Assembly: GCA_045863235.1 (NCBI GenBank) | Contig: BTUM01000005.1 | Coordinates: forward strand, 122,912 to 186,911 | Source of the DNA: Candidatus Xenobia bacterium | Lineage (GTDB): Bacteria > Vulcanimicrobiota > Xenobia > Xenobiales > QWHO01 | DNA: 64,000 nucleotides | Direction of reading: 5' to 3' | Shown here: positions 1 to 64,000 of the stretch, in pieces | How the letters are laid out: every line of letters begins with the position of its first letter | How positions within the stretch are numbered: the stretch's first letter is position 1 | The notes under the pieces: generated by a model | The model's database searches: none | What the model saw: only the letters and a program-made list of their open reading frames with translations | Told to the model about the DNA's origin: nothing | Translations under genes and position numbers: made by a program

Positions 1-172
1 CCAGGGGAGGCAGGCTGGCGGCCGTCAGGGTGGCGCCCACTGCCGTCATCTGCTCGAAGGCCTTTCGGCAAGACGAGCAGATCGCCATGTGTCGCTCGAG
101 ATGGGTGGCCTCCTCGTCGGAGAGCTCGCCGTCGAGCCAGGCGGAGAGGTTTTCAGCGTTTTCGTGGCACAT
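1..172 (-). CDS. Anti-sigma factor, zinc-finger (ZAS) type; C-terminal part runs off the window edge
   Basis: Minus-strand ATG at 172..170 lies 1 nt after the sigma-factor stop. Translation MCHENAENLSAWLDGELSDEEATHLERHMAICSSCRKAFEQM carries the HxxxCxxC anti-sigma motif. Position immediately downstream of the ECF sigma gene supports the call. Not in the ORF track because no stop occurs inside the window. Confidence 0.6.
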   Translation of the reverse strand, partial: MCHENAENLSAWLDGELSDEEATHLERHMAICSSCRKAFEQMTAVGATLTAASLPPL

Positions 173-173
173 G

Positions 174-800
174 TCAGCGAGAGCTCCTTTCCTTGCGCGA
201 CAGCACGGCCAGTAATCTCTGGCGGGCGTGGAAGAGTCGCGAACGCACCGTTCCGAGCGGGATGTCGAGGCTGTCGGCGATCTCTTGATACGAGAGCTCG
301 AGCACCTCGCGCATCGTCAGCACCGCCCGGTCGTGGGGGGCGAGCTGCTCCAGGGCGGCCTGCACCTGGAGCCGGTCGTGCACCCGGTCGGCCATACCGT
401 CCTGGCTGGGGGCGAGGCTGGTGGGCAACTCGTCGAGCGACTCGAAGCGGTGTCCGCGCAGCTCCTGGCGACAGCGGTTGACCAGGATGCGGGAGAACCA
501 GCCCTTGAAGGCAGCCGGCTCGCGCAACTGGTCGATCTTCTGAAAGACAGTGAGATAGACTTCTTGCATGACGTCCTGGCAGCGCTCACGGTCGGCCAGG
601 ATGGAGTAGGCCAGACGGTAGGCCATGGCCTGGGTCTGGGCGATGAACGCCTCGAGCGCGGCGCCGTCGCCGCCCTTGAGCCGCTCGATGAGGACTTCGA
701 GCCTTTGGCCGCGTTGGCTCACCGCCGGGGCCGACTCGCTGGAGCCGCCCGCCGGCCAGGTGGCGGCCAGAGGGAATGGAAGGGCATATTCGTTCACCAT
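174..800 (-). CDS. ECF (sigma-24 / sigma-70 family) RNA polymerase sigma factor
   Basis: 208-aa ORF with sigma region 2 (QEVYLTVFQKIDQL...FKGWFSRILVNRC) and region 4 HTH (LELSYQEIADSLDIPLGTVRSRLFHARQRL). Operon-coupled to the anti-sigma gene. Confidence 0.85.
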   Translation of the reverse strand: MVNEYALPFPLAATWPAGGSSESAPAVSQRGQRLEVLIERLKGGDGAALEAFIAQTQAMAYRLAYSILADRERCQDVMQEVYLTVFQKIDQLREPAAFKGWFSRILVNRCRQELRGHRFESLDELPTSLAPSQDGMADRVHDRLQVQAALEQLAPHDRAVLTMREVLELSYQEIADSLDIPLGTVRSRLFHARQRLLAVLSRKERSSR

Positions 801-900
801 GGTTCTCCCCGCACTTGGGATTCACCCATGAGAGGGTCGCCCGGGCGGAAAAGTTCAATCGACCGCCCGAAAATTTTTCTTGCCGCATTCTGGTAGGGCA

Positions 901-929
901 TTGACTGCCTTACCCTGCTGAGGTAGTCT
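901..929 (+). promoter_or_regulatory. Candidate sigma70-type promoter TTGACT-N17-TAGTCT for the RHH/MazF operon
   Basis: TTGACT at 901-906, a 17-nt spacer, TAGTCT at 924-929. The ATG at 936 lies about 7 nt downstream, which implies a leaderless mRNA. Confidence 0.35.
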
Positions 930-935
930 GGAGCC

Positions 936-1178
936 ATGGCAACCGTCAAGGTCAGTCTCTCCCTCGATGAGGGCGTGGTCGAGCTGCTGCGGGCCAGCGC
1001 GGCCCGTGAGGGGAAGCCCTTGAGCCGCTACCTGGCCGATCTCGTGAGGGCCGATGAGCGCCGACGACAGGACCTGCTTGCAGCCCAGGGTTACCAGGAG
1101 CTGGCCGCTCCGAGCCTGGAGTTCGCCGAGGGCGCCCAGAAACTGGCGGCCGAAGTGTGGCCGCCGCTGGAGGAATGA
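936..1178 (+). CDS. Ribbon-helix-helix (CopG/MazE-like) antitoxin
   Basis: 80-aa ORF starting MATVKVSLSLDEGVVELLRASAAREGKPLSRYLADLV, a typical RHH fold. Its stop overlaps the toxin start in an ATGA arrangement. Confidence 0.7.
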   Translation: MATVKVSLSLDEGVVELLRASAAREGKPLSRYLADLVRADERRRQDLLAAQGYQELAAPSLEFAEGAQKLAAEVWPPLEE

Positions 1179-1528
1179 GCCAGACAGTCAGACGGGGCGA
1201 GGTTTACTGGCTCGACTGGGAGCCCGCGCGGGGAGTGGAGCAGCGCGGGCGTCGGCCTGGCCTTGTCGTGCAAAACGATCTGGGCAACCAGCACTCCCCG
1301 GCGACCGTCGTGGCGGCGATCAGCAGCGCTCCGGTCAAGGCCCGTTACCCGTTTGTGGTGTTTCTCGAGCCAGGCGAAGGGGGACTTCCCAAAGCCAGCT
1401 TTGTCAACTGCTCACAGCTCCTGACGATCGACAAGAAGCGACTCGTGCAGAAAGTTGGAGTCCTCGATCCCGACCGCATGGCAGAGGTGGGGAATGCACT
1501 CCTTTACCAGCTTGCTTTGCAGCCCTGA
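1175..1528 (+). CDS. mazF: MazF/PemK-family endoribonuclease toxin
   Basis: MSQTVRRGEVYWLDWEPARGVEQRGRRPGLVVQNDLGN matches the PemK/MazF signature. There is a 4-bp overlap with the antitoxin. Start taken at the internal ATG 1175; the track ORF begins at 1157. Confidence 0.8.
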   Translation: MSQTVRRGEVYWLDWEPARGVEQRGRRPGLVVQNDLGNQHSPATVVAAISSAPVKARYPFVVFLEPGEGGLPKASFVNCSQLLTIDKKRLVQKVGVLDPDRMAEVGNALLYQLALQP

Positions 1529-1827
1529 GGCGCTCGCCAGGCAGGATCCTCCAGCGGCTGCCAGAGCAGGCTGCGAAAGTGCACCACCCGGTCGCGCTCG
1601 ACCTCGACCCCTTCGGCGCGCAGCCTCTGCTCCATCTCCAGCGGTCCTCCCGTGAAGACGTGGCGAGCGCTCAGCTCCCCATCCCGGTTGACCACCCGGT
1701 GGGCGGGCACCCCCGAGGGCGCGCAGGCCAGGGCCCAGCCCACCTGGCGGGCGCCGCGCGGCCAGCCCAGAGCCTCGGCGATGGCTCCGTAGGTGGAGAC
1801 CCGCCCGCGAGGGATCTGGCCGACCAC
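1504..1827 (-). CDS. MGMT-family DNA-binding domain protein (alkyltransferase-like; active-site Cys replaced: PAHRV)
   Basis: VGQIPRGRVSTYGAIAEALGWPRGARQVGWALACAPSGVPAHRVVNRDGEL is an O6-alkylguanine transferase C-terminal HTH domain with the PCHRV Cys replaced by Ala. The first in-frame start is a GTG. The in-frame upstream sequence (EQVWAVV) continues without a start codon into the SulP 3' end, so the N-terminus is truncated or uses a non-canonical start. Confidence 0.55.
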   Translation of the reverse strand: MVGQIPRGRVSTYGAIAEALGWPRGARQVGWALACAPSGVPAHRVVNRDGELSARHVFTGGPLEMEQRLRAEGVEVERDRVVHFRSLLWQPLEDPAWRAPQGCKASW

Positions 1828-1850
1828 CGCCCAGACCTGCTCGCGGGCGG

Positions 1851-3995
1851 TCAGTCGAACCCTTCCAGGGCCCGGCGGTCGGCGTTGGCGGCCCTCAGAC
1901 GGAAGGAGAGCTCCTTGCTCAGGTTCCAGAGCAACCGCATGGCCAGGCGGGGATGCTCCTCCATCAGCTTCTCCAGCGCCGCGCGGTCGAGCCGATAGAG
2001 GTGGGCGTCGGTCTCGGCCAGCACGTCGGCCGAGCGCGGACGGGCCTCGAGCAGGGCCATCTCTCCGAAACTGGCGCCCGGTCCGTAGCTGAACAGGCGT
2101 CGCTCGCCCTGACGGATGGTGGCGTGCCCTCGCATCAGCACGTAGACCGAGTCCCCCGGCTCGCCCTGGCGCACGATCATCTCGCCGGCCGGGACGTCCA
2201 CGTGGGCGATGCTCCGCTCCAGGATGGCCACCTCTTCGTCGCTCAGTCCGGTGCTGAGCTCCATCTCGTTGAGGGGCAGGTTGGGGTGCTCGGAGTCGAT
2301 GTTGGCTTCCGCGAGCAGCAGGTTCTCAGCCCACTCCAGGGCGTGGTCGACGTCCGGGAAGAGGTAGTCCGGGGTGAACAGCTGCAAGACGTCCATGTCC
2401 CTGAGGAAGCCGGCCATGGGCTCGCGCAGCGAAGCCAGGGCCAGCTTGCAGCCGCAGTCTTGCAGGGTCTCCTGGATGAGCTGCAGCACCCGCGCCCCCG
2501 AGCTGTCGATCTCGCTGATCTGGCGCAGATCCAGGATCACCAGGCGCGAGCTCTGCCGGATCTCCTGCACGGTGGTGGCCAGGTGGTCGGCCGAGCCGAA
2601 GAAGAGAGGCCCGGTCAGCTCGAGCACCAGGATCTGGGTGCCGAGCTTCTCCAGGGCCAGGTCCTCCTCGGGCAGGCGCGAGCGGCGCGAGCGCACCTGG
2701 TCGCCGCGATAGTGGCGACGGATGACCGAGCGTCCCATCTTGCGGATGAACAGCGCACCGGCCAGCAGCATTCCCACCCCGACCGCCAGGATGAGGTCCA
2801 CCATCACGGTGATGGCGGTCACCAGCAGCACGACCGCCAGGTCCAGGACGATGGCGCGCTTTTGCTCGGCCGTGCCGGCCACTTTCCAGACCAGCACGCG
2901 GCTGCGCTGGTCGATCATCCCAATGGCCGTGACCAGCAGGATGCCCGCCAGCACGACCTGTGGAATGCCGCCCGCCACGGGCCCCAGCGCCACGACGATG
3001 AGCAGCAGCACCAGGCCGTGAATCACTCCCGACAGGCGGCCCCGGCCCCCGGCGTTGAGGTTGACCAGGGTGCGCACGGTGGCGCCGGCTCCGGCCAGCC
3101 CCCCGAAGCAGCCGGATACCACGTTGCCGATGCCCTGCCCGATCAGCTCGCGCCGGCTGTCGTGTCGGGTGCGGGTCACCGTGTCGGCCACCACCGAGGT
3201 GAGCAGGGAGTCGATGGCTCCCAACAGGCCCAGGGTGAGGGCATTCTCAAGAATCAGGGGCAACAGCTCGAGCACCGCGGCCGACCCGGCCATCTGAATG
3301 AAGACGGGCACATAGCGCGGCTGGGGCACGGCCGAGGGGATCTGCCCGATGACCGGGCCCAGGGGAGTCTCGCTGGACAGGGCGCGAAAGAGGTAGTAGG
3401 CCGCGGTGCCCAGCAAGAGTCCGAGCAGCGAGGCCGGGATCTGTCGGATCAGGCGCGGCCCGAGAAAGATGATGACCACGGTCAGGATGCCGACGAGCAG
3501 GGTAGCCGGCTGCCAGTCATTCAGGGGGGTTTGAGGCGTGAGCCCGAGCAGGGGGCGCAATTGGCCCAGGAAGATGATCACCGCGATGCCATTCATGAAG
3601 CCGGCGATCACGGGGTAGGGGATGTACTTGATCAGCCGTCCGAAGCCCAGCAACCCCAGCACAATCTGCAGAGCCCCACCCAGCAACACGCACAGGAAGG
3701 CCAGCCCGAGCACGAGCTCGGGCTGGCCGGGGAGCGACTCCAGCATGTGCGCGATGACGCCCGTGAGGACCACCGTCATCGGTCCGGTGGGCCCCGTGAC
3801 CTGGCCCGGCGTACCCCCGAACAGAGCTGCGAAGATGCCGGTAAAGATCGCTCCGTATAGCCCTGCCAGCGCCCCCGTGGAGACGTACTCCGGCCCCAGC
3901 GGCGCCAGAGTGGCCACGCCGAAGGCCAGGGCCAGCGGCAGGGCGATGATGGCAGCGGTCAGGCCACCAAACAGCTCGCCTCTTGAGAATCTCAT
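1851..3995 (-). CDS. SulP-family anion transporter fused to STAS and cyclic-nucleotide-binding (cNMP) domains
   Basis: 714 aa. N-terminal Sulfate_transp signature (TGPTGPMTVV..., multiple TM segments), a central STAS domain, and a C-terminal CAP-family cNMP-binding domain (GEMIVRQGEPGDSVYVLMRGHATI...FGEMALL). Confidence 0.9.
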   Translation of the reverse strand: MRFSRGELFGGLTAAIIALPLALAFGVATLAPLGPEYVSTGALAGLYGAIFTGIFAALFGGTPGQVTGPTGPMTVVLTGVIAHMLESLPGQPELVLGLAFLCVLLGGALQIVLGLLGFGRLIKYIPYPVIAGFMNGIAVIIFLGQLRPLLGLTPQTPLNDWQPATLLVGILTVVIIFLGPRLIRQIPASLLGLLLGTAAYYLFRALSSETPLGPVIGQIPSAVPQPRYVPVFIQMAGSAAVLELLPLILENALTLGLLGAIDSLLTSVVADTVTRTRHDSRRELIGQGIGNVVSGCFGGLAGAGATVRTLVNLNAGGRGRLSGVIHGLVLLLIVVALGPVAGGIPQVVLAGILLVTAIGMIDQRSRVLVWKVAGTAEQKRAIVLDLAVVLLVTAITVMVDLILAVGVGMLLAGALFIRKMGRSVIRRHYRGDQVRSRRSRLPEEDLALEKLGTQILVLELTGPLFFGSADHLATTVQEIRQSSRLVILDLRQISEIDSSGARVLQLIQETLQDCGCKLALASLREPMAGFLRDMDVLQLFTPDYLFPDVDHALEWAENLLLAEANIDSEHPNLPLNEMELSTGLSDEEVAILERSIAHVDVPAGEMIVRQGEPGDSVYVLMRGHATIRQGERRLFSYGPGASFGEMALLEARPRSADVLAETDAHLYRLDRAALEKLMEEHPRLAMRLLWNLSKELSFRLRAANADRRALEGFD

Positions 3996-4035
3996 CCCTA
4001 TGGCCTTCGCGCCGGAGGGGCGATTCCTGTCTTGC

Positions 4036-5718
4036 TCAGCCCGAAGCCACTCGGGCGCGGGAGTCGGCCGCGGGCAAGAACGATGCCTGCTCGGCGCGAT
4101 AGATGACCCGTCCTTCCTTGACGGTCCCCAGCACCTGGATCTCCTTGATGCTCATCGGCTCGACCTCGAGCGGGTTGGCGCTCAGGATGGTCAGGTCGGC
4201 CAGCTTACCCACCTCGAGCGAGCCCTTGGAGTCCTCCTCGCCGTGCTGGTGGGCGCCCTCGATGGTGATCGCGCGCAGGGCCTGCAAGGGGGTCACCCGC
4301 TCCTGCGGGCCGATCTCCAGCCCCGAGCGGGCGATGCGGTTGACCGCCGTCCACATGGTCATGAGCTGGTCGATGGGCAGCACGCTGAAGTCGGTGTGGT
4401 TGGTACAGTGCAGCCCCAGGCTGAGGGCCGTCCTCATCGGGCTGCAGGGGTGGGTGCGCTCGGGGCCGAGATTCTTCAGGTGGGTGTCGGCGAAGAAGAA
4501 CGTGTGCTCGGTGTAAAAGCTCACGTTGATCTGATACTTCGCGCACTTTTCTAACTGGTCCGGCCGCGCGAACTGGGCGTGGATGATGGTGGTGCCGAGC
4601 TTGTCGCCCTTGCGGTCCCCGGCTGCCTTCTCGTGGGCTGCCAGCAGCATGTCCAGGCCAGCGTCGCCATTGCAGTGAATGCTGAGGGGGAGCCCGAGAC
4701 GGTAGGCCTGGTCGAACATGGCCTGGAAGGTCTCGAGCGGGAACATGGGCTCGCCCCGCCAGGGGCTTTCCCCGTTGGGCCCGGGCAAGAGATAGGGCTG
4801 CGTGAAGAAAGCCGTGCGCGACATCGGCACCCCATCGGCGAAAGTCTTGACTCCGCGCAGCTTGAGCCGGTTCTGGTAACGGCCGAAGGTCTCGACGGGA
4901 TGCTCCTTGAGCACCTCCTCGAGCTCGGTGACCAGGATATTGGAGACCACATCCAGGTAGAGGCGGCCCTGGGCGGCGCCTTTGACCAGCAGGGCCAGAT
5001 CAGGGGCGCTGGTGGCTCCCTCCACGGCGGTGGTGATGCCGGCGCTGGCATAGATGGCCTGAGCCGCCTGCATCCGCTCGAGCAGCTCCTCGGGGCCGGG
5101 CTTGGGAATGCGAGGGAAGATGGGCAGGAAGGCGGTTTCCTGGATGAGCCCGGCGGGCTCGTTGCTGCCCGGCTTGCGGGCGATGATGCCGCCGGGGGGC
5201 GTGGGCGTGTCGGCGTTGATGCCGAAGAAGGCCAGGGCGGCCGAGTTGAAGACCCCACCGTGGTTGGAGACGTGGATGATCAGCACGGGGTTGTCGGGGG
5301 AATGCGGATCAAGGTCATCTTTCGTCAGCTCGCGACCGTCCTCGAGCATGTTGCCGTCGTAGCCGTAGCCGATGATCCACTCGCCGGGAGCGGGCTTGAG
5401 CCGCTTCTTGTGCTCCTCGAGCACGGCCAGGATGTCCTTGATGCTCCTGACCGGTCCCACCGGAGGGGCGGAGTAGTTCGACCAGGTCACGATCTGCAAG
5501 GCGTTCATGAAGTGGCTGTGGCCGTCCACGAAGCCGGGCACCATAGTGTGGCCTTTCAGGTCCACCATGATCGTTTCGGGTCCCTGGAGCTTGAGGACCT
5601 CCTGGCTCGAGCCGATGGCAAGAATCTTGCCGTCCTTGACGGCCAGGGCCTCGGCCTCGGGCTGGCTCTCGGCCACCGTGATGATGGTTCCGTTGGTGTA
5701 GATCTGGTCAGCGCTCAT
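4036..5718 (-). CDS. Amidohydrolase-family (Amidohydro_3) metal-dependent hydrolase
   Basis: 560 aa. N-terminal VDGHSHF metal-binding motif. TIM-barrel amidohydrolase length and conserved His/Asp positions (HCNGDAG, HTDF). Confidence 0.85.
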   Translation of the reverse strand: MSADQIYTNGTIITVAESQPEAEALAVKDGKILAIGSSQEVLKLQGPETIMVDLKGHTMVPGFVDGHSHFMNALQIVTWSNYSAPPVGPVRSIKDILAVLEEHKKRLKPAPGEWIIGYGYDGNMLEDGRELTKDDLDPHSPDNPVLIIHVSNHGGVFNSAALAFFGINADTPTPPGGIIARKPGSNEPAGLIQETAFLPIFPRIPKPGPEELLERMQAAQAIYASAGITTAVEGATSAPDLALLVKGAAQGRLYLDVVSNILVTELEEVLKEHPVETFGRYQNRLKLRGVKTFADGVPMSRTAFFTQPYLLPGPNGESPWRGEPMFPLETFQAMFDQAYRLGLPLSIHCNGDAGLDMLLAAHEKAAGDRKGDKLGTTIIHAQFARPDQLEKCAKYQINVSFYTEHTFFFADTHLKNLGPERTHPCSPMRTALSLGLHCTNHTDFSVLPIDQLMTMWTAVNRIARSGLEIGPQERVTPLQALRAITIEGAHQHGEEDSKGSLEVGKLADLTILSANPLEVEPMSIKEIQVLGTVKEGRVIYRAEQASFLPAADSRARVASG

Positions 5719-5791
5719 AGGCCAGGAAGGTCCTTTCAGGAGGGGGTGGAGGCTCCTTCTGTCCCGGGTAGCTGCGACCTTCCCCTGGCAA

Positions 5792-7627
5792 ATGATTGCG
5801 CTGCAGCGGAGGAGCCGGCAACCTGCGAGGGAACGTTCGGGTCATATCCGGAAAGGAGATCCTCCCCTCCCTGTGAGACGACGACTCATCGTGTTCTTCC
5901 TGGCCGCATGCCTGGTAGGCTGTGGCGGCGACACTGTGCCCCTCTCCCCGGCCCCCCTGCCTCCCGTCGATTTCGACCCGATCTCCGATCGAGCTCTGGC
6001 CAACGTGGCCTCAGCCAACGGCCTCACGGTGGCGGTCGGCTCCAACGGGCTGTTGCTCACCTCCAGCGACGGCCGAACGTTTACCCCGCGCAACTCCTCG
6101 GTGGGGGTGAACCTGCGAGGCGCGGCCTTCGGCGATGGGGTCTGGATCGCCGTGGGCGATGCCAGCACGATCGTTCGCTCGGCGGATGGCGGCGTAACCT
6201 GGACCCGGGTCAGCGTCCCGGTGTCCGGCTCGGCTTTTCGCGCCGCCACGTTCGGGCAGGGGCTCTTTCTGGTGGGAGGTTCGGGGGGTGTGATCCTGAC
6301 CTCGCCCGACGGCGTCACCTGGACCCAGGCCGTGAGCGGTACGGGCAACATCCTCTGGGGAGCCACCTTCGCGCGTGGTCTGTTTGTGGTCAGCGGTCAG
6401 TTTGGGACCCTGTTGACCAGTCCGGACGGTCGGGCCTGGACCGCTCGGCCCTCGGGGGTGAACAGCTTCCTGTGGCAGGTGATCGAAGGGCCGCCAGGGT
6501 TCGTGGCCGTGGGCGATCAGGGGGCCATCACCTTCTCACCGGATGGGATCAACTGGACGGCTCAGGCCTCACCAACGGGCGAGGTGCTGCGAGGCGTGAC
6601 CTTCGGCCGGGGGGGATTCGTGGCCGCCGGCAGCCAGGGGACCTTGCTCGGGTCCGATGACGGTCGAGCCTTTCGCCTGCTGGACTCCCCGGTGGCCGAC
6701 GTCCTCCGGGGCGTGACCTTTGCCGATGGCACCACCTATGTAGCCGTCGGAGACGAGGGTACCATCTTGCTGTCTTATGATGGCCGGGACTTCTTCATCG
6801 ACCAGACGGCCGACCCCGAGGAACTCTGGGCCACCACCTTCGCCAACGGCATCTTCCTGGCCGGCGGGGGAGAGGGGAGGCTGCTCGTCTCGAGCGACGG
6901 CCAGAGCTGGCGCCGGATCGAGTCGGGCACGGCCGAGAACCTCTATGCGGCTGCCTTCGGAAACGGGCGTTTCGTAATGGTCGGCTCGCGGGGAGCCATT
7001 CTGACCTCGACCGATGCCCTCACCTGGACGGCCGTGCCCTCTCCGACGGACCAGAATCTCTACGGCCTGGCCTTTCTGAACGGCCTGTTCCTGGCCGGCG
7101 GCCTGGAAGGTACCCTTCTGACCAGCCCCGATGGCCTGACCTGGACTTCGGTGGCGGTTCCCTCGGTCCACGCCCTGCACGGCTTTGCCTTCGGGAACGG
7201 GGTATTCGTGGAGGGCGGAGCGGGCAGCCTGTTGACCTCGCCCGATGCGGTGACCTGGACCGTCAATGCCGTGGGGATCGGGCACTTTCAGACCGCGGCC
7301 GCCTTCGGCAACGGGGTCTTCGCGGTGCCGGGCCACGTGGGCCGGGTGCTGGTCAGCGCCGATGGAGTCAACTGGAGCCTGGTGCTGGCCCCCACCCAGG
7401 CCAACCTGAACGCGGCCCTCTTTGCCGGGGGCCAGTTCCTTTTGGGCGCCCAGGGCGCGGTGCTGACCTCGAGCGATGCCAGTAGCTGGGCTCTCCACGC
7501 TGTGCCGACCGACCAGAACGTGCGCGGGCTGGCTTTCGGCAACGGTCGTTACGTGGCCGTGGGGGGAGGGGAGGCTCTGCTCTTCTCGGTGGACGGGGTC
7601 CGCTGGGAGGCCGGGATCATCGAGTGA
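5792..7627 (+). CDS. BNR/Asp-box repeat beta-propeller lipoprotein (hypothetical)
   Basis: About 14 tandem ~40-aa repeats with an S-x-DG-x-TW core (SSDGRTFT, ADGGVTWT, SPDGVTWT, SPDGRAWT, ...). Lipoprotein signal FFLAACLVGCGG. An alternative GTG start at 5873 sits directly before the signal peptide. Confidence 0.8.
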   Translation: MIALQRRSRQPARERSGHIRKGDPPLPVRRRLIVFFLAACLVGCGGDTVPLSPAPLPPVDFDPISDRALANVASANGLTVAVGSNGLLLTSSDGRTFTPRNSSVGVNLRGAAFGDGVWIAVGDASTIVRSADGGVTWTRVSVPVSGSAFRAATFGQGLFLVGGSGGVILTSPDGVTWTQAVSGTGNILWGATFARGLFVVSGQFGTLLTSPDGRAWTARPSGVNSFLWQVIEGPPGFVAVGDQGAITFSPDGINWTAQASPTGEVLRGVTFGRGGFVAAGSQGTLLGSDDGRAFRLLDSPVADVLRGVTFADGTTYVAVGDEGTILLSYDGRDFFIDQTADPEELWATTFANGIFLAGGGEGRLLVSSDGQSWRRIESGTAENLYAAAFGNGRFVMVGSRGAILTSTDALTWTAVPSPTDQNLYGLAFLNGLFLAGGLEGTLLTSPDGLTWTSVAVPSVHALHGFAFGNGVFVEGGAGSLLTSPDAVTWTVNAVGIGHFQTAAAFGNGVFAVPGHVGRVLVSADGVNWSLVLAPTQANLNAALFAGGQFLLGAQGAVLTSSDASSWALHAVPTDQNVRGLAFGNGRYVAVGGGEALLFSVDGVRWEAGIIE

Positions 7628-7630
7628 CCG

Positions 7631-7658
7631 GGCGAGAGGGCCCTTCGGCCCTCTCGCC
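7631..7658. terminator. Perfect 12-bp stem / 4-nt loop hairpin between the propeller gene and the tRNA cluster (candidate bidirectional terminator)
   Basis: GGCGAGAGGGCC-CTTC-GGCCCTCTCGCC. It lies 3 nt after the stop at 7627 and 9 nt below the tRNA-Leu 3' end. There is no U-tract. Confidence 0.45.
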
Positions 7659-7666
7659 CGTGGAAG

Positions 7667-7751
7667 TGGTATCCGGAGCCGGACTTGAACCGGCACGCCG
7701 CGAGGGCGCCAGCTTCTCGAGCTGACGTGTCTTCCATTCCACCATCCGGAC
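7667..7751 (-). tRNA. tRNA-Leu (anticodon GAG), type II with long variable arm
   Basis: Hand-folded: acceptor GTCCGGA/TCCGGAT with G1-U72, 3-bp D-stem, anticodon stem TCAGC/GCTGG, loop TCGAGAA, 14-nt variable arm, T-arm GCCGG-TTCAAGT-CCGGC, discriminator A, encoded CCA. C at position 33 is unusual. Confidence 0.7.
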
Positions 7752-7768
7752 AAGAGCGGTCGACAGAT

Positions 7769-7845
7769 TGGCGACCCTGGCGAGACTTGAACTCGCTACC
7801 CCCGGCTTCGTAGACCGGTGCTCTGATCCATTGAGCTACAGGGTC
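7769..7845 (-). tRNA. tRNA-Arg (anticodon ACG)
   Basis: Hand-folded 77 nt: acceptor GACCCTG/CAGGGTC, D-arm GCTCAATGGATCAGAGC, anticodon loop CTACGAA, T-arm AGCGAGTTCAAGTCTCGCC, encoded CCA. Confidence 0.85.
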
Positions 7846-7851
7846 ATTGAC

Positions 7852-7927
7852 TGGCAGACGCGGATGGCCTCGAACCACCGACCTTTGCGTTCAGAGCGCA
7901 ACGTTCTTCCTGCTGAACTACGCGTCT
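7852..7927 (-). tRNA. tRNA-Gln (anticodon CTG)
   Basis: Hand-folded 76 nt: acceptor AGACGCG/CGCGTCT, anticodon stem TTGCG/CGCAA with loop CTCTGAA, T-loop TTCGAGG, discriminator G, encoded CCA. Confidence 0.85.
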
Positions 7928-7962
7928 ATATATTCCTATTTATTGTTGAATAGGAATAAAAA

Positions 7963-8039
7963 TGGTAGGCTCGGAGAGATTCGAACTCTCAAGCACCTGC
8001 TTCTGAAACAGGTCTGTCTTCCAATTGCAGCACGAGCCC
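7963..8039 (-). tRNA. tRNA-like gene, class I fold, predicted anticodon CAG (identity uncertain; possibly atypical or pseudo-tRNA)
   Basis: Acceptor GGGCTCG/CGAGCCT (G1-U72), 3-bp D-stem, anticodon stem CCTGT/GCAGG with loop TTCAGAA, short variable loop, T-arm GAGAG-TTCGAAT-CTCTC, discriminator A, encoded CCA. A CAG anticodon with a short variable arm is non-canonical for bacterial tRNA-Leu. Confidence 0.5.
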
Positions 8040-8377
8040 GGGTGGAGTTCCTGGCTGACTCTCTAAGGAACGCGATTCAGGGCTGAAAAGTAGAAACCAC
8101 CGGAGTGAGCTCGCGGTGGGTGGGGGAGAGGCCGGTCCTGGAAGCTGGACTAGGCGCTCGTGCCACCCCCGCGGCGGCGAAGCAGAAGGCCCTGGCGTTG
8201 ACGAAGCTGCGGTCGTAGCATGATGATGGCCTCCTGTCTTTGTGTGGTCGCTCGGTTGGAGCTGACCCGGTCATTATAGGCGAGTCAGGGCGGTGGCGTC
8301 AACCCTTAAATAGGAAAAATTAGAAATTTTGACAGCAAGCTATGGTAGATTTCCGAAGAATCTGTCTTCCAGTATTG

Positions 8378-8743
8378 TCAGTTCCAACGGGTGGCAGCCG
8401 CCCAGAAGCCGACGATCAGGAAAGCTTCGGCCATACCGGCCACCAGATTGAGCAGCAGGGCCACGACGGCGGTCGGCCTGGATGATTCGCGAATGAGAGC
8501 AAGGATGGCCAGCACCATGCCCGCCAGGTGCACCACCGGCCCGGCCAGGAAGGCCAGCAGCAGTCCGGCGCCCATGGGGTCGCCAAGGGCCCTGGTCGGA
8601 CTCGGCAGCTCGACCACCAGCATCGTCCACAGGGCCAGCAGGGCTGGATATCCCAGGCCCAGCAAGAGGGCCATACGGCCGAGCTTTGGCGCTTTCATGG
8701 AGGTGGTTTTCAGAGCTGGAGGGCTTTCCCCTTTCTTGCTCAA
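8378..8743 (-). CDS. Small integral membrane protein (hypothetical, about 3 TM helices)
   Basis: 121-aa ORF with hydrophobic segments MALLLGLGYPALLALWTMLVV, LLLAFLAGPVVHLAGMVLAILALI and AVVALLLNLVAGMAEAFLIVGFWAA. No homology inferred. Confidence 0.5.
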   Translation of the reverse strand: MSKKGESPPALKTTSMKAPKLGRMALLLGLGYPALLALWTMLVVELPSPTRALGDPMGAGLLLAFLAGPVVHLAGMVLAILALIRESSRPTAVVALLLNLVAGMAEAFLIVGFWAAATRWN

Positions 8744-8986
8744 TGAATTTTATTCAATGTCACGACGGGCGCTCAGAACCATTGCGACGGTTTGGTTGAG
8801 GGTACCGTCTGCTCAGGGCGGTCAGCCCGGAAAGGTCCACCGTTCTGCAGGGCGTTACCGTTCCCACCGGGGGGGGGCAGGCTTTTTGTGTTGGCGATCC
8901 GGGCTTGTGCTGAAGGGCCCCGAGGGTTGGGCCTTGAAGGCCGAACGGTGACCCTCGCCTCTCCACCGCTGGCTGGTTTCCATGTG

Positions 8987-10285
8987 ATGACCAAGCCAAC
9001 CGGGCCCATCTGCAACCTCGACTGCAAGTACTGCTTCTATCTCGAGAAAGAGCGCCTCTACCCGCCCGGGACCGACTGGCGCATGGCCCCCGAGACGCTC
9101 GAGTCCTTCATCAAGCAGCACATCGAGGCCCATTCCGTGCCCGAGGTGATCTTCGCCTGGCAGGGCGGCGAGCCCACGCTACTGGGCGTGGACTACTTTC
9201 GCCTGGCGGTCGAGTTGCAGAAGAAATACGCCGGGGGCAAGCGCATCCAGAACGCGTTTCAGACCAACGGGGTGCTGCTCGACGACGAGTGGTGCGGCTT
9301 TTTCAAAGAGAACGGCTTCCTGGTGGGCATCTCGATCGACGGGCCGGAGGCTCTGCACGACCACTATCGGGTGGATCGGGGCGGCAAACCCAGCTTCAAG
9401 CGTGTCATGCGCGGGCTGGAGGCCCTCACGCGCAACCAGGTCGACTTCAACACCCTGACCGTGGTCAACCGGGCCAACCAGGACCATCCGCTCGAGGTTT
9501 ATCGCTTCCTCAAAGAGATAGGCAGCCTGGTGATGCAGTTCATCCCCCTGGTCGAGCGGCTGACCGATCAGCCCGACCCGCTGGTCATGGTTTCCCCCGA
9601 GCACAAGGGGGAGGCCCACGTGGCCGACTGGTCGGTCCAGGCCGAGCCCTACGGGCGTTTTCTGTGCGCCATCTTCGATGAATGGGTGCGTCAGGACGTG
9701 GGCAAGCACTTCGTGCAGCTGTTTGACATCACGCTCGAGTCGTTCATGGGCATGCCCCAGAGCCTGTGCTGGTTCCGGGAGACCTGCGGGGCGGCCCTGG
9801 CCCTGGAGCATAACGGCGATCTTTACTCCTGCGACCATTTCGTCTATCCCGAGAACCGGTTGGGAAACATCATGCAAGAGCCGCTGGTGGCCCTGATCCA
9901 CTCGGCCCAACAACACAAGTTCGGCCAGGACAAGAAGGACACTCTGCCCCGCTACTGCCGCGAGTGTGACGTACGCTTCGCCTGCAACGGCGAGTGCCCC
10001 AAGCACCGCTTTCATCGCACTCCGGACGGCGAGGAGGGCCTCAACTACCTGTGTGCCGGCTACATGCGCTTCTTTCGGCATGTCGAGCCCTACATGCGCT
10101 TTATGGCCGCAATGCTGAAACGACGCCAGCCTCCGGCCCACGTGATGCGCTTTGCTCCCGAGCTGGAGGCGGCCTTTGCCCGGACCGGGCCGGACCAGCC
10201 CTGCCCCTGCCGCGCCGGGCGGCCCTATGAGCTTTGTTGCGGGAGAACCCGCCTTGAGAACATGAAAGGGAGAAAGGACAGATAA
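8987..10285 (+). CDS. Anaerobic sulfatase-maturating enzyme (radical SAM, SPASM domain; AtsB/AslB/ChuR family)
   Basis: CNLDCKYCFY radical-SAM CxxxCxxC motif, followed by GGEPTL. C-terminal Cys clusters (CAGYMRFF, CRECDVRFACNGECPKH, PCPCRAGRPYELCCG). Start taken at the internal ATG 8987; the track ORF begins at 8792. Confidence 0.9.
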   Translation: MTKPTGPICNLDCKYCFYLEKERLYPPGTDWRMAPETLESFIKQHIEAHSVPEVIFAWQGGEPTLLGVDYFRLAVELQKKYAGGKRIQNAFQTNGVLLDDEWCGFFKENGFLVGISIDGPEALHDHYRVDRGGKPSFKRVMRGLEALTRNQVDFNTLTVVNRANQDHPLEVYRFLKEIGSLVMQFIPLVERLTDQPDPLVMVSPEHKGEAHVADWSVQAEPYGRFLCAIFDEWVRQDVGKHFVQLFDITLESFMGMPQSLCWFRETCGAALALEHNGDLYSCDHFVYPENRLGNIMQEPLVALIHSAQQHKFGQDKKDTLPRYCRECDVRFACNGECPKHRFHRTPDGEEGLNYLCAGYMRFFRHVEPYMRFMAAMLKRRQPPAHVMRFAPELEAAFARTGPDQPCPCRAGRPYELCCGRTRLENMKGRKDR

Positions 10286-10287
10286 CC

Positions 10288-12285
10288 ATGGACGGCAACA
10301 TCACCAGGCGCGACCTTCTGGGTGCGGGACTCGCGACTCTGGCCGGAGCGGCTCTGGGCCCGGCCATCCTGACGGCGGGCTGCACGACCGGAGCCGGCGA
10401 CCCCGGGCCTGCCACCGGCGGCGTTCCCGAAGAGGCCACCCGGCGACGACCCAATATCCTGCTGGTATTGTGCGACGAGTTCCGATTTCCGGGTCAGTAT
10501 CCGGCGGGCACGGGCGAGGCTCCGGGCCTGCGAGAGATCTTCGGCTTCGCGCCCACGCTCTCGCCTGACAATCCCTTCACCGCCCTCTTTCCTGGTATGA
10601 CCAGGCTGCGCCAGAACGCTGTCGTGCTGCGAACTCACTACATCGCTTCGGCAGCCTGCGTGCCCAGTCGGGCCACCATGCTGACCGGACAGTACCCCAC
10701 CGTGCACGGAGTCACCAGCACCACCGGCTTTTTCAAGAGCGGCGACGACCCGGGCTTCGTGTTCCTGGACCCGGACGGCATCCCTACCGCCGGGGACTGG
10801 TTTCAGGCGGCCGGCTACGAGACGTACTACTTCGGCAAGTGGCACGTTTCCGAGACCTGCGACGACCTGGGTCCATGGGGCTTCCCCTTCGCTGCCTGGG
10901 ATGGCCCTGAGCCGCACGGCTCGGATCCGGCCAACCTGGGAGTCTATCGCGATCCGGAGTTTGCCAGCAACACCATCAGCTTCCTTAACTCCAAGGCCGG
11001 GCAGCAGCCTGGAGAGGCGCCCTGGTTCGCGGTGACCTCCTATCTCGCGCCTCACGACGTCTCGGGTTGGCCGCTGCAGTGGTTCCTCCCCGGGGACGTC
11101 GGGGTCCAGCCCTTCCCCGGTCCGCTCGTGATCCCGCCCATACCTGGGGCGGGGGCCATCAGCAATGCCGCCACCTCGACCAGCCAGAACAGCGATTGTC
11201 CACCGCCCATCTCGGGCCCGGTCCCTCTCAACCCGGGTGGCTACCCGCCCGGTGCCTTCACGACGCCGCCCACCTTTGCCGAGGACCTGAGCACCAAGCC
11301 CCAGTGCCAGCTCGACATGTCCTTCAAGATCGGGCTCTGTCAGAAGTCCATCCTGCCGGCTCCGCTGCGGCCCCTGGCCCCAAATCCGTTCCAGCTGCAG
11401 GGAGCCGACTACCAGGCCTGGGCCACGGCCTACGGCGAGTGGTGGTACTACCTTCACTACCTCTTCGACACCCAGCTCACGCGGGTGCTTCAGACCCTGG
11501 ATGCGACCGGGCTGCGCGAGAACACCATCGTCATCTTCACCTGCGACCACGGCGATTACGCCGGGGCCCACGGCGGTCAGGTCCAGAAGTGGCACTCGGC
11601 CTATGAGGAGGCCACTCACGTGCCGATGGTGGTGTCTTCTCCGCTGATCAACCCCACCGATACGATCCGCGAGTTCACCATGCCCACCAGCCACATCGAC
11701 CTGTTGCCCACCCTATTGGGGCTGGCCGGCTTCAATCAGGCCCAGCAGTCCGAGCTGAAGGGGCGCATCACCGGCCAGGGCGTCGTGCCCGACCTGGTGG
11801 GCACGGACCTGAGCGGCTACCTGGCCGAGCCTGGCACCACCACGCCCATTCCCGGGCACGATGGGAATCCGCGGCCCGGAGTTTTGTTCATCACCGAGGA
11901 CGAGATCAGCCAGATGACCTCGATCGACCCCAACAACTCTGGCTTCCCGGCCTTCGAGACTTTCCTCCGGCTGGTCGAGGAGGCCCGCCTCGGGCCGGCT
12001 CCCCAGCTCGCCCCCGGGCCGATCCGTCAGCCCAATCTGGTGCGCACCCTGACCGATGGGGTGTGGAAATACTCGCGCTACTACGATCCCAACGGGGTGG
12101 AAGCGGACCAGCACGAGTTTTACAATCTGGCCTCCGACCCCATCGAGGCGGTTAACCTGGTCGACTTCCGCACCAACCAGATCCGTCCGGGGGTGGCCGT
12201 GCCGGGCTTGACACAGGCAGAGCTGACCGCCCGGCTCAACTTGATGGTGCAGCAGTTGGCCCAGCAAGAGGCGTTGTTACTCTAA
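10288..12285 (+). CDS. Arylsulfatase-family (type I sulfatase) with Tat signal peptide
   Basis: Twin-arginine motif TRRDLLGAGLATLAGAALG. Sulfatase signature SAACVPSRATMLTG (C-x-P-S-R formylglycine site) and PNILLVLCDE. The gene starts 3 nt after the maturase stop. Confidence 0.9.
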   Translation: MDGNITRRDLLGAGLATLAGAALGPAILTAGCTTGAGDPGPATGGVPEEATRRRPNILLVLCDEFRFPGQYPAGTGEAPGLREIFGFAPTLSPDNPFTALFPGMTRLRQNAVVLRTHYIASAACVPSRATMLTGQYPTVHGVTSTTGFFKSGDDPGFVFLDPDGIPTAGDWFQAAGYETYYFGKWHVSETCDDLGPWGFPFAAWDGPEPHGSDPANLGVYRDPEFASNTISFLNSKAGQQPGEAPWFAVTSYLAPHDVSGWPLQWFLPGDVGVQPFPGPLVIPPIPGAGAISNAATSTSQNSDCPPPISGPVPLNPGGYPPGAFTTPPTFAEDLSTKPQCQLDMSFKIGLCQKSILPAPLRPLAPNPFQLQGADYQAWATAYGEWWYYLHYLFDTQLTRVLQTLDATGLRENTIVIFTCDHGDYAGAHGGQVQKWHSAYEEATHVPMVVSSPLINPTDTIREFTMPTSHIDLLPTLLGLAGFNQAQQSELKGRITGQGVVPDLVGTDLSGYLAEPGTTTPIPGHDGNPRPGVLFITEDEISQMTSIDPNNSGFPAFETFLRLVEEARLGPAPQLAPGPIRQPNLVRTLTDGVWKYSRYYDPNGVEADQHEFYNLASDPIEAVNLVDFRTNQIRPGVAVPGLTQAELTARLNLMVQQLAQQEALLL

Positions 12286-12317
12286 GATTCATCGCCCTGA
12301 CCGGTTGGGCCAAGAGC

Positions 12318-12344
12318 GCGCGCCCTGCACTGTGCAGGGCGCGC
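12318..12344. terminator. Perfect palindromic hairpin (12-bp stem, 3-nt loop) between convergent genes
   Basis: GCGCGCCCTGCA-CTG-TGCAGGGCGCGC lies between the sulfatase stop (12285) and the pentapeptide-protein stop (12352). No U-tract. Confidence 0.4.
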
Positions 12345-12351
12345 AGCCGTT

Positions 12352-13065
12352 TCAGGGGGCCTCGAAGCAGATCTCGTCCCAGCCCGGGGGCATGGAAGCG
12401 CCATCCAGTCGGGCCCCCCCGAGCAACGCATCGGCCAGGTTGGCCCCGATCAGGTCGGCGCCCTCCAGGTTGGCCCCCCGCAGGTTGGCGCCGCGCAGGT
12501 TGGCGCTGCGCAGGTCTGAACGCGAGAAGTCGGCTCGTGACAGCTGCGACCAGCTGAGATCGACGTCTTTGAGGCTGGCCTGCACGAAGACGGCCTCGGT
12601 GGCCACCGCTCGCAAGAGCGAGGCTCCCGTCAGGTTGGCATCGGTCAGGTCCGCGAGGTCGAGCAACCCGTTGACCCAGGCGCACTTGGACAGGTCGGCG
12701 CCGGTCAGGTTGGAGGCCCGCATGTTGGTCCAGATCATGCGGGCTTCGTGCAGCCTGGCTCCCGGGAGGTCACAGCGGCTCAGGTTGGCATCCTCCAGGT
12801 TGGCCTCCTCGAGATCGGCCCCCGAGAGGTCGGTGTTGGGAATGATGGCCCCGTAGAGATTGGCCTGAGCCAGAAAGGCGCCCTTGAGCACAGGGAGGGG
12901 CTCGCCCAGCATCTTGATCAACCCGTTGAGCTGGGGGCCGAAGCCGGCCTGGAGCAGGGAGACGACTCCCGGTGCGTCCCAGTTCAGGCCCTGGGGAAAG
13001 AGGTGAGCGAAGCGGCGAGCGAGCAGCGGATCGAGCAGCTCGAAGGTCACGGAAGTCAGCAGCAT
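12352..13065 (-). CDS. Pentapeptide-repeat protein
   Basis: Runs of A(D/N)L.x pentapeptides (ANLRGANLRGANLEGADLIGANLADALLGGARLDGA...). Confidence 0.8.
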   Translation of the reverse strand: MLLTSVTFELLDPLLARRFAHLFPQGLNWDAPGVVSLLQAGFGPQLNGLIKMLGEPLPVLKGAFLAQANLYGAIIPNTDLSGADLEEANLEDANLSRCDLPGARLHEARMIWTNMRASNLTGADLSKCAWVNGLLDLADLTDANLTGASLLRAVATEAVFVQASLKDVDLSWSQLSRADFSRSDLRSANLRGANLRGANLEGADLIGANLADALLGGARLDGASMPPGWDEICFEAP

Positions 13066-13149
13066 GCTGGGCGGTTCCCGCCGGTTGGAAGAGGTCCTGC
13101 CGGGAGGTCGGGCGAACCCTGGCCTCCCCGGGGGAGATTGGTGGATCGC

Positions 13150-16100
13150 ATGAAGCCTCGTATTTTTGCGCTGTTTTTCCTCTTTGTTCTGATGGTTGGC
13201 TGTTCGGGCTCGGACGCCCCCGCCAGCACCCCGGCTGGGAACACCCTCATTCAGCCGGTCGGCGACTTCGTGTTGCGCGAGGACCTGCAGGTTCTTCCGG
13301 CCGATGGCTCGGTGGTGGTGCAGACGATCACCGACGAGCAGGTGGTGCTGACCGGCACCGTGCCCACCATCACTCCTGGCGGCGCACTGATGATGAACTC
13401 CGGTCAGCAGCAGTTCATCCGACGGGTGGTCTCGGTCAGCGAGCAGCCCGATGGGAGCGTGGTGGTGGTGACCACCCCGGGCAGCCTGCTCGACGTCTTC
13501 GTGTCGGCCGACATCGAGCAGACCGAGATTTTAGGCGCCGAGGCCCTGCGAGGGATCCAGCCGGTCATGGAGGGGGTCACCATCGGCGAGCCGGTCGCCA
13601 ACCGGGTGGAGGGCGGCTTCTCGCTGCCCATCAAGTTCGAGAACGCCCCCCTCACCGACCGCAACGGCAACGTGCTCGCCCGCGCCAACGGCGACATCAG
13701 CGTGACCTTTGGCTTTGAGACGGCGCTGCAGTTCAATGCCAGCAAGTTCCTCAATCCTCCCACCACCATCGAGCACCTCAAGCTGGCGCCGTTCGTGCAG
13801 GCCAGGGGCAATCTCCAGGTGGAAGGCCTGGCGGCCGGAGACTTCGAGCAAGAGTACGTGGTGGCCAGTTTCCCCGGCGGCATCCCTCTGGCTGGCTTCG
13901 GCCCGGTCAGCATCACCGCCAACCTGGATCTGCTGGCCTACGCCAACGGCAGCATCAACGTCAGCGGCACCACCGGCTTCAATGCCGACATCTTCGCCAC
14001 GTTCGGCATCCAGGCGTTCGACGGCAATTTTGGCGTTTTCAACCCCGCTCCCGAAGCCACTTTCAACGTGACTCCTCCGGACGTGCAGGGCACGGCCCAG
14101 TTCTCGCTCTCGCTGGCTCGCCCCAAAGTCAGCATCAGCGTGCTCGGCCTGGGTGACGCCCATGTCAAGGCCGACGTAGTGCGAGCCGGGCTGCAAGCCT
14201 CCTTTACGAACACCCCCGAGCCGGGCTACAGCATCGGGGCCGTGGGGGAATTCGAAGTGCTGGCCGGCGCCACCATCAAGATCGGGCCCTTCGGCATTCC
14301 TCCCTTCCAGATCCCCGACCGCACGATCTTCAACCAGACCCTGCCTGTGGCCACCTTCCGTTACGCCGTGGGAGATCCGATCTTCTTGCCGCGCGCGGGG
14401 GCGGGCAGCAACCCGTTTGTGGCAACCTTCCTGATCCCCACGGCGCCCCAACTCCGGCCCGGCGAGTATGGCTTCGTGCTTGCCCAGGGCCTCAAGTTCC
14501 TCGGACCCCTGCCTCTGGTGATTCCTCAGGATGTCAACTGGAGCAGCAGCAACGGCAACGTCATCGAGGTCTTGTCGAGCAGCGGCATTTTTACCCTGGT
14601 GCGGGCCCGGCAGGCAGGCACCGCCCGCATCACCTCCACCGCCACCGGCTCGCCGGGGGGGGCGCTGGACCTGACGGTACTGAATGCCCCCCTGAGCTCA
14701 CTGCGCATCGAGCCTCCCGGGGCTGACATCACCAACCGCGCCTCGTTGCAGGCCCGGGCCATCGGCACCTACGCCGACGGCACCCAGGTGGACGTGACGG
14801 ATTTCGTGGAATGGGCTTCCAGCAACAGCGGTCTGGCCATCGTGACGCCGCGTGGCGAGGTCCAGGCCAGATCGGACGCGACTTCGAATCGAGGCGGCCT
14901 GCTGCAGTCGGCGGCCACCGGCCAGATCACGCTCTCGGCCCGTTTCCGAGGCCAGCGGGCCACCGCCGACATCGGCATCAACACCCCGCGCATCACCCAG
15001 CTCTTCTTGCTGCGGGGCCCCGCGCCCAACTTCAGCCTGACCCTGCCGGCCGAGATCTTCCCCGGCGATGGGGTCCAGATGGAAGCGGTGGCCTTCTTCG
15101 CCGATGGAACCCGACGGGTGATCACCAGCGAGGTGCAGTGGAGCTCGGATGATGAGTTCGTGGCCGAGGTGACCCCTGCCGGGCTGATCAACGCCATCTC
15201 CTCGGGCAACACGCGCATCCGAGCCCGCCTCAACGATCTCGAGCGCCAGTTCTTTCTGCGCGTAGACGAGGGCATCGTGGACTCGCTGGAGGTCACTCCC
15301 AGCGAGGTCACGCTGGCGCCCGGTCAGCGCGTGCCGCTCAACGTCTTTGCTAACTTCGCCGGCGGGGGTCGCAGCGACGTGACCGCCCTGGCCCGCGTGC
15401 GCAGCATCATCGGCGAGGTGGCCGGTTACGACCAGGCCAGTCACGAGCTGATCGCCAGGAATACCGGCATTTCGCTCTTCTATGTCACCTACGGGGGGAG
15501 CGGGGCCCTGATGGCAGTGCTGGTGCTGCCCAACCAGGCCAGCCACCTCTTCGTGGCCAACACCCTGGTTCCGGGCATCGCGGTCACCACCGTGGGAGCC
15601 GACGGCGGGTTGACGGCCGTGACCGGGTCTCCGTTCGCCCTGCCCATCCGCCCGTTCGAGTTGTTGCGCCTGGGCGACTTCGTGGTCGCCTCGCTGAGCA
15701 GCAACGCCCCCAACCAGCTTTCGGTCAACCGCTACGACCCCGACAGCGGGGCTCTGAGCCCAGCGGGCTCGGTCCCCCTGACCGGAAATTTCTTCCAGCC
15801 GCTTCCGATGGACCAGCTCGATGCCAACACGATGGTGGTGGTGGAGGGCTTCCAGAACCTGATCCGGCTGCTCGTGATGGATCTCGCTACCGGGGCGCTG
15901 GTCGAGCATGACCAGGAGGTGGTGGTAGGCACCGGTCCGGTGGACGTGGCCGTGAGCCCCGGCTCGGGCGCCAACCCGACCCTGGTCTTCGTCGCCAACC
16001 AGAACTCCAACGATGTCACGGTTTACCTGGCTGACCTCAATACAGGCCAGCTCACGCTGGTGCCCGGGTCACCCTTCCCCAACCCCGTGGCGGGCGATCA

Positions 16101-16557
16101 GATCGGGGCCGTCGAGGTGGTGCAGGACAATCTCTACGTGACCAACCGGGTCAGCAACACCATCACGCGCTACACCATCAACCTGACCACCGGGGTGCTC
16201 ACCCCCGGGACGCCCTTTGCCTGTGGCGGCGTGCTGCCCGGGCGGATGACCCGGCTGGAGACCCCGGCGGCACTCTTTTTATACTGCGCCAACTCGGGCA
16301 GCTCCAACGTGACCGGCTTTCAGGTCAACCCGACCAACGGGGCGCTCACCCCGCTGGCCGGCTTCCCGGTGGCGGCCGGGGGCAACAACCCGCACCAGTT
16401 CACCCAGGTCTCGTTGCCCGACGGAACGGTGGTGCTCTACCTGACCACCTCCAACCAGGTCTCGGGCTTTGAGGTGGACACGACCAGCGGGGCCCTCACT
16501 CCGCTGGCGGGCAGCCCCTTCGGCGGATTCTCCAGCCCGGACGGCATCGCCGACTGA
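13150..16557 (+). CDS. Large surface lipoprotein with Big_2 (bacterial Ig-like) domains and a C-terminal lactonase-like 7-blade beta-propeller
   Basis: Start at ATG 13150 gives MKPRIFALFFLFVLMVGCSGSD (lipobox). Central Big_2-like segments (NGNVIEVLSS...TARITSTATG; SSNSGLAIVTPRGEVQARSDA...). C-terminal repeats of N..S..V..F.V...G.L...PG.PF typical of 6-phosphogluconolactonase-like propellers. The track ORF start at 12748 is upstream read-through. Confidence 0.8.
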   Translation: MKPRIFALFFLFVLMVGCSGSDAPASTPAGNTLIQPVGDFVLREDLQVLPADGSVVVQTITDEQVVLTGTVPTITPGGALMMNSGQQQFIRRVVSVSEQPDGSVVVVTTPGSLLDVFVSADIEQTEILGAEALRGIQPVMEGVTIGEPVANRVEGGFSLPIKFENAPLTDRNGNVLARANGDISVTFGFETALQFNASKFLNPPTTIEHLKLAPFVQARGNLQVEGLAAGDFEQEYVVASFPGGIPLAGFGPVSITANLDLLAYANGSINVSGTTGFNADIFATFGIQAFDGNFGVFNPAPEATFNVTPPDVQGTAQFSLSLARPKVSISVLGLGDAHVKADVVRAGLQASFTNTPEPGYSIGAVGEFEVLAGATIKIGPFGIPPFQIPDRTIFNQTLPVATFRYAVGDPIFLPRAGAGSNPFVATFLIPTAPQLRPGEYGFVLAQGLKFLGPLPLVIPQDVNWSSSNGNVIEVLSSSGIFTLVRARQAGTARITSTATGSPGGALDLTVLNAPLSSLRIEPPGADITNRASLQARAIGTYADGTQVDVTDFVEWASSNSGLAIVTPRGEVQARSDATSNRGGLLQSAATGQITLSARFRGQRATADIGINTPRITQLFLLRGPAPNFSLTLPAEIFPGDGVQMEAVAFFADGTRRVITSEVQWSSDDEFVAEVTPAGLINAISSGNTRIRARLNDLERQFFLRVDEGIVDSLEVTPSEVTLAPGQRVPLNVFANFAGGGRSDVTALARVRSIIGEVAGYDQASHELIARNTGISLFYVTYGGSGALMAVLVLPNQASHLFVANTLVPGIAVTTVGADGGLTAVTGSPFALPIRPFELLRLGDFVVASLSSNAPNQLSVNRYDPDSGALSPAGSVPLTGNFFQPLPMDQLDANTMVVVEGFQNLIRLLVMDLATGALVEHDQEVVVGTGPVDVAVSPGSGANPTLVFVANQNSNDVTVYLADLNTGQLTLVPGSPFPNPVAGDQIGAVEVVQDNLYVTNRVSNTITRYTINLTTGVLTPGTPFACGGVLPGRMTRLETPAALFLYCANSGSSNVTGFQVNPTNGALTPLAGFPVAAGGNNPHQFTQVSLPDGTVVLYLTTSNQVSGFEVDTTSGALTPLAGSPFGGFSSPDGIAD

Positions 16558-16715
16558 CCCGGGCCGAGCACCTGGCTGGCCTGGCCCGGGCCCTCGGGGG
16601 CGCGCCACCGCGCTGGTGGAGCGACCTTGAGGGTCCCAGTCCGGACTGGGATGCTCTGGCAGGTCGACTCCTGGCACGGTGGCGTTCGCGGGCGCTTGCA
16701 GCCTCGCGCTCTCGG

Positions 16716-18536
16716 ATGCGCTCTCCTCTTTATGCCGAGCGAAAAACTCTGCCTTTTGGAGGGGAAGCCCTCTACACCTATGAGCGCAGCCTCTGGCCCG
16801 TGCCGCTGGAAAACTGCCAGCCACCCCCGCCTGGCTGGGAGGGCGAAGCTCTGCTGTGTCGCAGCCTCCAGGCGGCTTACGCGACCCTCTTCGTCAGTTT
16901 GTGCGACCTTCTTGAGGAGCTGCTGCAGGTTCGCTGCTGGAAGGCTCCCGCCAGCCTCGGAGCGCTGCTCGACTGCCTGGCTCCCGGTCGCTGGTCGAGC
17001 GCCTTCCGGCCGGCCACTCTGCACAGCAGCATGGCTTCGCGGCGGGCCAATGTCTTCGTGCTGGACGCACTCGACTGGGAACGCGGAGAGGTTCGTCCCA
17101 CCGGCGTGCTGGTGCTCGACTTGAGCAGGCGGCCGGACTTTCCGCTGCTCGACCTGCTCGACGATTGTGAATGCTGGCTGGTGGCCACTGTGCAACGCTG
17201 GCGGGCGCCCGAGCTCTCGAGCCCGGCCCTGCTCAGCCTGTATGCGCGCCAGTGGCAGGGCGAGGGACTCTCGACCCTGGGGGCGGCCAGCGAGCTGGCG
17301 CGGCGGGTGCGCTCGGTGGTGGGCGCCAGCCCCACCCTTACGCAGCTCTGGGAGTGGAGCCTGCCCGACCGGGATCTGACCGCCTACCGCGAACGCGCCC
17401 CGGCACCCCGACGCCCTGCCCGCGGTTGGCCCCCGCAGCCCACCTTGGGCCAGAGCGAGAGCGCCTGGTTGGGCGAGCTGAGGAAGTGGCGTCGGAGCAC
17501 TCTGGCCCTGGCCGACCGCTCCCGGCCGGTGGAGCTGCGGGCACTGGAGCAGCGCTTGCAGGCCTACGAGGAGGTCCCCATCGAGCCGCTGCTCTTCTCC
17601 AGCGCCATGGCGGCGCTGGCCGCCCTGGCCGTACTGATGCCTCGTCTCAGCTCCCAGGCGGCCTACTTCGAGACCGCTTTCCTCTTGAAGGTGCTGAGGG
17701 TCAGCGGGCAGGACGTGCAGTGGCTCGAGTCGGTGCGCTACGACTGGGAGCTCACTCCCTGGAGCCTGGAACTCCCCTTCCAGAGCCCGGTGCTGGTGGT
17801 GGACACCACGCTGACGGGCAATCGTTTTCGCCTGAGCAACCTGTGGGAGCGCCATCGGCCCCAGCTGGCGGTGCGCGTCTTCTCTGCCCTGAAGCTGGAC
17901 CAGCGCGGCCAGGAGCTGGAGAATGTGGGAGCGGTGCTTTTGTCGGGCTCTCCCGGGGTGGTGGCTCCGGTGGCCCAGGCCCTCAGGGCGCTGCGCACGG
18001 CCTGCGGCACCGAGCCGGATTGCGCCCGACTATCTCCCGACTGGGTGCTCGACCCCAACGACCCCCATGCCGAGGCGGTCCTGGAGAGCAATGCCTGGCT
18101 GGCCGCCCGCCTGCAGCCCGGCGGGCTGCTCCGGCGGGTGGCGCACCCCTCTTTGACCAGCTCGCTCCCCTGGGCCTGCGCGCCGTTCGTGGTGCTGCAC
18201 CTGGTGGATGACAGCCATCCCTGGATCACGGCCGCGATCGAGCGTGAAGCCCGCGCTCTTCCCTTTCGCCGGGGCGCCAGCTTCGGCTTCGTGGACCACC
18301 GCCACGAGTCCATCATCCCCGTGTTGCGCGAGCAGCGCCCGTTATTCAAGGTGGCCATGGGCAGCTCACCCGGGCCTTCTCGTCAGGCTGTGCTGGAGAT
18401 CTTGCAGCGAGTGCTCTCCCATTGTTCCGTCGGTGCGCTGCGGCGGGCCTACCCGGGTCTGCGACCGGCTCAAGTGGCCCGGGACTGGTCCGCCCCCAGC
18501 CCGCGGATGCTGCGTTTTCTTGCAGATTTGCTCTAG
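16716..18536 (+). CDS. Hypothetical protein (606 aa, no recognisable domain)
   Basis: Long ORF with protein-like composition (Leu/Trp/Asp-rich). The opposing-strand ORF 16437..17855 is Gly/Arg/His/Gln-rich, typical of antisense frames. Confidence 0.5.
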   Translation: MRSPLYAERKTLPFGGEALYTYERSLWPVPLENCQPPPPGWEGEALLCRSLQAAYATLFVSLCDLLEELLQVRCWKAPASLGALLDCLAPGRWSSAFRPATLHSSMASRRANVFVLDALDWERGEVRPTGVLVLDLSRRPDFPLLDLLDDCECWLVATVQRWRAPELSSPALLSLYARQWQGEGLSTLGAASELARRVRSVVGASPTLTQLWEWSLPDRDLTAYRERAPAPRRPARGWPPQPTLGQSESAWLGELRKWRRSTLALADRSRPVELRALEQRLQAYEEVPIEPLLFSSAMAALAALAVLMPRLSSQAAYFETAFLLKVLRVSGQDVQWLESVRYDWELTPWSLELPFQSPVLVVDTTLTGNRFRLSNLWERHRPQLAVRVFSALKLDQRGQELENVGAVLLSGSPGVVAPVAQALRALRTACGTEPDCARLSPDWVLDPNDPHAEAVLESNAWLAARLQPGGLLRRVAHPSLTSSLPWACAPFVVLHLVDDSHPWITAAIEREARALPFRRGASFGFVDHRHESIIPVLREQRPLFKVAMGSSPGPSRQAVLEILQRVLSHCSVGALRRAYPGLRPAQVARDWSAPSPRMLRFLADLL

Positions 18537-18771
18537 GGTCTCATTTGCACCCGGGGCGCGATGAAAACTCCGCGGTTCTTCCCTGAGGCGGAGAGTTCTA
18601 ATGTCAACAGACCCCGGCTCAGGCCTGTCCATGCTCGAGCAACCGTAGCTCGCTTTCCTCGCGCTTATCGCGGCCGCCCCGCACATTCGCTCACGGGCGT
18701 CGTTGATGGCCGGGGTGTAAGGGAAGGCGCATCCCTTCTGATGGAGCGAGCCGAGTGCACGACCTGCGACG

Positions 18772-19827
18772 TCAGTCGGGCAGATGCACGTGCATGTGAG
18801 GGCCGGTTTTTTGTGGGCTGTCGTAGAGGTATTCGTTATAGGGCTGCATCCCGGATTCCCAGGATAGTCGCTCCACGATTTTGGATTCTCTCAGGCTCAG
18901 CGGCAGAACCACGAAGTCCACTGCCAGGCCACGCCCGTGCCGATCGGCCGGGTTGCGGTTGGCCATCGTCGAGGTGATCACCACCTGGCGTTCAGGAAAC
19001 GTCTCCTTCAGGCGCCTTTCCAGACGCTGAAAGGCAAGGGCTGTATCCGCGCGCATGCTGAAGCCGCGATGACGCACGATGGTGCTCGGGAGTTGTCTTG
19101 CCAGCGCGGGATCGTCCTGACTTGTGTCCACCCGCACCACGACGCGCTCGGGAAAGCCCACTCTTAGATCGGAGACAGACAGGCCGGCTGAGCGGGCCAG
19201 ATGGGCGCGCTGATGCTCGGGCATCGCGGAAGCCTGATCGGCCGTCACCAGCCCGCCGGTATCCTTCCAGCGGCCGCCAGAGAAGAGCTGACCGGCCACC
19301 GGTCGGTGGCCGAAGGACCGGGCGCCGTCAATCTCCACCCCAAGACTGCGCTGAGTGTCCAGGGGCTCTCCTGGGAAGGATCCGGGCACGGCCGGGTAGA
19401 TCAGGGCTTGCTCGGGACGACCGCTGGCCACCCCCTCGGGCTGAGCGCCGGCGCGCTGCAGGAAGTGCTTCTGTTGGGCCGGGGGCATGGCGGCGTACTG
19501 ATCGGCCGTTACGTAAGTCTGGGTATCCGCCCAGTTCCCGGAACGGTCAAAGTAGACTCCGTTCCTGGCGGTGTGGCCGAAGGTGCGCCAGCGAGTGGCC
19601 GGCACATGGCCCGGGCTGAGCCCGTCATCGGCCACCTCCGAGGTCCCTCGTAGGGCCAGCGCGGGCCGAGGATCCATCGCTTGCGCCGCCAGGGTGATCT
19701 GGATCGGCTCCAGGGGCTCCCGCGGCTGGCTGGGGAGAAGGCTAAGACTGCCGGCAACTAACGCCCCGATGGCCACAGCTTGCTTCCAGCCCGAGGCGGA
19801 ACTGGGTAGCGAGCTCGACCAGACCAT
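18772..19827 (-). CDS. Secreted M15-family (LAS superfamily) zinc peptidase-like protein with an internal ~45-aa duplicated segment
   Basis: C-terminal H-x-x-G-x-A-x-D motif (NRNPADRHGRGLAVDFVV) and terminal HMHVHLPD. Signal peptide MVWSSSLPSSASGWKQAVAIGALVAGSLSLLPSQP if the start is at 19827; the track start at 19911 would add 28 aa before it. Internal repeat VTADQYAAMPPAQQKHFLQRAG versus VTADQASAMPEHQRAHLARSAG. Confidence 0.65.
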   Translation of the reverse strand: MVWSSSLPSSASGWKQAVAIGALVAGSLSLLPSQPREPLEPIQITLAAQAMDPRPALALRGTSEVADDGLSPGHVPATRWRTFGHTARNGVYFDRSGNWADTQTYVTADQYAAMPPAQQKHFLQRAGAQPEGVASGRPEQALIYPAVPGSFPGEPLDTQRSLGVEIDGARSFGHRPVAGQLFSGGRWKDTGGLVTADQASAMPEHQRAHLARSAGLSVSDLRVGFPERVVVRVDTSQDDPALARQLPSTIVRHRGFSMRADTALAFQRLERRLKETFPERQVVITSTMANRNPADRHGRGLAVDFVVLPLSLRESKIVERLSWESGMQPYNEYLYDSPQKTGPHMHVHLPD

Positions 19828-20126
19828 CTGATCGGGGCTCTGGGCAGCTATCGGCCGCGCCGGTTGGGAGAGGGCGCTCCAGGCGTTGACCTGTTTCGGG
19901 CAAACGATCACAGCCTCATCCTATTCGAGAGGTCTGAAAAGTCCCTGACGGCCAGGCTCACTCCTGGCCTTGAGGAGGGGGAGGCCCGCCCAGGCCAGCA
20001 CGCGCTCGAGGGTCGAGCCGAGAAAGGCATCCCCGAGGCTGTCGTGGCCGTTGCTGTTACCGGCGCTCAATTCTTACACCCTCCTTCCGCAGGGCCGACC
20101 CCGCCCGACGTCCAACAGTCTGGGCC

Positions 20127-20468
20127 ATGGATTCCCTGGCACGAATCGTGCGAGAGCTCATCGAACGAGCCCGCGCCGGCCCGCTCTCGGACGAGCGCCA
20201 GATGGTGGCCAACATGGTCTACATCCGCGAGCAACTCGAGGCCATGCACCAGCGCCACGGCGAGCCCCGCGATCAGCCTGAGGAAGAGGAGCTGCGCAAT
20301 GACCTGCGCGAGACCGTGGACCAACTCTACCGGGGGCTCGAAGACCTCGAACAGGGGATATTGGACCGGAACGACGAGCTGCTCGAGATCGCCCGAACCA
20401 CTCTGCTCGCCGCTCTGAAAGCGCTGGCGGGGCTGGAGCAACGGGCCGACAACCTGGCTGCCGAGTAG
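20127..20468 (+). CDS. Hypothetical acidic helical protein (113 aa)
   Basis: Helical, heptad-like composition (RELIERARAG...EEEELRNDLRETVDQLYRGLEDLEQGILDRNDELLEIA). No domain assigned. Confidence 0.4.
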   Translation: MDSLARIVRELIERARAGPLSDERQMVANMVYIREQLEAMHQRHGEPRDQPEEEELRNDLRETVDQLYRGLEDLEQGILDRNDELLEIARTTLLAALKALAGLEQRADNLAAE

Positions 20469-20500
20469 CTGTTTACGAATCGGCAATCTGGCGGTATACT

Positions 20501-20926
20501 ATGGGGAAATACTCCCCGAGGAGGCCTCTCGCCTTGGCAGTCATCGGCGGCTCTCCCTTTCAGCAGAACCCTCTGGGTTTCAACACCGGTCTTTCCACGC
20601 CCGGAGTCGGCCCGGCCGGCAGCCTGGCCTTCACGGCCCCGATGGGCCCCGGTGGGCTCAACTACGGCGGCCAGGTCATGTCCGAAGTCGACCTGCTGGT
20701 GGCGTTGATGAAGTTGCTGCAGCAAGGACAGAGTTGTCCCTCCGGTCAGTGCGCCGCGCCTGCCTCCACCAGCCCCGGCTTGCAGTCGGCCGCTGGCAAG
20801 GGTGGCGGGGCCCTGGCCAAGGCCGCTGGCAAAGGCGGCGGAGGAGCCCGGCCTCAGGCGCCCGCCCTCGCAGCCGCTGCGGGTAAGGGTGCCCCGGCCC
20901 TCAAGCAGGCCACCGGCAAGGCCTGA
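20501..20926 (+). CDS. Hypothetical Gly/Ala/Lys-rich low-complexity small protein
   Basis: 141-aa ORF with a C-terminal AAGKGGG(A) repeat region. The start is uncertain: a -10-like TATACT directly abuts the ATG. Weak call. Confidence 0.3.
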   Translation: MGKYSPRRPLALAVIGGSPFQQNPLGFNTGLSTPGVGPAGSLAFTAPMGPGGLNYGGQVMSEVDLLVALMKLLQQGQSCPSGQCAAPASTSPGLQSAAGKGGGALAKAAGKGGGGARPQAPALAAAAGKGAPALKQATGKA

Positions 20927-21043
20927 GCACGATTCAGCCGCCGGTAACCGTTTCCGGCTGATTGTGCTGGAAGCCCGTCGCGAGTCGCGGTGCGTACTCC
21001 CGCAGGCCCTCCGAGTGCTGACGCCGAACCTCCCGCAACCCCG

Positions 21044-22972
21044 ATGACAGACTCGGAGCTCTATCGCGCCCTCTTGCTCCCCCGCCGCATCGAGGAGCGA
21101 ATGCTTCTCTTGCTGCGTCAGGGCACCCTGAGCAAGTGGTTCTCCGGCATCGGTCAGGAGGCCGTGGCGGTGGGCGTGGCCACGGCCCTCGAGTCTGACG
21201 ACGCCATCTTGCCCATGCACCGCAACCTGGGTGTCTTCACCGCGCGAGGGCTGGATCTGGCCGAGCTGTTCCGCCAGCTCCTCGGACGTGAGAGCACCCT
21301 CACCCACGGTCGCGACCGCAGCTTTCATTTTGGCTCTCCCTCCCACCACATCATCGGGATGATCAGTCATCTGGCGGCCATGCTTCCGGTGGCCTGCGGG
21401 CTGGGGCTGGCCTATCGCCTGCGAGGCGAGCAGCGAGTCGTGGCCGCCTTCACCGGCGATGGTGCGGCCAGCCAGGGCGACGTGCACGAGTCCCTGAACC
21501 TGGCTGCGGTCTGGAAGCTGCCCGTGATCTTCTGCCTGGAGAACAACCAGTACGCCCTCTCCACCCCCTTCGAGCAGCAGTGCAGCGTGGCCGACCTGGC
21601 CGGTCGGGCGGCCGGCTACGGCATCCCGGGCGTGGTTTGCGACGGAAACGACGTCAGGGCGGTTCGGACCGCCGTACAGGAGGCCGCCGGGCGGGCTCGT
21701 GCCGGAGAGGGTCCGACCCTGATCGAGTTCAAGACCTTCCGGGTCCGCGGGCATGAGGAAGCCTCCGGCACGGCCTACGTCCCCCCGGAGTTGATCGAGG
21801 AGTGGAAGGGCAGGGACCCTGTCGTTCGCCTGGCGGACCAGGTTCCCCCAGAGGAGCGTGAGCGGCTTTCAGACGAGCTCGATGGGCTGGTGCAACGAGC
21901 CCTGGAGGAGGCCCTGGCCACCCCCCGGCCCGCCTCGACTCCTGATCGCGAGCTGGCCGACGTCTACGTGTCGCCGGGCCTTCTCGAGCCCGACCGGCTC
22001 TCCGCCTCGACGCGCGAGCTGCGCTACGTGGATGCCCTGCGCGAAGGGATGCGCCTGGCCCTGGCAAGCCAGCCCCGCTGCCTGATCATGGGCCAGGACG
22101 TGGGCCATTATGGCGGAGTCTTCAAGGCCACCGAGGGACTGTTAGAGGAATTCGGACCCGAGAGGGTGCGCAACACGCCCTTGATCGAGTCGGGAGCGGT
22201 GGGCGCGGCTCTGGGCCTGGCCCTGGAGGGCTTCCGGCCCATCGTGGAGATGCAGTTTGGCGATTTCATCAGCTGCGCCTTCAACCAGATCGTGAACAAC
22301 CTGGCCAAGACCCGCTATCGCTGGGGGCCGGGCGTGGGCGTGGTGGTGCGAGCCCCGGTGGGCGGCGGAACAGGAGCAGGGCCCTTCCACTCGCAGAACG
22401 TGGAGGCCTATTTCGCCAACGTGGCTGGTCTCAAGATCGTGGCTCCCTCCACCCCTCACGACGCCAAGGGGCTGCTCCTCTCGGCCGTGGCCGATGGCAA
22501 TCCGGTTCTGTTCCTGGAGCACAAGCTGCTCTATCGCTCGCTGAAAGGACCGGTGCCCGAGGGGATCTACGGTGTTCCCATCGGCTCGGCCCGGGTGGTT
22601 CGCCCGGGCAGCGCCGCCACGGTGGTCACCTACGGCATCGGCGTGCACTGGGCTCTGGAGGCGGTCGAGGAGCTGGGGGCCGAGGTGGAGATCGTCGACC
22701 TGCGCACGCTGCTGCCCTGGGACCGGGAGACAGTGCTGGGCTCGGTGCGCAAGACCGGTCGCTGCCTGGTTCTGCACGAGGCTCCCCTGACCGGGGGCTT
22801 CGGAGGGGAGCTGGCCGCCAGTATCGGCCAGCACGCCTTCGAGTGGCTGGATGCGCCGGTGATGCGTCTGGGCTCTCTGGACACGCCCGTACCCTTCGCC
22901 CGCGAGTTGGAGGAGGTCTTCTCGGCCCGTCGCGGCCTGCTCGATGCACTGCGGGACCTGCTGGCATACTGA
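21044..22972 (+). CDS. Thiamine-diphosphate-dependent 2-oxoacid dehydrogenase E1 component, fused alpha and beta subunits
   Basis: N-terminal half matches the E1 alpha TPP-binding fold (GIGQEAVAVG...TGDGAASQGDVHESLN...). C-terminal half matches E1 beta / transketolase pyrimidine-binding (MGQDVGHYGGVFKATEGL...RVRNTPLIESGAVGAALGLA...). Start at internal ATG 21044. Confidence 0.9.
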   Translation: MTDSELYRALLLPRRIEERMLLLLRQGTLSKWFSGIGQEAVAVGVATALESDDAILPMHRNLGVFTARGLDLAELFRQLLGRESTLTHGRDRSFHFGSPSHHIIGMISHLAAMLPVACGLGLAYRLRGEQRVVAAFTGDGAASQGDVHESLNLAAVWKLPVIFCLENNQYALSTPFEQQCSVADLAGRAAGYGIPGVVCDGNDVRAVRTAVQEAAGRARAGEGPTLIEFKTFRVRGHEEASGTAYVPPELIEEWKGRDPVVRLADQVPPEERERLSDELDGLVQRALEEALATPRPASTPDRELADVYVSPGLLEPDRLSASTRELRYVDALREGMRLALASQPRCLIMGQDVGHYGGVFKATEGLLEEFGPERVRNTPLIESGAVGAALGLALEGFRPIVEMQFGDFISCAFNQIVNNLAKTRYRWGPGVGVVVRAPVGGGTGAGPFHSQNVEAYFANVAGLKIVAPSTPHDAKGLLLSAVADGNPVLFLEHKLLYRSLKGPVPEGIYGVPIGSARVVRPGSAATVVTYGIGVHWALEAVEELGAEVEIVDLRTLLPWDRETVLGSVRKTGRCLVLHEAPLTGGFGGELAASIGQHAFEWLDAPVMRLGSLDTPVPFARELEEVFSARRGLLDALRDLLAY

Positions 22973-23113
22973 TACCCCGGTCTGCCTGCCCAACGACACT
23001 GTGCCTCGGGGGCTGCGGCCACAACCACCGGGCGACGCCCCTCCTGCTCGTGGCCCTGGGGGCGGTGGAGGGGGAGCCTGACAACGAGGACATCCCCAGC
23101 CACGACGGCCCGC

Positions 23114-23464
23114 TCAGGCACTGATGACCAGGCCCGTTCCGGGCCGATAGTGCACGGGCTTCAGGTTGGGCTCACCGGACGGGCCCCAGTCGAAGAGCGG
23201 CAATGGGTCTGATGGACCCGCATCCAACCACTCTCTTGACTCGATGTCCTGGCCCTCGAGCGCTCGAAGTACGTCGCTTTCTTGAATTCGCCAGCGATTT
23301 CCAACCTTGATTCCCGGAAGTCGGCCCTGCTGCAGCCAACCGATCACGGTCCTGCGGGAGAGCCGAAGGCGTGTTGCGGCCTCCTCCGGTGTTAACAGCG
23401 AGGGCACGACGAAACTTCTCCTCTGAGTGGCTTTAGAGTACAAGTTGCTAACACAACCTGACAT
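23114..23464 (-). CDS. Helix-turn-helix (excisionase / MerR-family HTH_17) DNA-binding protein
   Basis: LTPEEAATRLRLSRRTVIGWLQQGRLPGIKVGNRWRIQESDVLRAL is an excisionase-type HTH. Start ATG 23464 is preceded by GGCAGGAA. This is the C-terminal tail of the 927-aa antisense track ORF. Confidence 0.55.
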   Translation of the reverse strand: MSGCVSNLYSKATQRRSFVVPSLLTPEEAATRLRLSRRTVIGWLQQGRLPGIKVGNRWRIQESDVLRALEGQDIESREWLDAGPSDPLPLFDWGPSGEPNLKPVHYRPGTGLVISA

Positions 23465-23626
23465 TTCCTGCCATGCTCGCCTGCTCGAAACCGTCCAGCG
23501 ATTGGGCAAACTACGCATTGTTCGAGGAGCCTGAATGTCTGAGCTTCCCGTTGTGGCACTGGGGTCCAGAGTGTTTGGGAGAAGTGCTTTCAGGCCTCTT
23601 TCCGGGTCAGTCGGTAGACTGCTGGC

Positions 23627-24676
23627 GTGAACGCCCTTTCCGCGATCCACCACCCGGGCCTTCGCTGGACCGCCAGGCCAGTGGCGGCCAGCGTTGCCCC
23701 GGACCGTCTGACCACGGGGACAGTCACCCGCGAGGCCTCGCGGCGCGATCTGCTGGCAGTGGTGGCGCAGAGTGGGAAGCCTTACTACGATGAGGCCAGC
23801 GACCTGACAGCCCGGGCGAGCTACTATGCCAGCATCGACGCCAACCTGGCTCCGGCCGCCCTCTTTGACGAGCTCCACCAGCTGGTCAGCAGCACCCACA
23901 CCAACTGGCTCGACTACGACGCAGCCAGACACCTTTACCCCTGGGTCGACCTGCGCCCCTCGCTTCGCCTGCAGAGCATTTACTCGGCTCAGAGCGTGGC
24001 CACCGACGATCCGGTGCGCCGCCCCACCGATTCCCCGAAACTCTTCAAGCGAAGCCGCAGCGGGATGAAGCGCCTGGAAGCCAGGATGTCTCGGCGCGAG
24101 GAGGTGTTCCGCCAGGCAGAGGATTGGATCAAAGCCCTCTCCAGCGCGCCCACCGACGCGGCCACGCTGGCCAGCCGGATCGCCCTGGTGGAGGCGGCCA
24201 ACTACTTCAACTGCGAGCACGCCGTCCCTCAGGTGCTGTTCGACCGCCAGGAGCCGATGCGGGGCGACCTGCACCACCTGTTCACCGCTGAGCGGGACAT
24301 CAATGCCGTGCGCAGCAATCGCCCTCTGGCCGACTTCCCCGAGTATGAGGGAAAGCCCATCCAGGGCGCCGAGCCCGAGGGTTACGCGCCTGCCGAGCAA
24401 CCCGGGTTCGAGCCTGCCGGGGGCAAGGGGCCGATGGCGCGGGCGGTGCTCTACTTCATGGTTCGCTATCCGTGGGTGCTCAAAGGGGCGGGCGAGCTCG
24501 GCTACGACCATGCCGAGCTGGAAATCTTGCGCCGCTGGAGCCGGGAAGACCCACCCGGGCTCTATGAGAAGCATCGCAACGCCGAGACTCAGGCCCAGCA
24601 GGGCAACCGCAATCCCTTCGTGGACCACCCCGAGTGGGTTGATCGGGTCGACTTCTCGCTCGCTCTGGTGGACTGA
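23627..24676 (+). CDS. Endonuclease I family (EndA/NucM-like) deoxyribonuclease
   Basis: Endonuclease_1 motifs FNCEHAVPQ, RGDLHHLFTAERDINAVRSNRP, NRNPFVDHPEWV. Begins with GTG. No obvious N-terminal signal peptide. Confidence 0.8.
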   Translation: MNALSAIHHPGLRWTARPVAASVAPDRLTTGTVTREASRRDLLAVVAQSGKPYYDEASDLTARASYYASIDANLAPAALFDELHQLVSSTHTNWLDYDAARHLYPWVDLRPSLRLQSIYSAQSVATDDPVRRPTDSPKLFKRSRSGMKRLEARMSRREEVFRQAEDWIKALSSAPTDAATLASRIALVEAANYFNCEHAVPQVLFDRQEPMRGDLHHLFTAERDINAVRSNRPLADFPEYEGKPIQGAEPEGYAPAEQPGFEPAGGKGPMARAVLYFMVRYPWVLKGAGELGYDHAELEILRRWSREDPPGLYEKHRNAETQAQQGNRNPFVDHPEWVDRVDFSLALVD

Positions 24677-24700
24677 GCCTGCAGGCCGGAGTCGGCGCGG

Positions 24701-25990
24701 TTGCGAAGGCCCGCGCTCGTGAGCCCCTTGCGTCTGGCTGGACTCAGCCTTTACTGGTTCGGCACTCAGGCCCACTGGACGGCCATCATGATCACCCTCC
24801 TGCCCCTCCAGGCCGAGCGCATCGGGGGCAGTGAATTCAAAGGCCAGACGCTGGGTCAGATCATGGCCGCCGGCGCCTTCGTCTCCATGGCCGTCTGCCC
24901 GCTCTTCGGCGCCTGGTCGGATCGGGTGCGCACCCGCTGGGGACGGCGCCTCCCGTTCGTGGTCGGAGGCACGCTGCTCAACGTGCTCTTCTTGCTGGCC
25001 ATGGCCGTTTTGCCCGACCATCCGGAAATGCTCACTCCTTACGTGCTGGTCTTCATGGGCATCCAGCTGACCAACAACCTGGCCACCGCGCCCTACTCGG
25101 CCCTGATCCCCGACGTGGTGCCGCCCGAGCAGCGCGGTGCCGCCAGCGGCTGGATGGGCCTGATGATGATGCTGGGCAACTTCGTGGGAGGCCTGACCGG
25201 CCTGCTGCTGCCTCTGCTCGGCGGGGTGAGCGGCGCTTACGTGGCCATCGCCGTGCTTCTCACGCTGAGCATGCTGGGTACCGTCCTGACGGTGAAAGAG
25301 CCTGCGCCCCCGGAGTTGCCGCCCTTCGCGCTGGGCGCCTTCCTCAAGGACCTGACGGCCCCGTTCCAATCGCGCGACTTCAGCTGGGTCTTCTGGACCC
25401 GGTTTCTGGTCATGCTGGGCACTTATACCGTGCAGTCCTTCTTGCAGTATTTCATGACCGACGTGGTGGGCCAACCGTTCGTGCTGTTCGGCTCCACCGT
25501 GGCCCGAGACGGCGCGTCGGCCACCTCGTTCTTCGTGCTGGCTCTGCTGCTGGGGGCCATCCTCAGCTCGCTGGCGGCGGGCAATCTCTCCGACCGCTTC
25601 GGGCGCAAGGTGGTGGTCTACATGAGCGGAGCCATCCAGGCGGCCTTCGTGCTGGGAATGCTGTTCATGCAGGACTTTCAGCTGGCGGTGCTGCTGGGGG
25701 TCGTCTTCGGACTCGGCTACGGAGCCTACCAGGCCGTGGACTGGGCCCTGGCCAGCGACGTATTGCCCAGCCACGACGACCACGCCAAGGACATGGGCGT
25801 GTGGCACATCGCCCTCACGCTGCCGCAGGTTCTGGCCATCCCCATCGGGGGGGTGGTGCTCGATCACGGCCAGGCCTGGGGCAAGCTGCACGGACACGTC
25901 AACGTCGGCTACAGCGCTCTCTTCGCCATGGCCTTCGTTTACTTCGTGCTGGGCACGGTGCTGGTCAGCAAGGTGCGGGGGGTGCGCTGA
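24701..25990 (+). CDS. MFS transporter
   Basis: 429 aa with about 12 predicted TM helices. MFS-like loop motif GAWSDRVRTRWGRRLPF between TM2 and TM3. Confidence 0.85.
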   Translation: MRRPALVSPLRLAGLSLYWFGTQAHWTAIMITLLPLQAERIGGSEFKGQTLGQIMAAGAFVSMAVCPLFGAWSDRVRTRWGRRLPFVVGGTLLNVLFLLAMAVLPDHPEMLTPYVLVFMGIQLTNNLATAPYSALIPDVVPPEQRGAASGWMGLMMMLGNFVGGLTGLLLPLLGGVSGAYVAIAVLLTLSMLGTVLTVKEPAPPELPPFALGAFLKDLTAPFQSRDFSWVFWTRFLVMLGTYTVQSFLQYFMTDVVGQPFVLFGSTVARDGASATSFFVLALLLGAILSSLAAGNLSDRFGRKVVVYMSGAIQAAFVLGMLFMQDFQLAVLLGVVFGLGYGAYQAVDWALASDVLPSHDDHAKDMGVWHIALTLPQVLAIPIGGVVLDHGQAWGKLHGHVNVGYSALFAMAFVYFVLGTVLVSKVRGVR

Positions 25991-26038
25991 AAGGAGAGTG
26001 GCCCTGGCCCCGGGCAGCTCGTTTCGGGTCGAGGATTG

Positions 26039-42444: not shown

Positions 42445-45012
42445 ATGCGAACGCTCGTCTGGGTTTTCCTGTTGGGGGCTACACTCTTGCTTGGCTGCGG
42501 AGAACAGGGCGGCCAGGCTGGGGGCGGCCAGGTCGTTGCTCCCCAGCCGACCACGGCCGACCTGAAGGTGATCCTCGATCTCGCTGGAGCCAGTGCAGTC
42601 CCACCCCAGGTCGGCTTCCCCGAGAGCGCCGCGAGCTTCGTGCTCGAGGTGGAGGACCCGGTGGCGGGAGGAGTGCTGGCCGGACCGGTGACCCTCGAGC
42701 GTCAGGCGGGCCAGGCTCGCCTGGAGCAGTTCTTCCCCGATCTGCCCGTCGGTCCGCTGCGGTTGCTGGTGACCACCCTGGACCCCCGGGGAGCCCGGCT
42801 GGGCCTGTCGGACCAGATCTTCAACCTGGCCGCGCCGGAGAGCCAGGCCACCATCTCCTCTTTGTTCATGCCCGGACCTACCCGGGAGATCGGGCTGATC
42901 AGCATCGGCCAGCAGGGGGTCAATGGCCCCAGCCGTCAGCCGGCCATCAGCAGCGACGGGCGTTTCGTGGCCTTCAGCTCCTCGGCCACCAACCTCCTCT
43001 CCACGCTCAGCACTGGCACCCCCGTCAACCGCATCTACGTGCGCGACCGCCTGACCGGCGTGGTCCGGCTCGGATCGCTGGTAAGCCCGACTTCCCAGAT
43101 CGGCGGTATTACGGACGGCACCTCGAACACGCTGCTCTTTTCCGAGACCAGCCCTCTGAACGGCTCCACTGCGGACGGAACCTCCAACACTCTGCTCTTC
43201 ACCGAGGTCACCGGGGGGGACCAGAAACCCGACCTGTCCGGGGACGGGCGCTTCGTGGTCTACGAGCGTCAGGTCGACCTTCGCAGCGGCACCGAGATCC
43301 ACATGCGCGATACCCGGGGGCGCCTGGCCAACAAGCTTACTCCTGCGACCATCGTGGTTGGAACGCAAACACTGACCATCGCCTCCGGATCCGATCCCCG
43401 CATCTCCGAGGACGGTCGCTTCGTGGTCTACACCGCGCGAATCACGGGCCAGCGCGACCAGATCGTTCTCTATGATCGCTTCAGCAACACCACGGTCCTG
43501 GCCACCGGCACGCTGTCGGCCGTGACTTGCAGCCGTCCGGTGATGACGCCCGACGCAGGGCAGATCTTCTTCTTCTCGGGTCAATTCTCCAGCGGTTTCG
43601 AGTTGCTGGTCCACAACCGCGCTGCCGCCACGACCACCCGCATCGGCCCCCTGTCCACCGAGAATGTCCCCTGCGCGGTCTCGCGAGACGGCAACCTGGT
43701 CGCGGTCAACTCCAGCCGGCGCCTGCTCTTGATCGACCGCACCCAGGGCACCACCACCGAACTCCCGCGTCCGGATGCCCTGGCCATCGAGGGAGCCCCC
43801 TCCCTGTCTGCGGACGGCCGATTCGTGACCTTCTGCTCGAGCCGGCCCGACCTGGTGTCCAACGACCTGAACGCTCGCAGGGATGCGTTCGTGCTCGACC
43901 GGTCCAACGGGGTCATCAGCCGCCTCAACGTGTCCAACGACGGCACGGCGGTAGAAGGCGGGGTGGAGCTCTCCGGACCGCCCGTCATCGCCCGCGACGG
44001 CTCGCGCATCGCCTTCGCCAGCGACGACACCCTGCTCGTCCCCAACGACAACAACAATGCCACCGACATCTTCAGCGCCGTCAACCCGACGACCGGTCGT
44101 CTCTACCTGGCCCAGCCCTCCTCCATCATGCGCTTCGACAACCTGGTGACGGCCCGGGAGACTCTGACGCCGGCCGCCACCATCACCAGCCCGTCGCTCG
44201 GACCGGCGACTGCCGATCTCTTCCTGGATACCCTCAATGACCGGTTGTATGTGGCTACGGGTCCCGGCGCGGTGGTGGATCGGGTGCTGGTTTTCGATCA
44301 GGCCAGCACGCTGAACGGCTCGGTGACCCCTGCCCTGGAGGTGGCTCTGCCGGTCCAGGGCCGCGGGCTTTTCCTGGATGCAGGCCGAGATACGGTCTTT
44401 CTGGGCAATACCATCCGTCGCAACATCTCGAGCACTCTCACGCTGAGTGGAAGCTCCGACGTGACCACGCTCCCCATCACCCCGACGGCGCTGCACGTGG
44501 ATACCCGACGGGCCGAGCTTTATGCGGCCAGTTTTCCCGGGCAGGTGGAGGTCTTTGCAGTCCAGGAGACCCCGGTTCGGGTTCGATTCCTGGACACGCT
44601 GGCCAACAGCATCGTGCGGGGCCTGGCGCTGGACATCTCTCCGGCTGGCATTTTGGGAGTTAACCGGGCCAACCTGATGGTGCAGGCCGACGGGAACCGG
44701 GCGGCGGGAACGGTGCCTCCCAACCAGCTGAACCGCCTGGCGCGCTTCTCCGGCAATGGCAGCGACCCCAACCAGGCTTTTGCTCTGGTCAACCTGCTGG
44801 CCGGCACCCGGACCCGCTTCGGAACCCCGCCCGCGACGATCGCACGCGGCACGGGCCCGCTGCAGCTCGATGTCTTCACCGGCACGGCCTATTCGGCCGA
44901 TTTTGCCCGGGTGCTGGTCTTTCCGGTCTCCGCCAATGGAGACGTGCTTCCCAGCCGGATCCTGCGTCCGGGATTCGGCCCTCGCGGGATGGCCATCGAC
45001 CGAACCCGGTAG
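42445..45012 (+). CDS. PD40/TolB-like beta-propeller lipoprotein with tandem DGTSNTLLF motifs
   Basis: Lipoprotein signal MRTLVWVFLLGATLLLGCG. Repeated PD40-like blades (ISSDGRFVAFSS, LSGDGRFVVYER, ISEDGRFVVYTA, LSADGRFVTFCS, IARDGSRIAFAS). Tandem ITDGTSNTLLFSET / TADGTSNTLLFTEV. Confidence 0.8.
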   Translation: MRTLVWVFLLGATLLLGCGEQGGQAGGGQVVAPQPTTADLKVILDLAGASAVPPQVGFPESAASFVLEVEDPVAGGVLAGPVTLERQAGQARLEQFFPDLPVGPLRLLVTTLDPRGARLGLSDQIFNLAAPESQATISSLFMPGPTREIGLISIGQQGVNGPSRQPAISSDGRFVAFSSSATNLLSTLSTGTPVNRIYVRDRLTGVVRLGSLVSPTSQIGGITDGTSNTLLFSETSPLNGSTADGTSNTLLFTEVTGGDQKPDLSGDGRFVVYERQVDLRSGTEIHMRDTRGRLANKLTPATIVVGTQTLTIASGSDPRISEDGRFVVYTARITGQRDQIVLYDRFSNTTVLATGTLSAVTCSRPVMTPDAGQIFFFSGQFSSGFELLVHNRAAATTTRIGPLSTENVPCAVSRDGNLVAVNSSRRLLLIDRTQGTTTELPRPDALAIEGAPSLSADGRFVTFCSSRPDLVSNDLNARRDAFVLDRSNGVISRLNVSNDGTAVEGGVELSGPPVIARDGSRIAFASDDTLLVPNDNNNATDIFSAVNPTTGRLYLAQPSSIMRFDNLVTARETLTPAATITSPSLGPATADLFLDTLNDRLYVATGPGAVVDRVLVFDQASTLNGSVTPALEVALPVQGRGLFLDAGRDTVFLGNTIRRNISSTLTLSGSSDVTTLPITPTALHVDTRRAELYAASFPGQVEVFAVQETPVRVRFLDTLANSIVRGLALDISPAGILGVNRANLMVQADGNRAAGTVPPNQLNRLARFSGNGSDPNQAFALVNLLAGTRTRFGTPPATIARGTGPLQLDVFTGTAYSADFARVLVFPVSANGDVLPSRILRPGFGPRGMAIDRTR

Positions 45013-45087
45013 CCCTGAAAAGCGCAAAGCCTTTTGGTCTTGGACTCTAACAGCGGCGGATGGGTGCGAGACCAATAGGCGAGCACA

Positions 45088-47190
45088 TTAGAATGGCTTC
45101 TTAACTAGCAGCTCCACATTGCGATCATTGGGATTGCCGATCTGGAACCCCAGCCCGCCCGGCTCGTTCTTGGTGGCCGGTTGGTCGAGGATCTGCGGGT
45201 CGTTGGCCGAGAGCTCACGGCTGATGGAGGCCAGGCTGAGAGGGTCGCCCGGGGCGCCGGTCTCGGGCGGGGCGGCCGTGTCCACCAGGGTCGCGAAGAT
45301 CGAGAGGGTGCCGTCCTGGTTGTCCACCAGCTCGACGATGCGGGCCTGCTGGGGGAAGTCGATCAGCGAGGGGCTGTTGACCTCCCAGAAGCCGCCCGTG
45401 CGGGCGGTCGGGTCCGGGTGGGGGAAGATACGGCAGTAGTGGGTGTGGCCGTTCAGCCAGGCCACAACGTTGGGATAGCGATGCAAGACCTGCTCGAACT
45501 GGCCGCCCAGCATGCGGATCTGGCCAGGGTTTTCGGGGTCGGGCAGCGCGTTGTCCATGGTCTCGATGCTGTGGTGGCTGAACAAGATGACCAGCTTGTC
45601 CTGGTTGCCTGTCTGGATCAGATTGCCGTTGGCGTCGTAGTAGCGACTGGAAACCTGCTGGATCTGCTGCTCCATCCAGGCCACCTGCTGCACGTCGATG
45701 GAGCCGTTGTTCTCGCCTCCCGGGTTGGTGGTATCCAGCGTCAGCCCGAGAATGCCGGGGGCCGGCTCGAAGGCGTAGTACATGTTGCCCGTCTGCAGGT
45801 TCTGAGCCGTGAACCCGTGCCCGACCGGTCCCGGTACGGCCGGCGTGTCCAGATGCGCCTGGATGAACTCGGTCCTCTGCAGGAGGTGTCGGGTAGGATC
45901 GGCGGTCACCTGCCGCGAGGGCGTGCTGGCCGCGGTCCAGTGACCGATGAAGGCGGGCCAGTCGTGGACCGAGTTGATGCCCAGCGGATCGAGGAACTCG
46001 GCCAGGAACAGGTCCACGCCGGAGCCTGTCTTGATTTTCTCGAGCAGTTGGAAGACTTGCGGCAGAGCCAGAATCTTGGTGGTGCTGGTGGCGATCTGGT
46101 TGAGCGCCATCTGCGGATTGAGATTGACCTTCTCGGGAAAGTTCCCCTGCAGGAGGTGGTCGTGGTTGCCGTATGCGCTGTAATAGGGAGTCTTCAACCC
46201 TTCAGCCTGGAAGGTCTGCACCGCGGCGGCCAGCAGGCCGGGGTAGTTGGGAAAGCCATAAGTCTGCTTGTACTGGTCCTGGGGGCCAGGCTCGGGGTGC
46301 CAGTATTCGGCCAGGAAGGGCTGGCTGTTGTCCTGGACCCCCTCGTAGAGATCCGGGTTTCCGGTCGATGGGGTGATCTGGCCCCCGTCGAGCAGGGTCA
46401 GGAAGCGCTCGAGCTCGGACTGGTGGCGGTTGTCGCCGTTGTCCCCGGTGAAGACGGCACAGTCGTACGGCCGACCGGTGGTCGGTCCGGCTCCGATGGA
46501 GTTGATCTGGCGGATCATCGCCTCGGTCACGAAGACCGTCAGCATCTCCTGGGGCCGCCAGGCAGCCTGGAACTCGGTCTTGGGCAAAAACGCGCCCACC
46601 AGGTTGCGCAGGAACTCGATGCGCAGGGGGCTCTCCTCGTCGATGATGTGGACGTCGGAGAAGTGAGGCATGCAGAGCAGGGAAACCCGCCGAGTCTCGC
46701 GATCGGGCTGAGCGGTGGCGCCAAGATCGGTGCGCACGACCTGGGTCCAGGCGGGGCCATAGGTGAGGGTCTTGTACTGCCCCGTGCCGGTGGTGACGAT
46801 GCTCCGATCGAGCGTGGTCGTGCCGACGAGGAGCAGGATCTCGGGATCGTCGATGCGGGTCACCTGATCGGGCTGTAGGCTGACGTCCTGCTCGTGCGTG
46901 CCCACCACCTGATCGCCGTCGAGGTACTCGATCCGGATTCGGTTGACGATGGTGGGCACGAGGACCCGGACCTGAGTGGCCTTGGGAAGGACGACCGGTC
47001 CGAAGACCGACTGGCCGACCTGAAATCCGGTGATGCGGAAGTCGCTCACCCGGTTGATGACGCCTCGGAACAGTGTGTGGTTGAGCTCGATGGTCGAGGT
47101 GGGCCCCCCGATGGCGGCGGGAACATCGTTTGAGCCGCCGCAGGCGGTGAAGATCAGGGTCAAAAGCAAGAGGAGAGCGAGGCGCTTCAA
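45088..47190 (-). CDS. Calcineurin-like metallophosphoesterase lipoprotein
   Basis: Motifs FTGDNGDNRH, YSAYGNHDH, NGHTHY. Start placed at TTG 47190 with RBS GGAAGGAGA-N7, giving MKRLALLLLLTLIFTACGG (lipobox). The track ORF start at 47520 is upstream read-through. Confidence 0.8.
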   Translation of the reverse strand: MKRLALLLLLTLIFTACGGSNDVPAAIGGPTSTIELNHTLFRGVINRVSDFRITGFQVGQSVFGPVVLPKATQVRVLVPTIVNRIRIEYLDGDQVVGTHEQDVSLQPDQVTRIDDPEILLLVGTTTLDRSIVTTGTGQYKTLTYGPAWTQVVRTDLGATAQPDRETRRVSLLCMPHFSDVHIIDEESPLRIEFLRNLVGAFLPKTEFQAAWRPQEMLTVFVTEAMIRQINSIGAGPTTGRPYDCAVFTGDNGDNRHQSELERFLTLLDGGQITPSTGNPDLYEGVQDNSQPFLAEYWHPEPGPQDQYKQTYGFPNYPGLLAAAVQTFQAEGLKTPYYSAYGNHDHLLQGNFPEKVNLNPQMALNQIATSTTKILALPQVFQLLEKIKTGSGVDLFLAEFLDPLGINSVHDWPAFIGHWTAASTPSRQVTADPTRHLLQRTEFIQAHLDTPAVPGPVGHGFTAQNLQTGNMYYAFEPAPGILGLTLDTTNPGGENNGSIDVQQVAWMEQQIQQVSSRYYDANGNLIQTGNQDKLVILFSHHSIETMDNALPDPENPGQIRMLGGQFEQVLHRYPNVVAWLNGHTHYCRIFPHPDPTARTGGFWEVNSPSLIDFPQQARIVELVDNQDGTLSIFATLVDTAAPPETGAPGDPLSLASISRELSANDPQILDQPATKNEPGGLGFQIGNPNDRNVELLVKKPF

Positions 47191-47523
47191 GAGAGAATCT
47201 CCTTCCGAGAGTGGGCATGCTTTCAGCGGGGACAGCAAGGGCTGACGAGTTTGGAATGCGGCGCGACGAGTCCTTCTTTCCCGAGATGCGGACTGGTAGG
47301 TTCCAGGTTCCCCGGTCCAGCACCAACACCCGGGTAAGACTCGTCGGTTCGCAGCTCTCCAGACCGCACCTGGACCCATCCTACTGCGGACAGACAGGGC
47401 CTGGGAGACAAGGGACGTGGGATTGACGACCTCCGTCATCTGCTGACTGACCAGGGGTTGACTTGATCCGATCGCTTGACACGGGTGCGAAATTCGGCCA
47501 CAAAGGTCTTGCGAGCACAATCG

Positions 47524-47913
47524 ATGAGCTTTCGGCGAAGAACCTGCTCGGGGGGAACCTGGCAGTGGCTGACCCTGCTCTTGTGGCTCGTTTTGTGCTC
47601 TCCGGGCCTGGCCGAGGACGACTTCTGTGGCCGACCCATCTGTTGCTCAGGTTGCGCCCAGGGCTGCTGTACGGGCGGGGTCTGTGGCGGGGCTGGAACC
47701 ACTGGTTGCCCGGACAACGCGGGCGTCAGCGGACGCTGCCAGCCTCTTGTGACCGAGCTTCCCGTCAGTTCCACCACCCGGCCGCCTGAGCTGGCCATCG
47801 CCCTCCCTTCGATGGCCCTGGCGCGTCAGCCCGATCCAGCTTTGTCGCTTCCCTTCGAGGCTCAATGGCCGCTCCGGCTGCTCGAGCCACCACCGGTCCC
47901 ACCTCCACGCTAG
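47524..47913 (+). CDS. Small secreted Cys-rich protein (hypothetical; possible metal-binding)
   Basis: ATG 47524 gives MSFRRRTCSGGTWQWLTLLLWLVLCSPGLA (signal-like), then CGRPICCSGCAQGCCTGGVCGGAGTTGCPDNAGVSGRC. The opposing ORF is low-complexity. Confidence 0.45.
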   Translation: MSFRRRTCSGGTWQWLTLLLWLVLCSPGLAEDDFCGRPICCSGCAQGCCTGGVCGGAGTTGCPDNAGVSGRCQPLVTELPVSSTTRPPELAIALPSMALARQPDPALSLPFEAQWPLRLLEPPPVPPPR

Positions 47914-47961
47914 AGCGACTCCGGCGCCCGCTCTCAGCACAAATTATGAGGAGGAGATCCA

Positions 47962-49056
47962 ATGAACCCCAGAACCAGGGGGCAAGCCTGGCTTGTCCTG
48001 TTGCTCCTTTGTTGTCTCTCGCTCCCGGCGCCGGCCGGCGAATGCGATTGCTCCGCCTGCCCCACCGAGGAGAATCCCACCACCGGGACCTGGACCCTGA
48101 CCATCGGCTACGACCACATGGACATGGGGACCCTGCTGCAAGGCTCCACCCGGGTCAGCCCCACTCAGGCAGCCCTGGACGGACTGGCGGCCAACGGCTC
48201 GCCCATGTTCGTGGTGCCCACCTCCATGCTCATGGAGCGCTTTGTCCTGCGGGCGCGCTACGCCCTGGACGAGCGCCAGAGCATCGGTCTGTCCCTGCCC
48301 CAGGTGCTCAACCAGATGGACATGCTGATGGTGATGGCCCCGATGCCCGCGGTCGGTCCGGGAATGGGCATGCCCGGAATGGGAATGCCCATGCCGGCCG
48401 CGGGTCCTACCTTCCGCTCGATGACGATGGACCCGATCAACCAACTGGGCGACATCGTGCTGCATTACTCCTACGACGTGATCGATGAGTCCGACGCTCG
48501 CCTGACGCTGGGAGTGGGCTTGAAGACCCCCACGGGCGATTCTCAGGTGCGCGACCCCAACGGGCGCTTGATTCACGCCATGATGCAGCCGGGCAGCGGG
48601 TCGTGGGACGCGGTGCTGACCGCCAGTGGACGCGTGGAGCTCGACGAGACCTGGGCCATCGAGCCCGCTCTGAGCTACCAGCTCACCAGTCGCAATGAGC
48701 TCGGCTACCGTTTCGGTAACCGATTCGGCTACGATCTGGGACTGCGCTGCCGGGTGCTCGAGCCCCTCACGCTGAGGCTCGACCTCAACGGTGTGGTGAC
48801 GGGTCGTGACAGCACCGACGGCACGCTCGACCCGGGGACCGGCACGGTCGCCTACCAGCGACCCGCCACTTCGCTCATCGACAACGTGCAGAACACCGGG
48901 CTCAGCACGCTCTACCTCTCGCCTGGTCTCACCTGGCGGATCGTGGACGAGGTCGGGGTGACGGTGCAGCACCGGATCCCCATCGCCCGCTCGGTCAACG
49001 GCACCCAGCTGGTGACCGACGGCTGGACCCAGATCCAGCTGAGCGGCAGCTTCTGA
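47962..49056 (+). CDS. Outer-membrane beta-barrel protein with Met-rich (MxM/MGMPGMGMPMP) segment; candidate metal (Cu) channel
   Basis: Signal peptide MNPRTRGQAWLVLLLLCCLSLPAPAG followed by ECDCSACP. Alternating beta-strand pattern with a terminal Phe (…QLSGSF). Met-rich insert MDMLMVMAPMPAVGPGMGMPGMGMPMPAAGP. Confidence 0.75.
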   Translation: MNPRTRGQAWLVLLLLCCLSLPAPAGECDCSACPTEENPTTGTWTLTIGYDHMDMGTLLQGSTRVSPTQAALDGLAANGSPMFVVPTSMLMERFVLRARYALDERQSIGLSLPQVLNQMDMLMVMAPMPAVGPGMGMPGMGMPMPAAGPTFRSMTMDPINQLGDIVLHYSYDVIDESDARLTLGVGLKTPTGDSQVRDPNGRLIHAMMQPGSGSWDAVLTASGRVELDETWAIEPALSYQLTSRNELGYRFGNRFGYDLGLRCRVLEPLTLRLDLNGVVTGRDSTDGTLDPGTGTVAYQRPATSLIDNVQNTGLSTLYLSPGLTWRIVDEVGVTVQHRIPIARSVNGTQLVTDGWTQIQLSGSF

Positions 49057-49062
49057 GGCGCC

Positions 49063-50103
49063 TCAGGCTGCCGCAGCCAGCCGCCAGCCGATGGGATCCT
49101 CCGGGTCCACGCCCTCAACGAAGGGGCGGTGACGCTCGAGGTGGGTGAGCTGGTAGACCAGACCCAGCCAGTTGTTGAAAACGGCCTTGCCGGTATCGCC
49201 CCAGGTGTTGTCCAGCAAGTCTTCCAGCTCGGCTTCGGGAAAGGTCTCCAGCTCACCCCGTCGGTAGCGCTCCGCCAGGGCCTCGGCCCCCGGGGGGAAG
49301 TAACCTTCCGGAAAGGGAGGCGGATGCGCCAGCTCGCCCGCCAGGTAGCGCAGCACCTCGCGCTTGTATTCCTTGAGCAGGCTGTTGAGGTCATACTCGG
49401 GATGGCCCTGCGAGTAGACGACGCGCAGACCGTCCGGGCTGACGGCCAGGTGCACCTCGTCGTGGTCGTCCAGGATTAGCGGCGTCACCCCGCACTGGCG
49501 CAGCCGCTCGGCGCTGACCGTGTTCCAGCGAGAGTGGGGCACGTCGAAGCGCGTGTTGATGTCGTGCAGCAAGGGGTGCTGCAGGCGTGCCTTGCGGTGG
49601 CGATAGACGCCCCAGCGCTTGGCAGGCAGCGGTTGGCGACGGATGCCGTAGAGGTGCTCGAGCACCGCGTGGCTGGCCAGGCACGAGCACCACACCGAGG
49701 TCACCCGGCGCGTGGCCCAGGCCAGCACCTCCATCAACGGTTCCCAGAAAGGCTCCTGGCGGAGGTCGGGCCGGGTGACGTTGGCCCCGGTCACGATCAG
49801 GGCGTCCAGGCCTTCGCTCTTGAGTTGCTCGAAGCTTCGATAGTGGCGGGCGATGTACTGCTCCGCCTCGGGGCTCCGGGGGAGGCCCGGCAGGCTGAAG
49901 GGGTGCACGTAGAACTGGGCGATCTGGTTGCAGTTTCCCACCAGCTTCAGGAACTGCCGCTCGGTGACCTGGAGGGCAGCGTCCGGCATCATGTTCAGGA
50001 AGCCGATGTGGAGCTCTCGGATGTCCTGGCGGGTGGCCTGCTCCAGCGACAGAGCCCCGGGAAGATTGAGGCTGGGCAGCTCGAGGTGGCGGACCAGCGG
50101 CAT
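49063..50103 (-). CDS. metA: Homoserine O-succinyl/acetyl-transferase MetA
   Basis: 346 aa. N-terminal IRELHIGFLNMMPD and the HTS-family architecture. Immediately downstream of metB with a 1-nt gap. Confidence 0.9.
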   Translation of the reverse strand: MPLVRHLELPSLNLPGALSLEQATRQDIRELHIGFLNMMPDAALQVTERQFLKLVGNCNQIAQFYVHPFSLPGLPRSPEAEQYIARHYRSFEQLKSEGLDALIVTGANVTRPDLRQEPFWEPLMEVLAWATRRVTSVWCSCLASHAVLEHLYGIRRQPLPAKRWGVYRHRKARLQHPLLHDINTRFDVPHSRWNTVSAERLRQCGVTPLILDDHDEVHLAVSPDGLRVVYSQGHPEYDLNSLLKEYKREVLRYLAGELAHPPPFPEGYFPPGAEALAERYRRGELETFPEAELEDLLDNTWGDTGKAVFNNWLGLVYQLTHLERHRPFVEGVDPEDPIGWRLAAAA

Positions 50104-50104
50104 C

Positions 50105-51283
50105 TCAGGCCACCTTTAGCCCGGCGGGCAGGGTGGCCGTGAGGGCAGCCTCGAGGTCAGCCTCGAGGTCCTCGGGGCACTCCAGGCCCACCGACAATCG
50201 CAAGAGCTGGCTGGAGATGCCCGCCGCCAGACGGGCGGCCTCGTCCATGGAGGCGTGGGTCATGCTGGCGGGATGGGCGATCAGGCTTTCCACCCCTCCC
50301 AGCGACTCGGCCAGGCTGAAGAAGCGCAGATTTTCGAGCAGGATGCGAAGCTCCGGCTCGCCGCCGGCCAACTCGAAGCTGATCATGGCCCCGAACCCGC
50401 TCTGCTGCTGGCAGGCCAGGGCGTGGCCCGGGTGGTCGGCCAGGCCCGGGTAGTAGACTTTCTCCACGGCAGGGTGCTGCTGCAAGAACCGGGCCAGCTC
50501 TCTGGCGCTCGTCTCTTGCTGGCGGATCCGCACCGGCAGGGTGCGCAGCCCGCGCAGGGTCTGGTAGCTGTCGAAGGGGGAGCCTGTGTTGCCGATGCAG
50601 TTGGCCCACCAGGCGAAGTCCTGGTGCAACTCAGCCGTGCGCGAGACCAGGGCGCCTCCCACCACGTCGCTGTGGCCATTGAGGTATTTGGTGGTGGAGT
50701 GGACCACCACGTCGGCGCCGAGCTCGAGCGGGCGCTGCAGCACCGGTGAGAGGAATGTGTTGTCGGCCGCAAAGAGCGTGCCGTGGGCCCGACAGAGCCG
50801 GGCCACCGCTCGCAGGTCGGTGAGGCGCAGCAGCGGGTTGCTGGGGGTCTCGACCAGGATCAGGCGGGGAGCCTCCTCGGCGAAGGCCGCCTCCAGGGCG
50901 GCCGGGTCGGTCTGGTTGACCAGCTTGAGGCGGAAGTAGCCTCGCTCGGCTTTGTTGCGCAGCAGCCTGTGAGTGCCTCCATAGCAGTCGTGGGGGGCGA
51001 GCAAGAGGTCGCCGGGCCGCAGCGCGTAGGTGAGAAGATCCAGGGCGGCCATGCCGGAGGAGGTGAGCACCGCTGCGTAGCCGCCCTCGAGCTTGCTGAT
51101 GGCTTCGGCGGTGACGTCGCGGGTGGGGTTGCCGCTGCGGGTGTAATCATACTGGCGTTTGCCCTGATAGCCGTCGAAGGTGTAGTTGCTGGAAAGATAC
51201 AGCGGGGGCATGACGGCTCCGTGGGCGCGATCCTGACCGACTCCGGTGCGGGCGGCGATGGTGCTACAGTTGGGTTCCGGCAT
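50105..51283 (-). CDS. metB: Cystathionine gamma-synthase / O-succinylhomoserine sulfhydrylase (PLP-dependent Cys/Met metabolism family)
   Basis: YTRSGNPTRDVTAEAISKLEGG...STTKYLNGHSDVVGGALV (PLP Lys in TTKYLNGH). RBS GGAGAG-N7-ATG. Confidence 0.9.
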   Translation of the reverse strand: MPEPNCSTIAARTGVGQDRAHGAVMPPLYLSSNYTFDGYQGKRQYDYTRSGNPTRDVTAEAISKLEGGYAAVLTSSGMAALDLLTYALRPGDLLLAPHDCYGGTHRLLRNKAERGYFRLKLVNQTDPAALEAAFAEEAPRLILVETPSNPLLRLTDLRAVARLCRAHGTLFAADNTFLSPVLQRPLELGADVVVHSTTKYLNGHSDVVGGALVSRTAELHQDFAWWANCIGNTGSPFDSYQTLRGLRTLPVRIRQQETSARELARFLQQHPAVEKVYYPGLADHPGHALACQQQSGFGAMISFELAGGEPELRILLENLRFFSLAESLGGVESLIAHPASMTHASMDEAARLAAGISSQLLRLSVGLECPEDLEADLEAALTATLPAGLKVA

Positions 51284-51398
51284 AACGAGCTCTCCTTTTG
51301 TCTGGTCTGGAGAACCATCGCGACCAGCCGGGCGGTTGCGCTTCCAAGAGAGGTCGCGTTGCGACCTGAATTGCGCTGAGCGCCTTCTTCGCGCTCAT

Positions 51399-51515
51399 CG
51401 CCTCATCTCTCGGCGAAACTCGCCGCAGGACTTGGCACCTTAATCCGCTTTGGGCGGAACAGGTTGCCCCAGCTTCACAGGGCCTGAACCCTCGACTGGT
51501 CTTGATGATTGGTTC
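51399..51515 (-). promoter_or_regulatory. SAM-I (S-box) riboswitch aptamer in the metB-metA leader
   Basis: Minus-strand RNA AAUCAUCAAGACCAGUCGAGGGUUCAGGCCCUGUGAAGCUGGGGCAACC...AAGGUGCCAAGUCCUGCGGCGAGUUUCGCCGAGAGAUGAGG matches the S-box consensus blocks (AUCAAGAG, GAGGGA, GGCCC, UGAAGC, GGCAACC, GGUGCCAA.UCCUGC, GAGAGAUGAG, P1 CAUC/GAUG). The downstream platform has hairpins and a CUCUC anti-SD candidate against GGAGAG. Confidence 0.85.
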
Positions 51516-51520
51516 TTCCC

Positions 51521-51549
51521 AGAGTAGGGGAGAAGGGGGCTTTTGTCAA
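51521..51549 (-). promoter_or_regulatory. Candidate promoter TTGACA-N17-TACTCT driving the riboswitch/met operon
   Basis: On the minus strand, TTGACA (51549..51544), a 17-nt spacer, then TACTCT (51526..51521), about 6 nt before the aptamer 5' end. Confidence 0.45.
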
Positions 51550-51870
51550 TACCAGCGCCCGCGGTCGCATCACGAACGGGAGGGATACCTTGACCGACAT
51601 GAACTTTACGAGCGATACTATCGTACCTTCGTTTGTTGTATGCGCTGAAGGAGTGGCGTAAACATTGGGTTCCCGCGGGAATGAAACGGGGTGACCAACA
51701 CCGTTGAGACCCAAATCGGCCGGGTCCGGCGATTTGGTCCCCGTGTGGTCCCCAACCATCGGCCTGCCAGCCGAAGCTGCCCGAGAAGTCTACAACAGAG
51801 TGAAGCCGACCTGCTCTCTTTCTGCCAGTAGCTCGGAGGAGCACTGGCTTCATCTCTTGAAAATTGCCCT

Positions 51871-52152
51871 GTGGCCAGCCCTGAAGAGGTTCGACATCCC
51901 TACGTCACGTCTCGTCCCGATGTGTGCGGCGGTAGCCCGGTCATTGTGGATACAAGATTCCCGGTGCGATCGGTGGTCAACTACGTCCTCAAACAGGGTC
52001 TTTCTCCGGAGGAGTTGGTGTTGGAGTTTCCTCACCTGACCCTCGCTAAAGTCTACGATGCGCTTTCCTACTACTACGACTACCAAGCTGAGGTCGACGC
52101 AGAGATCGAGGAGTGCACCGAGGCGCATTTGAAGCCGAAAAAGATCGCTTAG
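51871..52152 (+). CDS. DUF433-family protein (antitoxin-like partner)
   Basis: RPDVCGGSPVIVDTRFPVRSVVNYVLKQGLSPEELVLEFPHLTLAKVYDALSYY matches the DUF433 consensus. Local GC is markedly lower than flanking DNA. Confidence 0.75.
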   Translation: MASPEEVRHPYVTSRPDVCGGSPVIVDTRFPVRSVVNYVLKQGLSPEELVLEFPHLTLAKVYDALSYYYDYQAEVDAEIEECTEAHLKPKKIA

Positions 52153-52506
52153 ATGGCCTCGCCTCGCATCCTCTGTGACGAGGATGTCCGAATCTTGCTC
52201 GCAGAGGTCCTTCGGCAGAGAGGTTACGACGCGGTCCACGTGTCCGAGCAGAATCGGTCAGGCAAGACTGACATCGAGCAACTGGAATTCGCAGTGGAAG
52301 AACGCCGTGCATTCCTGACTCACAATGTTGGAGACTTTGTCGTGTTGCATCGAAGGTTTGGGGAAGAGGGTCGAAGCCATTTTGGAATCATCGTCTCCGA
52401 CCAACTACCCTTTGGTGAGTTGCTTCGCCGAACTCTGCGTTTCGTGAGTCGATTCACGGCCGACGAACTGAACAATCGGCTCATCTGGCTGCATGACTTC
52501 AAGTAA
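52153..52506 (+). CDS. DUF5615 / PIN-like (Mut7-C-like) putative toxin, partner of DUF433
   Basis: Starts 1 nt after the DUF433 stop. Conserved acidic residues (ILCDEDV...D...THNVGDF). DUF433-DUF5615 gene pairs are recognised putative TA modules. Confidence 0.65.
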   Translation: MASPRILCDEDVRILLAEVLRQRGYDAVHVSEQNRSGKTDIEQLEFAVEERRAFLTHNVGDFVVLHRRFGEEGRSHFGIIVSDQLPFGELLRRTLRFVSRFTADELNNRLIWLHDFK

Positions 52507-52926
52507 GGTGAGAATGAGGGTGACAGGAGTCGGCGATCCCGAGCAACGAGCGCGAGCAGGCCCTAGGCCAGTTCAAGGATGAAGCTCGGTGCCAAGTTCA
52601 TGTTGGCTGCGTCTTTGCCCTGGCAATGCTGGTCGTGTCCTGCGCCAGCATGGTGATGTACGCTGTAAACACGCAGATGCCAACCGATGAGTCACCTTCG
52701 CCGGCGTGCGCCAAGCAAGTGGAGGAGCCGAGCAAGCATCCTGAAGAGGCAAAGCCGTGACGTGAAGCCTCGCGAGCTCGTTTGCCGCTTCGAGGAGGGT
52801 GATCACTGGGAGGTCTGGCGGGAGTTCCAGAAAGGCGCGGGTGGGTGGCCTGTATTTCGCGCTCGCACGGCGGGGGCGACGAGGACGCCAATCTGGCGGG
52901 GGTCTGCGAGGTGCATCACCAGGGGC

Positions 52927-53185
52927 ACTTGCACGGGGGCACGATGAAGGCCCGACGCGAGCGAAGCGGGAGCATCCTGTGGCAGGTCGGGATTCGGAAC
53001 GGTCAGCCTTACCGGGTATTCCGCGACGACGTGAGGCTCGGGCGCCGTCGGTCTGGTTGCACGGGGACACGATGAAGGCCCGGCGCGAGCAAGGCGGGAC
53101 CATCCTGTGGCAGGTCGGGATTCGGAATGGTCAGGCTTATCGGGTGTTCCGCGACGACAGGTGGAGTTCGAGACGACTGACTTCC
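52927..53185 (+). repeat. 128-bp tandem direct duplication (two copies, about 90% identical over the first ~100 nt), each carrying an RBS-like GGGG(A/G) plus a small ORF
   Basis: Copy 1 ORF 52944..53075 (MKARRERSGSILWQVGIRNGQPYRVFRDDVRLGRRRSGCTGTR). Copy 2 ORF 53072..53230 (MKARREQGGTILWQVGIRNGQAYRVFRDDRWSS...). ATGA overlap between them. Half of the 8 nt differences across the conserved 87 nt are synonymous. Confidence 0.5.
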
Positions 53186-53419
53186 TCGGGGCTCCTGAGG
53201 AGCCGTGAGGGCTTCGAGAAGCAGGGCTAGCTCGAAGGTGCTCGGTCCAGGTCCCCAGGCCGCGGCGAGCCCGGGTCGAACATGCCCTCAGCCGAGTCCT
53301 CAAACAACCATCAGGCCGCGGCCCGCAGGCTTTCATTCAGGTTGGAAGGGTTCTGGTCGTTGAGGCAGTAGGCGTGCTCCCACGATGCCGCCCGCCTCGT
53401 CCCTCGGGCCTGACTTCCG

Positions 53420-54001
53420 TCATGATCCCGCGGCCCTGGGGAGCACCACGCTTCCCACCAGCACGCTGTCCCCACGCTCGTCCACGGCTCCTCCCACGGG
53501 CGCCTCGATCAGGGTCAGGGGCTGGCGAAGCGACTCGTAGGCCTCTCGGGCCGCGGTCAGGCTCTCTTGCTGGGCCTGACGCTCGGCTTGCAGCTTCTGG
53601 CTTGACAGGCGCTCCAGGTGCAGGGAGACGGTGGCATCCACGCTCTTCAGACTTACGTCCGCGAACTTCATCGAGGAGTGGACGCCGACCATCAGGGCGC
53701 CCAGACCGAGAGCCGCCACCACGCCTCCGGCCAGTCCGACCGGAATCGCCTGGAAGGCCATGCCACCCATCAGGACGGCTGCCCCGCCGATCAGCGTGTA
53801 GCAACCCACTCTGGGCAGCTCGTTGGCTCGCCACTTCAAGCGCTCGCGCTGAGCCTCCGTTTCCTCGGCCCTGCGCTCGAGCCGGTCACACTTCTCCTGG
53901 CTGGCCTGGTAGAGTTGCTCCAGCCCCCGGAGTTTTTCTTCCTGCTGCTCGACCTGCTGGCGCGCGGCCACGAGCTGAGGCGGATCGCTGCGGAGGATCA
54001 T
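53420..54001 (-). CDS. Hypothetical coiled-coil membrane protein (central double-TM hairpin flanked by coiled coils)
   Basis: 193 aa. N-terminal and C-terminal coiled coils (QQEEKLRGLEQLYQASQEKCDRLERRAEETEAQRERL; LSSQKLQAERQAQQESL). Central hydrophobic GCYTLIGGAAVLMGGMAFQAIPVGLAGGVVAALGLGALMVGV. Start overlaps the upstream gene stop (ATGA). Confidence 0.6.
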   Translation of the reverse strand: MILRSDPPQLVAARQQVEQQEEKLRGLEQLYQASQEKCDRLERRAEETEAQRERLKWRANELPRVGCYTLIGGAAVLMGGMAFQAIPVGLAGGVVAALGLGALMVGVHSSMKFADVSLKSVDATVSLHLERLSSQKLQAERQAQQESLTAAREAYESLRQPLTLIEAPVGGAVDERGDSVLVGSVVLPRAAGS

Positions 54002-55221
54002 TCGCGCCCCTTCTTGTTGCGAACCACCACACCCCCGATGACCAGGTTGCCCTGGTCGTTTTGTCCCACCGCCTGGGGCGGGGTGGGGGGCTGGCCACCG
54101 CGCTCGAGCACGAAGACCTGGCTGAGGCGCTGGCGGGCCCCGGCTGAATCCTCCTGGGCAAAGCGCGTGATGGCCTGGCGCACGTAGTCGATCTTACGGT
54201 CGTTGGCGGTGGCTCCCGGTGACCCGGCCGGGCCGGACGAGATCTCGCCGAACAGCTCGGCTCGCTCCTCCAGGGTTTCCCGCTCCACCATCACCGCCAT
54301 CAGGGGCAGGGCCTCGGCGGCTTGATCGACTCCGTGGCGGCGGGCCAGGTCGACCAGAGCGTCGGCCACCCGCAGGCGGTCCTGGGGCTCGAAATTGCAG
54401 GCGATCGCGCCGTAAAGATGGGCCGATTGCCGCAGGTCGGTCACCTGGCTGAGCTGAGCCAGGCATCGCATCCGCTCCTCGGGGTCGGGGCCGCTGTAGG
54501 CCGCCTCCCAGAAGTCGGCCCGCTGCTGAGCGTTCAGGCCCGCGGGCAGCAGCGGGTCGAGGGTGCGAGCCAGGGCATAGCGCTCGACGAGCTGGTCGGG
54601 CTGCTCCACCACAGCCGGGTTGAAGGGGATGCGCGGGCCGTCCGCCGAGCTTACCCAGATCACCTTGTCCTGCTGCTCGACCACCCGGCAGTAGGCTCGA
54701 AAAGCGTCGTGATCGGTGTCGGTGAAGACGGTGCGGCTGTCTGAGCCCGAGCTATGGAAAGCAAAGTCCTGCTCAGAGAGCTGTTTCAGGCCATCGGCCA
54801 GGGCCGGGCGGGCCAGTCCGAAGTCCTGTCCGCTGGCGTGGAAGTAGCACAGCGCGCTTACCGTCTCGGCCGAACGGATGTCGATCGGCTTTCGCTGTCC
54901 CGGCGGACGCACCGCCAGGCGCCCGTGGCGCTCGCCGGTGGCCACGAAGCGATAGAGGGCCAGCCGGTCCTTGGGGGCGCCGTCCATGGCGCCGCGCATC
55001 TCGAGCACGGTGAACTTGTGGTCGGCCAGGTCCTTGACGGCCAGGGCCAGCCGGTCCTCGGTCTGGCCCAGGTGCACGGCCTCGAGCTGCGCCAGCTCGG
55101 CCTCCTCCACCTGGATGGGCACCGTGTCGCGCCCGCTGCGCACGCTGAAGGTCTCTCCCTCGCGGTTGAGGCGCACGCCGCTCTGGCGCAGGCGATCGAG
55201 TCGGGCAGAATCCACCAGCAT
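53998..55221 (-). CDS. Hypothetical protein (407 aa), first gene of a two-gene operon with the coiled-coil membrane protein
   Basis: High-GC, protein-like ORF. 4-bp start/stop overlap with the downstream gene. No domain recognised. Confidence 0.6.
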   Translation of the reverse strand: MLVDSARLDRLRQSGVRLNREGETFSVRSGRDTVPIQVEEAELAQLEAVHLGQTEDRLALAVKDLADHKFTVLEMRGAMDGAPKDRLALYRFVATGERHGRLAVRPPGQRKPIDIRSAETVSALCYFHASGQDFGLARPALADGLKQLSEQDFAFHSSGSDSRTVFTDTDHDAFRAYCRVVEQQDKVIWVSSADGPRIPFNPAVVEQPDQLVERYALARTLDPLLPAGLNAQQRADFWEAAYSGPDPEERMRCLAQLSQVTDLRQSAHLYGAIACNFEPQDRLRVADALVDLARRHGVDQAAEALPLMAVMVERETLEERAELFGEISSGPAGSPGATANDRKIDYVRQAITRFAQEDSAGARQRLSQVFVLERGGQPPTPPQAVGQNDQGNLVIGGVVVRNKKGRE

Positions 55222-55352
55222 GCCGGCAAGGGTAGCACGGCGCTCTGAAAATGATCTGAAAGTTCATCCACAGTTTACCAACAGCCCCCCCTGTTCACGT
55301 TATCGTGACGTTGTTGTTCTCGGGGGAGCAGCTCAGAAAACGAGGAGGACCC

Positions 55353-57590
55353 ATGATCCGCGACCTGCAGAATTTCGCCCTCAACACCAACCAGGCTGTC
55401 ACCCGCCCGAGCTGCTCGTGCGGATCGTGCGCAAAGTGCGCCCCGAAGGCCGCCGATCCGAAGGAGACGGTGGAGCTCGGCTCCTCCTCCCCCAAGTCGG
55501 CTCCTCAACTGAGCTTACAGTCTCGCATCGCCTCGGTGTCGGCCGAGGCCGCCCACCTCGAGCAGAAGCTCAACGAGCACGTCGAGGGCGAGGTGATCGT
55601 CAAGCTCAAGCCGGGCAGCCAGGGCCTGGATGACTTCGCGGCCGAGTTCGGTGGTCAGACCCTGCACAAGTTCGACATCCCCAAGGACATCTACCAGAGC
55701 TTCGGCGGCGACCTGCTGCACATCAAGCTGCCGGCCGGCATGAGCACGGCCGCGGGCATCGCCCTGATGAGCAAGGACGAGCGGGTGGCCTACGCCACCA
55801 CCAACGACGTCCTCAAGGCCCTGGGCGACCCGGTCGGCCCCAACGACCTCGACCCCAAGCTGTGGGGCCTGCACAACACCGGCCAGAACGGCGGCACCGC
55901 CGACGCCGACATCGACGCCCCCGAGGCCTGGGCCACCAGCATCGGCTCGCGCTCGGGCCCGGTCATCGCGGTGATCGACACGGGCGTGGACTACAACCAC
56001 CCCGACCTTCGCGCCAACATCTGGACCAACCCCAACGAGATCCCTGGTGACGGTATCGACAACGACAACAACGGCGTGGTGGACGACGTGCACGGTTACA
56101 ACGCCATCAATGGCTCGGGCAACCCGATGGACGACCACTATCACGGCACCCACTGCGCCGGCACCATCGGTGCCGAGGGCAACAACGGCCAGGGCGTGGT
56201 GGGCGTGCAGTGGGAAGCGCAGATCATGCCGGTCAAGTTCCTCTCGGGTTCGGGCAGCGGCACCCTGGCCGACGCCGTCAAGGCCATCCTTTACGCCGGG
56301 CGCAACGGAGCCCGCATTACCTCCAACTCGTGGGGCGGCGGCGGCTACAACCAGGCGCTCTATGACGCCCTGAAGAGCTCGCCCAGCCTGCACATCTTCG
56401 CGGCCGGCAACGAGTCCAACAACAACGACCGTCGTCCCGCCTACCCGGCCAGCTACGACCTGCCCAACATCGTCAGCGTGGGCGCCTCGGACAAGAACAA
56501 CCGCCAGGCTTCCTTCTCGAACTACGGCGCCAAGACGGTCGACCTGCACGCCCCGGGCGTGGACATCTACTCCACCGTCACCAATGGCGGCTACCGCAAC
56601 CTGTCGGGCACGTCGATGGCCTGCCCCCACGTCTCGGGCGTGGCCGGCCTGATCGCCACCGCCTATCCCGACGCCACCAACGACCAGATCAAGGCTCGCC
56701 TGATGAACGGCGCCGTCAAGGTGCCCGCCTTCGAGGGCAAGTCGGTTACCGGCGGCCTCTTGAACGCGCCTAACTCGCTCGACAACGACAGCCGTCCCCC
56801 GGCCGCGCCCAACGACTTCCGCGTCAGCGGCTCCACGGCCAACTCGGTCACCTTGAACTGGACGGCCACCGGCGACGACGGCTGGTGCGGACAGGCCTCG
56901 GGCTACGAGGTGCGCCTCGCGGACAAGCCCATCGTGGACGGCGAGGCGGCCGAGAACCAGGTGAGCTTCGACGAGGCGGCCTCGGTTCCGACCGGCTCTC
57001 CTTCGGCCACCGGCACCATCGAAGGCGCCACCATCAGCGTGCCGCTCTCGGATACCGACAAGACCTACCACGTGGCTCTCAAGGTGACCGATAACGTGGG
57101 CAACCGCTCGGAGATCCGCACCGCCGAAGTGCGCGTTCCGGCCGCCACGGTGGCCTTCAAGGACGACTTCGAGGGCGAAGAGGCCAACTTCACCCCCGAG
57201 GGCCAGTGGGGCCGGGTCGAGATCGAGGGCCGGGGCAAGGTCTGGACCGACACCCCCAACGGAAACTACGACAACAGCCAGAACACCTCGCTGACCTCGC
57301 GGGCCATCGACCTGGGGAACCTGTCGGGCAGCACCCTGGTGTTCGACTCCAAGATCGACTCCGAGCAGAACTACGACAAGGCCAACATCGAGGTCAGCAC
57401 CGACGGTCAGACCTGGAACAAGCTGGCCGAGCTGACCGGGCAGCAGGACTGGACCAAGCAGCAGGTCGACCTGTCGGCCTACGACGGCCAGAGCGTGCAG
57501 GTGCGCTTCCGCTTCCAGTCCGATAGCTCCCAGGTGGGCGACGGGTTCTACCTCGACAACGTGATGATCGCCGGCTCGCCGCGCCAGTAG
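55353..57590 (+). CDS. Subtilisin-like serine protease (S8) with I9 propeptide, FN3-like and C-terminal MAM-like domain (paralog C)
   Basis: Start ATG 55353 with RBS GGAGGA-N5. Triad blocks VIDTGVDYNHPDL, HGTHCAGTIGAEG, GTSMACPHVSGVAGLI. FN3-like (VTLNWTATGDDG). MAM-like C-terminus (WGRVEIEGRGKVWTDTP...YDKANIEVSTDGQTWNKL...GFYLDNVMI). N-terminus MIRDLQNF plus Cys-rich SCSCGSCAKC, no signal peptide. About 70% identity to paralog A across the catalytic domain. Confidence 0.9.
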   Translation: MIRDLQNFALNTNQAVTRPSCSCGSCAKCAPKAADPKETVELGSSSPKSAPQLSLQSRIASVSAEAAHLEQKLNEHVEGEVIVKLKPGSQGLDDFAAEFGGQTLHKFDIPKDIYQSFGGDLLHIKLPAGMSTAAGIALMSKDERVAYATTNDVLKALGDPVGPNDLDPKLWGLHNTGQNGGTADADIDAPEAWATSIGSRSGPVIAVIDTGVDYNHPDLRANIWTNPNEIPGDGIDNDNNGVVDDVHGYNAINGSGNPMDDHYHGTHCAGTIGAEGNNGQGVVGVQWEAQIMPVKFLSGSGSGTLADAVKAILYAGRNGARITSNSWGGGGYNQALYDALKSSPSLHIFAAGNESNNNDRRPAYPASYDLPNIVSVGASDKNNRQASFSNYGAKTVDLHAPGVDIYSTVTNGGYRNLSGTSMACPHVSGVAGLIATAYPDATNDQIKARLMNGAVKVPAFEGKSVTGGLLNAPNSLDNDSRPPAAPNDFRVSGSTANSVTLNWTATGDDGWCGQASGYEVRLADKPIVDGEAAENQVSFDEAASVPTGSPSATGTIEGATISVPLSDTDKTYHVALKVTDNVGNRSEIRTAEVRVPAATVAFKDDFEGEEANFTPEGQWGRVEIEGRGKVWTDTPNGNYDNSQNTSLTSRAIDLGNLSGSTLVFDSKIDSEQNYDKANIEVSTDGQTWNKLAELTGQQDWTKQQVDLSAYDGQSVQVRFRFQSDSSQVGDGFYLDNVMIAGSPRQ

Positions 57591-57605
57591 AAGCTGGTCG
57601 GACTC

Positions 57606-57640
57606 AAAAGAGCACCGCTCGCGAGGGCGGTGCTCTTTTT
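57606..57640 (+). terminator. Rho-independent terminator
   Basis: GAGCACCGC-TCGCGAGG-GCGGTGCTC hairpin followed by TTTTT, 16 nt after the paralog C stop. Confidence 0.75.
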
Positions 57641-57701
57641 CACGCTGCGCCGGCCTGAAGGCCAGAAAGGGCTGGAGCCCGAAACTACTACGAGGACGAG
57701 C

Positions 57702-60700
57702 ATGGGACAGAGGGGGTGCCTGGTGGCCATCGAGGACTTGAACGCAGTCGCCCGCGCCGCTCAAGAGTCCGGCCAGTTGCGCCGGCCACCCCGGCCTGTC
57801 GAAGAGCAGGCTCCCCCTCCCGCGGCTCCGGCCGGGCCAAAGGCCCAAGAAGAGCTGGAGCTGAGCGGACCCTCTCGCCAGATTCAGGCCCGCGAGGAGC
57901 TCGAGCAATCGCTCGAGGGGGTGGTTTCCAGCTCCCCCGCGCCTGCAGAGCCGCCCCGGCGTCTCGAAGCCATGAAGGCCCGCCAGCAGCTCGAGGGGGG
58001 CTTGCAGGACATTGTCGGCCAGGAGACACCGGCGGCCGAAGCTGAGGTCGGCCAGGCATCCGAAGCTCAGCTGCCGCCGAGAGCGGCGCCCGAGAAGGGC
58101 CAGGGTACGCTTCCTCCCACCCTCTGGAACGAGCACGCCGTCAACACCGTCAACCAGAAGGGCCTCGAGCAAGGCTCTATTTCGCAAGAGCAGATCGATC
58201 GCAATACGAAGCTGGCCGAAGAGCACGGGGCCCGTGGGGGAGGGCTGGACCTGGCCAGCCTGGCCCGCGAGGTGGGTGTGGAGCCGGCGCGACTTGACCC
58301 CAACCAACTCGAGGCAGCTCGGCGCTACGTCGAGGACGGCGATCCGGCCCAGCAGTCCGAGCGCCTGCGCAAGGCGCTGAACAACCTCAACGTGCTCGAT
58401 CAGGGCGGACTTCCGAAGATGAGCCGCCAGGAGACCAACGACCTGATGTGGGGAGTGGCCCGGGTTCCGGGCCACGCCACTCAGAAGCTGGACGAGCAGG
58501 GACTGAGCCAGACCTTCCAGGAGGTGGCCGCGGCCGTGGCCTCGCCCGGTCAGCACAAGCTCAAGGTCGGCCAGCACACCCTGGAGATGAAGGTCGACCA
58601 GAGCGGCCAGGTGACCGAGTCGGAGACGAAGGCGCCCAGCGCGCTGAGCAAGATCGGCGGCTTCCTCAAGACGGCCATCCCGGTGGCGGCCACCGTGGCC
58701 GCCTTCATCCCGGGCGTAGGCACGGCCGTGGCCGCCGGCCTGCGCATCGCCTCCTCGGCCATTTCAGGCATCAGCGCCATCAAGGACAAGAACTTCCTGG
58801 GCGCGCTGGGAGCCGTGGCCGGGGGCGTGGGGGCAGGCTTCAGCCTGGGCAGCTCGGCTGCCGCCGCCCGGGTGGCCAGCGTGGCCGATTCCGTGGGTGC
58901 CGGCTCGCGCGGGGTCCAGAGCATCAAGCAGGGCGGCGTGCTCGGCGTGGTCGGGGGCGTGGCCGGTGTGGCCGGGGCGGCCGCGGGTCTTTCGGGGCTC
59001 GACGACGCCGGTAAGGTCCAGGACATCTCCGGCAAGGTGTCCACCACGGCCAATCGAGTGGAGACAGCTCAGCGCTTCCGCACCGCCAGCGGAGCGGTGG
59101 AGCAGGCCGAGCAGCAGCTGACCGCGGCCCGCGCAACGGGCGACGCGGCCGCCATCGCGCGGGCCGAGAAGCAGCTCGACGAGGCCCGCCGCCTCAAGCA
59201 GACGGCCCTGCTGGCCGGGCTGGGGACGGCGGCCGAGGTGGGAGCGGCCCACACCTCCGGGGGCGCCTCCAACGCTCTGGGCTATGCCTCGCGGGGGCTC
59301 GACCTGACGGCTGACCTGAAGAACAAGGATTACCTGGGAGCGGCTGCCTCGGCCACCGGCATCGCAGCCCGGGCTTCCGGCTCGCAGAGCCTGCAGGACG
59401 CCTCCCGGGTGGCCGACCAGAGCAACAACTTCCGCCTGGCCAGCCAGGCCGAAAGCCGGGCCCGGCAGGCCCTGCAGGACGCCGAGCGCAACCTGCAGCT
59501 GGCCCGCAACTCGGGCGACCCCGAGGCCGTGCGCCAGGCCGAGCAGGCGCTCTCCTCGGCTCGCGAGCAGCGCGATTTTGCGCAGAGTAACAGCTACTTT
59601 GCCGGTGACCAGATGGCCCGCACGGGTCAGGCCATCGGCCAGCGGATCGAGACCGATCGCCGATTCCAGGCCAACCTCAAGGAGCTGCAACCCTCTCTGG
59701 ATCAGGCTCGCCAGGCCTCTGACCAGCTTGAGGCAGCCGCCCGCAATCCCCGGGCCACGGGCGGGTTCCAGGACCTGGCGGCGCAAGCTCGCGCCGGCCT
59801 GCAGTCGGCCGAGGGCGAGCTGGCCGATGCCCTCGCGAGCGGCGACAAGAGCCGCATCGCCGAGGCTCGGGGGCGTTTTGAGGCCGCCAGCAGCCTGGCC
59901 TCGGAGCGAGCCCGACTGATCGAGGCAGCGGTGGCGCCGGCGGCTCTGCCCACTGCTGGTCTGGCGACAAGCTTGACGTTGCCCCCCGGCCAGCCCCCGG
60001 TCCAGGTCCAGGGCTCGCCAGCCCCTTCCGGCAACCGGGCCCAGCTTCCCAGGGCCGGGGTCAGGCCGCCCCTGGCGGCCCCCCAGCCGACCTCCGAGCC
60101 GTCCGAGCCGGGCCGGGTCTCGCCCTCCTGGGTGTTCGACGAGTCGCGCTACGAGATCCCGGCCAGCGGCAAGTACGTCCTGGGGCCTGACGGTCGGCCT
60201 TACGACGAGTCCGGCCAGCCCATTGCAGTGCGCCCCGTGGCGCCGGGCGACTATCGCGAGGCCGGGATGCGCTTGCTCGAGCACGAGCTCAGCTCCAACC
60301 TGCCCAACACCACCGATCGGCGTCGCCCTCAGGACGTGCTGGCCCTGGTCATGGCCGCCCGCGGGGGCGACAACGGAGGTCCGGTGGATCAAACGGCGCG
60401 CGAGACCATCCGCCAGATCGTGGGCCGCGAGCTCACGGCCCAGGAGTATGGCGATCTCGATCACTATATCGACGGCTGGACTCACGTCGAGGCAACTCCC
60501 GCCGGCGGGGCGCTCAACAGCTTGCAGCGAGGGGCCAGCGCGGTCACGGGCTCGGCAGGCTACGTCTACTGGACCGCCCTCAAGGGTTACTCCCAACTGC
60601 GGGGCGGAAGCAGCGTCGCGGGAGCCTACCAGAACAGCGAGAACACCTCCCGGGCCAACTGGCGGAACTACAACTCCTACAACGTGGGAGCCATCGACGC

Positions 60701-60803
60701 CTTGAAGACGGGCTACCCCTGGGACGCTCCCGAGAAGGGCATCAGCTACTGGGATGCGGTCAAGGCGTCCTGGGGCCTGTTCTGGGGCTCAGGAAGCAAG
60801 TAG
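57702..60803 (+). CDS. Large hypothetical protein (1033 aa): Pro/Glu-rich N-terminus, glycine-zipper hydrophobic region, triple internal coiled-coil repeat, unassigned C-terminal domain
   Basis: Start ATG 57702 with RBS GAGGA. Gly-zipper region IPVAATVAAFIPGVGTAVAAGL...GALGAVAGGVGAGFSLGSS...GGVLGVVGGVAGVAGAAAGLSG. Three repeats of the A-E-x-x-L-(x)n-A-R-x-x-G-D-x-x-A-(I/V)-x-x-A-E pattern (AEQQLTAARATGDAAAIARAEKQLDEAR; AERNLQLARNSGDPEAVRQAEQALSSAR; AEGELADALASGDKSRIAEARGRFEAAS). No signal peptide. Confidence 0.7.
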   Translation: MGQRGCLVAIEDLNAVARAAQESGQLRRPPRPVEEQAPPPAAPAGPKAQEELELSGPSRQIQAREELEQSLEGVVSSSPAPAEPPRRLEAMKARQQLEGGLQDIVGQETPAAEAEVGQASEAQLPPRAAPEKGQGTLPPTLWNEHAVNTVNQKGLEQGSISQEQIDRNTKLAEEHGARGGGLDLASLAREVGVEPARLDPNQLEAARRYVEDGDPAQQSERLRKALNNLNVLDQGGLPKMSRQETNDLMWGVARVPGHATQKLDEQGLSQTFQEVAAAVASPGQHKLKVGQHTLEMKVDQSGQVTESETKAPSALSKIGGFLKTAIPVAATVAAFIPGVGTAVAAGLRIASSAISGISAIKDKNFLGALGAVAGGVGAGFSLGSSAAAARVASVADSVGAGSRGVQSIKQGGVLGVVGGVAGVAGAAAGLSGLDDAGKVQDISGKVSTTANRVETAQRFRTASGAVEQAEQQLTAARATGDAAAIARAEKQLDEARRLKQTALLAGLGTAAEVGAAHTSGGASNALGYASRGLDLTADLKNKDYLGAAASATGIAARASGSQSLQDASRVADQSNNFRLASQAESRARQALQDAERNLQLARNSGDPEAVRQAEQALSSAREQRDFAQSNSYFAGDQMARTGQAIGQRIETDRRFQANLKELQPSLDQARQASDQLEAAARNPRATGGFQDLAAQARAGLQSAEGELADALASGDKSRIAEARGRFEAASSLASERARLIEAAVAPAALPTAGLATSLTLPPGQPPVQVQGSPAPSGNRAQLPRAGVRPPLAAPQPTSEPSEPGRVSPSWVFDESRYEIPASGKYVLGPDGRPYDESGQPIAVRPVAPGDYREAGMRLLEHELSSNLPNTTDRRRPQDVLALVMAARGGDNGGPVDQTARETIRQIVGRELTAQEYGDLDHYIDGWTHVEATPAGGALNSLQRGASAVTGSAGYVYWTALKGYSQLRGGSSVAGAYQNSENTSRANWRNYNSYNVGAIDALKTGYPWDAPEKGISYWDAVKASWGLFWGSGSK

Positions 60804-60809
60804 CCTCTC

Positions 60810-64000: not shown

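What the first reader, a model, noticed from the sequence alone, without database searches (positions are those of the whole stretch)
42445..45012. PD40 propeller lipoprotein carrying tandem DGTSNTLLF motifs (planctomycete H-X9-DG/DUF1559-like signature in an atypical context)
The duplicated (T/A)DGTSNTLLF(S/T)E motif is the hallmark C-terminal motif of the large planctomycete/PVC DUF1559 (H-X9-DG) protein family. Those proteins normally have a pilin-like N-terminus. Here the motif occurs twice inside a TolB-like beta-propeller lipoprotein encoded directly downstream of subtilase paralog B. This is both a taxonomic hint (with the Tat-sulfatase/maturase pair and lipobox-rich proteome) and an unusual domain context.
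Basis: partly seen in the sequence, partly recalled or inferred. Interest (0 to 1): 0.5.

Follow-up and report, generated by a model that had tools for sequence, protein, structure and literature searches.

The report
Portable DGTSNT motif in propeller lipoprotein
A two-propeller lipoprotein from an Eremiobacterota (class Xenobia) bacterium, not a planctomycete, carries two copies of a 15-residue peptide that is known as the central signature of DUF1559 pilin-like proteins and that also turns out to be a free-standing repeat in many small secreted proteins.

Summary
ORF 42445-45012 (+) encodes an 855-aa lipoprotein with DGTSNTLLF at residues 224-232 and 244-252.

- The motif is the central DUF1559 signature, not the C-terminal H-X9-DG motif.
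- The Pfam DUF1559 match is below threshold (19.5 vs 23.3 bits) and covers 18 of 268 profile positions.
- No prepilin or H-X9-DG model matches.
- The contig is a Candidatus Xenobia MAG (Vulcanimicrobiota/Eremiobacterota), outside the PVC group.

The protein has a signal peptide with lipobox, a beta-sandwich, a roughly 7-bladed PD40 propeller and a second propeller. The motif copies lie in the loop between blades 1 and 2.

Orthologs that are 35-45% identical overall keep DGTSNT[IL] at this site. Copy number is 0, 1, 2 or 3, so the peptide is under selection.

A whole-library search with the 48-aa insert found 78 representative proteins, and 76 are built from 1-9 motif copies (74 with two or more). 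Twenty-eight have PEP-CTERM tails and only one has a pilin N-terminus. One comes from an Acidobacteriota-like contig.

The motif is therefore a portable extracellular module. Its function was not determined. My best guess is an exposed, multivalent binding hairpin. I rate this a modestly interesting new variant of a known kind.

The parts
42445..45012 (+). Gene for an 855-aa lipoprotein with a beta-sandwich and two beta-propellers
   Evidence: ORF. GC3 is 0.83, typical of coding sequence here. It is 100% identical to NCBI AMXMBFR33_11130 of Candidatus Xenobia. AF2 model: mean pLDDT 74.6, pTM 0.70.
42445..42498 (+). Signal peptide and lipobox (MRTLVWVFLLGATLLLGC, lipidated Cys18 predicted)
   Evidence: Read directly from the sequence. 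An equivalent [LVA][GA]C is present in P0002, P0004, P0092, P0110, P0120 and L008.
42553..42855 (+). N-terminal all-beta domain (aa 37-137), beta-sandwich-like
   Evidence: AF2 strands 37-45, 64-70, 77-85, 92-101, 103-112, 118-128 and 132-137, with pLDDT mostly 80-95. No Pfam hit.
42889..44082 (+). PD40-type beta-propeller (aa 149-546, about 7 blades)
43096..43206 (+). Insertion between blade 1 and blade 2 (aa 218-254) that holds both motif copies
   Evidence: Absent in P0003, P0084, P0092, P0110 and P0120 in alignment A1. pLDDT is below 50 and no secondary structure is assigned.
43102..43146 (+). Motif copy 1, GGITDGTSNTLLFSE (aa 220-234)
   Evidence: It scores 28.1 bits against an 18-position HMM built from 343 repeat instances of unrelated tandem-repeat proteins. 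PF07596 profile positions 158-175.
43165..43206 (+). Motif copy 2, STADGTSNTLLFTE (aa 241-254)
   Evidence: It scores 19.0 bits against the same repeat HMM.
44098..45000 (+). Second beta-propeller-like domain (aa 552-852), followed by the conserved C-terminal tail ...AIDRTR
   Evidence: AF2 shows all-beta structure with pLDDT 45-89. The repeated NDRLYV / ASTLNG..P.R motifs and the invariant D852 R853 appear in A1. This domain recurs at 26-53% identity (best tblastn segment) in many soil MAG proteins.
40156..42399 (+). Upstream S8 subtilase (Fervidolysin-type prodomain, Peptidase_S8, InhA-like MAM domain), 45 nt before the lipoprotein gene
   Evidence: Pfam. Identical to AMXMBFR33_11120. The adjacency is kept only in the closest relative L008, and there with two extra ORFs in between. 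It is not kept for P0002, P0003 or P0004.

Best explanation
The gene encodes an envelope lipoprotein of a Candidatus Xenobia bacterium (Vulcanimicrobiota/Eremiobacterota). Its architecture is signal peptide with lipobox, an N-terminal beta-sandwich, a roughly 7-bladed PD40 propeller, and a second propeller that ends in a conserved ...DRTR tail.

The loop joining blades 1 and 2 of the PD40 propeller carries two copies, 20 residues apart, of a roughly 15-residue module with consensus G-G-I-T-D-G-T-S-N-T-[IL]-L-F-G-E.

This module is neither a DUF1559 domain nor the H-X9-DG motif. It is the short central signature of DUF1559. The same peptide also exists on its own as a tandem repeat, usually 4-5 copies, in many small secreted proteins. 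Many of those are PEP-CTERM-anchored and almost none have a pilin N-terminus.

Within the Xenobia lipoprotein family the module sits at one fixed site. It is conserved far above background, and its copy number varies from 0 to 3.

Shown: the architecture, taxonomy, site, conservation, copy-number variation, and the portability of the module.

Inferred: the module is a solvent-exposed element displayed on the propeller, probably a beta-hairpin. Its invariant polar residues (D, S, N, T, E) may contact a ligand, which could be a metal ion, a glycan or a partner protein of the cell envelope or matrix. Duplication would then raise valency. The two propellers would act as the scaffold, perhaps capturing polymers or peptides in a locus rich in secreted subtilases.
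For: Architecture.

Taxonomy.

Not a DUF1559 domain: PF07596 scores 19.5 bits against a cut-off of 23.3, over 18 of 268 positions. A true member scores 181.8 bits over positions 1-267, and also matches N_methyl and TIGR04294. There are no such hits in the window protein or the excised insert. hhalign of the whole family against DUF1559 gives Prob 0.15%.

The motif similarity is real: hhalign of the motif-bearing segment against DUF1559 gives Prob 94.3%, E 1e-7.

Fixed site and selection: the window, P0002 (DGTSNTIFVGE), L033 (DGTSNTILVGE), L035 (DGTSNTILFGE) and P0004 (DGSVNTIVSGE) all carry the motif in the same inter-blade loop, although they are 35-45% identical overall. P0003 lacks it and L008 has three copies. 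Synonymous codon differences separate the two window copies. None of the other 116 top PD40 hits carries the motif.

Portable repeat: phmmer of the 48-aa insert against 1.84 billion representatives found 78 proteins at E<=1e-3, the best at 1.7e-14, each with 2-10 matched stretches. Seventy-four have two or more copies and 58 have 4-5. The consensus is GGITDGTSNTILFGE and the most common spacing is 27-33 aa. All 76 scanned reach PF07596 only through repeated hits at profile positions around 155-180. Twenty-eight match PF07589 PEP-CTERM and one matches N_methyl. Window copy 1 scores 28.1 bits on a repeat HMM, above the median DUF1559 central motif at 20.7 bits.
Against: No structure is available for the module. 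AF2 gives pLDDT below 50 and no secondary structure for aa 218-254, so it may be disordered. The AF2 model of a DUF1559 protein failed (pLDDT 43). The PDB holds no DUF1559 globular domain.

The proposed hairpin, ligand binding and valency are pure inference.

The module is dispensable in at least one ortholog (P0003).

Gene neighbourhood is not conserved among orthologs, so there is no guilt-by-association support for a protease-linked role.

The nearest relative, L008, has an out-of-frame deletion of the PD40 propeller, and the gene diverges faster than its flanks. That fits relaxed constraint as well as adaptive change.
Confidence: 0.6

Rival explanations
1. The protein is related to the planctomycete DUF1559/H-X9-DG pilin-like family, and the motif marks the genome as PVC.
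For: Motif-level similarity to PF07596 (E 0.0011; hhalign Prob 94.3% on the segment). P0002's DGTSNTIFVGE fits the DUF1559 motif as sampled here at all 11 positions: it is the commonest residue at 10 of them, and T at the third motif position is a minority variant (15 of 108, against L 71).
Against: The score is below the Pfam gathering threshold and covers only 18 of 268 positions. No prepilin N-terminus and no H-X9-DG match were found. The whole-family profile comparison is negative. The motif is central in DUF1559, not C-terminal. The organism is Candidatus Xenobia, Vulcanimicrobiota. No prepilin-type N-terminal motif occurs in any frame of the window or of the roughly 500 kb of fetched loci.
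Confidence: 0.03
2. Convergence in situ. The peptide evolved from the ordinary PD40 inter-blade loop, which often reads S-x-DG-T-Q-A-N-G. It is simply a favourable DG-turn hairpin, and its resemblance to DUF1559 and to the repeat proteins is coincidental and has no shared function.
For: The consensus of 73 PD40 relatives shows VSVxSxGxQxNGxS at the equivalent blade junctions, and MAFFT aligned G225 with the DG of PD40 repeats. The window protein's own later loop reads VSNDGTAVEGG. YVTN-type propeller repeats in L015 read V(T/A)VIDG(A/S)(S/T)NT, and P0004 has VDGTSNTLLRS inside its C-terminal propeller. Propeller hairpins can therefore drift to this sequence.
Against: The match extends over about 15 positions, including the GG-IT prefix and the F-[GS]-E suffix. 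It scores 28.1 and 26.0 bits on a repeat HMM, while 116 other PD40 proteins score nothing. The peptide is tandemly amplified to 2 or 3 copies, which is how the free-standing repeat behaves.
Confidence: 0.2
3. Functionless linker or decaying gene. The insert is a disordered, Ser/Thr/Pro-rich spacer that expands and contracts neutrally in a fast-evolving gene that is partly pseudogenised.
For: pLDDT is below 50 for aa 218-254. The insert is absent in P0003. L008 has an out-of-frame deletion. The gene is 73-77% nt identical between the window and L008, while the flanks are 82-93%.
Against: The core DGTSNT[IL] is kept across orthologs that are 35-45% identical, while the flanking linker residues change completely. 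Four of the ten conserved core codons differ synonymously between the two window copies. The window ORF is intact.
Confidence: 0.12
4. The module links the lipoprotein to a type IV pilus-like machine. It would mimic or dock onto pilin-like subunits that carry the same motif.
For: The motif's best-known home is a prepilin-like family. The ortholog P0002 starts 9 nt after the second of two PilT/PilU ATPase genes, which score 404 and 386 bits on TIGR01420 against a cut-off of 319.
Against: This neighbourhood is seen for one ortholog only. No pilin-like gene is present in the window or the loci. 75 of the 76 free-standing repeat proteins lack a pilin N-terminus.
Confidence: 0.05

Closest known systems
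DUF1559 / PF07596 (SBP_bac_10) prepilin-like proteins of Planctomycetota and relatives, with the TIGR04294 H-X9-DG C-terminal motif
   Same: They share the roughly 13-15 residue central peptide [IV]TDG[TLM]SNT[IL]x[VF]GE. There is also a weak resemblance in a preceding F-x-R-[DN]-[RS] strand.
   Different: The window protein has no prepilin N-terminal helix or methylation motif, no H-X9-DG motif, and no match to the other roughly 250 profile positions. Its fold (propellers), anchoring (lipobox) and phylum are all different.
Unnamed tandem 'DGTSNT-repeat' proteins, found here as 76 representative clusters. Many are 200-260 aa with a signal peptide and a PEP-CTERM tail (e.g. P0252, P0253, P0259, P0262). 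Some alternate DGTSNT with DGSVRF (P0257).
   Same: They carry the same module with the same extended consensus GGITDGTSNT[IL]LFGE. They are arranged in tandem and predicted to be extracytoplasmic.
   Different: Those proteins consist almost entirely of repeats, usually 4-5 copies spaced 27-33 aa, often with a conserved Cys in each unit. They are exosortase-type substrates. Here only two copies, 20 aa apart, are grafted into a loop of a large globular lipoprotein, and there is no PEP-CTERM.
PD40 / TolB-like and protease-associated beta-propellers (TolB, trilobed and tricorn protease propellers, S9 peptidase propellers)
   Different: It is not TolB: TIGR02800 scores 37 bits against a cut-off of 343. 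It has no peptidase domain. It has an added N-terminal sandwich, a second propeller and the motif insert. Full-length relatives were found only in the Vulcanimicrobiota/Eremiobacterota lineage.

Membership tests
DUF1559 (Pfam PF07596, SBP_bac_10) | Whole-protein score at or above the gathering threshold (23.3 bits), with the match spanning the domain | tested here: not met
   19.5 bits, E 0.0011, aa 219-236 against profile positions 158-175 of 268. The positive control P0148 scores 181.8 bits over positions 1-267.
DUF1559 (Pfam PF07596, SBP_bac_10) | Prepilin-type N-terminal cleavage/methylation motif (PF07963 / TIGR02532) | tested here: not met
   No hit at E<=1. The N-terminus is a lipoprotein signal peptide. 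The control P0148 matches both models.
DUF1559 (Pfam PF07596, SBP_bac_10) | C-terminal H-X9-DG motif (TIGR04294) | tested here: not met
   No hit in the protein or in the excised insert at E<=10. The control scores 30.6 bits at aa 295-317.
DUF1559 (Pfam PF07596, SBP_bac_10) | Central DG[TLM]SNT[IL]..GE peptide | tested here: met
   Two copies. hhalign of the segment against a DUF1559 alignment gives Prob 94.3%, E 1e-7.
Free-standing DGTSNT tandem-repeat proteins (unnamed; defined here) | Two or more tandem copies that match the repeat consensus GGITDGTSNT[IL]LFGE | tested here: met
   Copies score 28.1 and 19.0 bits on an HMM built from 343 repeat instances. The insert retrieves 78 such proteins at E<=1e-3 from 1.84 billion representatives.
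Free-standing DGTSNT tandem-repeat proteins (unnamed; defined here) | A protein made essentially of repeats, frequently with a PEP-CTERM sorting tail | tested here: not met
   The repeats occupy 37 of 855 residues. The C-terminus is ...GMAIDRTR, with no PEP motif or TM segment. 28 of the 76 repeat proteins match PF07589.
PD40 beta-propeller repeat proteins (PF07676) | PD40 repeat match above threshold and a propeller fold | tested here: met
TolB (TIGR02800 equivalog) | Equivalog score at or above 343 bits; the Tol-Pal operon context was not examined | tested here: not met
   37.1 bits. The neighbours are a subtilase and a metallophosphoesterase.
Bacterial lipoproteins | Signal peptide ending in a lipobox [LVI][ASTVIL][GAS]C | tested here: met
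   LLLG-C18. The Cys and lipobox are conserved in orthologs. Lipidation itself cannot be tested with these tools.
PVC superphylum origin | The contig is assigned to Planctomycetota, Verrucomicrobiota or relatives | tested here: not met
   100% identity of two adjacent proteins to a Candidatus Xenobia MAG. Xenobia belongs to Vulcanimicrobiota, Bacillati. Orthologs lie on Vulcanimicrobiota/Eremiobacterota contigs. No independent core-gene phylogeny was run.

The most novel reading that the evidence does not exclude
GGITDGTSNT[IL]LFGE is an autonomous, portable extracellular module, a 'DGTSNT repeat', with one conserved molecular function. That function might be coordinating a metal ion or binding a cell-surface glycan or partner. 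The module has been deployed in three unrelated scaffolds: DUF1559 pilin-like proteins, PEP-CTERM exosortase substrates, and Xenobia propeller lipoproteins. If so, the small repeat proteins and this lipoprotein would give a tractable handle on the unknown function of the very large DUF1559 family.
Probability: 0.25. Interest if true: 0.6.

Novelty: new variant of a known kind. Interest (0 to 1): 0.4.

Why it matters
DUF1559 is among the largest paralogous families in planctomycete genomes, and it has no known function. Full-text searches returned 4 papers for DUF1559, 1 unrelated paper for H-X9-DG and none for DGTSNT; I did not open the DUF1559 papers. No solved structure covers its globular part.

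Three results here bear on that family:
- Its most conserved internal peptide is a separable unit that also exists as a tandem repeat in secreted proteins outside the PVC group.
- The same peptide has been grafted into a propeller loop and kept there under selection.
- Pfam's PF07596 model scores repeat-only proteins as family members purely by summing motif hits.

Together these change how the motif should be read. It is not a taxonomic marker and it is not evidence of a pilin.

The results also point to small experimental targets, namely the 200-aa repeat proteins, for finding what the motif binds.

For the window itself the practical outcome is a corrected annotation. The protein is a Xenobia envelope lipoprotein with two propellers. 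It is not a planctomycete-type protein.

Tried and rejected
(1) A word-index search with the 54-aa insert failed twice. The first attempt had an invalid E-value.

(2) AF2 of a genuine DUF1559 protein (P0148, 48-sequence alignment) was meant to show the motif's native conformation. It gave pLDDT 43 and is unusable.

(3) A PDB sequence search with the lipoprotein gave no hit. With a DUF1559 profile, only N-terminal pilin helices matched.

(4) hhalign of the whole family against DUF1559 was negative, because the insert columns are gaps in most rows.

(5) The subtilase-plus-large-protein pairs in the window might have been paralogous modules, but BLASTP shows the 967-aa and 1057-aa proteins are unrelated to this one.

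(6) Conserved operon context was not found. Orthologs sit next to PilT genes, ECF sigma/anti-sigma genes or a response regulator. The contexts of two repeat proteins are uninformative.

(7) The promoter and terminator scan was uninformative, and TRF found no DNA-level repeat.

(8) Literature searches found nothing on the motif.

(9) The afdb50 fold library was unavailable.

(10) I checked N- and O-glycosylation sequons by eye. D/E-x-N-x-S/T and D-S/T-hydrophobic do not fit D-G-T-S-N-T-[IL], so I rejected them.

(11) Exact-sequence look-up of metA, metB and E1 failed, probably because my start codons differ from the deposited ones. The taxonomy therefore rests on two adjacent proteins and on the ortholog contigs.
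Full report
OBSERVATION

The ORF at 42445-45012 (+) is real. It has an ATG start, encodes 855 aa, and has a GC3 of 0.83, like the other genes of the window.

- The N-terminus, MRTLVWVFLLGATLLLGC, is a signal peptide ending in a lipobox. The Cys and lipobox recur in orthologs.
- DGTSNTLLF occurs at aa 224-232 and 244-252, within GGITDGTSNTLLFSE and STADGTSNTLLFTE. It occurs nowhere else in the six frames of the window.
- From the protein's own composition, 1.7e-4 occurrences of DGTSNT are expected.
- The two 20-codon units share 38/60 nt. Within the 12-residue core, 10 residues are identical and four of those use different codons, while the flanks have diverged. TRF sees no DNA repeat.
- The duplication is therefore old and is maintained at the protein level.

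WHAT THE PROTEIN IS

- Pfam finds PD40 (49.8 bits). NCBIfam gives only a far sub-threshold TolB match, 37 bits against a cut-off of 343.
- An AlphaFold2 model built on 73 sequences has mean pLDDT 74.6 and pTM 0.70. It shows a beta-sandwich (aa 37-137), a high-confidence propeller (about aa 149-546) and a second all-beta propeller-like domain (aa 552-852).
- Foldseek against the PDB returns tandem-propeller proteins, TolB and an S9 peptidase propeller.
- The motif region (aa 218-254) is the main low-confidence stretch inside the first propeller. It has pLDDT below 50 and no secondary structure is assigned.

TAXONOMY

- The protein is 100% identical to 'AMXMBFR33_11130 [Candidatus Xenobia bacterium]' on a 193-kb contig. 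The upstream subtilase is AMXMBFR33_11120.
- Xenobia is a class of Vulcanimicrobiota (Eremiobacterota), in the kingdom Bacillati.
- Full-length homologs lie on Vulcanimicrobiota MAG contigs (L009, L010). Another lies on a contig whose neighbouring gene clusters at 90% or more with Eremiobacterota proteins.
- The PVC inference is therefore wrong. One caveat: the closest relative (L008) belongs to a MAG labelled 'uncultured Burkholderiales'. I take this for a mislabel, because L008 is collinear with the window at 82-93% nt identity.

RELATION TO DUF1559

- PF07596 matches at 19.5 bits, below the 23.3-bit gathering score. It covers aa 219-236 against profile positions 158-175 of 268.
- For calibration I retrieved real DUF1559 proteins, using a probe sequence I wrote from memory. 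The hits are real database proteins.
- P0148 of Fimbriiglobus ruber scores 181.8 bits over profile positions 1-267, with N_methyl at aa 8-33 and the H-X9-DG model TIGR04294 at aa 295-317. Its DGLSNT motif is at about aa 214.
- 108 of the 120 sampled DUF1559 proteins carry the motif, at mean relative position 0.63. An H-x9-DG pattern was found in 68 of them, at 0.88.
The window protein has only the central one, and has neither a prepilin N-terminus nor H-X9-DG.
- Whole-family profile-profile comparison with DUF1559 is negative (Prob 0.15%).
- An alignment of only the motif-bearing segments of orthologs gives Prob 94.3%, E 1e-7 over 33 columns. The peptide-level similarity is genuine, but it is confined to the peptide.

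ORTHOLOGS

Only about ten full-length relatives appeared among several thousand PD40 hits. More came from the genome and metagenome scans. The motif always lies in the same insertion between blade 1 and blade 2.

| Ortholog | Motif at the blade 1-2 site | Copies |
|---|---|---|
| Window | GGITDGTSNTLLFSE and STADGTSNTLLFTE | 2 |
| P0002 | IGDGTSNTIFVGE | 1 |
| L033 / L034 | AADGTSNTILVGE | 1 |
| L035 | FTDGTSNTILFGE | 1 |
| P0004 | FPDGSVNTIVSGE (degenerate) | 1 |
| P0003 / L009 | none | 0 |
| L008 | three tandem copies | 3 |
| Four more distant paralog-like sequences | none | 0 |

- The proteins are 35-45% identical overall, yet the core is nearly invariant while the linker residues around it change completely. 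This indicates purifying selection on the peptide together with copy-number flux.
- None of the other 116 best PD40 hits has the motif.
- Gene neighbourhood is not conserved. P0002 follows two PilT/PilU genes, P0003 follows an ECF sigma/anti-sigma pair, and P0004 follows a response regulator. The subtilase adjacency holds only for the window and, loosely, for L008.

THE MOTIF IS A PORTABLE REPEAT

- A full HMMER scan of 1.84 billion representative proteins with the 48-aa insert returned 78 proteins at E<=1e-3. Ten were at E<=1e-10, and each had 2-10 matched stretches.
- Two are spurious. The other 76 are built from tandem copies of the same peptide.
- Copy number is usually 4-5. The consensus is G-G-I-T-D-G-T-S-N-T-I-L-F-G-E, and spacing is mostly 27-33 aa.
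- Most are 200-260 aa long, and the examples read have a signal peptide. Pfam finds a PEP-CTERM tail in 28 of 76, and a prepilin motif in only one.
- All 76 reach PF07596 only by summing hits at profile positions around 155-180. No NCBIfam family model covers them.
- Some proteins (P0257 and others) alternate DGTSNT with GDGSVRF, which is the H-X9-DG-type peptide.
- One carrier is from a Planctomycetes MAG. Another sits on a contig whose neighbours are at least 90% identical to Bryobacter/Acidobacteriota proteins.
- An 18-position HMM built from 343 repeat instances scores window copy 1 at 28.1 bits, copy 2 at 19.0 and P0002 at 26.0. The median for the central motifs of the sampled DUF1559 proteins is 20.7.
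- The window insert is thus at least as good a member of the free-standing repeat class as the DUF1559 motif is.

MECHANISM

Shown:
- The protein is a lipoprotein scaffold of two propellers.
- It displays two copies of a selected, portable peptide in an inter-blade loop.

Inferred:
- Established propeller topology places the loops that join successive blades on one face of the disc, which is often the ligand-binding face.
- The invariant D, S, N, T and E residues alternate with hydrophobic positions.
- From these two points I propose an exposed beta-hairpin-like binding element whose duplication raises valency. The ligand could be a metal ion, a glycan or an envelope protein.
- I put about 0.3 on this mechanistic part and about 0.85 on the descriptive part.

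Rivals:
- In-situ convergence from the ordinary PD40 loop (S-x-DG-T-Q-A-N-G). This is supported and by the YVTN-type 'VIDGASNT' hairpins of L015.
- A neutral disordered linker in a fast-evolving gene.
- A link to type IV pili.

COMPARISON AND NOVELTY

- The protein is a PD40-propeller lipoprotein, which is a known kind. It carries an unusual graft.
- It fails three of the four defining features of DUF1559.
- It fails the 'repeat-only, PEP-CTERM' architecture of the tandem-repeat proteins.
- The new points are the propeller context and, more generally, the recognition that the DUF1559 central peptide is a separable repeat module found outside the PVC group.
- I rate it a new variant of a known kind, with interest 0.4.

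Noticed in passing
window 31923-33305, 36944-39178, 40156-42399, 55305-57590: Four S8 subtilase genes lie in 26 kb. Three have a Fervidolysin-type prodomain and an InhA-like MAM C-terminal domain. Two are followed by large proteins with no Pfam or NCBIfam hit (33334-36237, 967 aa; 57630-60803, 1057 aa). Those two are unrelated to the propeller lipoprotein and barely related to each other.
   Followed up: partly
window 42445-45012 and orthologs (alignment A1): The lipoprotein family has an invariant TREIG just before propeller 1. It also has a conserved extreme C-terminus, A(L/I)DRTR, which could be a sorting or processing signal.
   Followed up: no
L001 5474-10415: The ortholog P0002 starts 9 nt after the second of two tandem PilT/PilU-family ATPase genes (TIGR01420 404 and 386 bits). 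This looks like an operon that links a motif-bearing propeller protein to pilus retraction ATPases.
   Followed up: partly
L008 1-12538 against window 41264-51554: The closest relative is collinear with the window: the S8 gene is 93% nt identical and the flanks 82-88%. Its lipoprotein gene is only 73-77% identical, has three motif copies, and lacks the stretch equivalent to window 43141-44126 (blades 2-7) out of frame. It also has two extra small membrane-protein ORFs upstream and a 734-aa ORF (not characterised here) downstream. This is either a pseudogene or a misassembly. The MAG is labelled 'uncultured Burkholderiales', which is probably wrong.
   Followed up: partly
P0257, P0297, P0323, P0325 (proteins): These proteins alternate DGTSNT..GE with GDGSVRF, the H-X9-DG-type peptide, and end in PEP-CTERM. 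P0257 has 5 matched TIGR04294 stretches (93 bits). Both DUF1559 signature peptides therefore occur together as free repeats and may pair structurally.
   Followed up: partly
P0250, P0258, P0263, P0279, P0289, P0311, P0316: This is a second architecture that carries 3-9 DGTSNT repeats. The proteins are 380-840 aa long and end in a conserved tail..QCQxGxxNCxxLxR..G. P0250 and P0258 also share an N-terminal domain. No Pfam or NCBIfam family other than summed PF07596 motif hits matched the two that were scanned individually (P0250 and P0258).
   Followed up: no
Pfam PF07596 behaviour: PF07596 passes its gathering threshold on proteins that contain nothing but repeated copies of an 18-25 residue stretch of the profile. 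Some 'DUF1559 domain-containing protein' annotations may therefore not be pilin-like proteins at all.
   Followed up: partly
It is not specific to the PVC group.
   Followed up: no
window 45088-47520 (-): A TIGR03767-family metallophosphoesterase (501 bits) is convergent with the lipoprotein gene. Its likely true start gives a lipobox (..LLLLTLIFTAC). The gene is conserved next to the lipoprotein gene in L008.
   Followed up: no
L015 6599-7400: A Candidatus Angelobacter (Acidobacteriota) YVTN-type propeller protein has blade hairpins that read V(T/A)VIDG(A/S)(S/T)NT. Similar DG-x-S/T-N-T turns therefore arise in ordinary propeller repeats.
   Followed up: no

Follow-up and report, generated by a model that had tools for sequence, protein, structure and literature searches.

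A pair of adjacent same-strand genes within the window (that is, the whole 64,000-nucleotide stretch of DNA under analysis) is most likely a regulatory pair, in which a short open reading frame (ORF) for an exported, cysteine-rich peptide senses a metal, probably copper, and adjusts the production of a candidate copper channel of the outer membrane. This pairing of a methionine-rich barrel with a small ORF resembling CutF appears not to have been described before. That the two-gene unit combines a nascent-chain metal-sensor leader ORF with an outer-membrane metal channel is a reading held with moderate confidence; ribosome stalling, metal sensing, the identity of the metal, and its transport are what we infer for the pair, while the analysis shows that both genes are present and conserved, and also shows the fold of the barrel, its conserved residues, the leader-type architecture of the small ORF and the genomic association of the two. 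Both ORFs are confirmed as real at the positions given in Table 1, and exist exactly as a preliminary description of the sequence had stated (a Cys-rich secreted mini-protein, followed by an outer-membrane barrel with a Met-rich insert).

Little is settled about the route by which copper passes the outer membrane of bacteria, the known candidates being general porins, TonB-dependent receptors of the OprC/NosA type, and PcoB/CopB (for which the direction of transport is disputed). If the proposed reading is true, a small barrel family with a conserved, Met-lined lumen and a Cys-containing plug would be a concrete candidate, open to testing, for the role of passive Cu(I) channel, and part of a family annotated as phenol or hydrophobic-compound channels would be reassigned. 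The pairing would also widen the range of arrest-peptide metal sensors exemplified by CutF and CruR, whose first experimental characterisation dates from 2022-2023: it would add target genes of a new class, phyla that include Eremiobacterota, Nitrospirota/Nitrospinota and Planctomycetota, and leader peptides that are overlooked by current HMMs and gene callers. Such small ORFs are often unannotated, or displaced by antisense calls, in high-GC genomes, and the absence of a regulator gene beside a metal gene does not mean that the gene is unregulated.

Table 1. Features of the two-gene unit, with positions counted from the first nucleotide of the window
Feature	Position	Strand	Remarks
Putative promoter	47476..47504	+	Invariant block in an alignment (by hand) of four orthologous upstream regions
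Small ORF	47524-47913	+	129 aa; first gene of the two-gene unit; CutF-like leader/sensor by architecture
Sec-type signal peptide of small ORF	47524..47613	+	aa 1-30; read from sequence
Cys cluster of small ORF	47626..47739	+	aa 35-72, nine Cys; proposed periplasm-exposed metal-sensing segment
C-terminal PPPVPPPR and TAG stop	47887..47913	+	Proposed ribosome-arrest motif
Hairpin across the stop codon	47909..47938	+	RNAalifold consensus
Barrel Shine-Dalgarno sequence GAGGAGGAG	47948..47956	+	Pairs with Pro codons in the MFE and clade consensus structures
Outer-membrane barrel ORF	47962-49056	+	364 aa; Met-rich 'HAMM' subfamily of COG4313/PF13557
Mature N-terminal segment of barrel GECDCSACPTEENPTTGT	48037..48090	+	Near-invariant E27, C28 and C30; presumed lumen-inserted plug
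Met/Gly/Pro-rich insert of barrel	48337..48408	+	aa 126-149, loop L2 (connects strands 3 and 4); DSSP and pLDDT
HAMMQPGSGSWD motif in barrel loop L3	48574..48609	+	H205, M207 and M208 invariant in 19 aligned subfamily sequences

The small ORF was judged to be more than a chance reading frame because it is conserved upstream of barrel orthologues, because its substitutions relative to the orthologue at locus L004 fall 30/20/60 on codon positions 1/2/3, and because six of its cysteines (C44, C48, C49, C54, C62 and C72) are invariant across the clade, as are four glycines. It lies directly upstream of orthologues displaying 93%, 81%, 78%, 67% and approximately 54% identity to the barrel of the window (at L001, L015, L004, L008 and L010/L016, respectively), and the pair is kept in Eremiobacterota relatives. 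As translated from the window, the protein begins with MSFRRRTCSGGTWQWLTLLLWLVLCSPGLA followed by EDDFCGRPICCSGCAQGCCTGGVCGGAGTTGCPDNAGVSGRCQP, ends with LLEPPPVPPPR at the stop codon, and carries an apparent signal peptide of the n/h/c type, with an RRR n-region, an h-region reading WQWLTLLLWLVL (a 12-residue hydrophobic core), and a GLA-ED junction. Nine of its 11 cysteines are confined to residues 35-72, in a cluster that contains Cys only and no His, and the 48 residues that separate this block from the tail are variable, with indels even inside the clade. An AF2 model of the protein (from a single sequence at low confidence, and thus weak evidence) contained a helix at residues 12-25 and no fold. 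A search with the single sequence against a database of 5.8 billion proteins detected no homologue, perhaps in part because gene callers overlooked such ORFs; in some records the callers skip the small ORF and call an antisense ORF in its place. Bufferin/MNIO systems are defined by adjacent DUF692 (MNIO) and DUF2063 genes, and a Cys-rich RiPP precursor of that type was considered and rejected, these modifying enzymes being adjacent neither in the window nor in relatives.

Membership in the CutF-like class of copper-sensing leader ORFs, to which CruR also belongs, is defined by rules (PMC9973294), and the small ORF belongs to that class on the basis of architecture and position only: at 129 residues it is shorter than 150, it possesses a signal peptide, a PP pair within its last 15 residues and a Cys motif in its exported part, and it is followed by a same-strand gene 48 nt downstream. 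Orthologous small ORFs also passed a screen for a hydrophobic N-terminal segment (Kyte-Doolittle value of at least 2.0 over 10 residues). A rule-passing ORF was found upstream of 28 of 35 loci encoding Met-rich barrels, on the same strand and within 2.6 kb, as compared to a background of 12 rule-passing ORFs in 1367 (0.9%), and was found at none of three loci encoding generic COG4313 barrels. The small ORF is always upstream of the barrel and on the same strand, and stands at the head of the operon wherever that can be checked; in Brocadia and Nitrospinota the operon that it heads is longer, and in some loci another gene intervenes between the two. Of 17 small ORFs that were aligned, drawn from several phyla, all have the PP pair and 16 have a Cys located 49-61 residues ahead of the PP motif, with the main Cys/His cluster positioned at about -65 to -100 from it; the Cys cluster of the window's small ORF lies 56-93 residues ahead. 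A profile built from the 17 sequences gave eight matches, apparently all from one group outside the Eremiobacterota, none of them annotated as DUF2946.

This pattern of conservation bears directly upon whether the small protein functions during its own translation or as a finished product. It was originally taken to be similar to a metallothionein or metallochaperone, and a corresponding possibility is that it is a stable periplasmic partner that exchanges metal with the barrel, its proline tail being incidental or serving a dual role. Such a protein is considered rather unlikely, even though the six invariant Cys and four invariant Gly exceed the needs of a sensor (which counts against the leader reading) and outnumber the CxxxC of CutF or the CxxC of CruR, the small ORF co-occurs strictly with the barrel, and thiol reductases often adjoin. 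Between phyla, only the export signal, the Cys/His cluster, its distance to the PP pair, and the PP tail are conserved, with the remainder unalignable, a pattern typical of leader peptides. The indels within the stretch leading to the tail, the lack of a fold in the (single-sequence) model, the strict upstream position, and the observation that CutF is undetectable in vivo (PMC9973294, bioRxiv 10.1101/2025.02.05.636593) likewise argue against a stable product, such that the original assignment is probably wrong and a translation-arrest sensor of the CutF/CruR type provides a better explanation.

CutF itself, from the cutFOG unit of Rhodobacter capsulatus, is similarly a protein of fewer than 150 residues that contains a Cys metal motif and begins with a signal peptide of the Sec type, is the first gene of its unit and functions with no dedicated regulator protein, and displays a PPP next to its stop codon (PEPEGPPPRL-stop, compared to VPPPR-stop in the window). 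Both systems have a short intergenic region, and the helix that shields the Shine-Dalgarno (SD) sequence of the next gene in the CutF system may have a counterpart in the window, although there the shielding is without statistical support. The differences reside in the target gene (a multicopper oxidase for CutF, an outer-membrane COG4313 barrel here), in the metal motif (CxxxC for CutF, 9-11 Cys here, with no sequence or profile similarity detectable), and in the host (Pseudomonadota for CutF, Eremiobacterota here). The leader peptide SecM, and ApdA and ApdP of the RAPP type, also employ an exported nascent chain and a C-terminal arrest motif that governs the SD accessibility of the next gene, but monitor secretion activity rather than metal.

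If the barrel imports copper, then the closest functional analogy would be CruR (Bp2923) from Bordetella pertussis, a DUF2946 upstream ORF (PMC9426467) that is likewise an exported, Cys-containing leader with a C-proximal xxPP arrest motif and a conserved spacing from Cys to PP, and that stands first in an operon encoding a metal transporter of the outer membrane. However, CruR controls a TonB-dependent transporter via Rho-dependent termination across a 162-nt spacer, and has motifs of its own (a RAPP three residues from its end and a CXXC, with 45 residues between them). A CXXC and RAPP some 45 residues apart are absent from the window's small ORF, which instead has CC/CxxC-type clusters and VPPPR, with its nearest Cys 56 residues before the second Pro, and which does not match Pfam DUF2946 (PF11162) at E <= 1. 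The counterpart at L025 does match that model, over its full length (E = 2e-7, 32 bits, cutoff 23.7), and the counterpart at L026 scores E = 0.048; when hhalign was used to compare the small ORFs of Eremiobacterota with the group containing L025, the probability was 1.7%. In the papers on CutF and CruR (text, supplements, and the part of their neighbour tables that was covered), neighbours belonging to PF13557 are not mentioned, and no relevant paper emerged from literature searches for a link between copper and the COG4313/PF13557 barrels.

The barrel belongs to a rare subfamily of COG4313/PF13557 that is enriched in Met, His and Cys. Its match to PF13557 exceeds the cutoff by a small margin (24.0 bits versus 22, E = 4.6e-5), is its sole Pfam match at E <= 1, and is shared by many homologues; no NCBIfam model matches either the barrel or the small protein. 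The AF2 model of the barrel is confident, with 12 long strands (pLDDT 87, pTM 0.81), and its structural neighbours, as identified with Foldseek, are headed by FapF (E = 2.7e-14) and include Pput2725 (4RL8, E = 4e-14); FapF is also the only solved structure recovered by the barrel's sequence profile (E = 4e-5). No PcoB chain appears among the 50 best PDB structural matches, and the relationship to CopB/PcoB (PF05275) or CusF that had been proposed in the preliminary description was rejected, finding neither HMM nor fold support. In PcoB/CopB, the Met-rich region forms a periplasmic tail at the N-terminus, and pco/cop operons are under the control of a two-component system. While PcoB/CopB resemble the window's protein in being outer-membrane barrels that are implicated in passive copper passage (PMC9210255) and that contain a Met-rich disordered region, the latter would instead place a Met-rich loop outside the cell and additional Met along the wall of its lumen.

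In the generic members of COG4313 that were examined, Met makes up about 1% of residues, there are 0-1 Cys, and the loop reads ETExQPG, with typical members among the best matches reading (F/L)ET(E/D)xQPGSGSWD at the site of loop L3. In contrast, members of the Met-rich subfamily contain 4-9% Met and an N-terminal Cys pair, are found in a metal-type genomic context, and have the generic ETExQPG and DHxS motifs swapped for HAMMQPG and GEC..CC; sequences with an exact HAMMQPG have a mean Met content of 5.8%, as compared to 2.5% for the rest of the best matches and about 1% for typical members. Thirteen Met, His and Cys positions of the barrel are conserved at 84% or higher, and pairs of Met are near-invariant on strands 1-4. 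These Met residues occupy the same strand faces as Arg, Asp and Thr, which suggests, by strand alternation rather than from coordinates, that they face the lumen. The window's barrel has 20 Met in all and contains PMPAVGPGMGMPGMGMPMPAAGP; its MGMPGMGMPMP insert would, by a topology rule rather than from coordinates, form a disordered extracellular loop specific to the clade. The insert, of variable length in P0001-P0009 and missing from P0010-P0029, is found in all nine closer clusters and is gone in homologues of 45% identity or less. A match to a family of hydrophobic-compound channels, together with loss of the insert from orthologues and a lack of metal-responsive expression, had been named in advance as the outcome that would speak against metal handling. 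The family match was indeed found, while loss of the insert applies to the more distant homologues and not to the nine closer clusters, and the conserved set of presumably lumenal Met, His and Cys is independent of the insert.

The signal peptide of the barrel is followed by a mature N-terminus reading GECDCSACP, with about 18 mature residues ahead of strand 1, in which no helix was modelled and pLDDT falls below 50. In Pput2725, the 14 N-terminal residues sit in the lumen and Glu2 is conserved (PMC4493636); by analogy, the N-terminal segment of the window's barrel, with its Cys pair and a Glu at mature position 2, may plug the lumen. The barrel further resembles Pput2725, TcpY and SphA in being a 12-stranded barrel of monomeric type and similar size, and the PTG and QPGSGSWD loop motifs are common to it and to generic COG4313 members. 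TcpY and SphA are the only characterised members of PF13557, and import hydrophobic molecules (PMC4493636); since Met is itself hydrophobic, the barrel could be an ordinary COG4313 channel for hydrophobic compounds with a greasy, Met-containing lumen, accompanied by a small ORF of no regulatory role. That explanation is very improbable, given that an invariant Cys pair, an invariant His and Met pairs occupy the place of the generic acidic and His motifs, that the frequency of CutF-like ORFs at these loci is far above background, and that the neighbours found in relatives are thiol reductases and copper proteins, with no family of aromatic catabolism among the neighbour families listed.

FapF, the channel through which Pseudomonas secretes amyloid subunits, forms trimers, has a coiled-coil at its N-terminus and a plug of helical structure, and exports unfolded polypeptide; like the window's barrel, it is encoded beside small exported proteins, in its case the secreted substrates. 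Its rank as best structural match (5O65/5O67) and as sole structure recovered by the profile, the strict pairing of small ORF and barrel, and the apparent lack of structure in the small protein would all be compatible with a FapF-like peptide secretion pore, for which the Cys-rich protein is unfolded cargo (for example, an extracellular metal-capturing peptide). This is likewise very improbable. Pput2725 matches the model about equally well and the Pfam family is PF13557, the coiled-coil and plug-helix domain of FapF is missing from the window's barrel (the model showing no long N-terminal periplasmic domain before strand 1), and the conserved residues that appear to face the lumen suggest a path for a small ion. 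A secretion pore would moreover leave unexplained the fixed PP tail at the stop codon, the spacing between Cys and PP, and the complementarity to the SD sequence.

Within the window, the neighbours of the pair encode a metallophosphoesterase, HTS, and a Cys/Met PLP enzyme, and no copper gene is located near the pair. Examination of these neighbours bore out the preliminary description in that no cop/cus regulator is adjacent, which would be explained by the small ORF being a nascent-chain sensor. In relatives, a Csp1 copper-storage protein adjoins the unit (TIGR04401, 114 bits), SCO1/SenC is a neighbour, and the barrel is accompanied by an RND pump whose adaptor is CusB-like; across 32 loci, the neighbour ORFs gave 15 matches to the AhpC-TSA family (thiol reductases similar to ResA/TlpA), and these ORFs often follow the barrel immediately. 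The theme of metal handling that was originally suggested is supported both by these neighbours and by the composition of the subfamily, while the specifics then attached to it (a CopB-type barrel and a chaperone) are not.

Copper is not the only candidate metal, because in a locus from Planctomycetota that was examined gene by gene (L037) a small ORF and two successive barrels sit among cobalt-transport and cobalamin genes, between CobD-CbiQ-CbiO and CobQ. Domains of the CbiQ, ABC-transporter and CobQ types recur in four neighbour ORFs across loci, and CobD in three. That the sensor and channel serve cobalt, nickel or another thiophilic ion in place of copper nevertheless appears quite unlikely: Met thioethers and Cys thiolates are classic ligands of Cu(I) and Ag(I) rather than of Co(II) and Ni(II); the Eremiobacterota clade adds a Met-rich loop of the MxM type; Csp1 and SCO1 adjoin in other lineages; and the small ORF of the window displays Cys only. 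In favour of the alternative metals, the survey of CutF-like ORFs described His-only clusters beside HupE/UreJ genes, linked to Ni/Co (PMC9973294).

In the mechanism proposed for a leader ORF and its channel, the signal peptide would direct the nascent small protein through the Sec translocon during translation, and a ribosome positioned at the PPPR-stop sequence would have the Cys cluster 56-93 residues behind its peptidyl-transferase centre, a distance that would put the cluster just outside the membrane in the periplasm. Loading of the thiols with metal would then alter the dwell time of the ribosome on the proline motif, and the dwell time would set expression of the barrel, most likely by way of a stalled ribosome that keeps open the helix in which Pro codons pair with the barrel SD. 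Such logic has been shown experimentally for CutF and cutO (PMC9973294, bioRxiv 10.1101/2025.02.05.636593) and also for CruR-bfrG, where the sign is reversed and Rho provides the read-out (PMC9426467). The barrel would act as a passive, TonB-independent channel of the COG4313 type, in which the lumenal Met pairs, the His-x-Met-Met of loop L3 and the Cys-x-Cys of the plug might constitute a soft-ligand path along which Cu(I) or a comparable thiophilic ion could pass; in the Eremiobacterota clade, the putatively extracellular Met-rich loop could serve as a capture line. Judging by the gene contexts found in relatives, we tentatively favour uptake as the direction of transport, and negative feedback exerted by copper in the periplasm as the sign of regulation.

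A more far-reaching version, offered tentatively as a possibility, is that the 'HAMM' branch of COG4313 represents a dedicated, TonB-independent outer-membrane conduit for soft metal ions of the Cu(I) type that is distributed across at least six phyla, and the synthesis of which would be governed not by a transcription factor but by a metal sensor acting as a nascent chain. In such a conduit a methionine ladder would provide the selectivity path, a redox-sensitive Cys-x-Cys plug would be reduced by a ResA/TlpA-like partner where one is present, and the Met-rich loop of the Eremiobacterota would perform capture. Even less likely is a variant in which the leader peptide itself is exported through a FapF-like barrel as an extracellular metal-binding peptide.

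The sequestration of the barrel SD that this mechanism would employ was examined at the level of RNA structure. The codons at 47902-47908 in the tail of the small ORF (CCUCCAC) are complementary to the barrel SD, and cognate duplexes between tail and SD were found to be stronger than non-cognate ones (-14.4 versus -12.6 kcal/mol, permutation p = 0.012). In shuffle tests the SD was significantly occluded at L004, L015, L029 and L012. At the window locus, the SD displayed an accessibility of 0.27, versus 0.18 with shuffled tails (that is, no extra occlusion), the window's own duplex was unremarkable in rank, and masking the footprint of a stalled ribosome did not free the SD in structure predictions. 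On the basis of the duplex rank and the shuffle test, SD sequestration was rejected as a statistically distinctive property of the window locus, and was kept as a clade-level consensus. As a separate observation, any pair of Pro-Pro codons tends to complement any SD.

Additional signals surround the two genes. The hairpin across the stop codon of the small ORF has a core in which AGAGCG (47912-47917) pairs with CGCUCU (47929-47934), and RNAalifold identified three compensatory pairs between the window and L001 on one side and L004 and L015 on the other; an intrinsic terminator was ruled out, the hairpin having no U-tract. Upstream, the invariant block consists of a -35 sequence, TTGACA (47476-47481), a 17-nt spacer, and a weak -10-like CACAAA (47499-47504), and may be a promoter, in which case it would leave a 5' leader of approximately 11-13 nt and no obvious SD ahead of the small ORF. 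A consensus scan for promoters did not report the TTGACA block, and the promoter and terminator scans were in general uninformative. A search of 11 related loci, which took in the long spacers of Planctomycetota and delta-proteobacterial loci, found no Rfam family at the gathering score; the sole riboswitch within the window is a SAM riboswitch, which forms part of a convergent met operon.

Both reading frames described in the preliminary account of this region, a Cys-rich exported miniprotein followed by an outer-membrane barrel, are present on the forward strand, and their sequence features had been correctly reported. The small ORF begins with a typical Sec-type signal peptide (MSFRRRTCSGGTWQWLTLLLWLVLCSPGLA, cleaved before ED), carries nine Cys between residues 35 and 72, and runs through a variable Pro/Ala/Leu-rich stretch to a C-terminus of LLEPPPVPPPR followed by a TAG stop codon. 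A query of 5.8 billion proteins with this sequence returned no match. When the DNA around the barrel orthologues was itself read, the same small ORF was found directly 5' of the barrel gene in every Eremiobacterota relative, its counterparts accompanying barrels that are 93% (loci L001 and L017), 81% (L015), 78% (L004 and L014), 67% (L008) and approximately 54% (L010 and L016) identical to that of the window. Substitutions relative to the L004 small ORF number 30, 20 and 60 at codon positions 1, 2 and 3, respectively, and within the Eremiobacterota clade six Cys and four Gly never vary, nor does the final P-x-V-x-PPR; to judge from its sequence, the small ORF is translated and under selection. 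It is overlapped by a long antisense ORF, and at L001 the gene caller annotated an antisense ORF in place of the real small ORF, a call that is an annotation artefact of high-GC DNA and hides this class of leader ORF.

Features of the window and of two related loci (window positions unless a locus is named)
Feature	Position	Strand	Description
Four-tRNA gene cluster	7670-8039	-	
Three S8 subtilases	36944-39178; 40156-42399; 55305-57590	+	~750 aa each
Beta-propeller protein	42445-45012	+	855 aa, secreted, PD40/TolB-like
Antisense ORF	47436-47798	-	overlaps small ORF
Small ORF	47524-47913	+	129 aa; read from sequence
Pro codons of small ORF	47901-47908		ACCUCCAC
SD of barrel gene	47948-47955		
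Barrel	47962-49056	+	364 aa; signal peptide; mature N-terminus GECDCSACP; stretch PMPAVGPGMGMPGMGMPMPAAGP
MGMPGMGMPMP segment	barrel residues 126-149		loop L2, strands 3-4; low pLDDT
Homoserine O-succinyltransferase	49063-50103	-	
Cys/Met PLP enzyme	50105-51283	-	
SAM riboswitch RF00162	51400-51511	-	70 bits
DUF433 and DUF5615/PIN-like genes	51871-52506	+	93 and 117 aa, adjacent
Direct repeat, two copies	52929-53030; 53057-53158		102 nt; 91% identical; 128 nt apart
Antisense ORF at L001	L001 5174-5839	-	221 aa
Gene row at L021 (Nitrospinota MAG)	L021 2364-7284		leader ORF, PF13557 barrel, redoxin, Met-rich barrel, redoxin, Csp1; operon-like

Two prototypes of the DUF2946 family, CruR and CutF, have been studied by experiment (PMC9426467; PMC9973294). 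CruR (Bp2923) of Bordetella pertussis is an upstream ORF that encodes an export signal and keeps a CXXC motif 45 residues away from a RAPP arrest motif near its C-terminal end, a conserved spacing; its nascent chain senses copper, upon which arrest is relieved and Rho termination occurs before a TonB-dependent transporter gene (PMC9426467). In Rhodobacter capsulatus, CutF combines a Sec signal peptide with a CxxxC motif and the C-terminus PEPEGPPPRL, and copper on its periplasm-exposed motif leads to longer stalling and to melting of the stem-loop that shields the Shine-Dalgarno (SD) sequence of cutO (PMC9973294). The wider CutF-like class was delimited by four rules (fewer than 150 residues, a PP pair among the final 15, a signal peptide, and a gene on the same strand no more than 1000 nt away), and comprises 5,334 members in 29 sequence clusters with differing Cys/His motifs, most of them upstream of RND/OEP, CusF, TonB-like or PCuAC genes and a few apparently linked to Ni or Co (PMC9973294).

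The small ORF of the window displays all four of these properties together with a Cys motif, and its VPPPR tail is very close to the GPPPRL with which CutF ends. Among the distant barrel homologues whose upstream DNA was read, most likewise follow an ORF for a secreted protein of 94-167 aa, its N-terminal part rich in Cys and/or His, with a tail common to these proteins (for example EKPPRYFI, DKPPSALL, DRPPEL, EEPPESTLFS or TRPPSA, each ending at the stop codon); the one at L025 aligns with the complete Pfam DUF2946 model (E = 2e-7; 32 bits, cutoff 23.7), and the one at L026 gives a weak match. The 17 small ORFs compared, which come from Eremiobacterota, Nitrospirota, delta-proteobacterial MAGs, Planctomycetota/Brocadiales and others, share just three invariant residues: the initial Met, one Cys and the second of the paired prolines; the first Pro is more than 90% conserved. 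In 16 of these ORFs a Cys precedes the second Pro by 49-61 residues, and the main Cys/His cluster precedes it by 65-100. About 55 residues or more are estimated to suffice to bridge the ribosomal tunnel and Sec channel together, in which case the Cys/His cluster would stand on the periplasmic side when the ribosome reaches the prolines. Such spacing agrees with the 'transmembrane sensing' that has been proposed for CutF, and it resembles the conserved distance between Cys and RAPP in CruR.

An ORF with a hydrophobic N-terminus, at least three Cys/His and PP in the last 15 residues was found upstream, on the same strand, at 28 of 35 Met-rich barrel loci, against a background of 12 among 1,367 ORFs, and at none of three generic COG4313 barrel loci. 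Sequence comparisons speak against membership in DUF2946 by homology: the small ORF of the window does not match the Pfam family, a profile search from the 17 small ORFs retrieved only eight proteins (none annotated as DUF2946), and hhalign did not join the Eremiobacterota small ORFs to the group with a DUF2946 match. The small ORF is therefore CutF-like by architecture and position, and not a DUF2946 member by sequence. The very dense invariant Cys/Gly block of the small protein would suit a stable metallochaperone or metallothionein that acts as the partner of the barrel; that reading is unlikely, given that only the signal peptide, Cys/His cluster, spacing and PP tail are conserved between phyla, and that the leader ORF is consistently upstream on the same strand and heads the operon wherever this can be checked. 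A RiPP or bufferin precursor was also considered for the small ORF and rejected, with no modifying enzymes nearby.

The barrel gene starts 48 nt downstream of the small ORF, behind a strong SD (GAGGAGGAG). Its product matches a single Pfam family, PF13557 (Phenol_MetA_deg; 24 bits against a cutoff of 22), and nothing in NCBIfam. An AlphaFold2 model built with 41 homologues is confident (pLDDT 87, pTM 0.81) and consists of 12 long strands with short turns on one side; its top Foldseek matches in the PDB are FapF (5O67, E = 2.7e-14) and the COG4313 channel Pput2725 (4RL8, E = 4.3e-14), and the sequence profile also reaches FapF (E = 4e-5). The earlier comparison with PcoB/CopB-type barrels is contradicted by that sole Pfam match and by the lack of any PcoB chain in the Foldseek top 50 against the PDB. 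Export of the small protein as cargo through a FapF-like barrel, although compatible with the fold match, has very little probability: it leaves the PP-stop tail and the Cys-PP spacing unexplained, and the barrel is without a long N-terminal domain. In Pput2725 the lumen is occupied, from its periplasmic end, by the N-terminal 14 residues, and few residues other than Glu2 are conserved family-wide (PMC4493636). The mature G-E-C-D-C start of the barrel keeps this Glu in place, and the two Cys that follow would, by analogy and with a model that is unreliable for residues 16-35, sit on the lumen plug.

Nineteen subfamily members, sharing 31-93% identity with the barrel of the window, were aligned with one generic COG4313 outgroup; residues E27, C28, C30, M55, M89, M91, N117, M119, M121, M156, H205, M207 and M208 are fully or nearly invariant across the 19, and M128 and M154 are 84% conserved. 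The Met residues of strands 1-4 lie in the strand half nearest the long loops, on an alternate face shared with Thr/Asp (strand 1) or Arg (R93, R97 and R99 in strand 2; R152 in strand 4), and this polar face presumably looks into the lumen; loop L3 carries H205-A-M-M-QPGSGSWD. When 1.84 billion cluster representatives were searched exhaustively by HMM, 5,783 family members were recovered at E <= 1e-3, of which 148 reach E <= 1e-30, and among the best 150 matches mean Met content is 5.8% in those with an exact HAMMQPG motif versus 2.5% in the others. Typical COG4313 members contain 0.3-2% Met and 0-1 Cys, with a DHxSxGxG-type N-terminus and (F/L)ET(E/D)xQPGSGSWD in L3, whereas the majority of the full-length Met-rich members examined carry GEC..CC, CC or CxC close to the start of the mature protein, together with H-x-(M/P/V/H)-M-QPG in L3. 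Since both motifs differ in this manner, soft ligands (thioether, thiolate, imidazole) replace hard, acidic ones at two conserved sites of the Met-rich subfamily. COG4313 has been described only as a family of hydrophobic-compound channels (PMC4493636), but it is highly improbable that this barrel is an ordinary one, as neither the ligand switch nor the leader-ORF association would be explained.

The Met-rich insert to which the preliminary description drew attention is present in all nine clusters at 48-93% identity and is missing from homologues at 45% or less; it varies in length (approximately 40 residues in one of the nine) with an M/G/P/A composition, and its loop, being on the long-loop side, should be extracellular by the usual topology rule. 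The exhaustive search also recovered a further Met/His-rich PF13557 subgroup without the Cys pair (proteins P0135, P0151, P0158, P0167 and P0181; 8-9.6% Met, 0-1 Cys), with N-terminal motifs such as HAPIxIMGDHxH in four of the five, which may represent a second, independent metal-type lineage of COG4313.

The genes next to the Met-rich barrels were surveyed in bulk at 32 loci and one by one at selected loci. The commonest neighbour is an AhpC-TSA/redoxin-fold protein (15 matches among the neighbour ORFs of the 32 loci), often directly 3' of the barrel; two of these, run against NCBIfam, have their best scores with thiol-disulfide oxidoreductases of the ResA/TlpA/DsbE type. The subfamily's link to copper is clearest at L021, where the gene row is headed by a His/Cys-rich leader ORF (GHNHGHNHG...) and contains a copper storage protein of the Csp1 family (TIGR04401; 114 bits, cutoff 100). 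SCO1/SenC is present at L007/L008 (the 67% orthologue), and an RND pump with a CusB-like adaptor adjoins at L010, where the permease scores no better as CusA/CzcA than as a multidrug pump. At four Brocadia-type loci (L028, L032, L038, L039) the leader ORF heads a three-gene unit with the barrel third, and the middle gene encodes a secreted protein (236-330 aa) whose C-terminal tail is rich in His, as in GNHGDHGDHGGHHGGHNH, and which is a candidate periplasmic metal-binding protein; the one tested, from L032, has no Pfam or NCBIfam match. At L037 (Planctomycetota), examined gene by gene, the leader ORF, barrel and a second PF13557 barrel lie between CobD-CbiQ-CbiO and CobQ, a setting that suggests cobalt at this locus; across the loci, CbiQ, ABC-transporter and CobQ-type matches recur in four neighbour ORFs, and CobD in three. 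The Planctomycetota/Brocadiales loci L036, L037, L042, L043 and L045 have spacers of 160-388 nt and no Rfam match, and their metal may be cobalt; a 260-aa Cys-rich cytoplasmic protein overlaps the leader ORF start in L037 and L045. In the window, the pair is flanked by a metallophosphoesterase gene (TIGR03767), which is divergent, and by a convergent operon of metA-metB type that has a SAM riboswitch of its own; these flanks are uninformative on the metal, and no metal genes were found among the large ORFs tested at 33-62 kb, in agreement with the earlier remark that no cop/cus regulator is adjacent.

For the Eremiobacterota clade Cu(I) is favoured, because of the thioether, thiolate and imidazole ligands, the Cys-only sensor and the MxM-type loop, an argument by analogy that draws on established coordination chemistry and on likeness to the Mets motifs of Ctr1 and the Met sites of CusA and CusF. 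The acquisition- and assembly-flavoured neighbours (Csp1, SCO1, TlpA-like proteins, cobalt uptake) favour import as the direction of transport, which would predict CruR-like repression by metal; the PPP tail and short spacer, however, look CutF-like, and in CutF the outcome is induction. Sensors of the CutF/CruR type are already known. COG4313 barrels are absent from the neighbour lists in the main texts of the CutF and CruR papers, as is PF13557 from the supplementary text examined, and full-text literature searches for a copper link to this barrel family found nothing relevant; what is new is thus the proposed coupling of a known type of leader sensor to a COG4313 barrel target. A distinct branch of COG4313, found in poorly studied phyla and with its close relatives in Eremiobacterota/Xenobiales, thereby gains a new candidate function as a soft-metal channel.

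In the MFE fold of 47860-47985, the Pro codons of the small ORF pair with the SD in a helix that encloses a hairpin across the stop codon, and RNAalifold returned the same two-tier structure for five Eremiobacterota loci. Three pairs of the inner hairpin are changed on both sides (AGAGCG/CGCUCU in the window and L001, GAGCCG/CGGCUC in L004 and L015), and 86% of cells are paired, a figure that falls to 38-55% once the partner is shifted by 1-3 columns, the five sequences representing essentially one evolutionary event. Extended complementarity of ORF tail and SD occurs elsewhere, for example at L008 (CCUCCUCG/CGAGGAGG) and L012 (GCCUCCUGAG/CUCAGGAGGC), and cognate duplexes are stronger than non-cognate ones (-14.4 versus -12.6 kcal/mol; permutation p = 0.012), part of this signal being unavoidable because Pro-Pro codons (CCU CCN) complement any SD. 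Compared with shuffled tails, the SD is significantly occluded at L004, L015, L029 and L012; in the window the tail-SD duplex is unremarkable, SD accessibility is not lower (0.27 versus 0.18 with shuffled tails), and masking the footprint of a stalled ribosome leaves it unchanged. SD masking at the window locus is plausible but unproven. Rfam searches of 11 of the barrel loci gave no family at gathering score, and loci with spacers of 137-388 nt may, by analogy with CruR, use another read-out.

Elsewhere in the window, the SAM riboswitch lies upstream of the PLP enzyme and homoserine O-succinyltransferase genes, and this methionine-biosynthesis operon, which converges on the barrel gene, is unrelated to it. 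The DUF433 and DUF5615/PIN-like pair is probably a toxin-antitoxin module, and the direct repeat beyond it lies in a region with no convincing gene. The three S8 subtilases are paralogous; all carry a C-terminal InhA-like MAM domain, and two a fervidolysin-like prodomain. The beta-propeller protein contains two DGTSNTLLF(S/T)E motifs, the first of which is covered by a weak match to DUF1559, a domain associated with Planctomycetota.

Follow-up and report, generated by a model that had tools for sequence, protein, structure and literature searches.

Two overlapping short reading frames as the probable tandemly duplicated remnant of a DUF222/HNH-endonuclease-family gene

The 64-kb stretch of DNA analysed here (the window) contains a short direct repeat, each copy of which opens a small reading frame, and this raises the question of whether the pair represents small-protein genes, a peptide precursor array or the scar of a duplication. 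The repeat consists of two 102-nt copies with 9 mismatches (91% identity) and a start-to-start spacing of 128 nt (Table 1). A nucleotide profile of both copies (nhmmer) recovers exactly two copies in the window, each with an E-value of ~5e-33; the array is absent from the output of Tandem Repeats Finder and is detected by nhmmer and by a direct-repeat search. An ATG located 15 nt inside each copy gives rise to ORF1 (MKARRERSGSILWQVGIRNGQPYRVFRDD...) and ORF2, which overlap by ATGA. Their shared coding core of 87 nt differs at eight sites, four synonymous and four nonsynonymous, and the likeness between the copies breaks off sharply at 102 nt on both sides. These results bear out the architecture given in the original prediction, namely a 128-bp tandem duplication, two small ORFs overlapping by ATGA, a synonymous share of 50% within 87 nt and diverging C-terminal tails.

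We read the locus, with a probability of roughly 0.87, as the 5'-truncated and tandemly duplicated pseudogene remnant of a DUF222/HNH-endonuclease-family gene (~600-650 aa) located in a strain-variable island. The interpretation as a small-protein or peptide system fails and the locus is a case of ordinary gene decay. A duplication scar had been among the candidates originally put forward and came close to the truth; the tandem duplication is real.

Table 1. Coordinates of the gene remnant, its repeat copies and short ORFs, and of neighbouring features in the window
Feature	Position	Strand	Remarks
Probable pseudogene remnant including its duplicate	52849-53172		Main reading
Remnant of DUF222/HNH-endonuclease-family gene, 5'-truncated 3' end	52849-53059	+	Last ~65-70 codons, RSHGGGDEDANLAGVCEVHHQGHLHGGTMKARRERSGSILWQVGIRNGQPYRVFRDDVRLGRRRSG; contains repeat unit 1
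Repeat copy 1, 102 nt	52929-53030	+	Parent residues ~587-620 (LHGGTMKARRE...YRVFRDD); ORF1 start is an internal Met codon
ORF1	52944-53075	+	43 aa
Natural 3' tail of parent (VRLGRRRSG), then duplication junction	53031-53059	+	Alignment A2 with L004, L005, L009 and L006
26 nt completing unit 1	53031-53056		Natural 3' end of parent gene; the counterpart downstream of copy 2 is decayed
Repeat copy 2, 102 nt	53057-53158	+	Extra, probably non-functional copy; ORF2 begins inside; from repeat search and profile
ORF1/ORF2 overlap	53072-53075		ATGA
ORF2	53072-53230	+	52 aa
ORF2 tail	53159-53230	+	First ~14 nt are decayed parent 3' end; the rest is unrelated read-through to the first stop
ORF0	52762-52947	+	Chance ORF that runs from unrelated 5' DNA into the beginning of the remnant; sequence read against alignment A2
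Island	51550-54012		Flanks kept in related MAG contigs
Block nearly identical to L001	51594-53252		1.66 kb; indel clusters at 51562-51593 and 53253-53263
DUF433 gene	51871-52152	+	E = 1e-17
DUF5615/PIN-like gene	52153-52506	+	E = 8e-16
Frameshifted lipoprotein-like ORF	52579-52760	+	Signal peptide split between two frames
193-aa gene	53420-54001		No above-threshold family match
SAM riboswitch (RF00162)	51400-51511	-	70.3 bits, E = 1e-15
Cys/Met-metabolism PLP enzyme gene (PF01053)	50105-51283	-	E = 6e-133
Homoserine O-succinyltransferase gene (PF04204)	49063-50103	-	Follows the PLP enzyme gene

In related loci, the repeat unit occurs as a single copy at the C-terminus of one long reading frame. 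A scan of metagenome contigs with a degenerate pattern taken from the peptide alignment yielded nine loci. The 102-nt profile finds one copy each in seven of them (L004, L005, L007, L008, L009, L010 and L011), three copies in L006 and a partial copy in L012. In the single-copy loci, one frame runs straight through the supposed ribosome-binding site and ATG (…CDVHHQGHLHGGT-M-KARRE…). In L005 the frame stays open for no fewer than 388 codons; in L004, L010 and the three-copy locus L006 the minimum is 281-301, with all four frames cut by the start of their contigs. A protein search with L005 returned full-length relatives of 594-679 aa, all ending in the peptide segment, which include P0002 (652 aa, 85% identical to L005), P0004-P0006 (54-56%) and P0007-P0012 (27-31%). 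In the C-terminal alignment of relatives at 27-56% identity, the supposed initiator Met aligns with Ile, Leu or Val. The 40 nt 5' of the 'start codon' are conserved across loci and their differences are mostly synonymous in the frame C-D/E-V-H-H-Q-G-H-L-H-G-G-T-M-K-A-R-R-E. The originally proposed leader of ~15 nt resembling a ribosome-binding site thus does lie within the repeat together with the start codon, but it is parent coding sequence (H-L-H-G-G-T-M).

Comparison of the intact genes shows selection on the long frame. Over the last 60 codons, L004 and L007 differ by 10 synonymous changes and 1 nonsynonymous change (1/0/10 at codon positions 1, 2 and 3), and L004 and L009 by 14 and 2, respectively (1/1/14). 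This predominance of third-position differences shows that the long frame is under purifying selection, including the 15-nt 'leader'. Seen against this comparison, the peptide likeness and synonymous surplus of the window copies, earlier taken as a sign of selection on the peptide, are probably a legacy of past purifying selection on the parent protein. The loci with the long frame lie in genomic contexts other than the orthologous locus, and the probable ancestral state of the window locus is reconstructed from copies that are paralogous or xenologous. No intact HNH gene was found at the window's exact chromosomal position in the related MAGs, where two contigs (L002 and L003) carry different DNA. 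Relatives with a single longer gene had been named at the outset as the observation that would turn the short ORFs into pseudogene fragments, and such relatives exist in substance, except that their loci are not orthologous. The arrangement itself is found in a second strain: L001, a 4.1-kb contig that encodes P0001, is 98.2% identical to window positions 50863-54984 and contains both copies. As the arrangement is identical in this independent assembly, it is genuine and does not stem from misassembly.

The parent is assigned to the DUF222/HNH-endonuclease family by its more distant homologues, by motif residues that are conserved and by weak matches to profiles, its closest relatives themselves scoring below threshold. 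P0007 and P0008, which match L005 with E-values of 1e-37 and 1e-35, pass the Pfam HNH model (PF01844) at 25.6 versus 21.4 bits. L005, the closest long relative, reaches 10.4 bits against the same cutoff of 21.4 and the window fragment gives no match. The Pfam DUF222 model (PF02720) is passed by P0006 (27.1 versus 24.4 bits), P0005 stays below (16.6 bits), and P0002, P0004 and L005 show no match to this profile, whose region is absent from the window. The HNH region accounts for a match between L005 and an NCBIfam IscB model (E = 9.5e-6), and PDB profile matches are all to HNH domains (IscB, McrA, group II intron maturase and Cas8f-HNH) at weak E-values of 0.017-0.9. The invariant columns of the family read C..C, HH, N, C..HH and H. 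The 'peptide' corresponds to a conserved extension, G-x-[ILVM]-x5-[DG]-G-x-[IL]-x-W-E-x-G, placed after the last His of the CxxC...HH...N...CxxHH...H motif. An AlphaFold2 model of the C-terminal 242 aa, computed for P0003, is poor (pLDDT 56) and hints that MKARR and ILWQVG may form a beta-hairpin after this His.

In its overall layout, the parent resembles REP13E12-type DUF222 and HNH proteins. It possesses a long helical, DUF222-like N-terminal region, which in the relative P0006 passes the DUF222 threshold, and a C-terminal HNH domain with the motif of the class followed by the short extension. In M. tuberculosis, REP13E12, HNH endonuclease and DUF222 have been grouped as one category of repetitive elements (PMC10589994). 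In contrast to these proteins, only the last ~10% of the gene, lacking the residues for catalysis, is present in the window, the nearest intact relatives have diverged too far to reach the Pfam thresholds, and the host is a high-GC environmental bacterium rather than an actinobacterium. The parent gene is present in at least five unrelated contexts, with several contigs ending inside it, and the loci have only the HNH gene in common with each other and with the window. The unrelated contexts and contig breaks fit a dispersed, possibly multi-copy family.

The window fragment begins downstream of the catalytic residues. Nucleotide homology to L004-L011 starts abruptly at 52849 in every locus and ends at the natural stop at ~53059. 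The in-frame protein match begins at 52860, where the fragment opens with R-S-H-G-G-G. In tblastn searches with P0002, residues 564-626 align with window positions 52860-53048 (82.5% identity, E = 3e-27), residues 587-620 are found a second time in repeat copy 2, and no other part of the parent gene is present in the 64-kb window. The first zinc-binding Cys pair and the catalytic His-His (C153, C158 and H167/H168 in alignment A3) are invariant in the parent family and missing from the window. Because the homology begins after these residues, the fragment cannot be an active HNH nuclease. It keeps DEDAN-LAGV-C-EV-HH-QGHL-H, corresponding to the invariant N182, C187, H190/H191 and H196. The truncation point lies at about codon 564 in the window and about codon 589 in L012, and L007 and L008 carry an internal deletion; these differences argue for random deletions and not for site-specific recombination.

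The upstream ORF0 also overlaps ORF1 by ATGA. Its residues VFR (52852-52860) correspond to EFR of the parent (HLEFRSHGGG), and ORF0 seems to run into the remnant because a 2-nt insertion at 52849-52862, relative to the intact genes, shifts the frame. We considered ORF0 as a third diverged copy, based on its 'VKPRE' start and internal 'VFR', and rejected it: the protein comparison gives 12 bits (E = 0.46), at the nucleotide level the score coincides with the mean of shuffled sequences, and the nhmmer results for the 64-kb window contain no third repeat copy. Two antisense ORFs across the repeat (176 and 177 aa) were likewise dismissed, with codon scores of -0.65 and -0.37 and no family matches.

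The duplication junction can be read by comparison with the single-copy genes. Their frames end in ...CTGGTTGA in L004 and L005 and in ...AGTTTGA in L009. At the junction, the natural stop in GGTTGA is replaced in the window by GGTTG joined directly to CACGGGG, with the window and L006 reading GGTT(G/T) and then CACGGGG. Microhomology at the join amounts to TG, since CACGGGG is also preceded by (C/T)TG where unit 1 starts. The unit length of 128 nt equals 3x42+2 and shifts each copy by one frame. The ATGA overlaps arise because a unit's ORF stops at the TGA within the ACGATGA of the following unit. L006 possesses the junction of the window and the altered tail (DVRLGRRRSG.TG.R*) on a still-open frame of at least 286 codons, cut at the contig start. 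It contains two further units, one with a 16-nt deletion and the other with a frameshift and an internal deletion, ending in the natural 3' tail. Derived states (GAGCAAGG) are common to window copy 2 and L006 units 2 and 3; the duplication is therefore older than the split of the two alleles. Downstream, the BLAST match of the ORF2 tail to L009 ends at 53172, beyond which there are no further matches.

Substitutions in the two copies are distributed as expected if copy 1 was kept under selection within the gene and copy 2 was drifting, although numbers are small. The nine differences between the copies were polarised against the single-copy genes, one site being polymorphic there and not polarisable. 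Changes specific to copy 2 comprise three nonsynonymous (G to D in the HLHGG motif, S to G and S to T) and one synonymous, those specific to copy 1 one nonsynonymous and three synonymous. The only difference between window and L001 copies, 53118 G>A, is nonsynonymous (G16E) and affects a Gly conserved in most of the family.

From these observations, we infer the following order of events. In an ancestor common with the L006 allele, a 128-nt head-to-tail duplication would have occurred at the very 3' end of the gene, probably via replication slippage or unequal exchange at the TG microhomology. The copy would have comprised ~34 terminal codons together with the 3' tail, and the natural stop would have been overwritten. 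A later deletion or rearrangement would then have removed everything upstream of codon ~564, including the first Cys pair and the catalytic His-His, likely leaving a locus without a present function. In the copied segment, Gly codons (GGG GGC) lie before an internal Met codon and together with it would mimic a ribosome-binding site and start codon. Each unit reads as a short ORF because the unit length is out of frame and the internal Met follows these Gly codons. Tandem-duplication scars and pseudogene fragments share these characteristics, namely a head-to-tail copy with 2-3 nt of junction microhomology, a unit that is not a multiple of 3 and places successive copies in different frames, and a signature of past selection in one copy only. 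Nothing essential sets the window apart from ordinary duplication scars; the internal Met and Gly codons make the artefact unusually convincing.

The HNH relatives show additional rearrangements around the 3' end of the gene. Their stop codon constitutes the first unit of tandem motifs of ~31-36 nt (GCCCGACGCGCTCGACCTGTTGAG-like) in L004 (~830-950), L007 (7221-7582) and L009 (~460-610), the L007 array consisting of 2.7 copies of a 69-nt and 2.2 copies of a 79-nt repeat. Tandem repetition seems to be a general tendency of this family's 3' flank. This motif is not detectable downstream of window copy 2. Furthermore, L007 (6702-7184) and L008 (2348-2830) contain a 160-aa ORF in which the first ~7 residues (MLYVLEP) of the full-length protein are joined directly to its last ~153 with a complete HNH motif, which could represent a mini-HNH protein or another stage of decay. 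L012 (2246-2353) carries an independent 5'-truncated remnant (GSILWQVGIRDGLAYRVFRDE..., parent residues ~589-623) in an unrelated context and with a breakpoint unlike that of the window.

Three other explanations, which together we consider improbable, were weighed against the pseudogene reading. Both ORFs are intact in two strains and each ATG carries a G-rich stretch (GGGGG/GGGGA) 5-6 nt upstream, an SD-like distance. These features would be compatible with exaptation, in which one or both ORFs yield a small protein that acts, for instance, as a regulator or inhibitor of intact HNH paralogues elsewhere in the genome; we judge this to be very unlikely. Using a codon-usage log-odds score trained on 21 confident genes of the window, the ORF1 and ORF2 cores score mildly positive (+0.16 and +0.31 per codon, versus +0.45 for real genes), a result in line with translation but also expected for a recently dead gene, and both tails score negative (-1.0 and -0.17). 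In the ORF1 frame, the score turns positive near 52830, ~110 nt 5' of the ATG. The surplus of nonsynonymous changes in copy 2, one of them in the conserved HLHGG, speaks against exaptation, as do the nonsynonymous nature of the sole inter-strain difference and the deleted or frameshifted extra units of L006. No sigma-70-like promoter was found. ORF2 has been called as a gene by the JGI pipeline in L001, and this 52-aa 'hypothetical protein' (P0001, 98% identical) was the one match when 5.8 billion protein clusters were searched by indexed words. When 1.84 billion representative proteins were searched exhaustively with HMMER, the sole addition apart from low-complexity noise was the C-terminal end (residues 200-240) of P0003, an incomplete protein that NCBI names 'HNH endonuclease [bacterium CPR1]'. 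Across both collections, no free-standing homologue of the peptide exists besides P0001 of the sister strain, and viral contigs scanned with the peptide contained no relatives. ORF0, ORF1, ORF2 and the long antisense ORFs remain without a match in Pfam or NCBIfam when E-values up to 10 are admitted, so that DUF2188 and DUF1508 are excluded, and with them the DUF2188/YegP-like small proteins originally suggested. No maturation enzymes are encoded beside the short ORFs, the neighbours being the DUF433/DUF5615 pair, the frameshifted lipoprotein-like fragment and 193-aa and 407-aa proteins without above-threshold family matches. A peptide precursor array, also suggested earlier, is further contradicted by the segment being part of a long gene in relatives. 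The likeness to DUF2188/YegP (DUF1508) proteins and RiPP arrays is superficial: short ORFs stand in tandem, their N-terminal part conserved and their tails variable. Unlike in those systems, relatives have this conserved part within a long gene encoding an enzyme.

Bacteriophage phiRv1 uses REP13E12 repeats as attB in M. tuberculosis. By analogy, the copies might be relics of a recombination site, left by a mobile element with the 3' end of the HNH gene family as its target, which would have been duplicated on integration before the element was excised or decayed. The position of the remnant in a strain-variable island beside a toxin-antitoxin pair, the near identity of the surrounding block in two strains whose flanks differ by ~1.7%, and the second, independent 3' remnant in L012 would suit such a scenario. 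We nevertheless give it little credence: the copies are head-to-tail with nothing between them, the island contains no integrase or recombinase, L006 has three units on a still-open frame, the differing breakpoints of the window, L012 and L007 point to random deletions rather than a fixed core site, and the proneness of the gene's 3' flank to tandem arrays favours slippage. The sharp repeat edges and the position between convergent genes could also point to a functional unit that is not translated (structured sRNA, cis-regulatory RNA, attC- or MITE-like repeat), a reading to which we attach next to no weight. Both strands of both copies fold no better than shuffles (z = +0.25 to +1.3), Rfam yields nothing over the repeat at E = 1 (best E = 2, an unrelated lncRNA model), the 102-nt unit has no terminal inverted repeats, and the codon-periodic substitutions across loci effectively refute it. 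A speculative and very improbable proposal is that the last ~100 nt of the HNH gene and the ~33-nt array beginning at its stop codon in relatives form a recombination or recognition hotspot, for example the target of the nuclease itself or an attachment site, or that a short ORF modulates intact paralogues. A hotspot would account for the fact that independent genomes (window, L001, L006 and L012) keep, duplicate or triplicate exactly the 3' end of the HNH gene. If true, either version could shed light on the spread of the widespread, functionally obscure DUF222-HNH genes. The duplicated pseudogene remnant remains our preferred reading.

The remnant is located in an island that varies between strains. 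Related MAG contigs keep the flanks of the island at 90-94% identity and carry entirely different DNA inside. In L002, positions 1964-6986 (~5 kb) replace it and encode a 718-aa protein without family match, a protein with a prepilin-type N-methylation motif and an M20 peptidase. In L003 (from 11231), synteny is lost at window position 53991, indicating that the 193-aa gene is also island-specific. The L002 and L003 contigs, 92-96% identical to the window over several kb, bear the titles 'uncultured Burkholderiales' and 'Candidatus Eremiobacteraeota', respectively; of the MAG labels, one or more must be wrong. The island is a patchwork that includes other broken genes. A single base separates the window from L001 over the 1.66-kb block that spans the toxin-antitoxin pair, the HNH remnant and, between them, the broken lipoprotein-like ORF. 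For the 193-aa and 407-aa genes flanking this block the divergence is 1.4-1.9%, a rate at which ~28 differences would be expected in the block. Indel clusters are found at both of its edges. Identity relative to the flanks and these edge indels suggest that the block was recently exchanged between strains. The DUF433 and DUF5615/PIN-like genes, separated only by the stop codon of the former, form what by sequence is a typical type II toxin-antitoxin-like pair, with a GC content of ~55% compared to ~68% in the rest of the window. The lipoprotein-like signal peptide is split by a frameshift, with MKLGAKF... in one frame and ...FALAMLVVSCAS (lipobox-like) in another. As the frameshift is identical in L001, this ORF is probably a second island pseudogene and not a sequencing error. 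Next to the island, a SAM riboswitch lies upstream of the Cys/Met-metabolism PLP enzyme gene and the homoserine O-succinyltransferase gene, which together look like a SAM-regulated methionine biosynthesis operon.

Overall, the locus represents a cautionary case for small-ORF annotation, in which an out-of-frame duplication produces the picture of overlapping genes complete with a signature of selection. One false small-protein candidate is removed, for which one public pipeline had already annotated one of the ORFs as a protein, and the surrounding 2.5 kb are marked as a strain-variable, decaying island.
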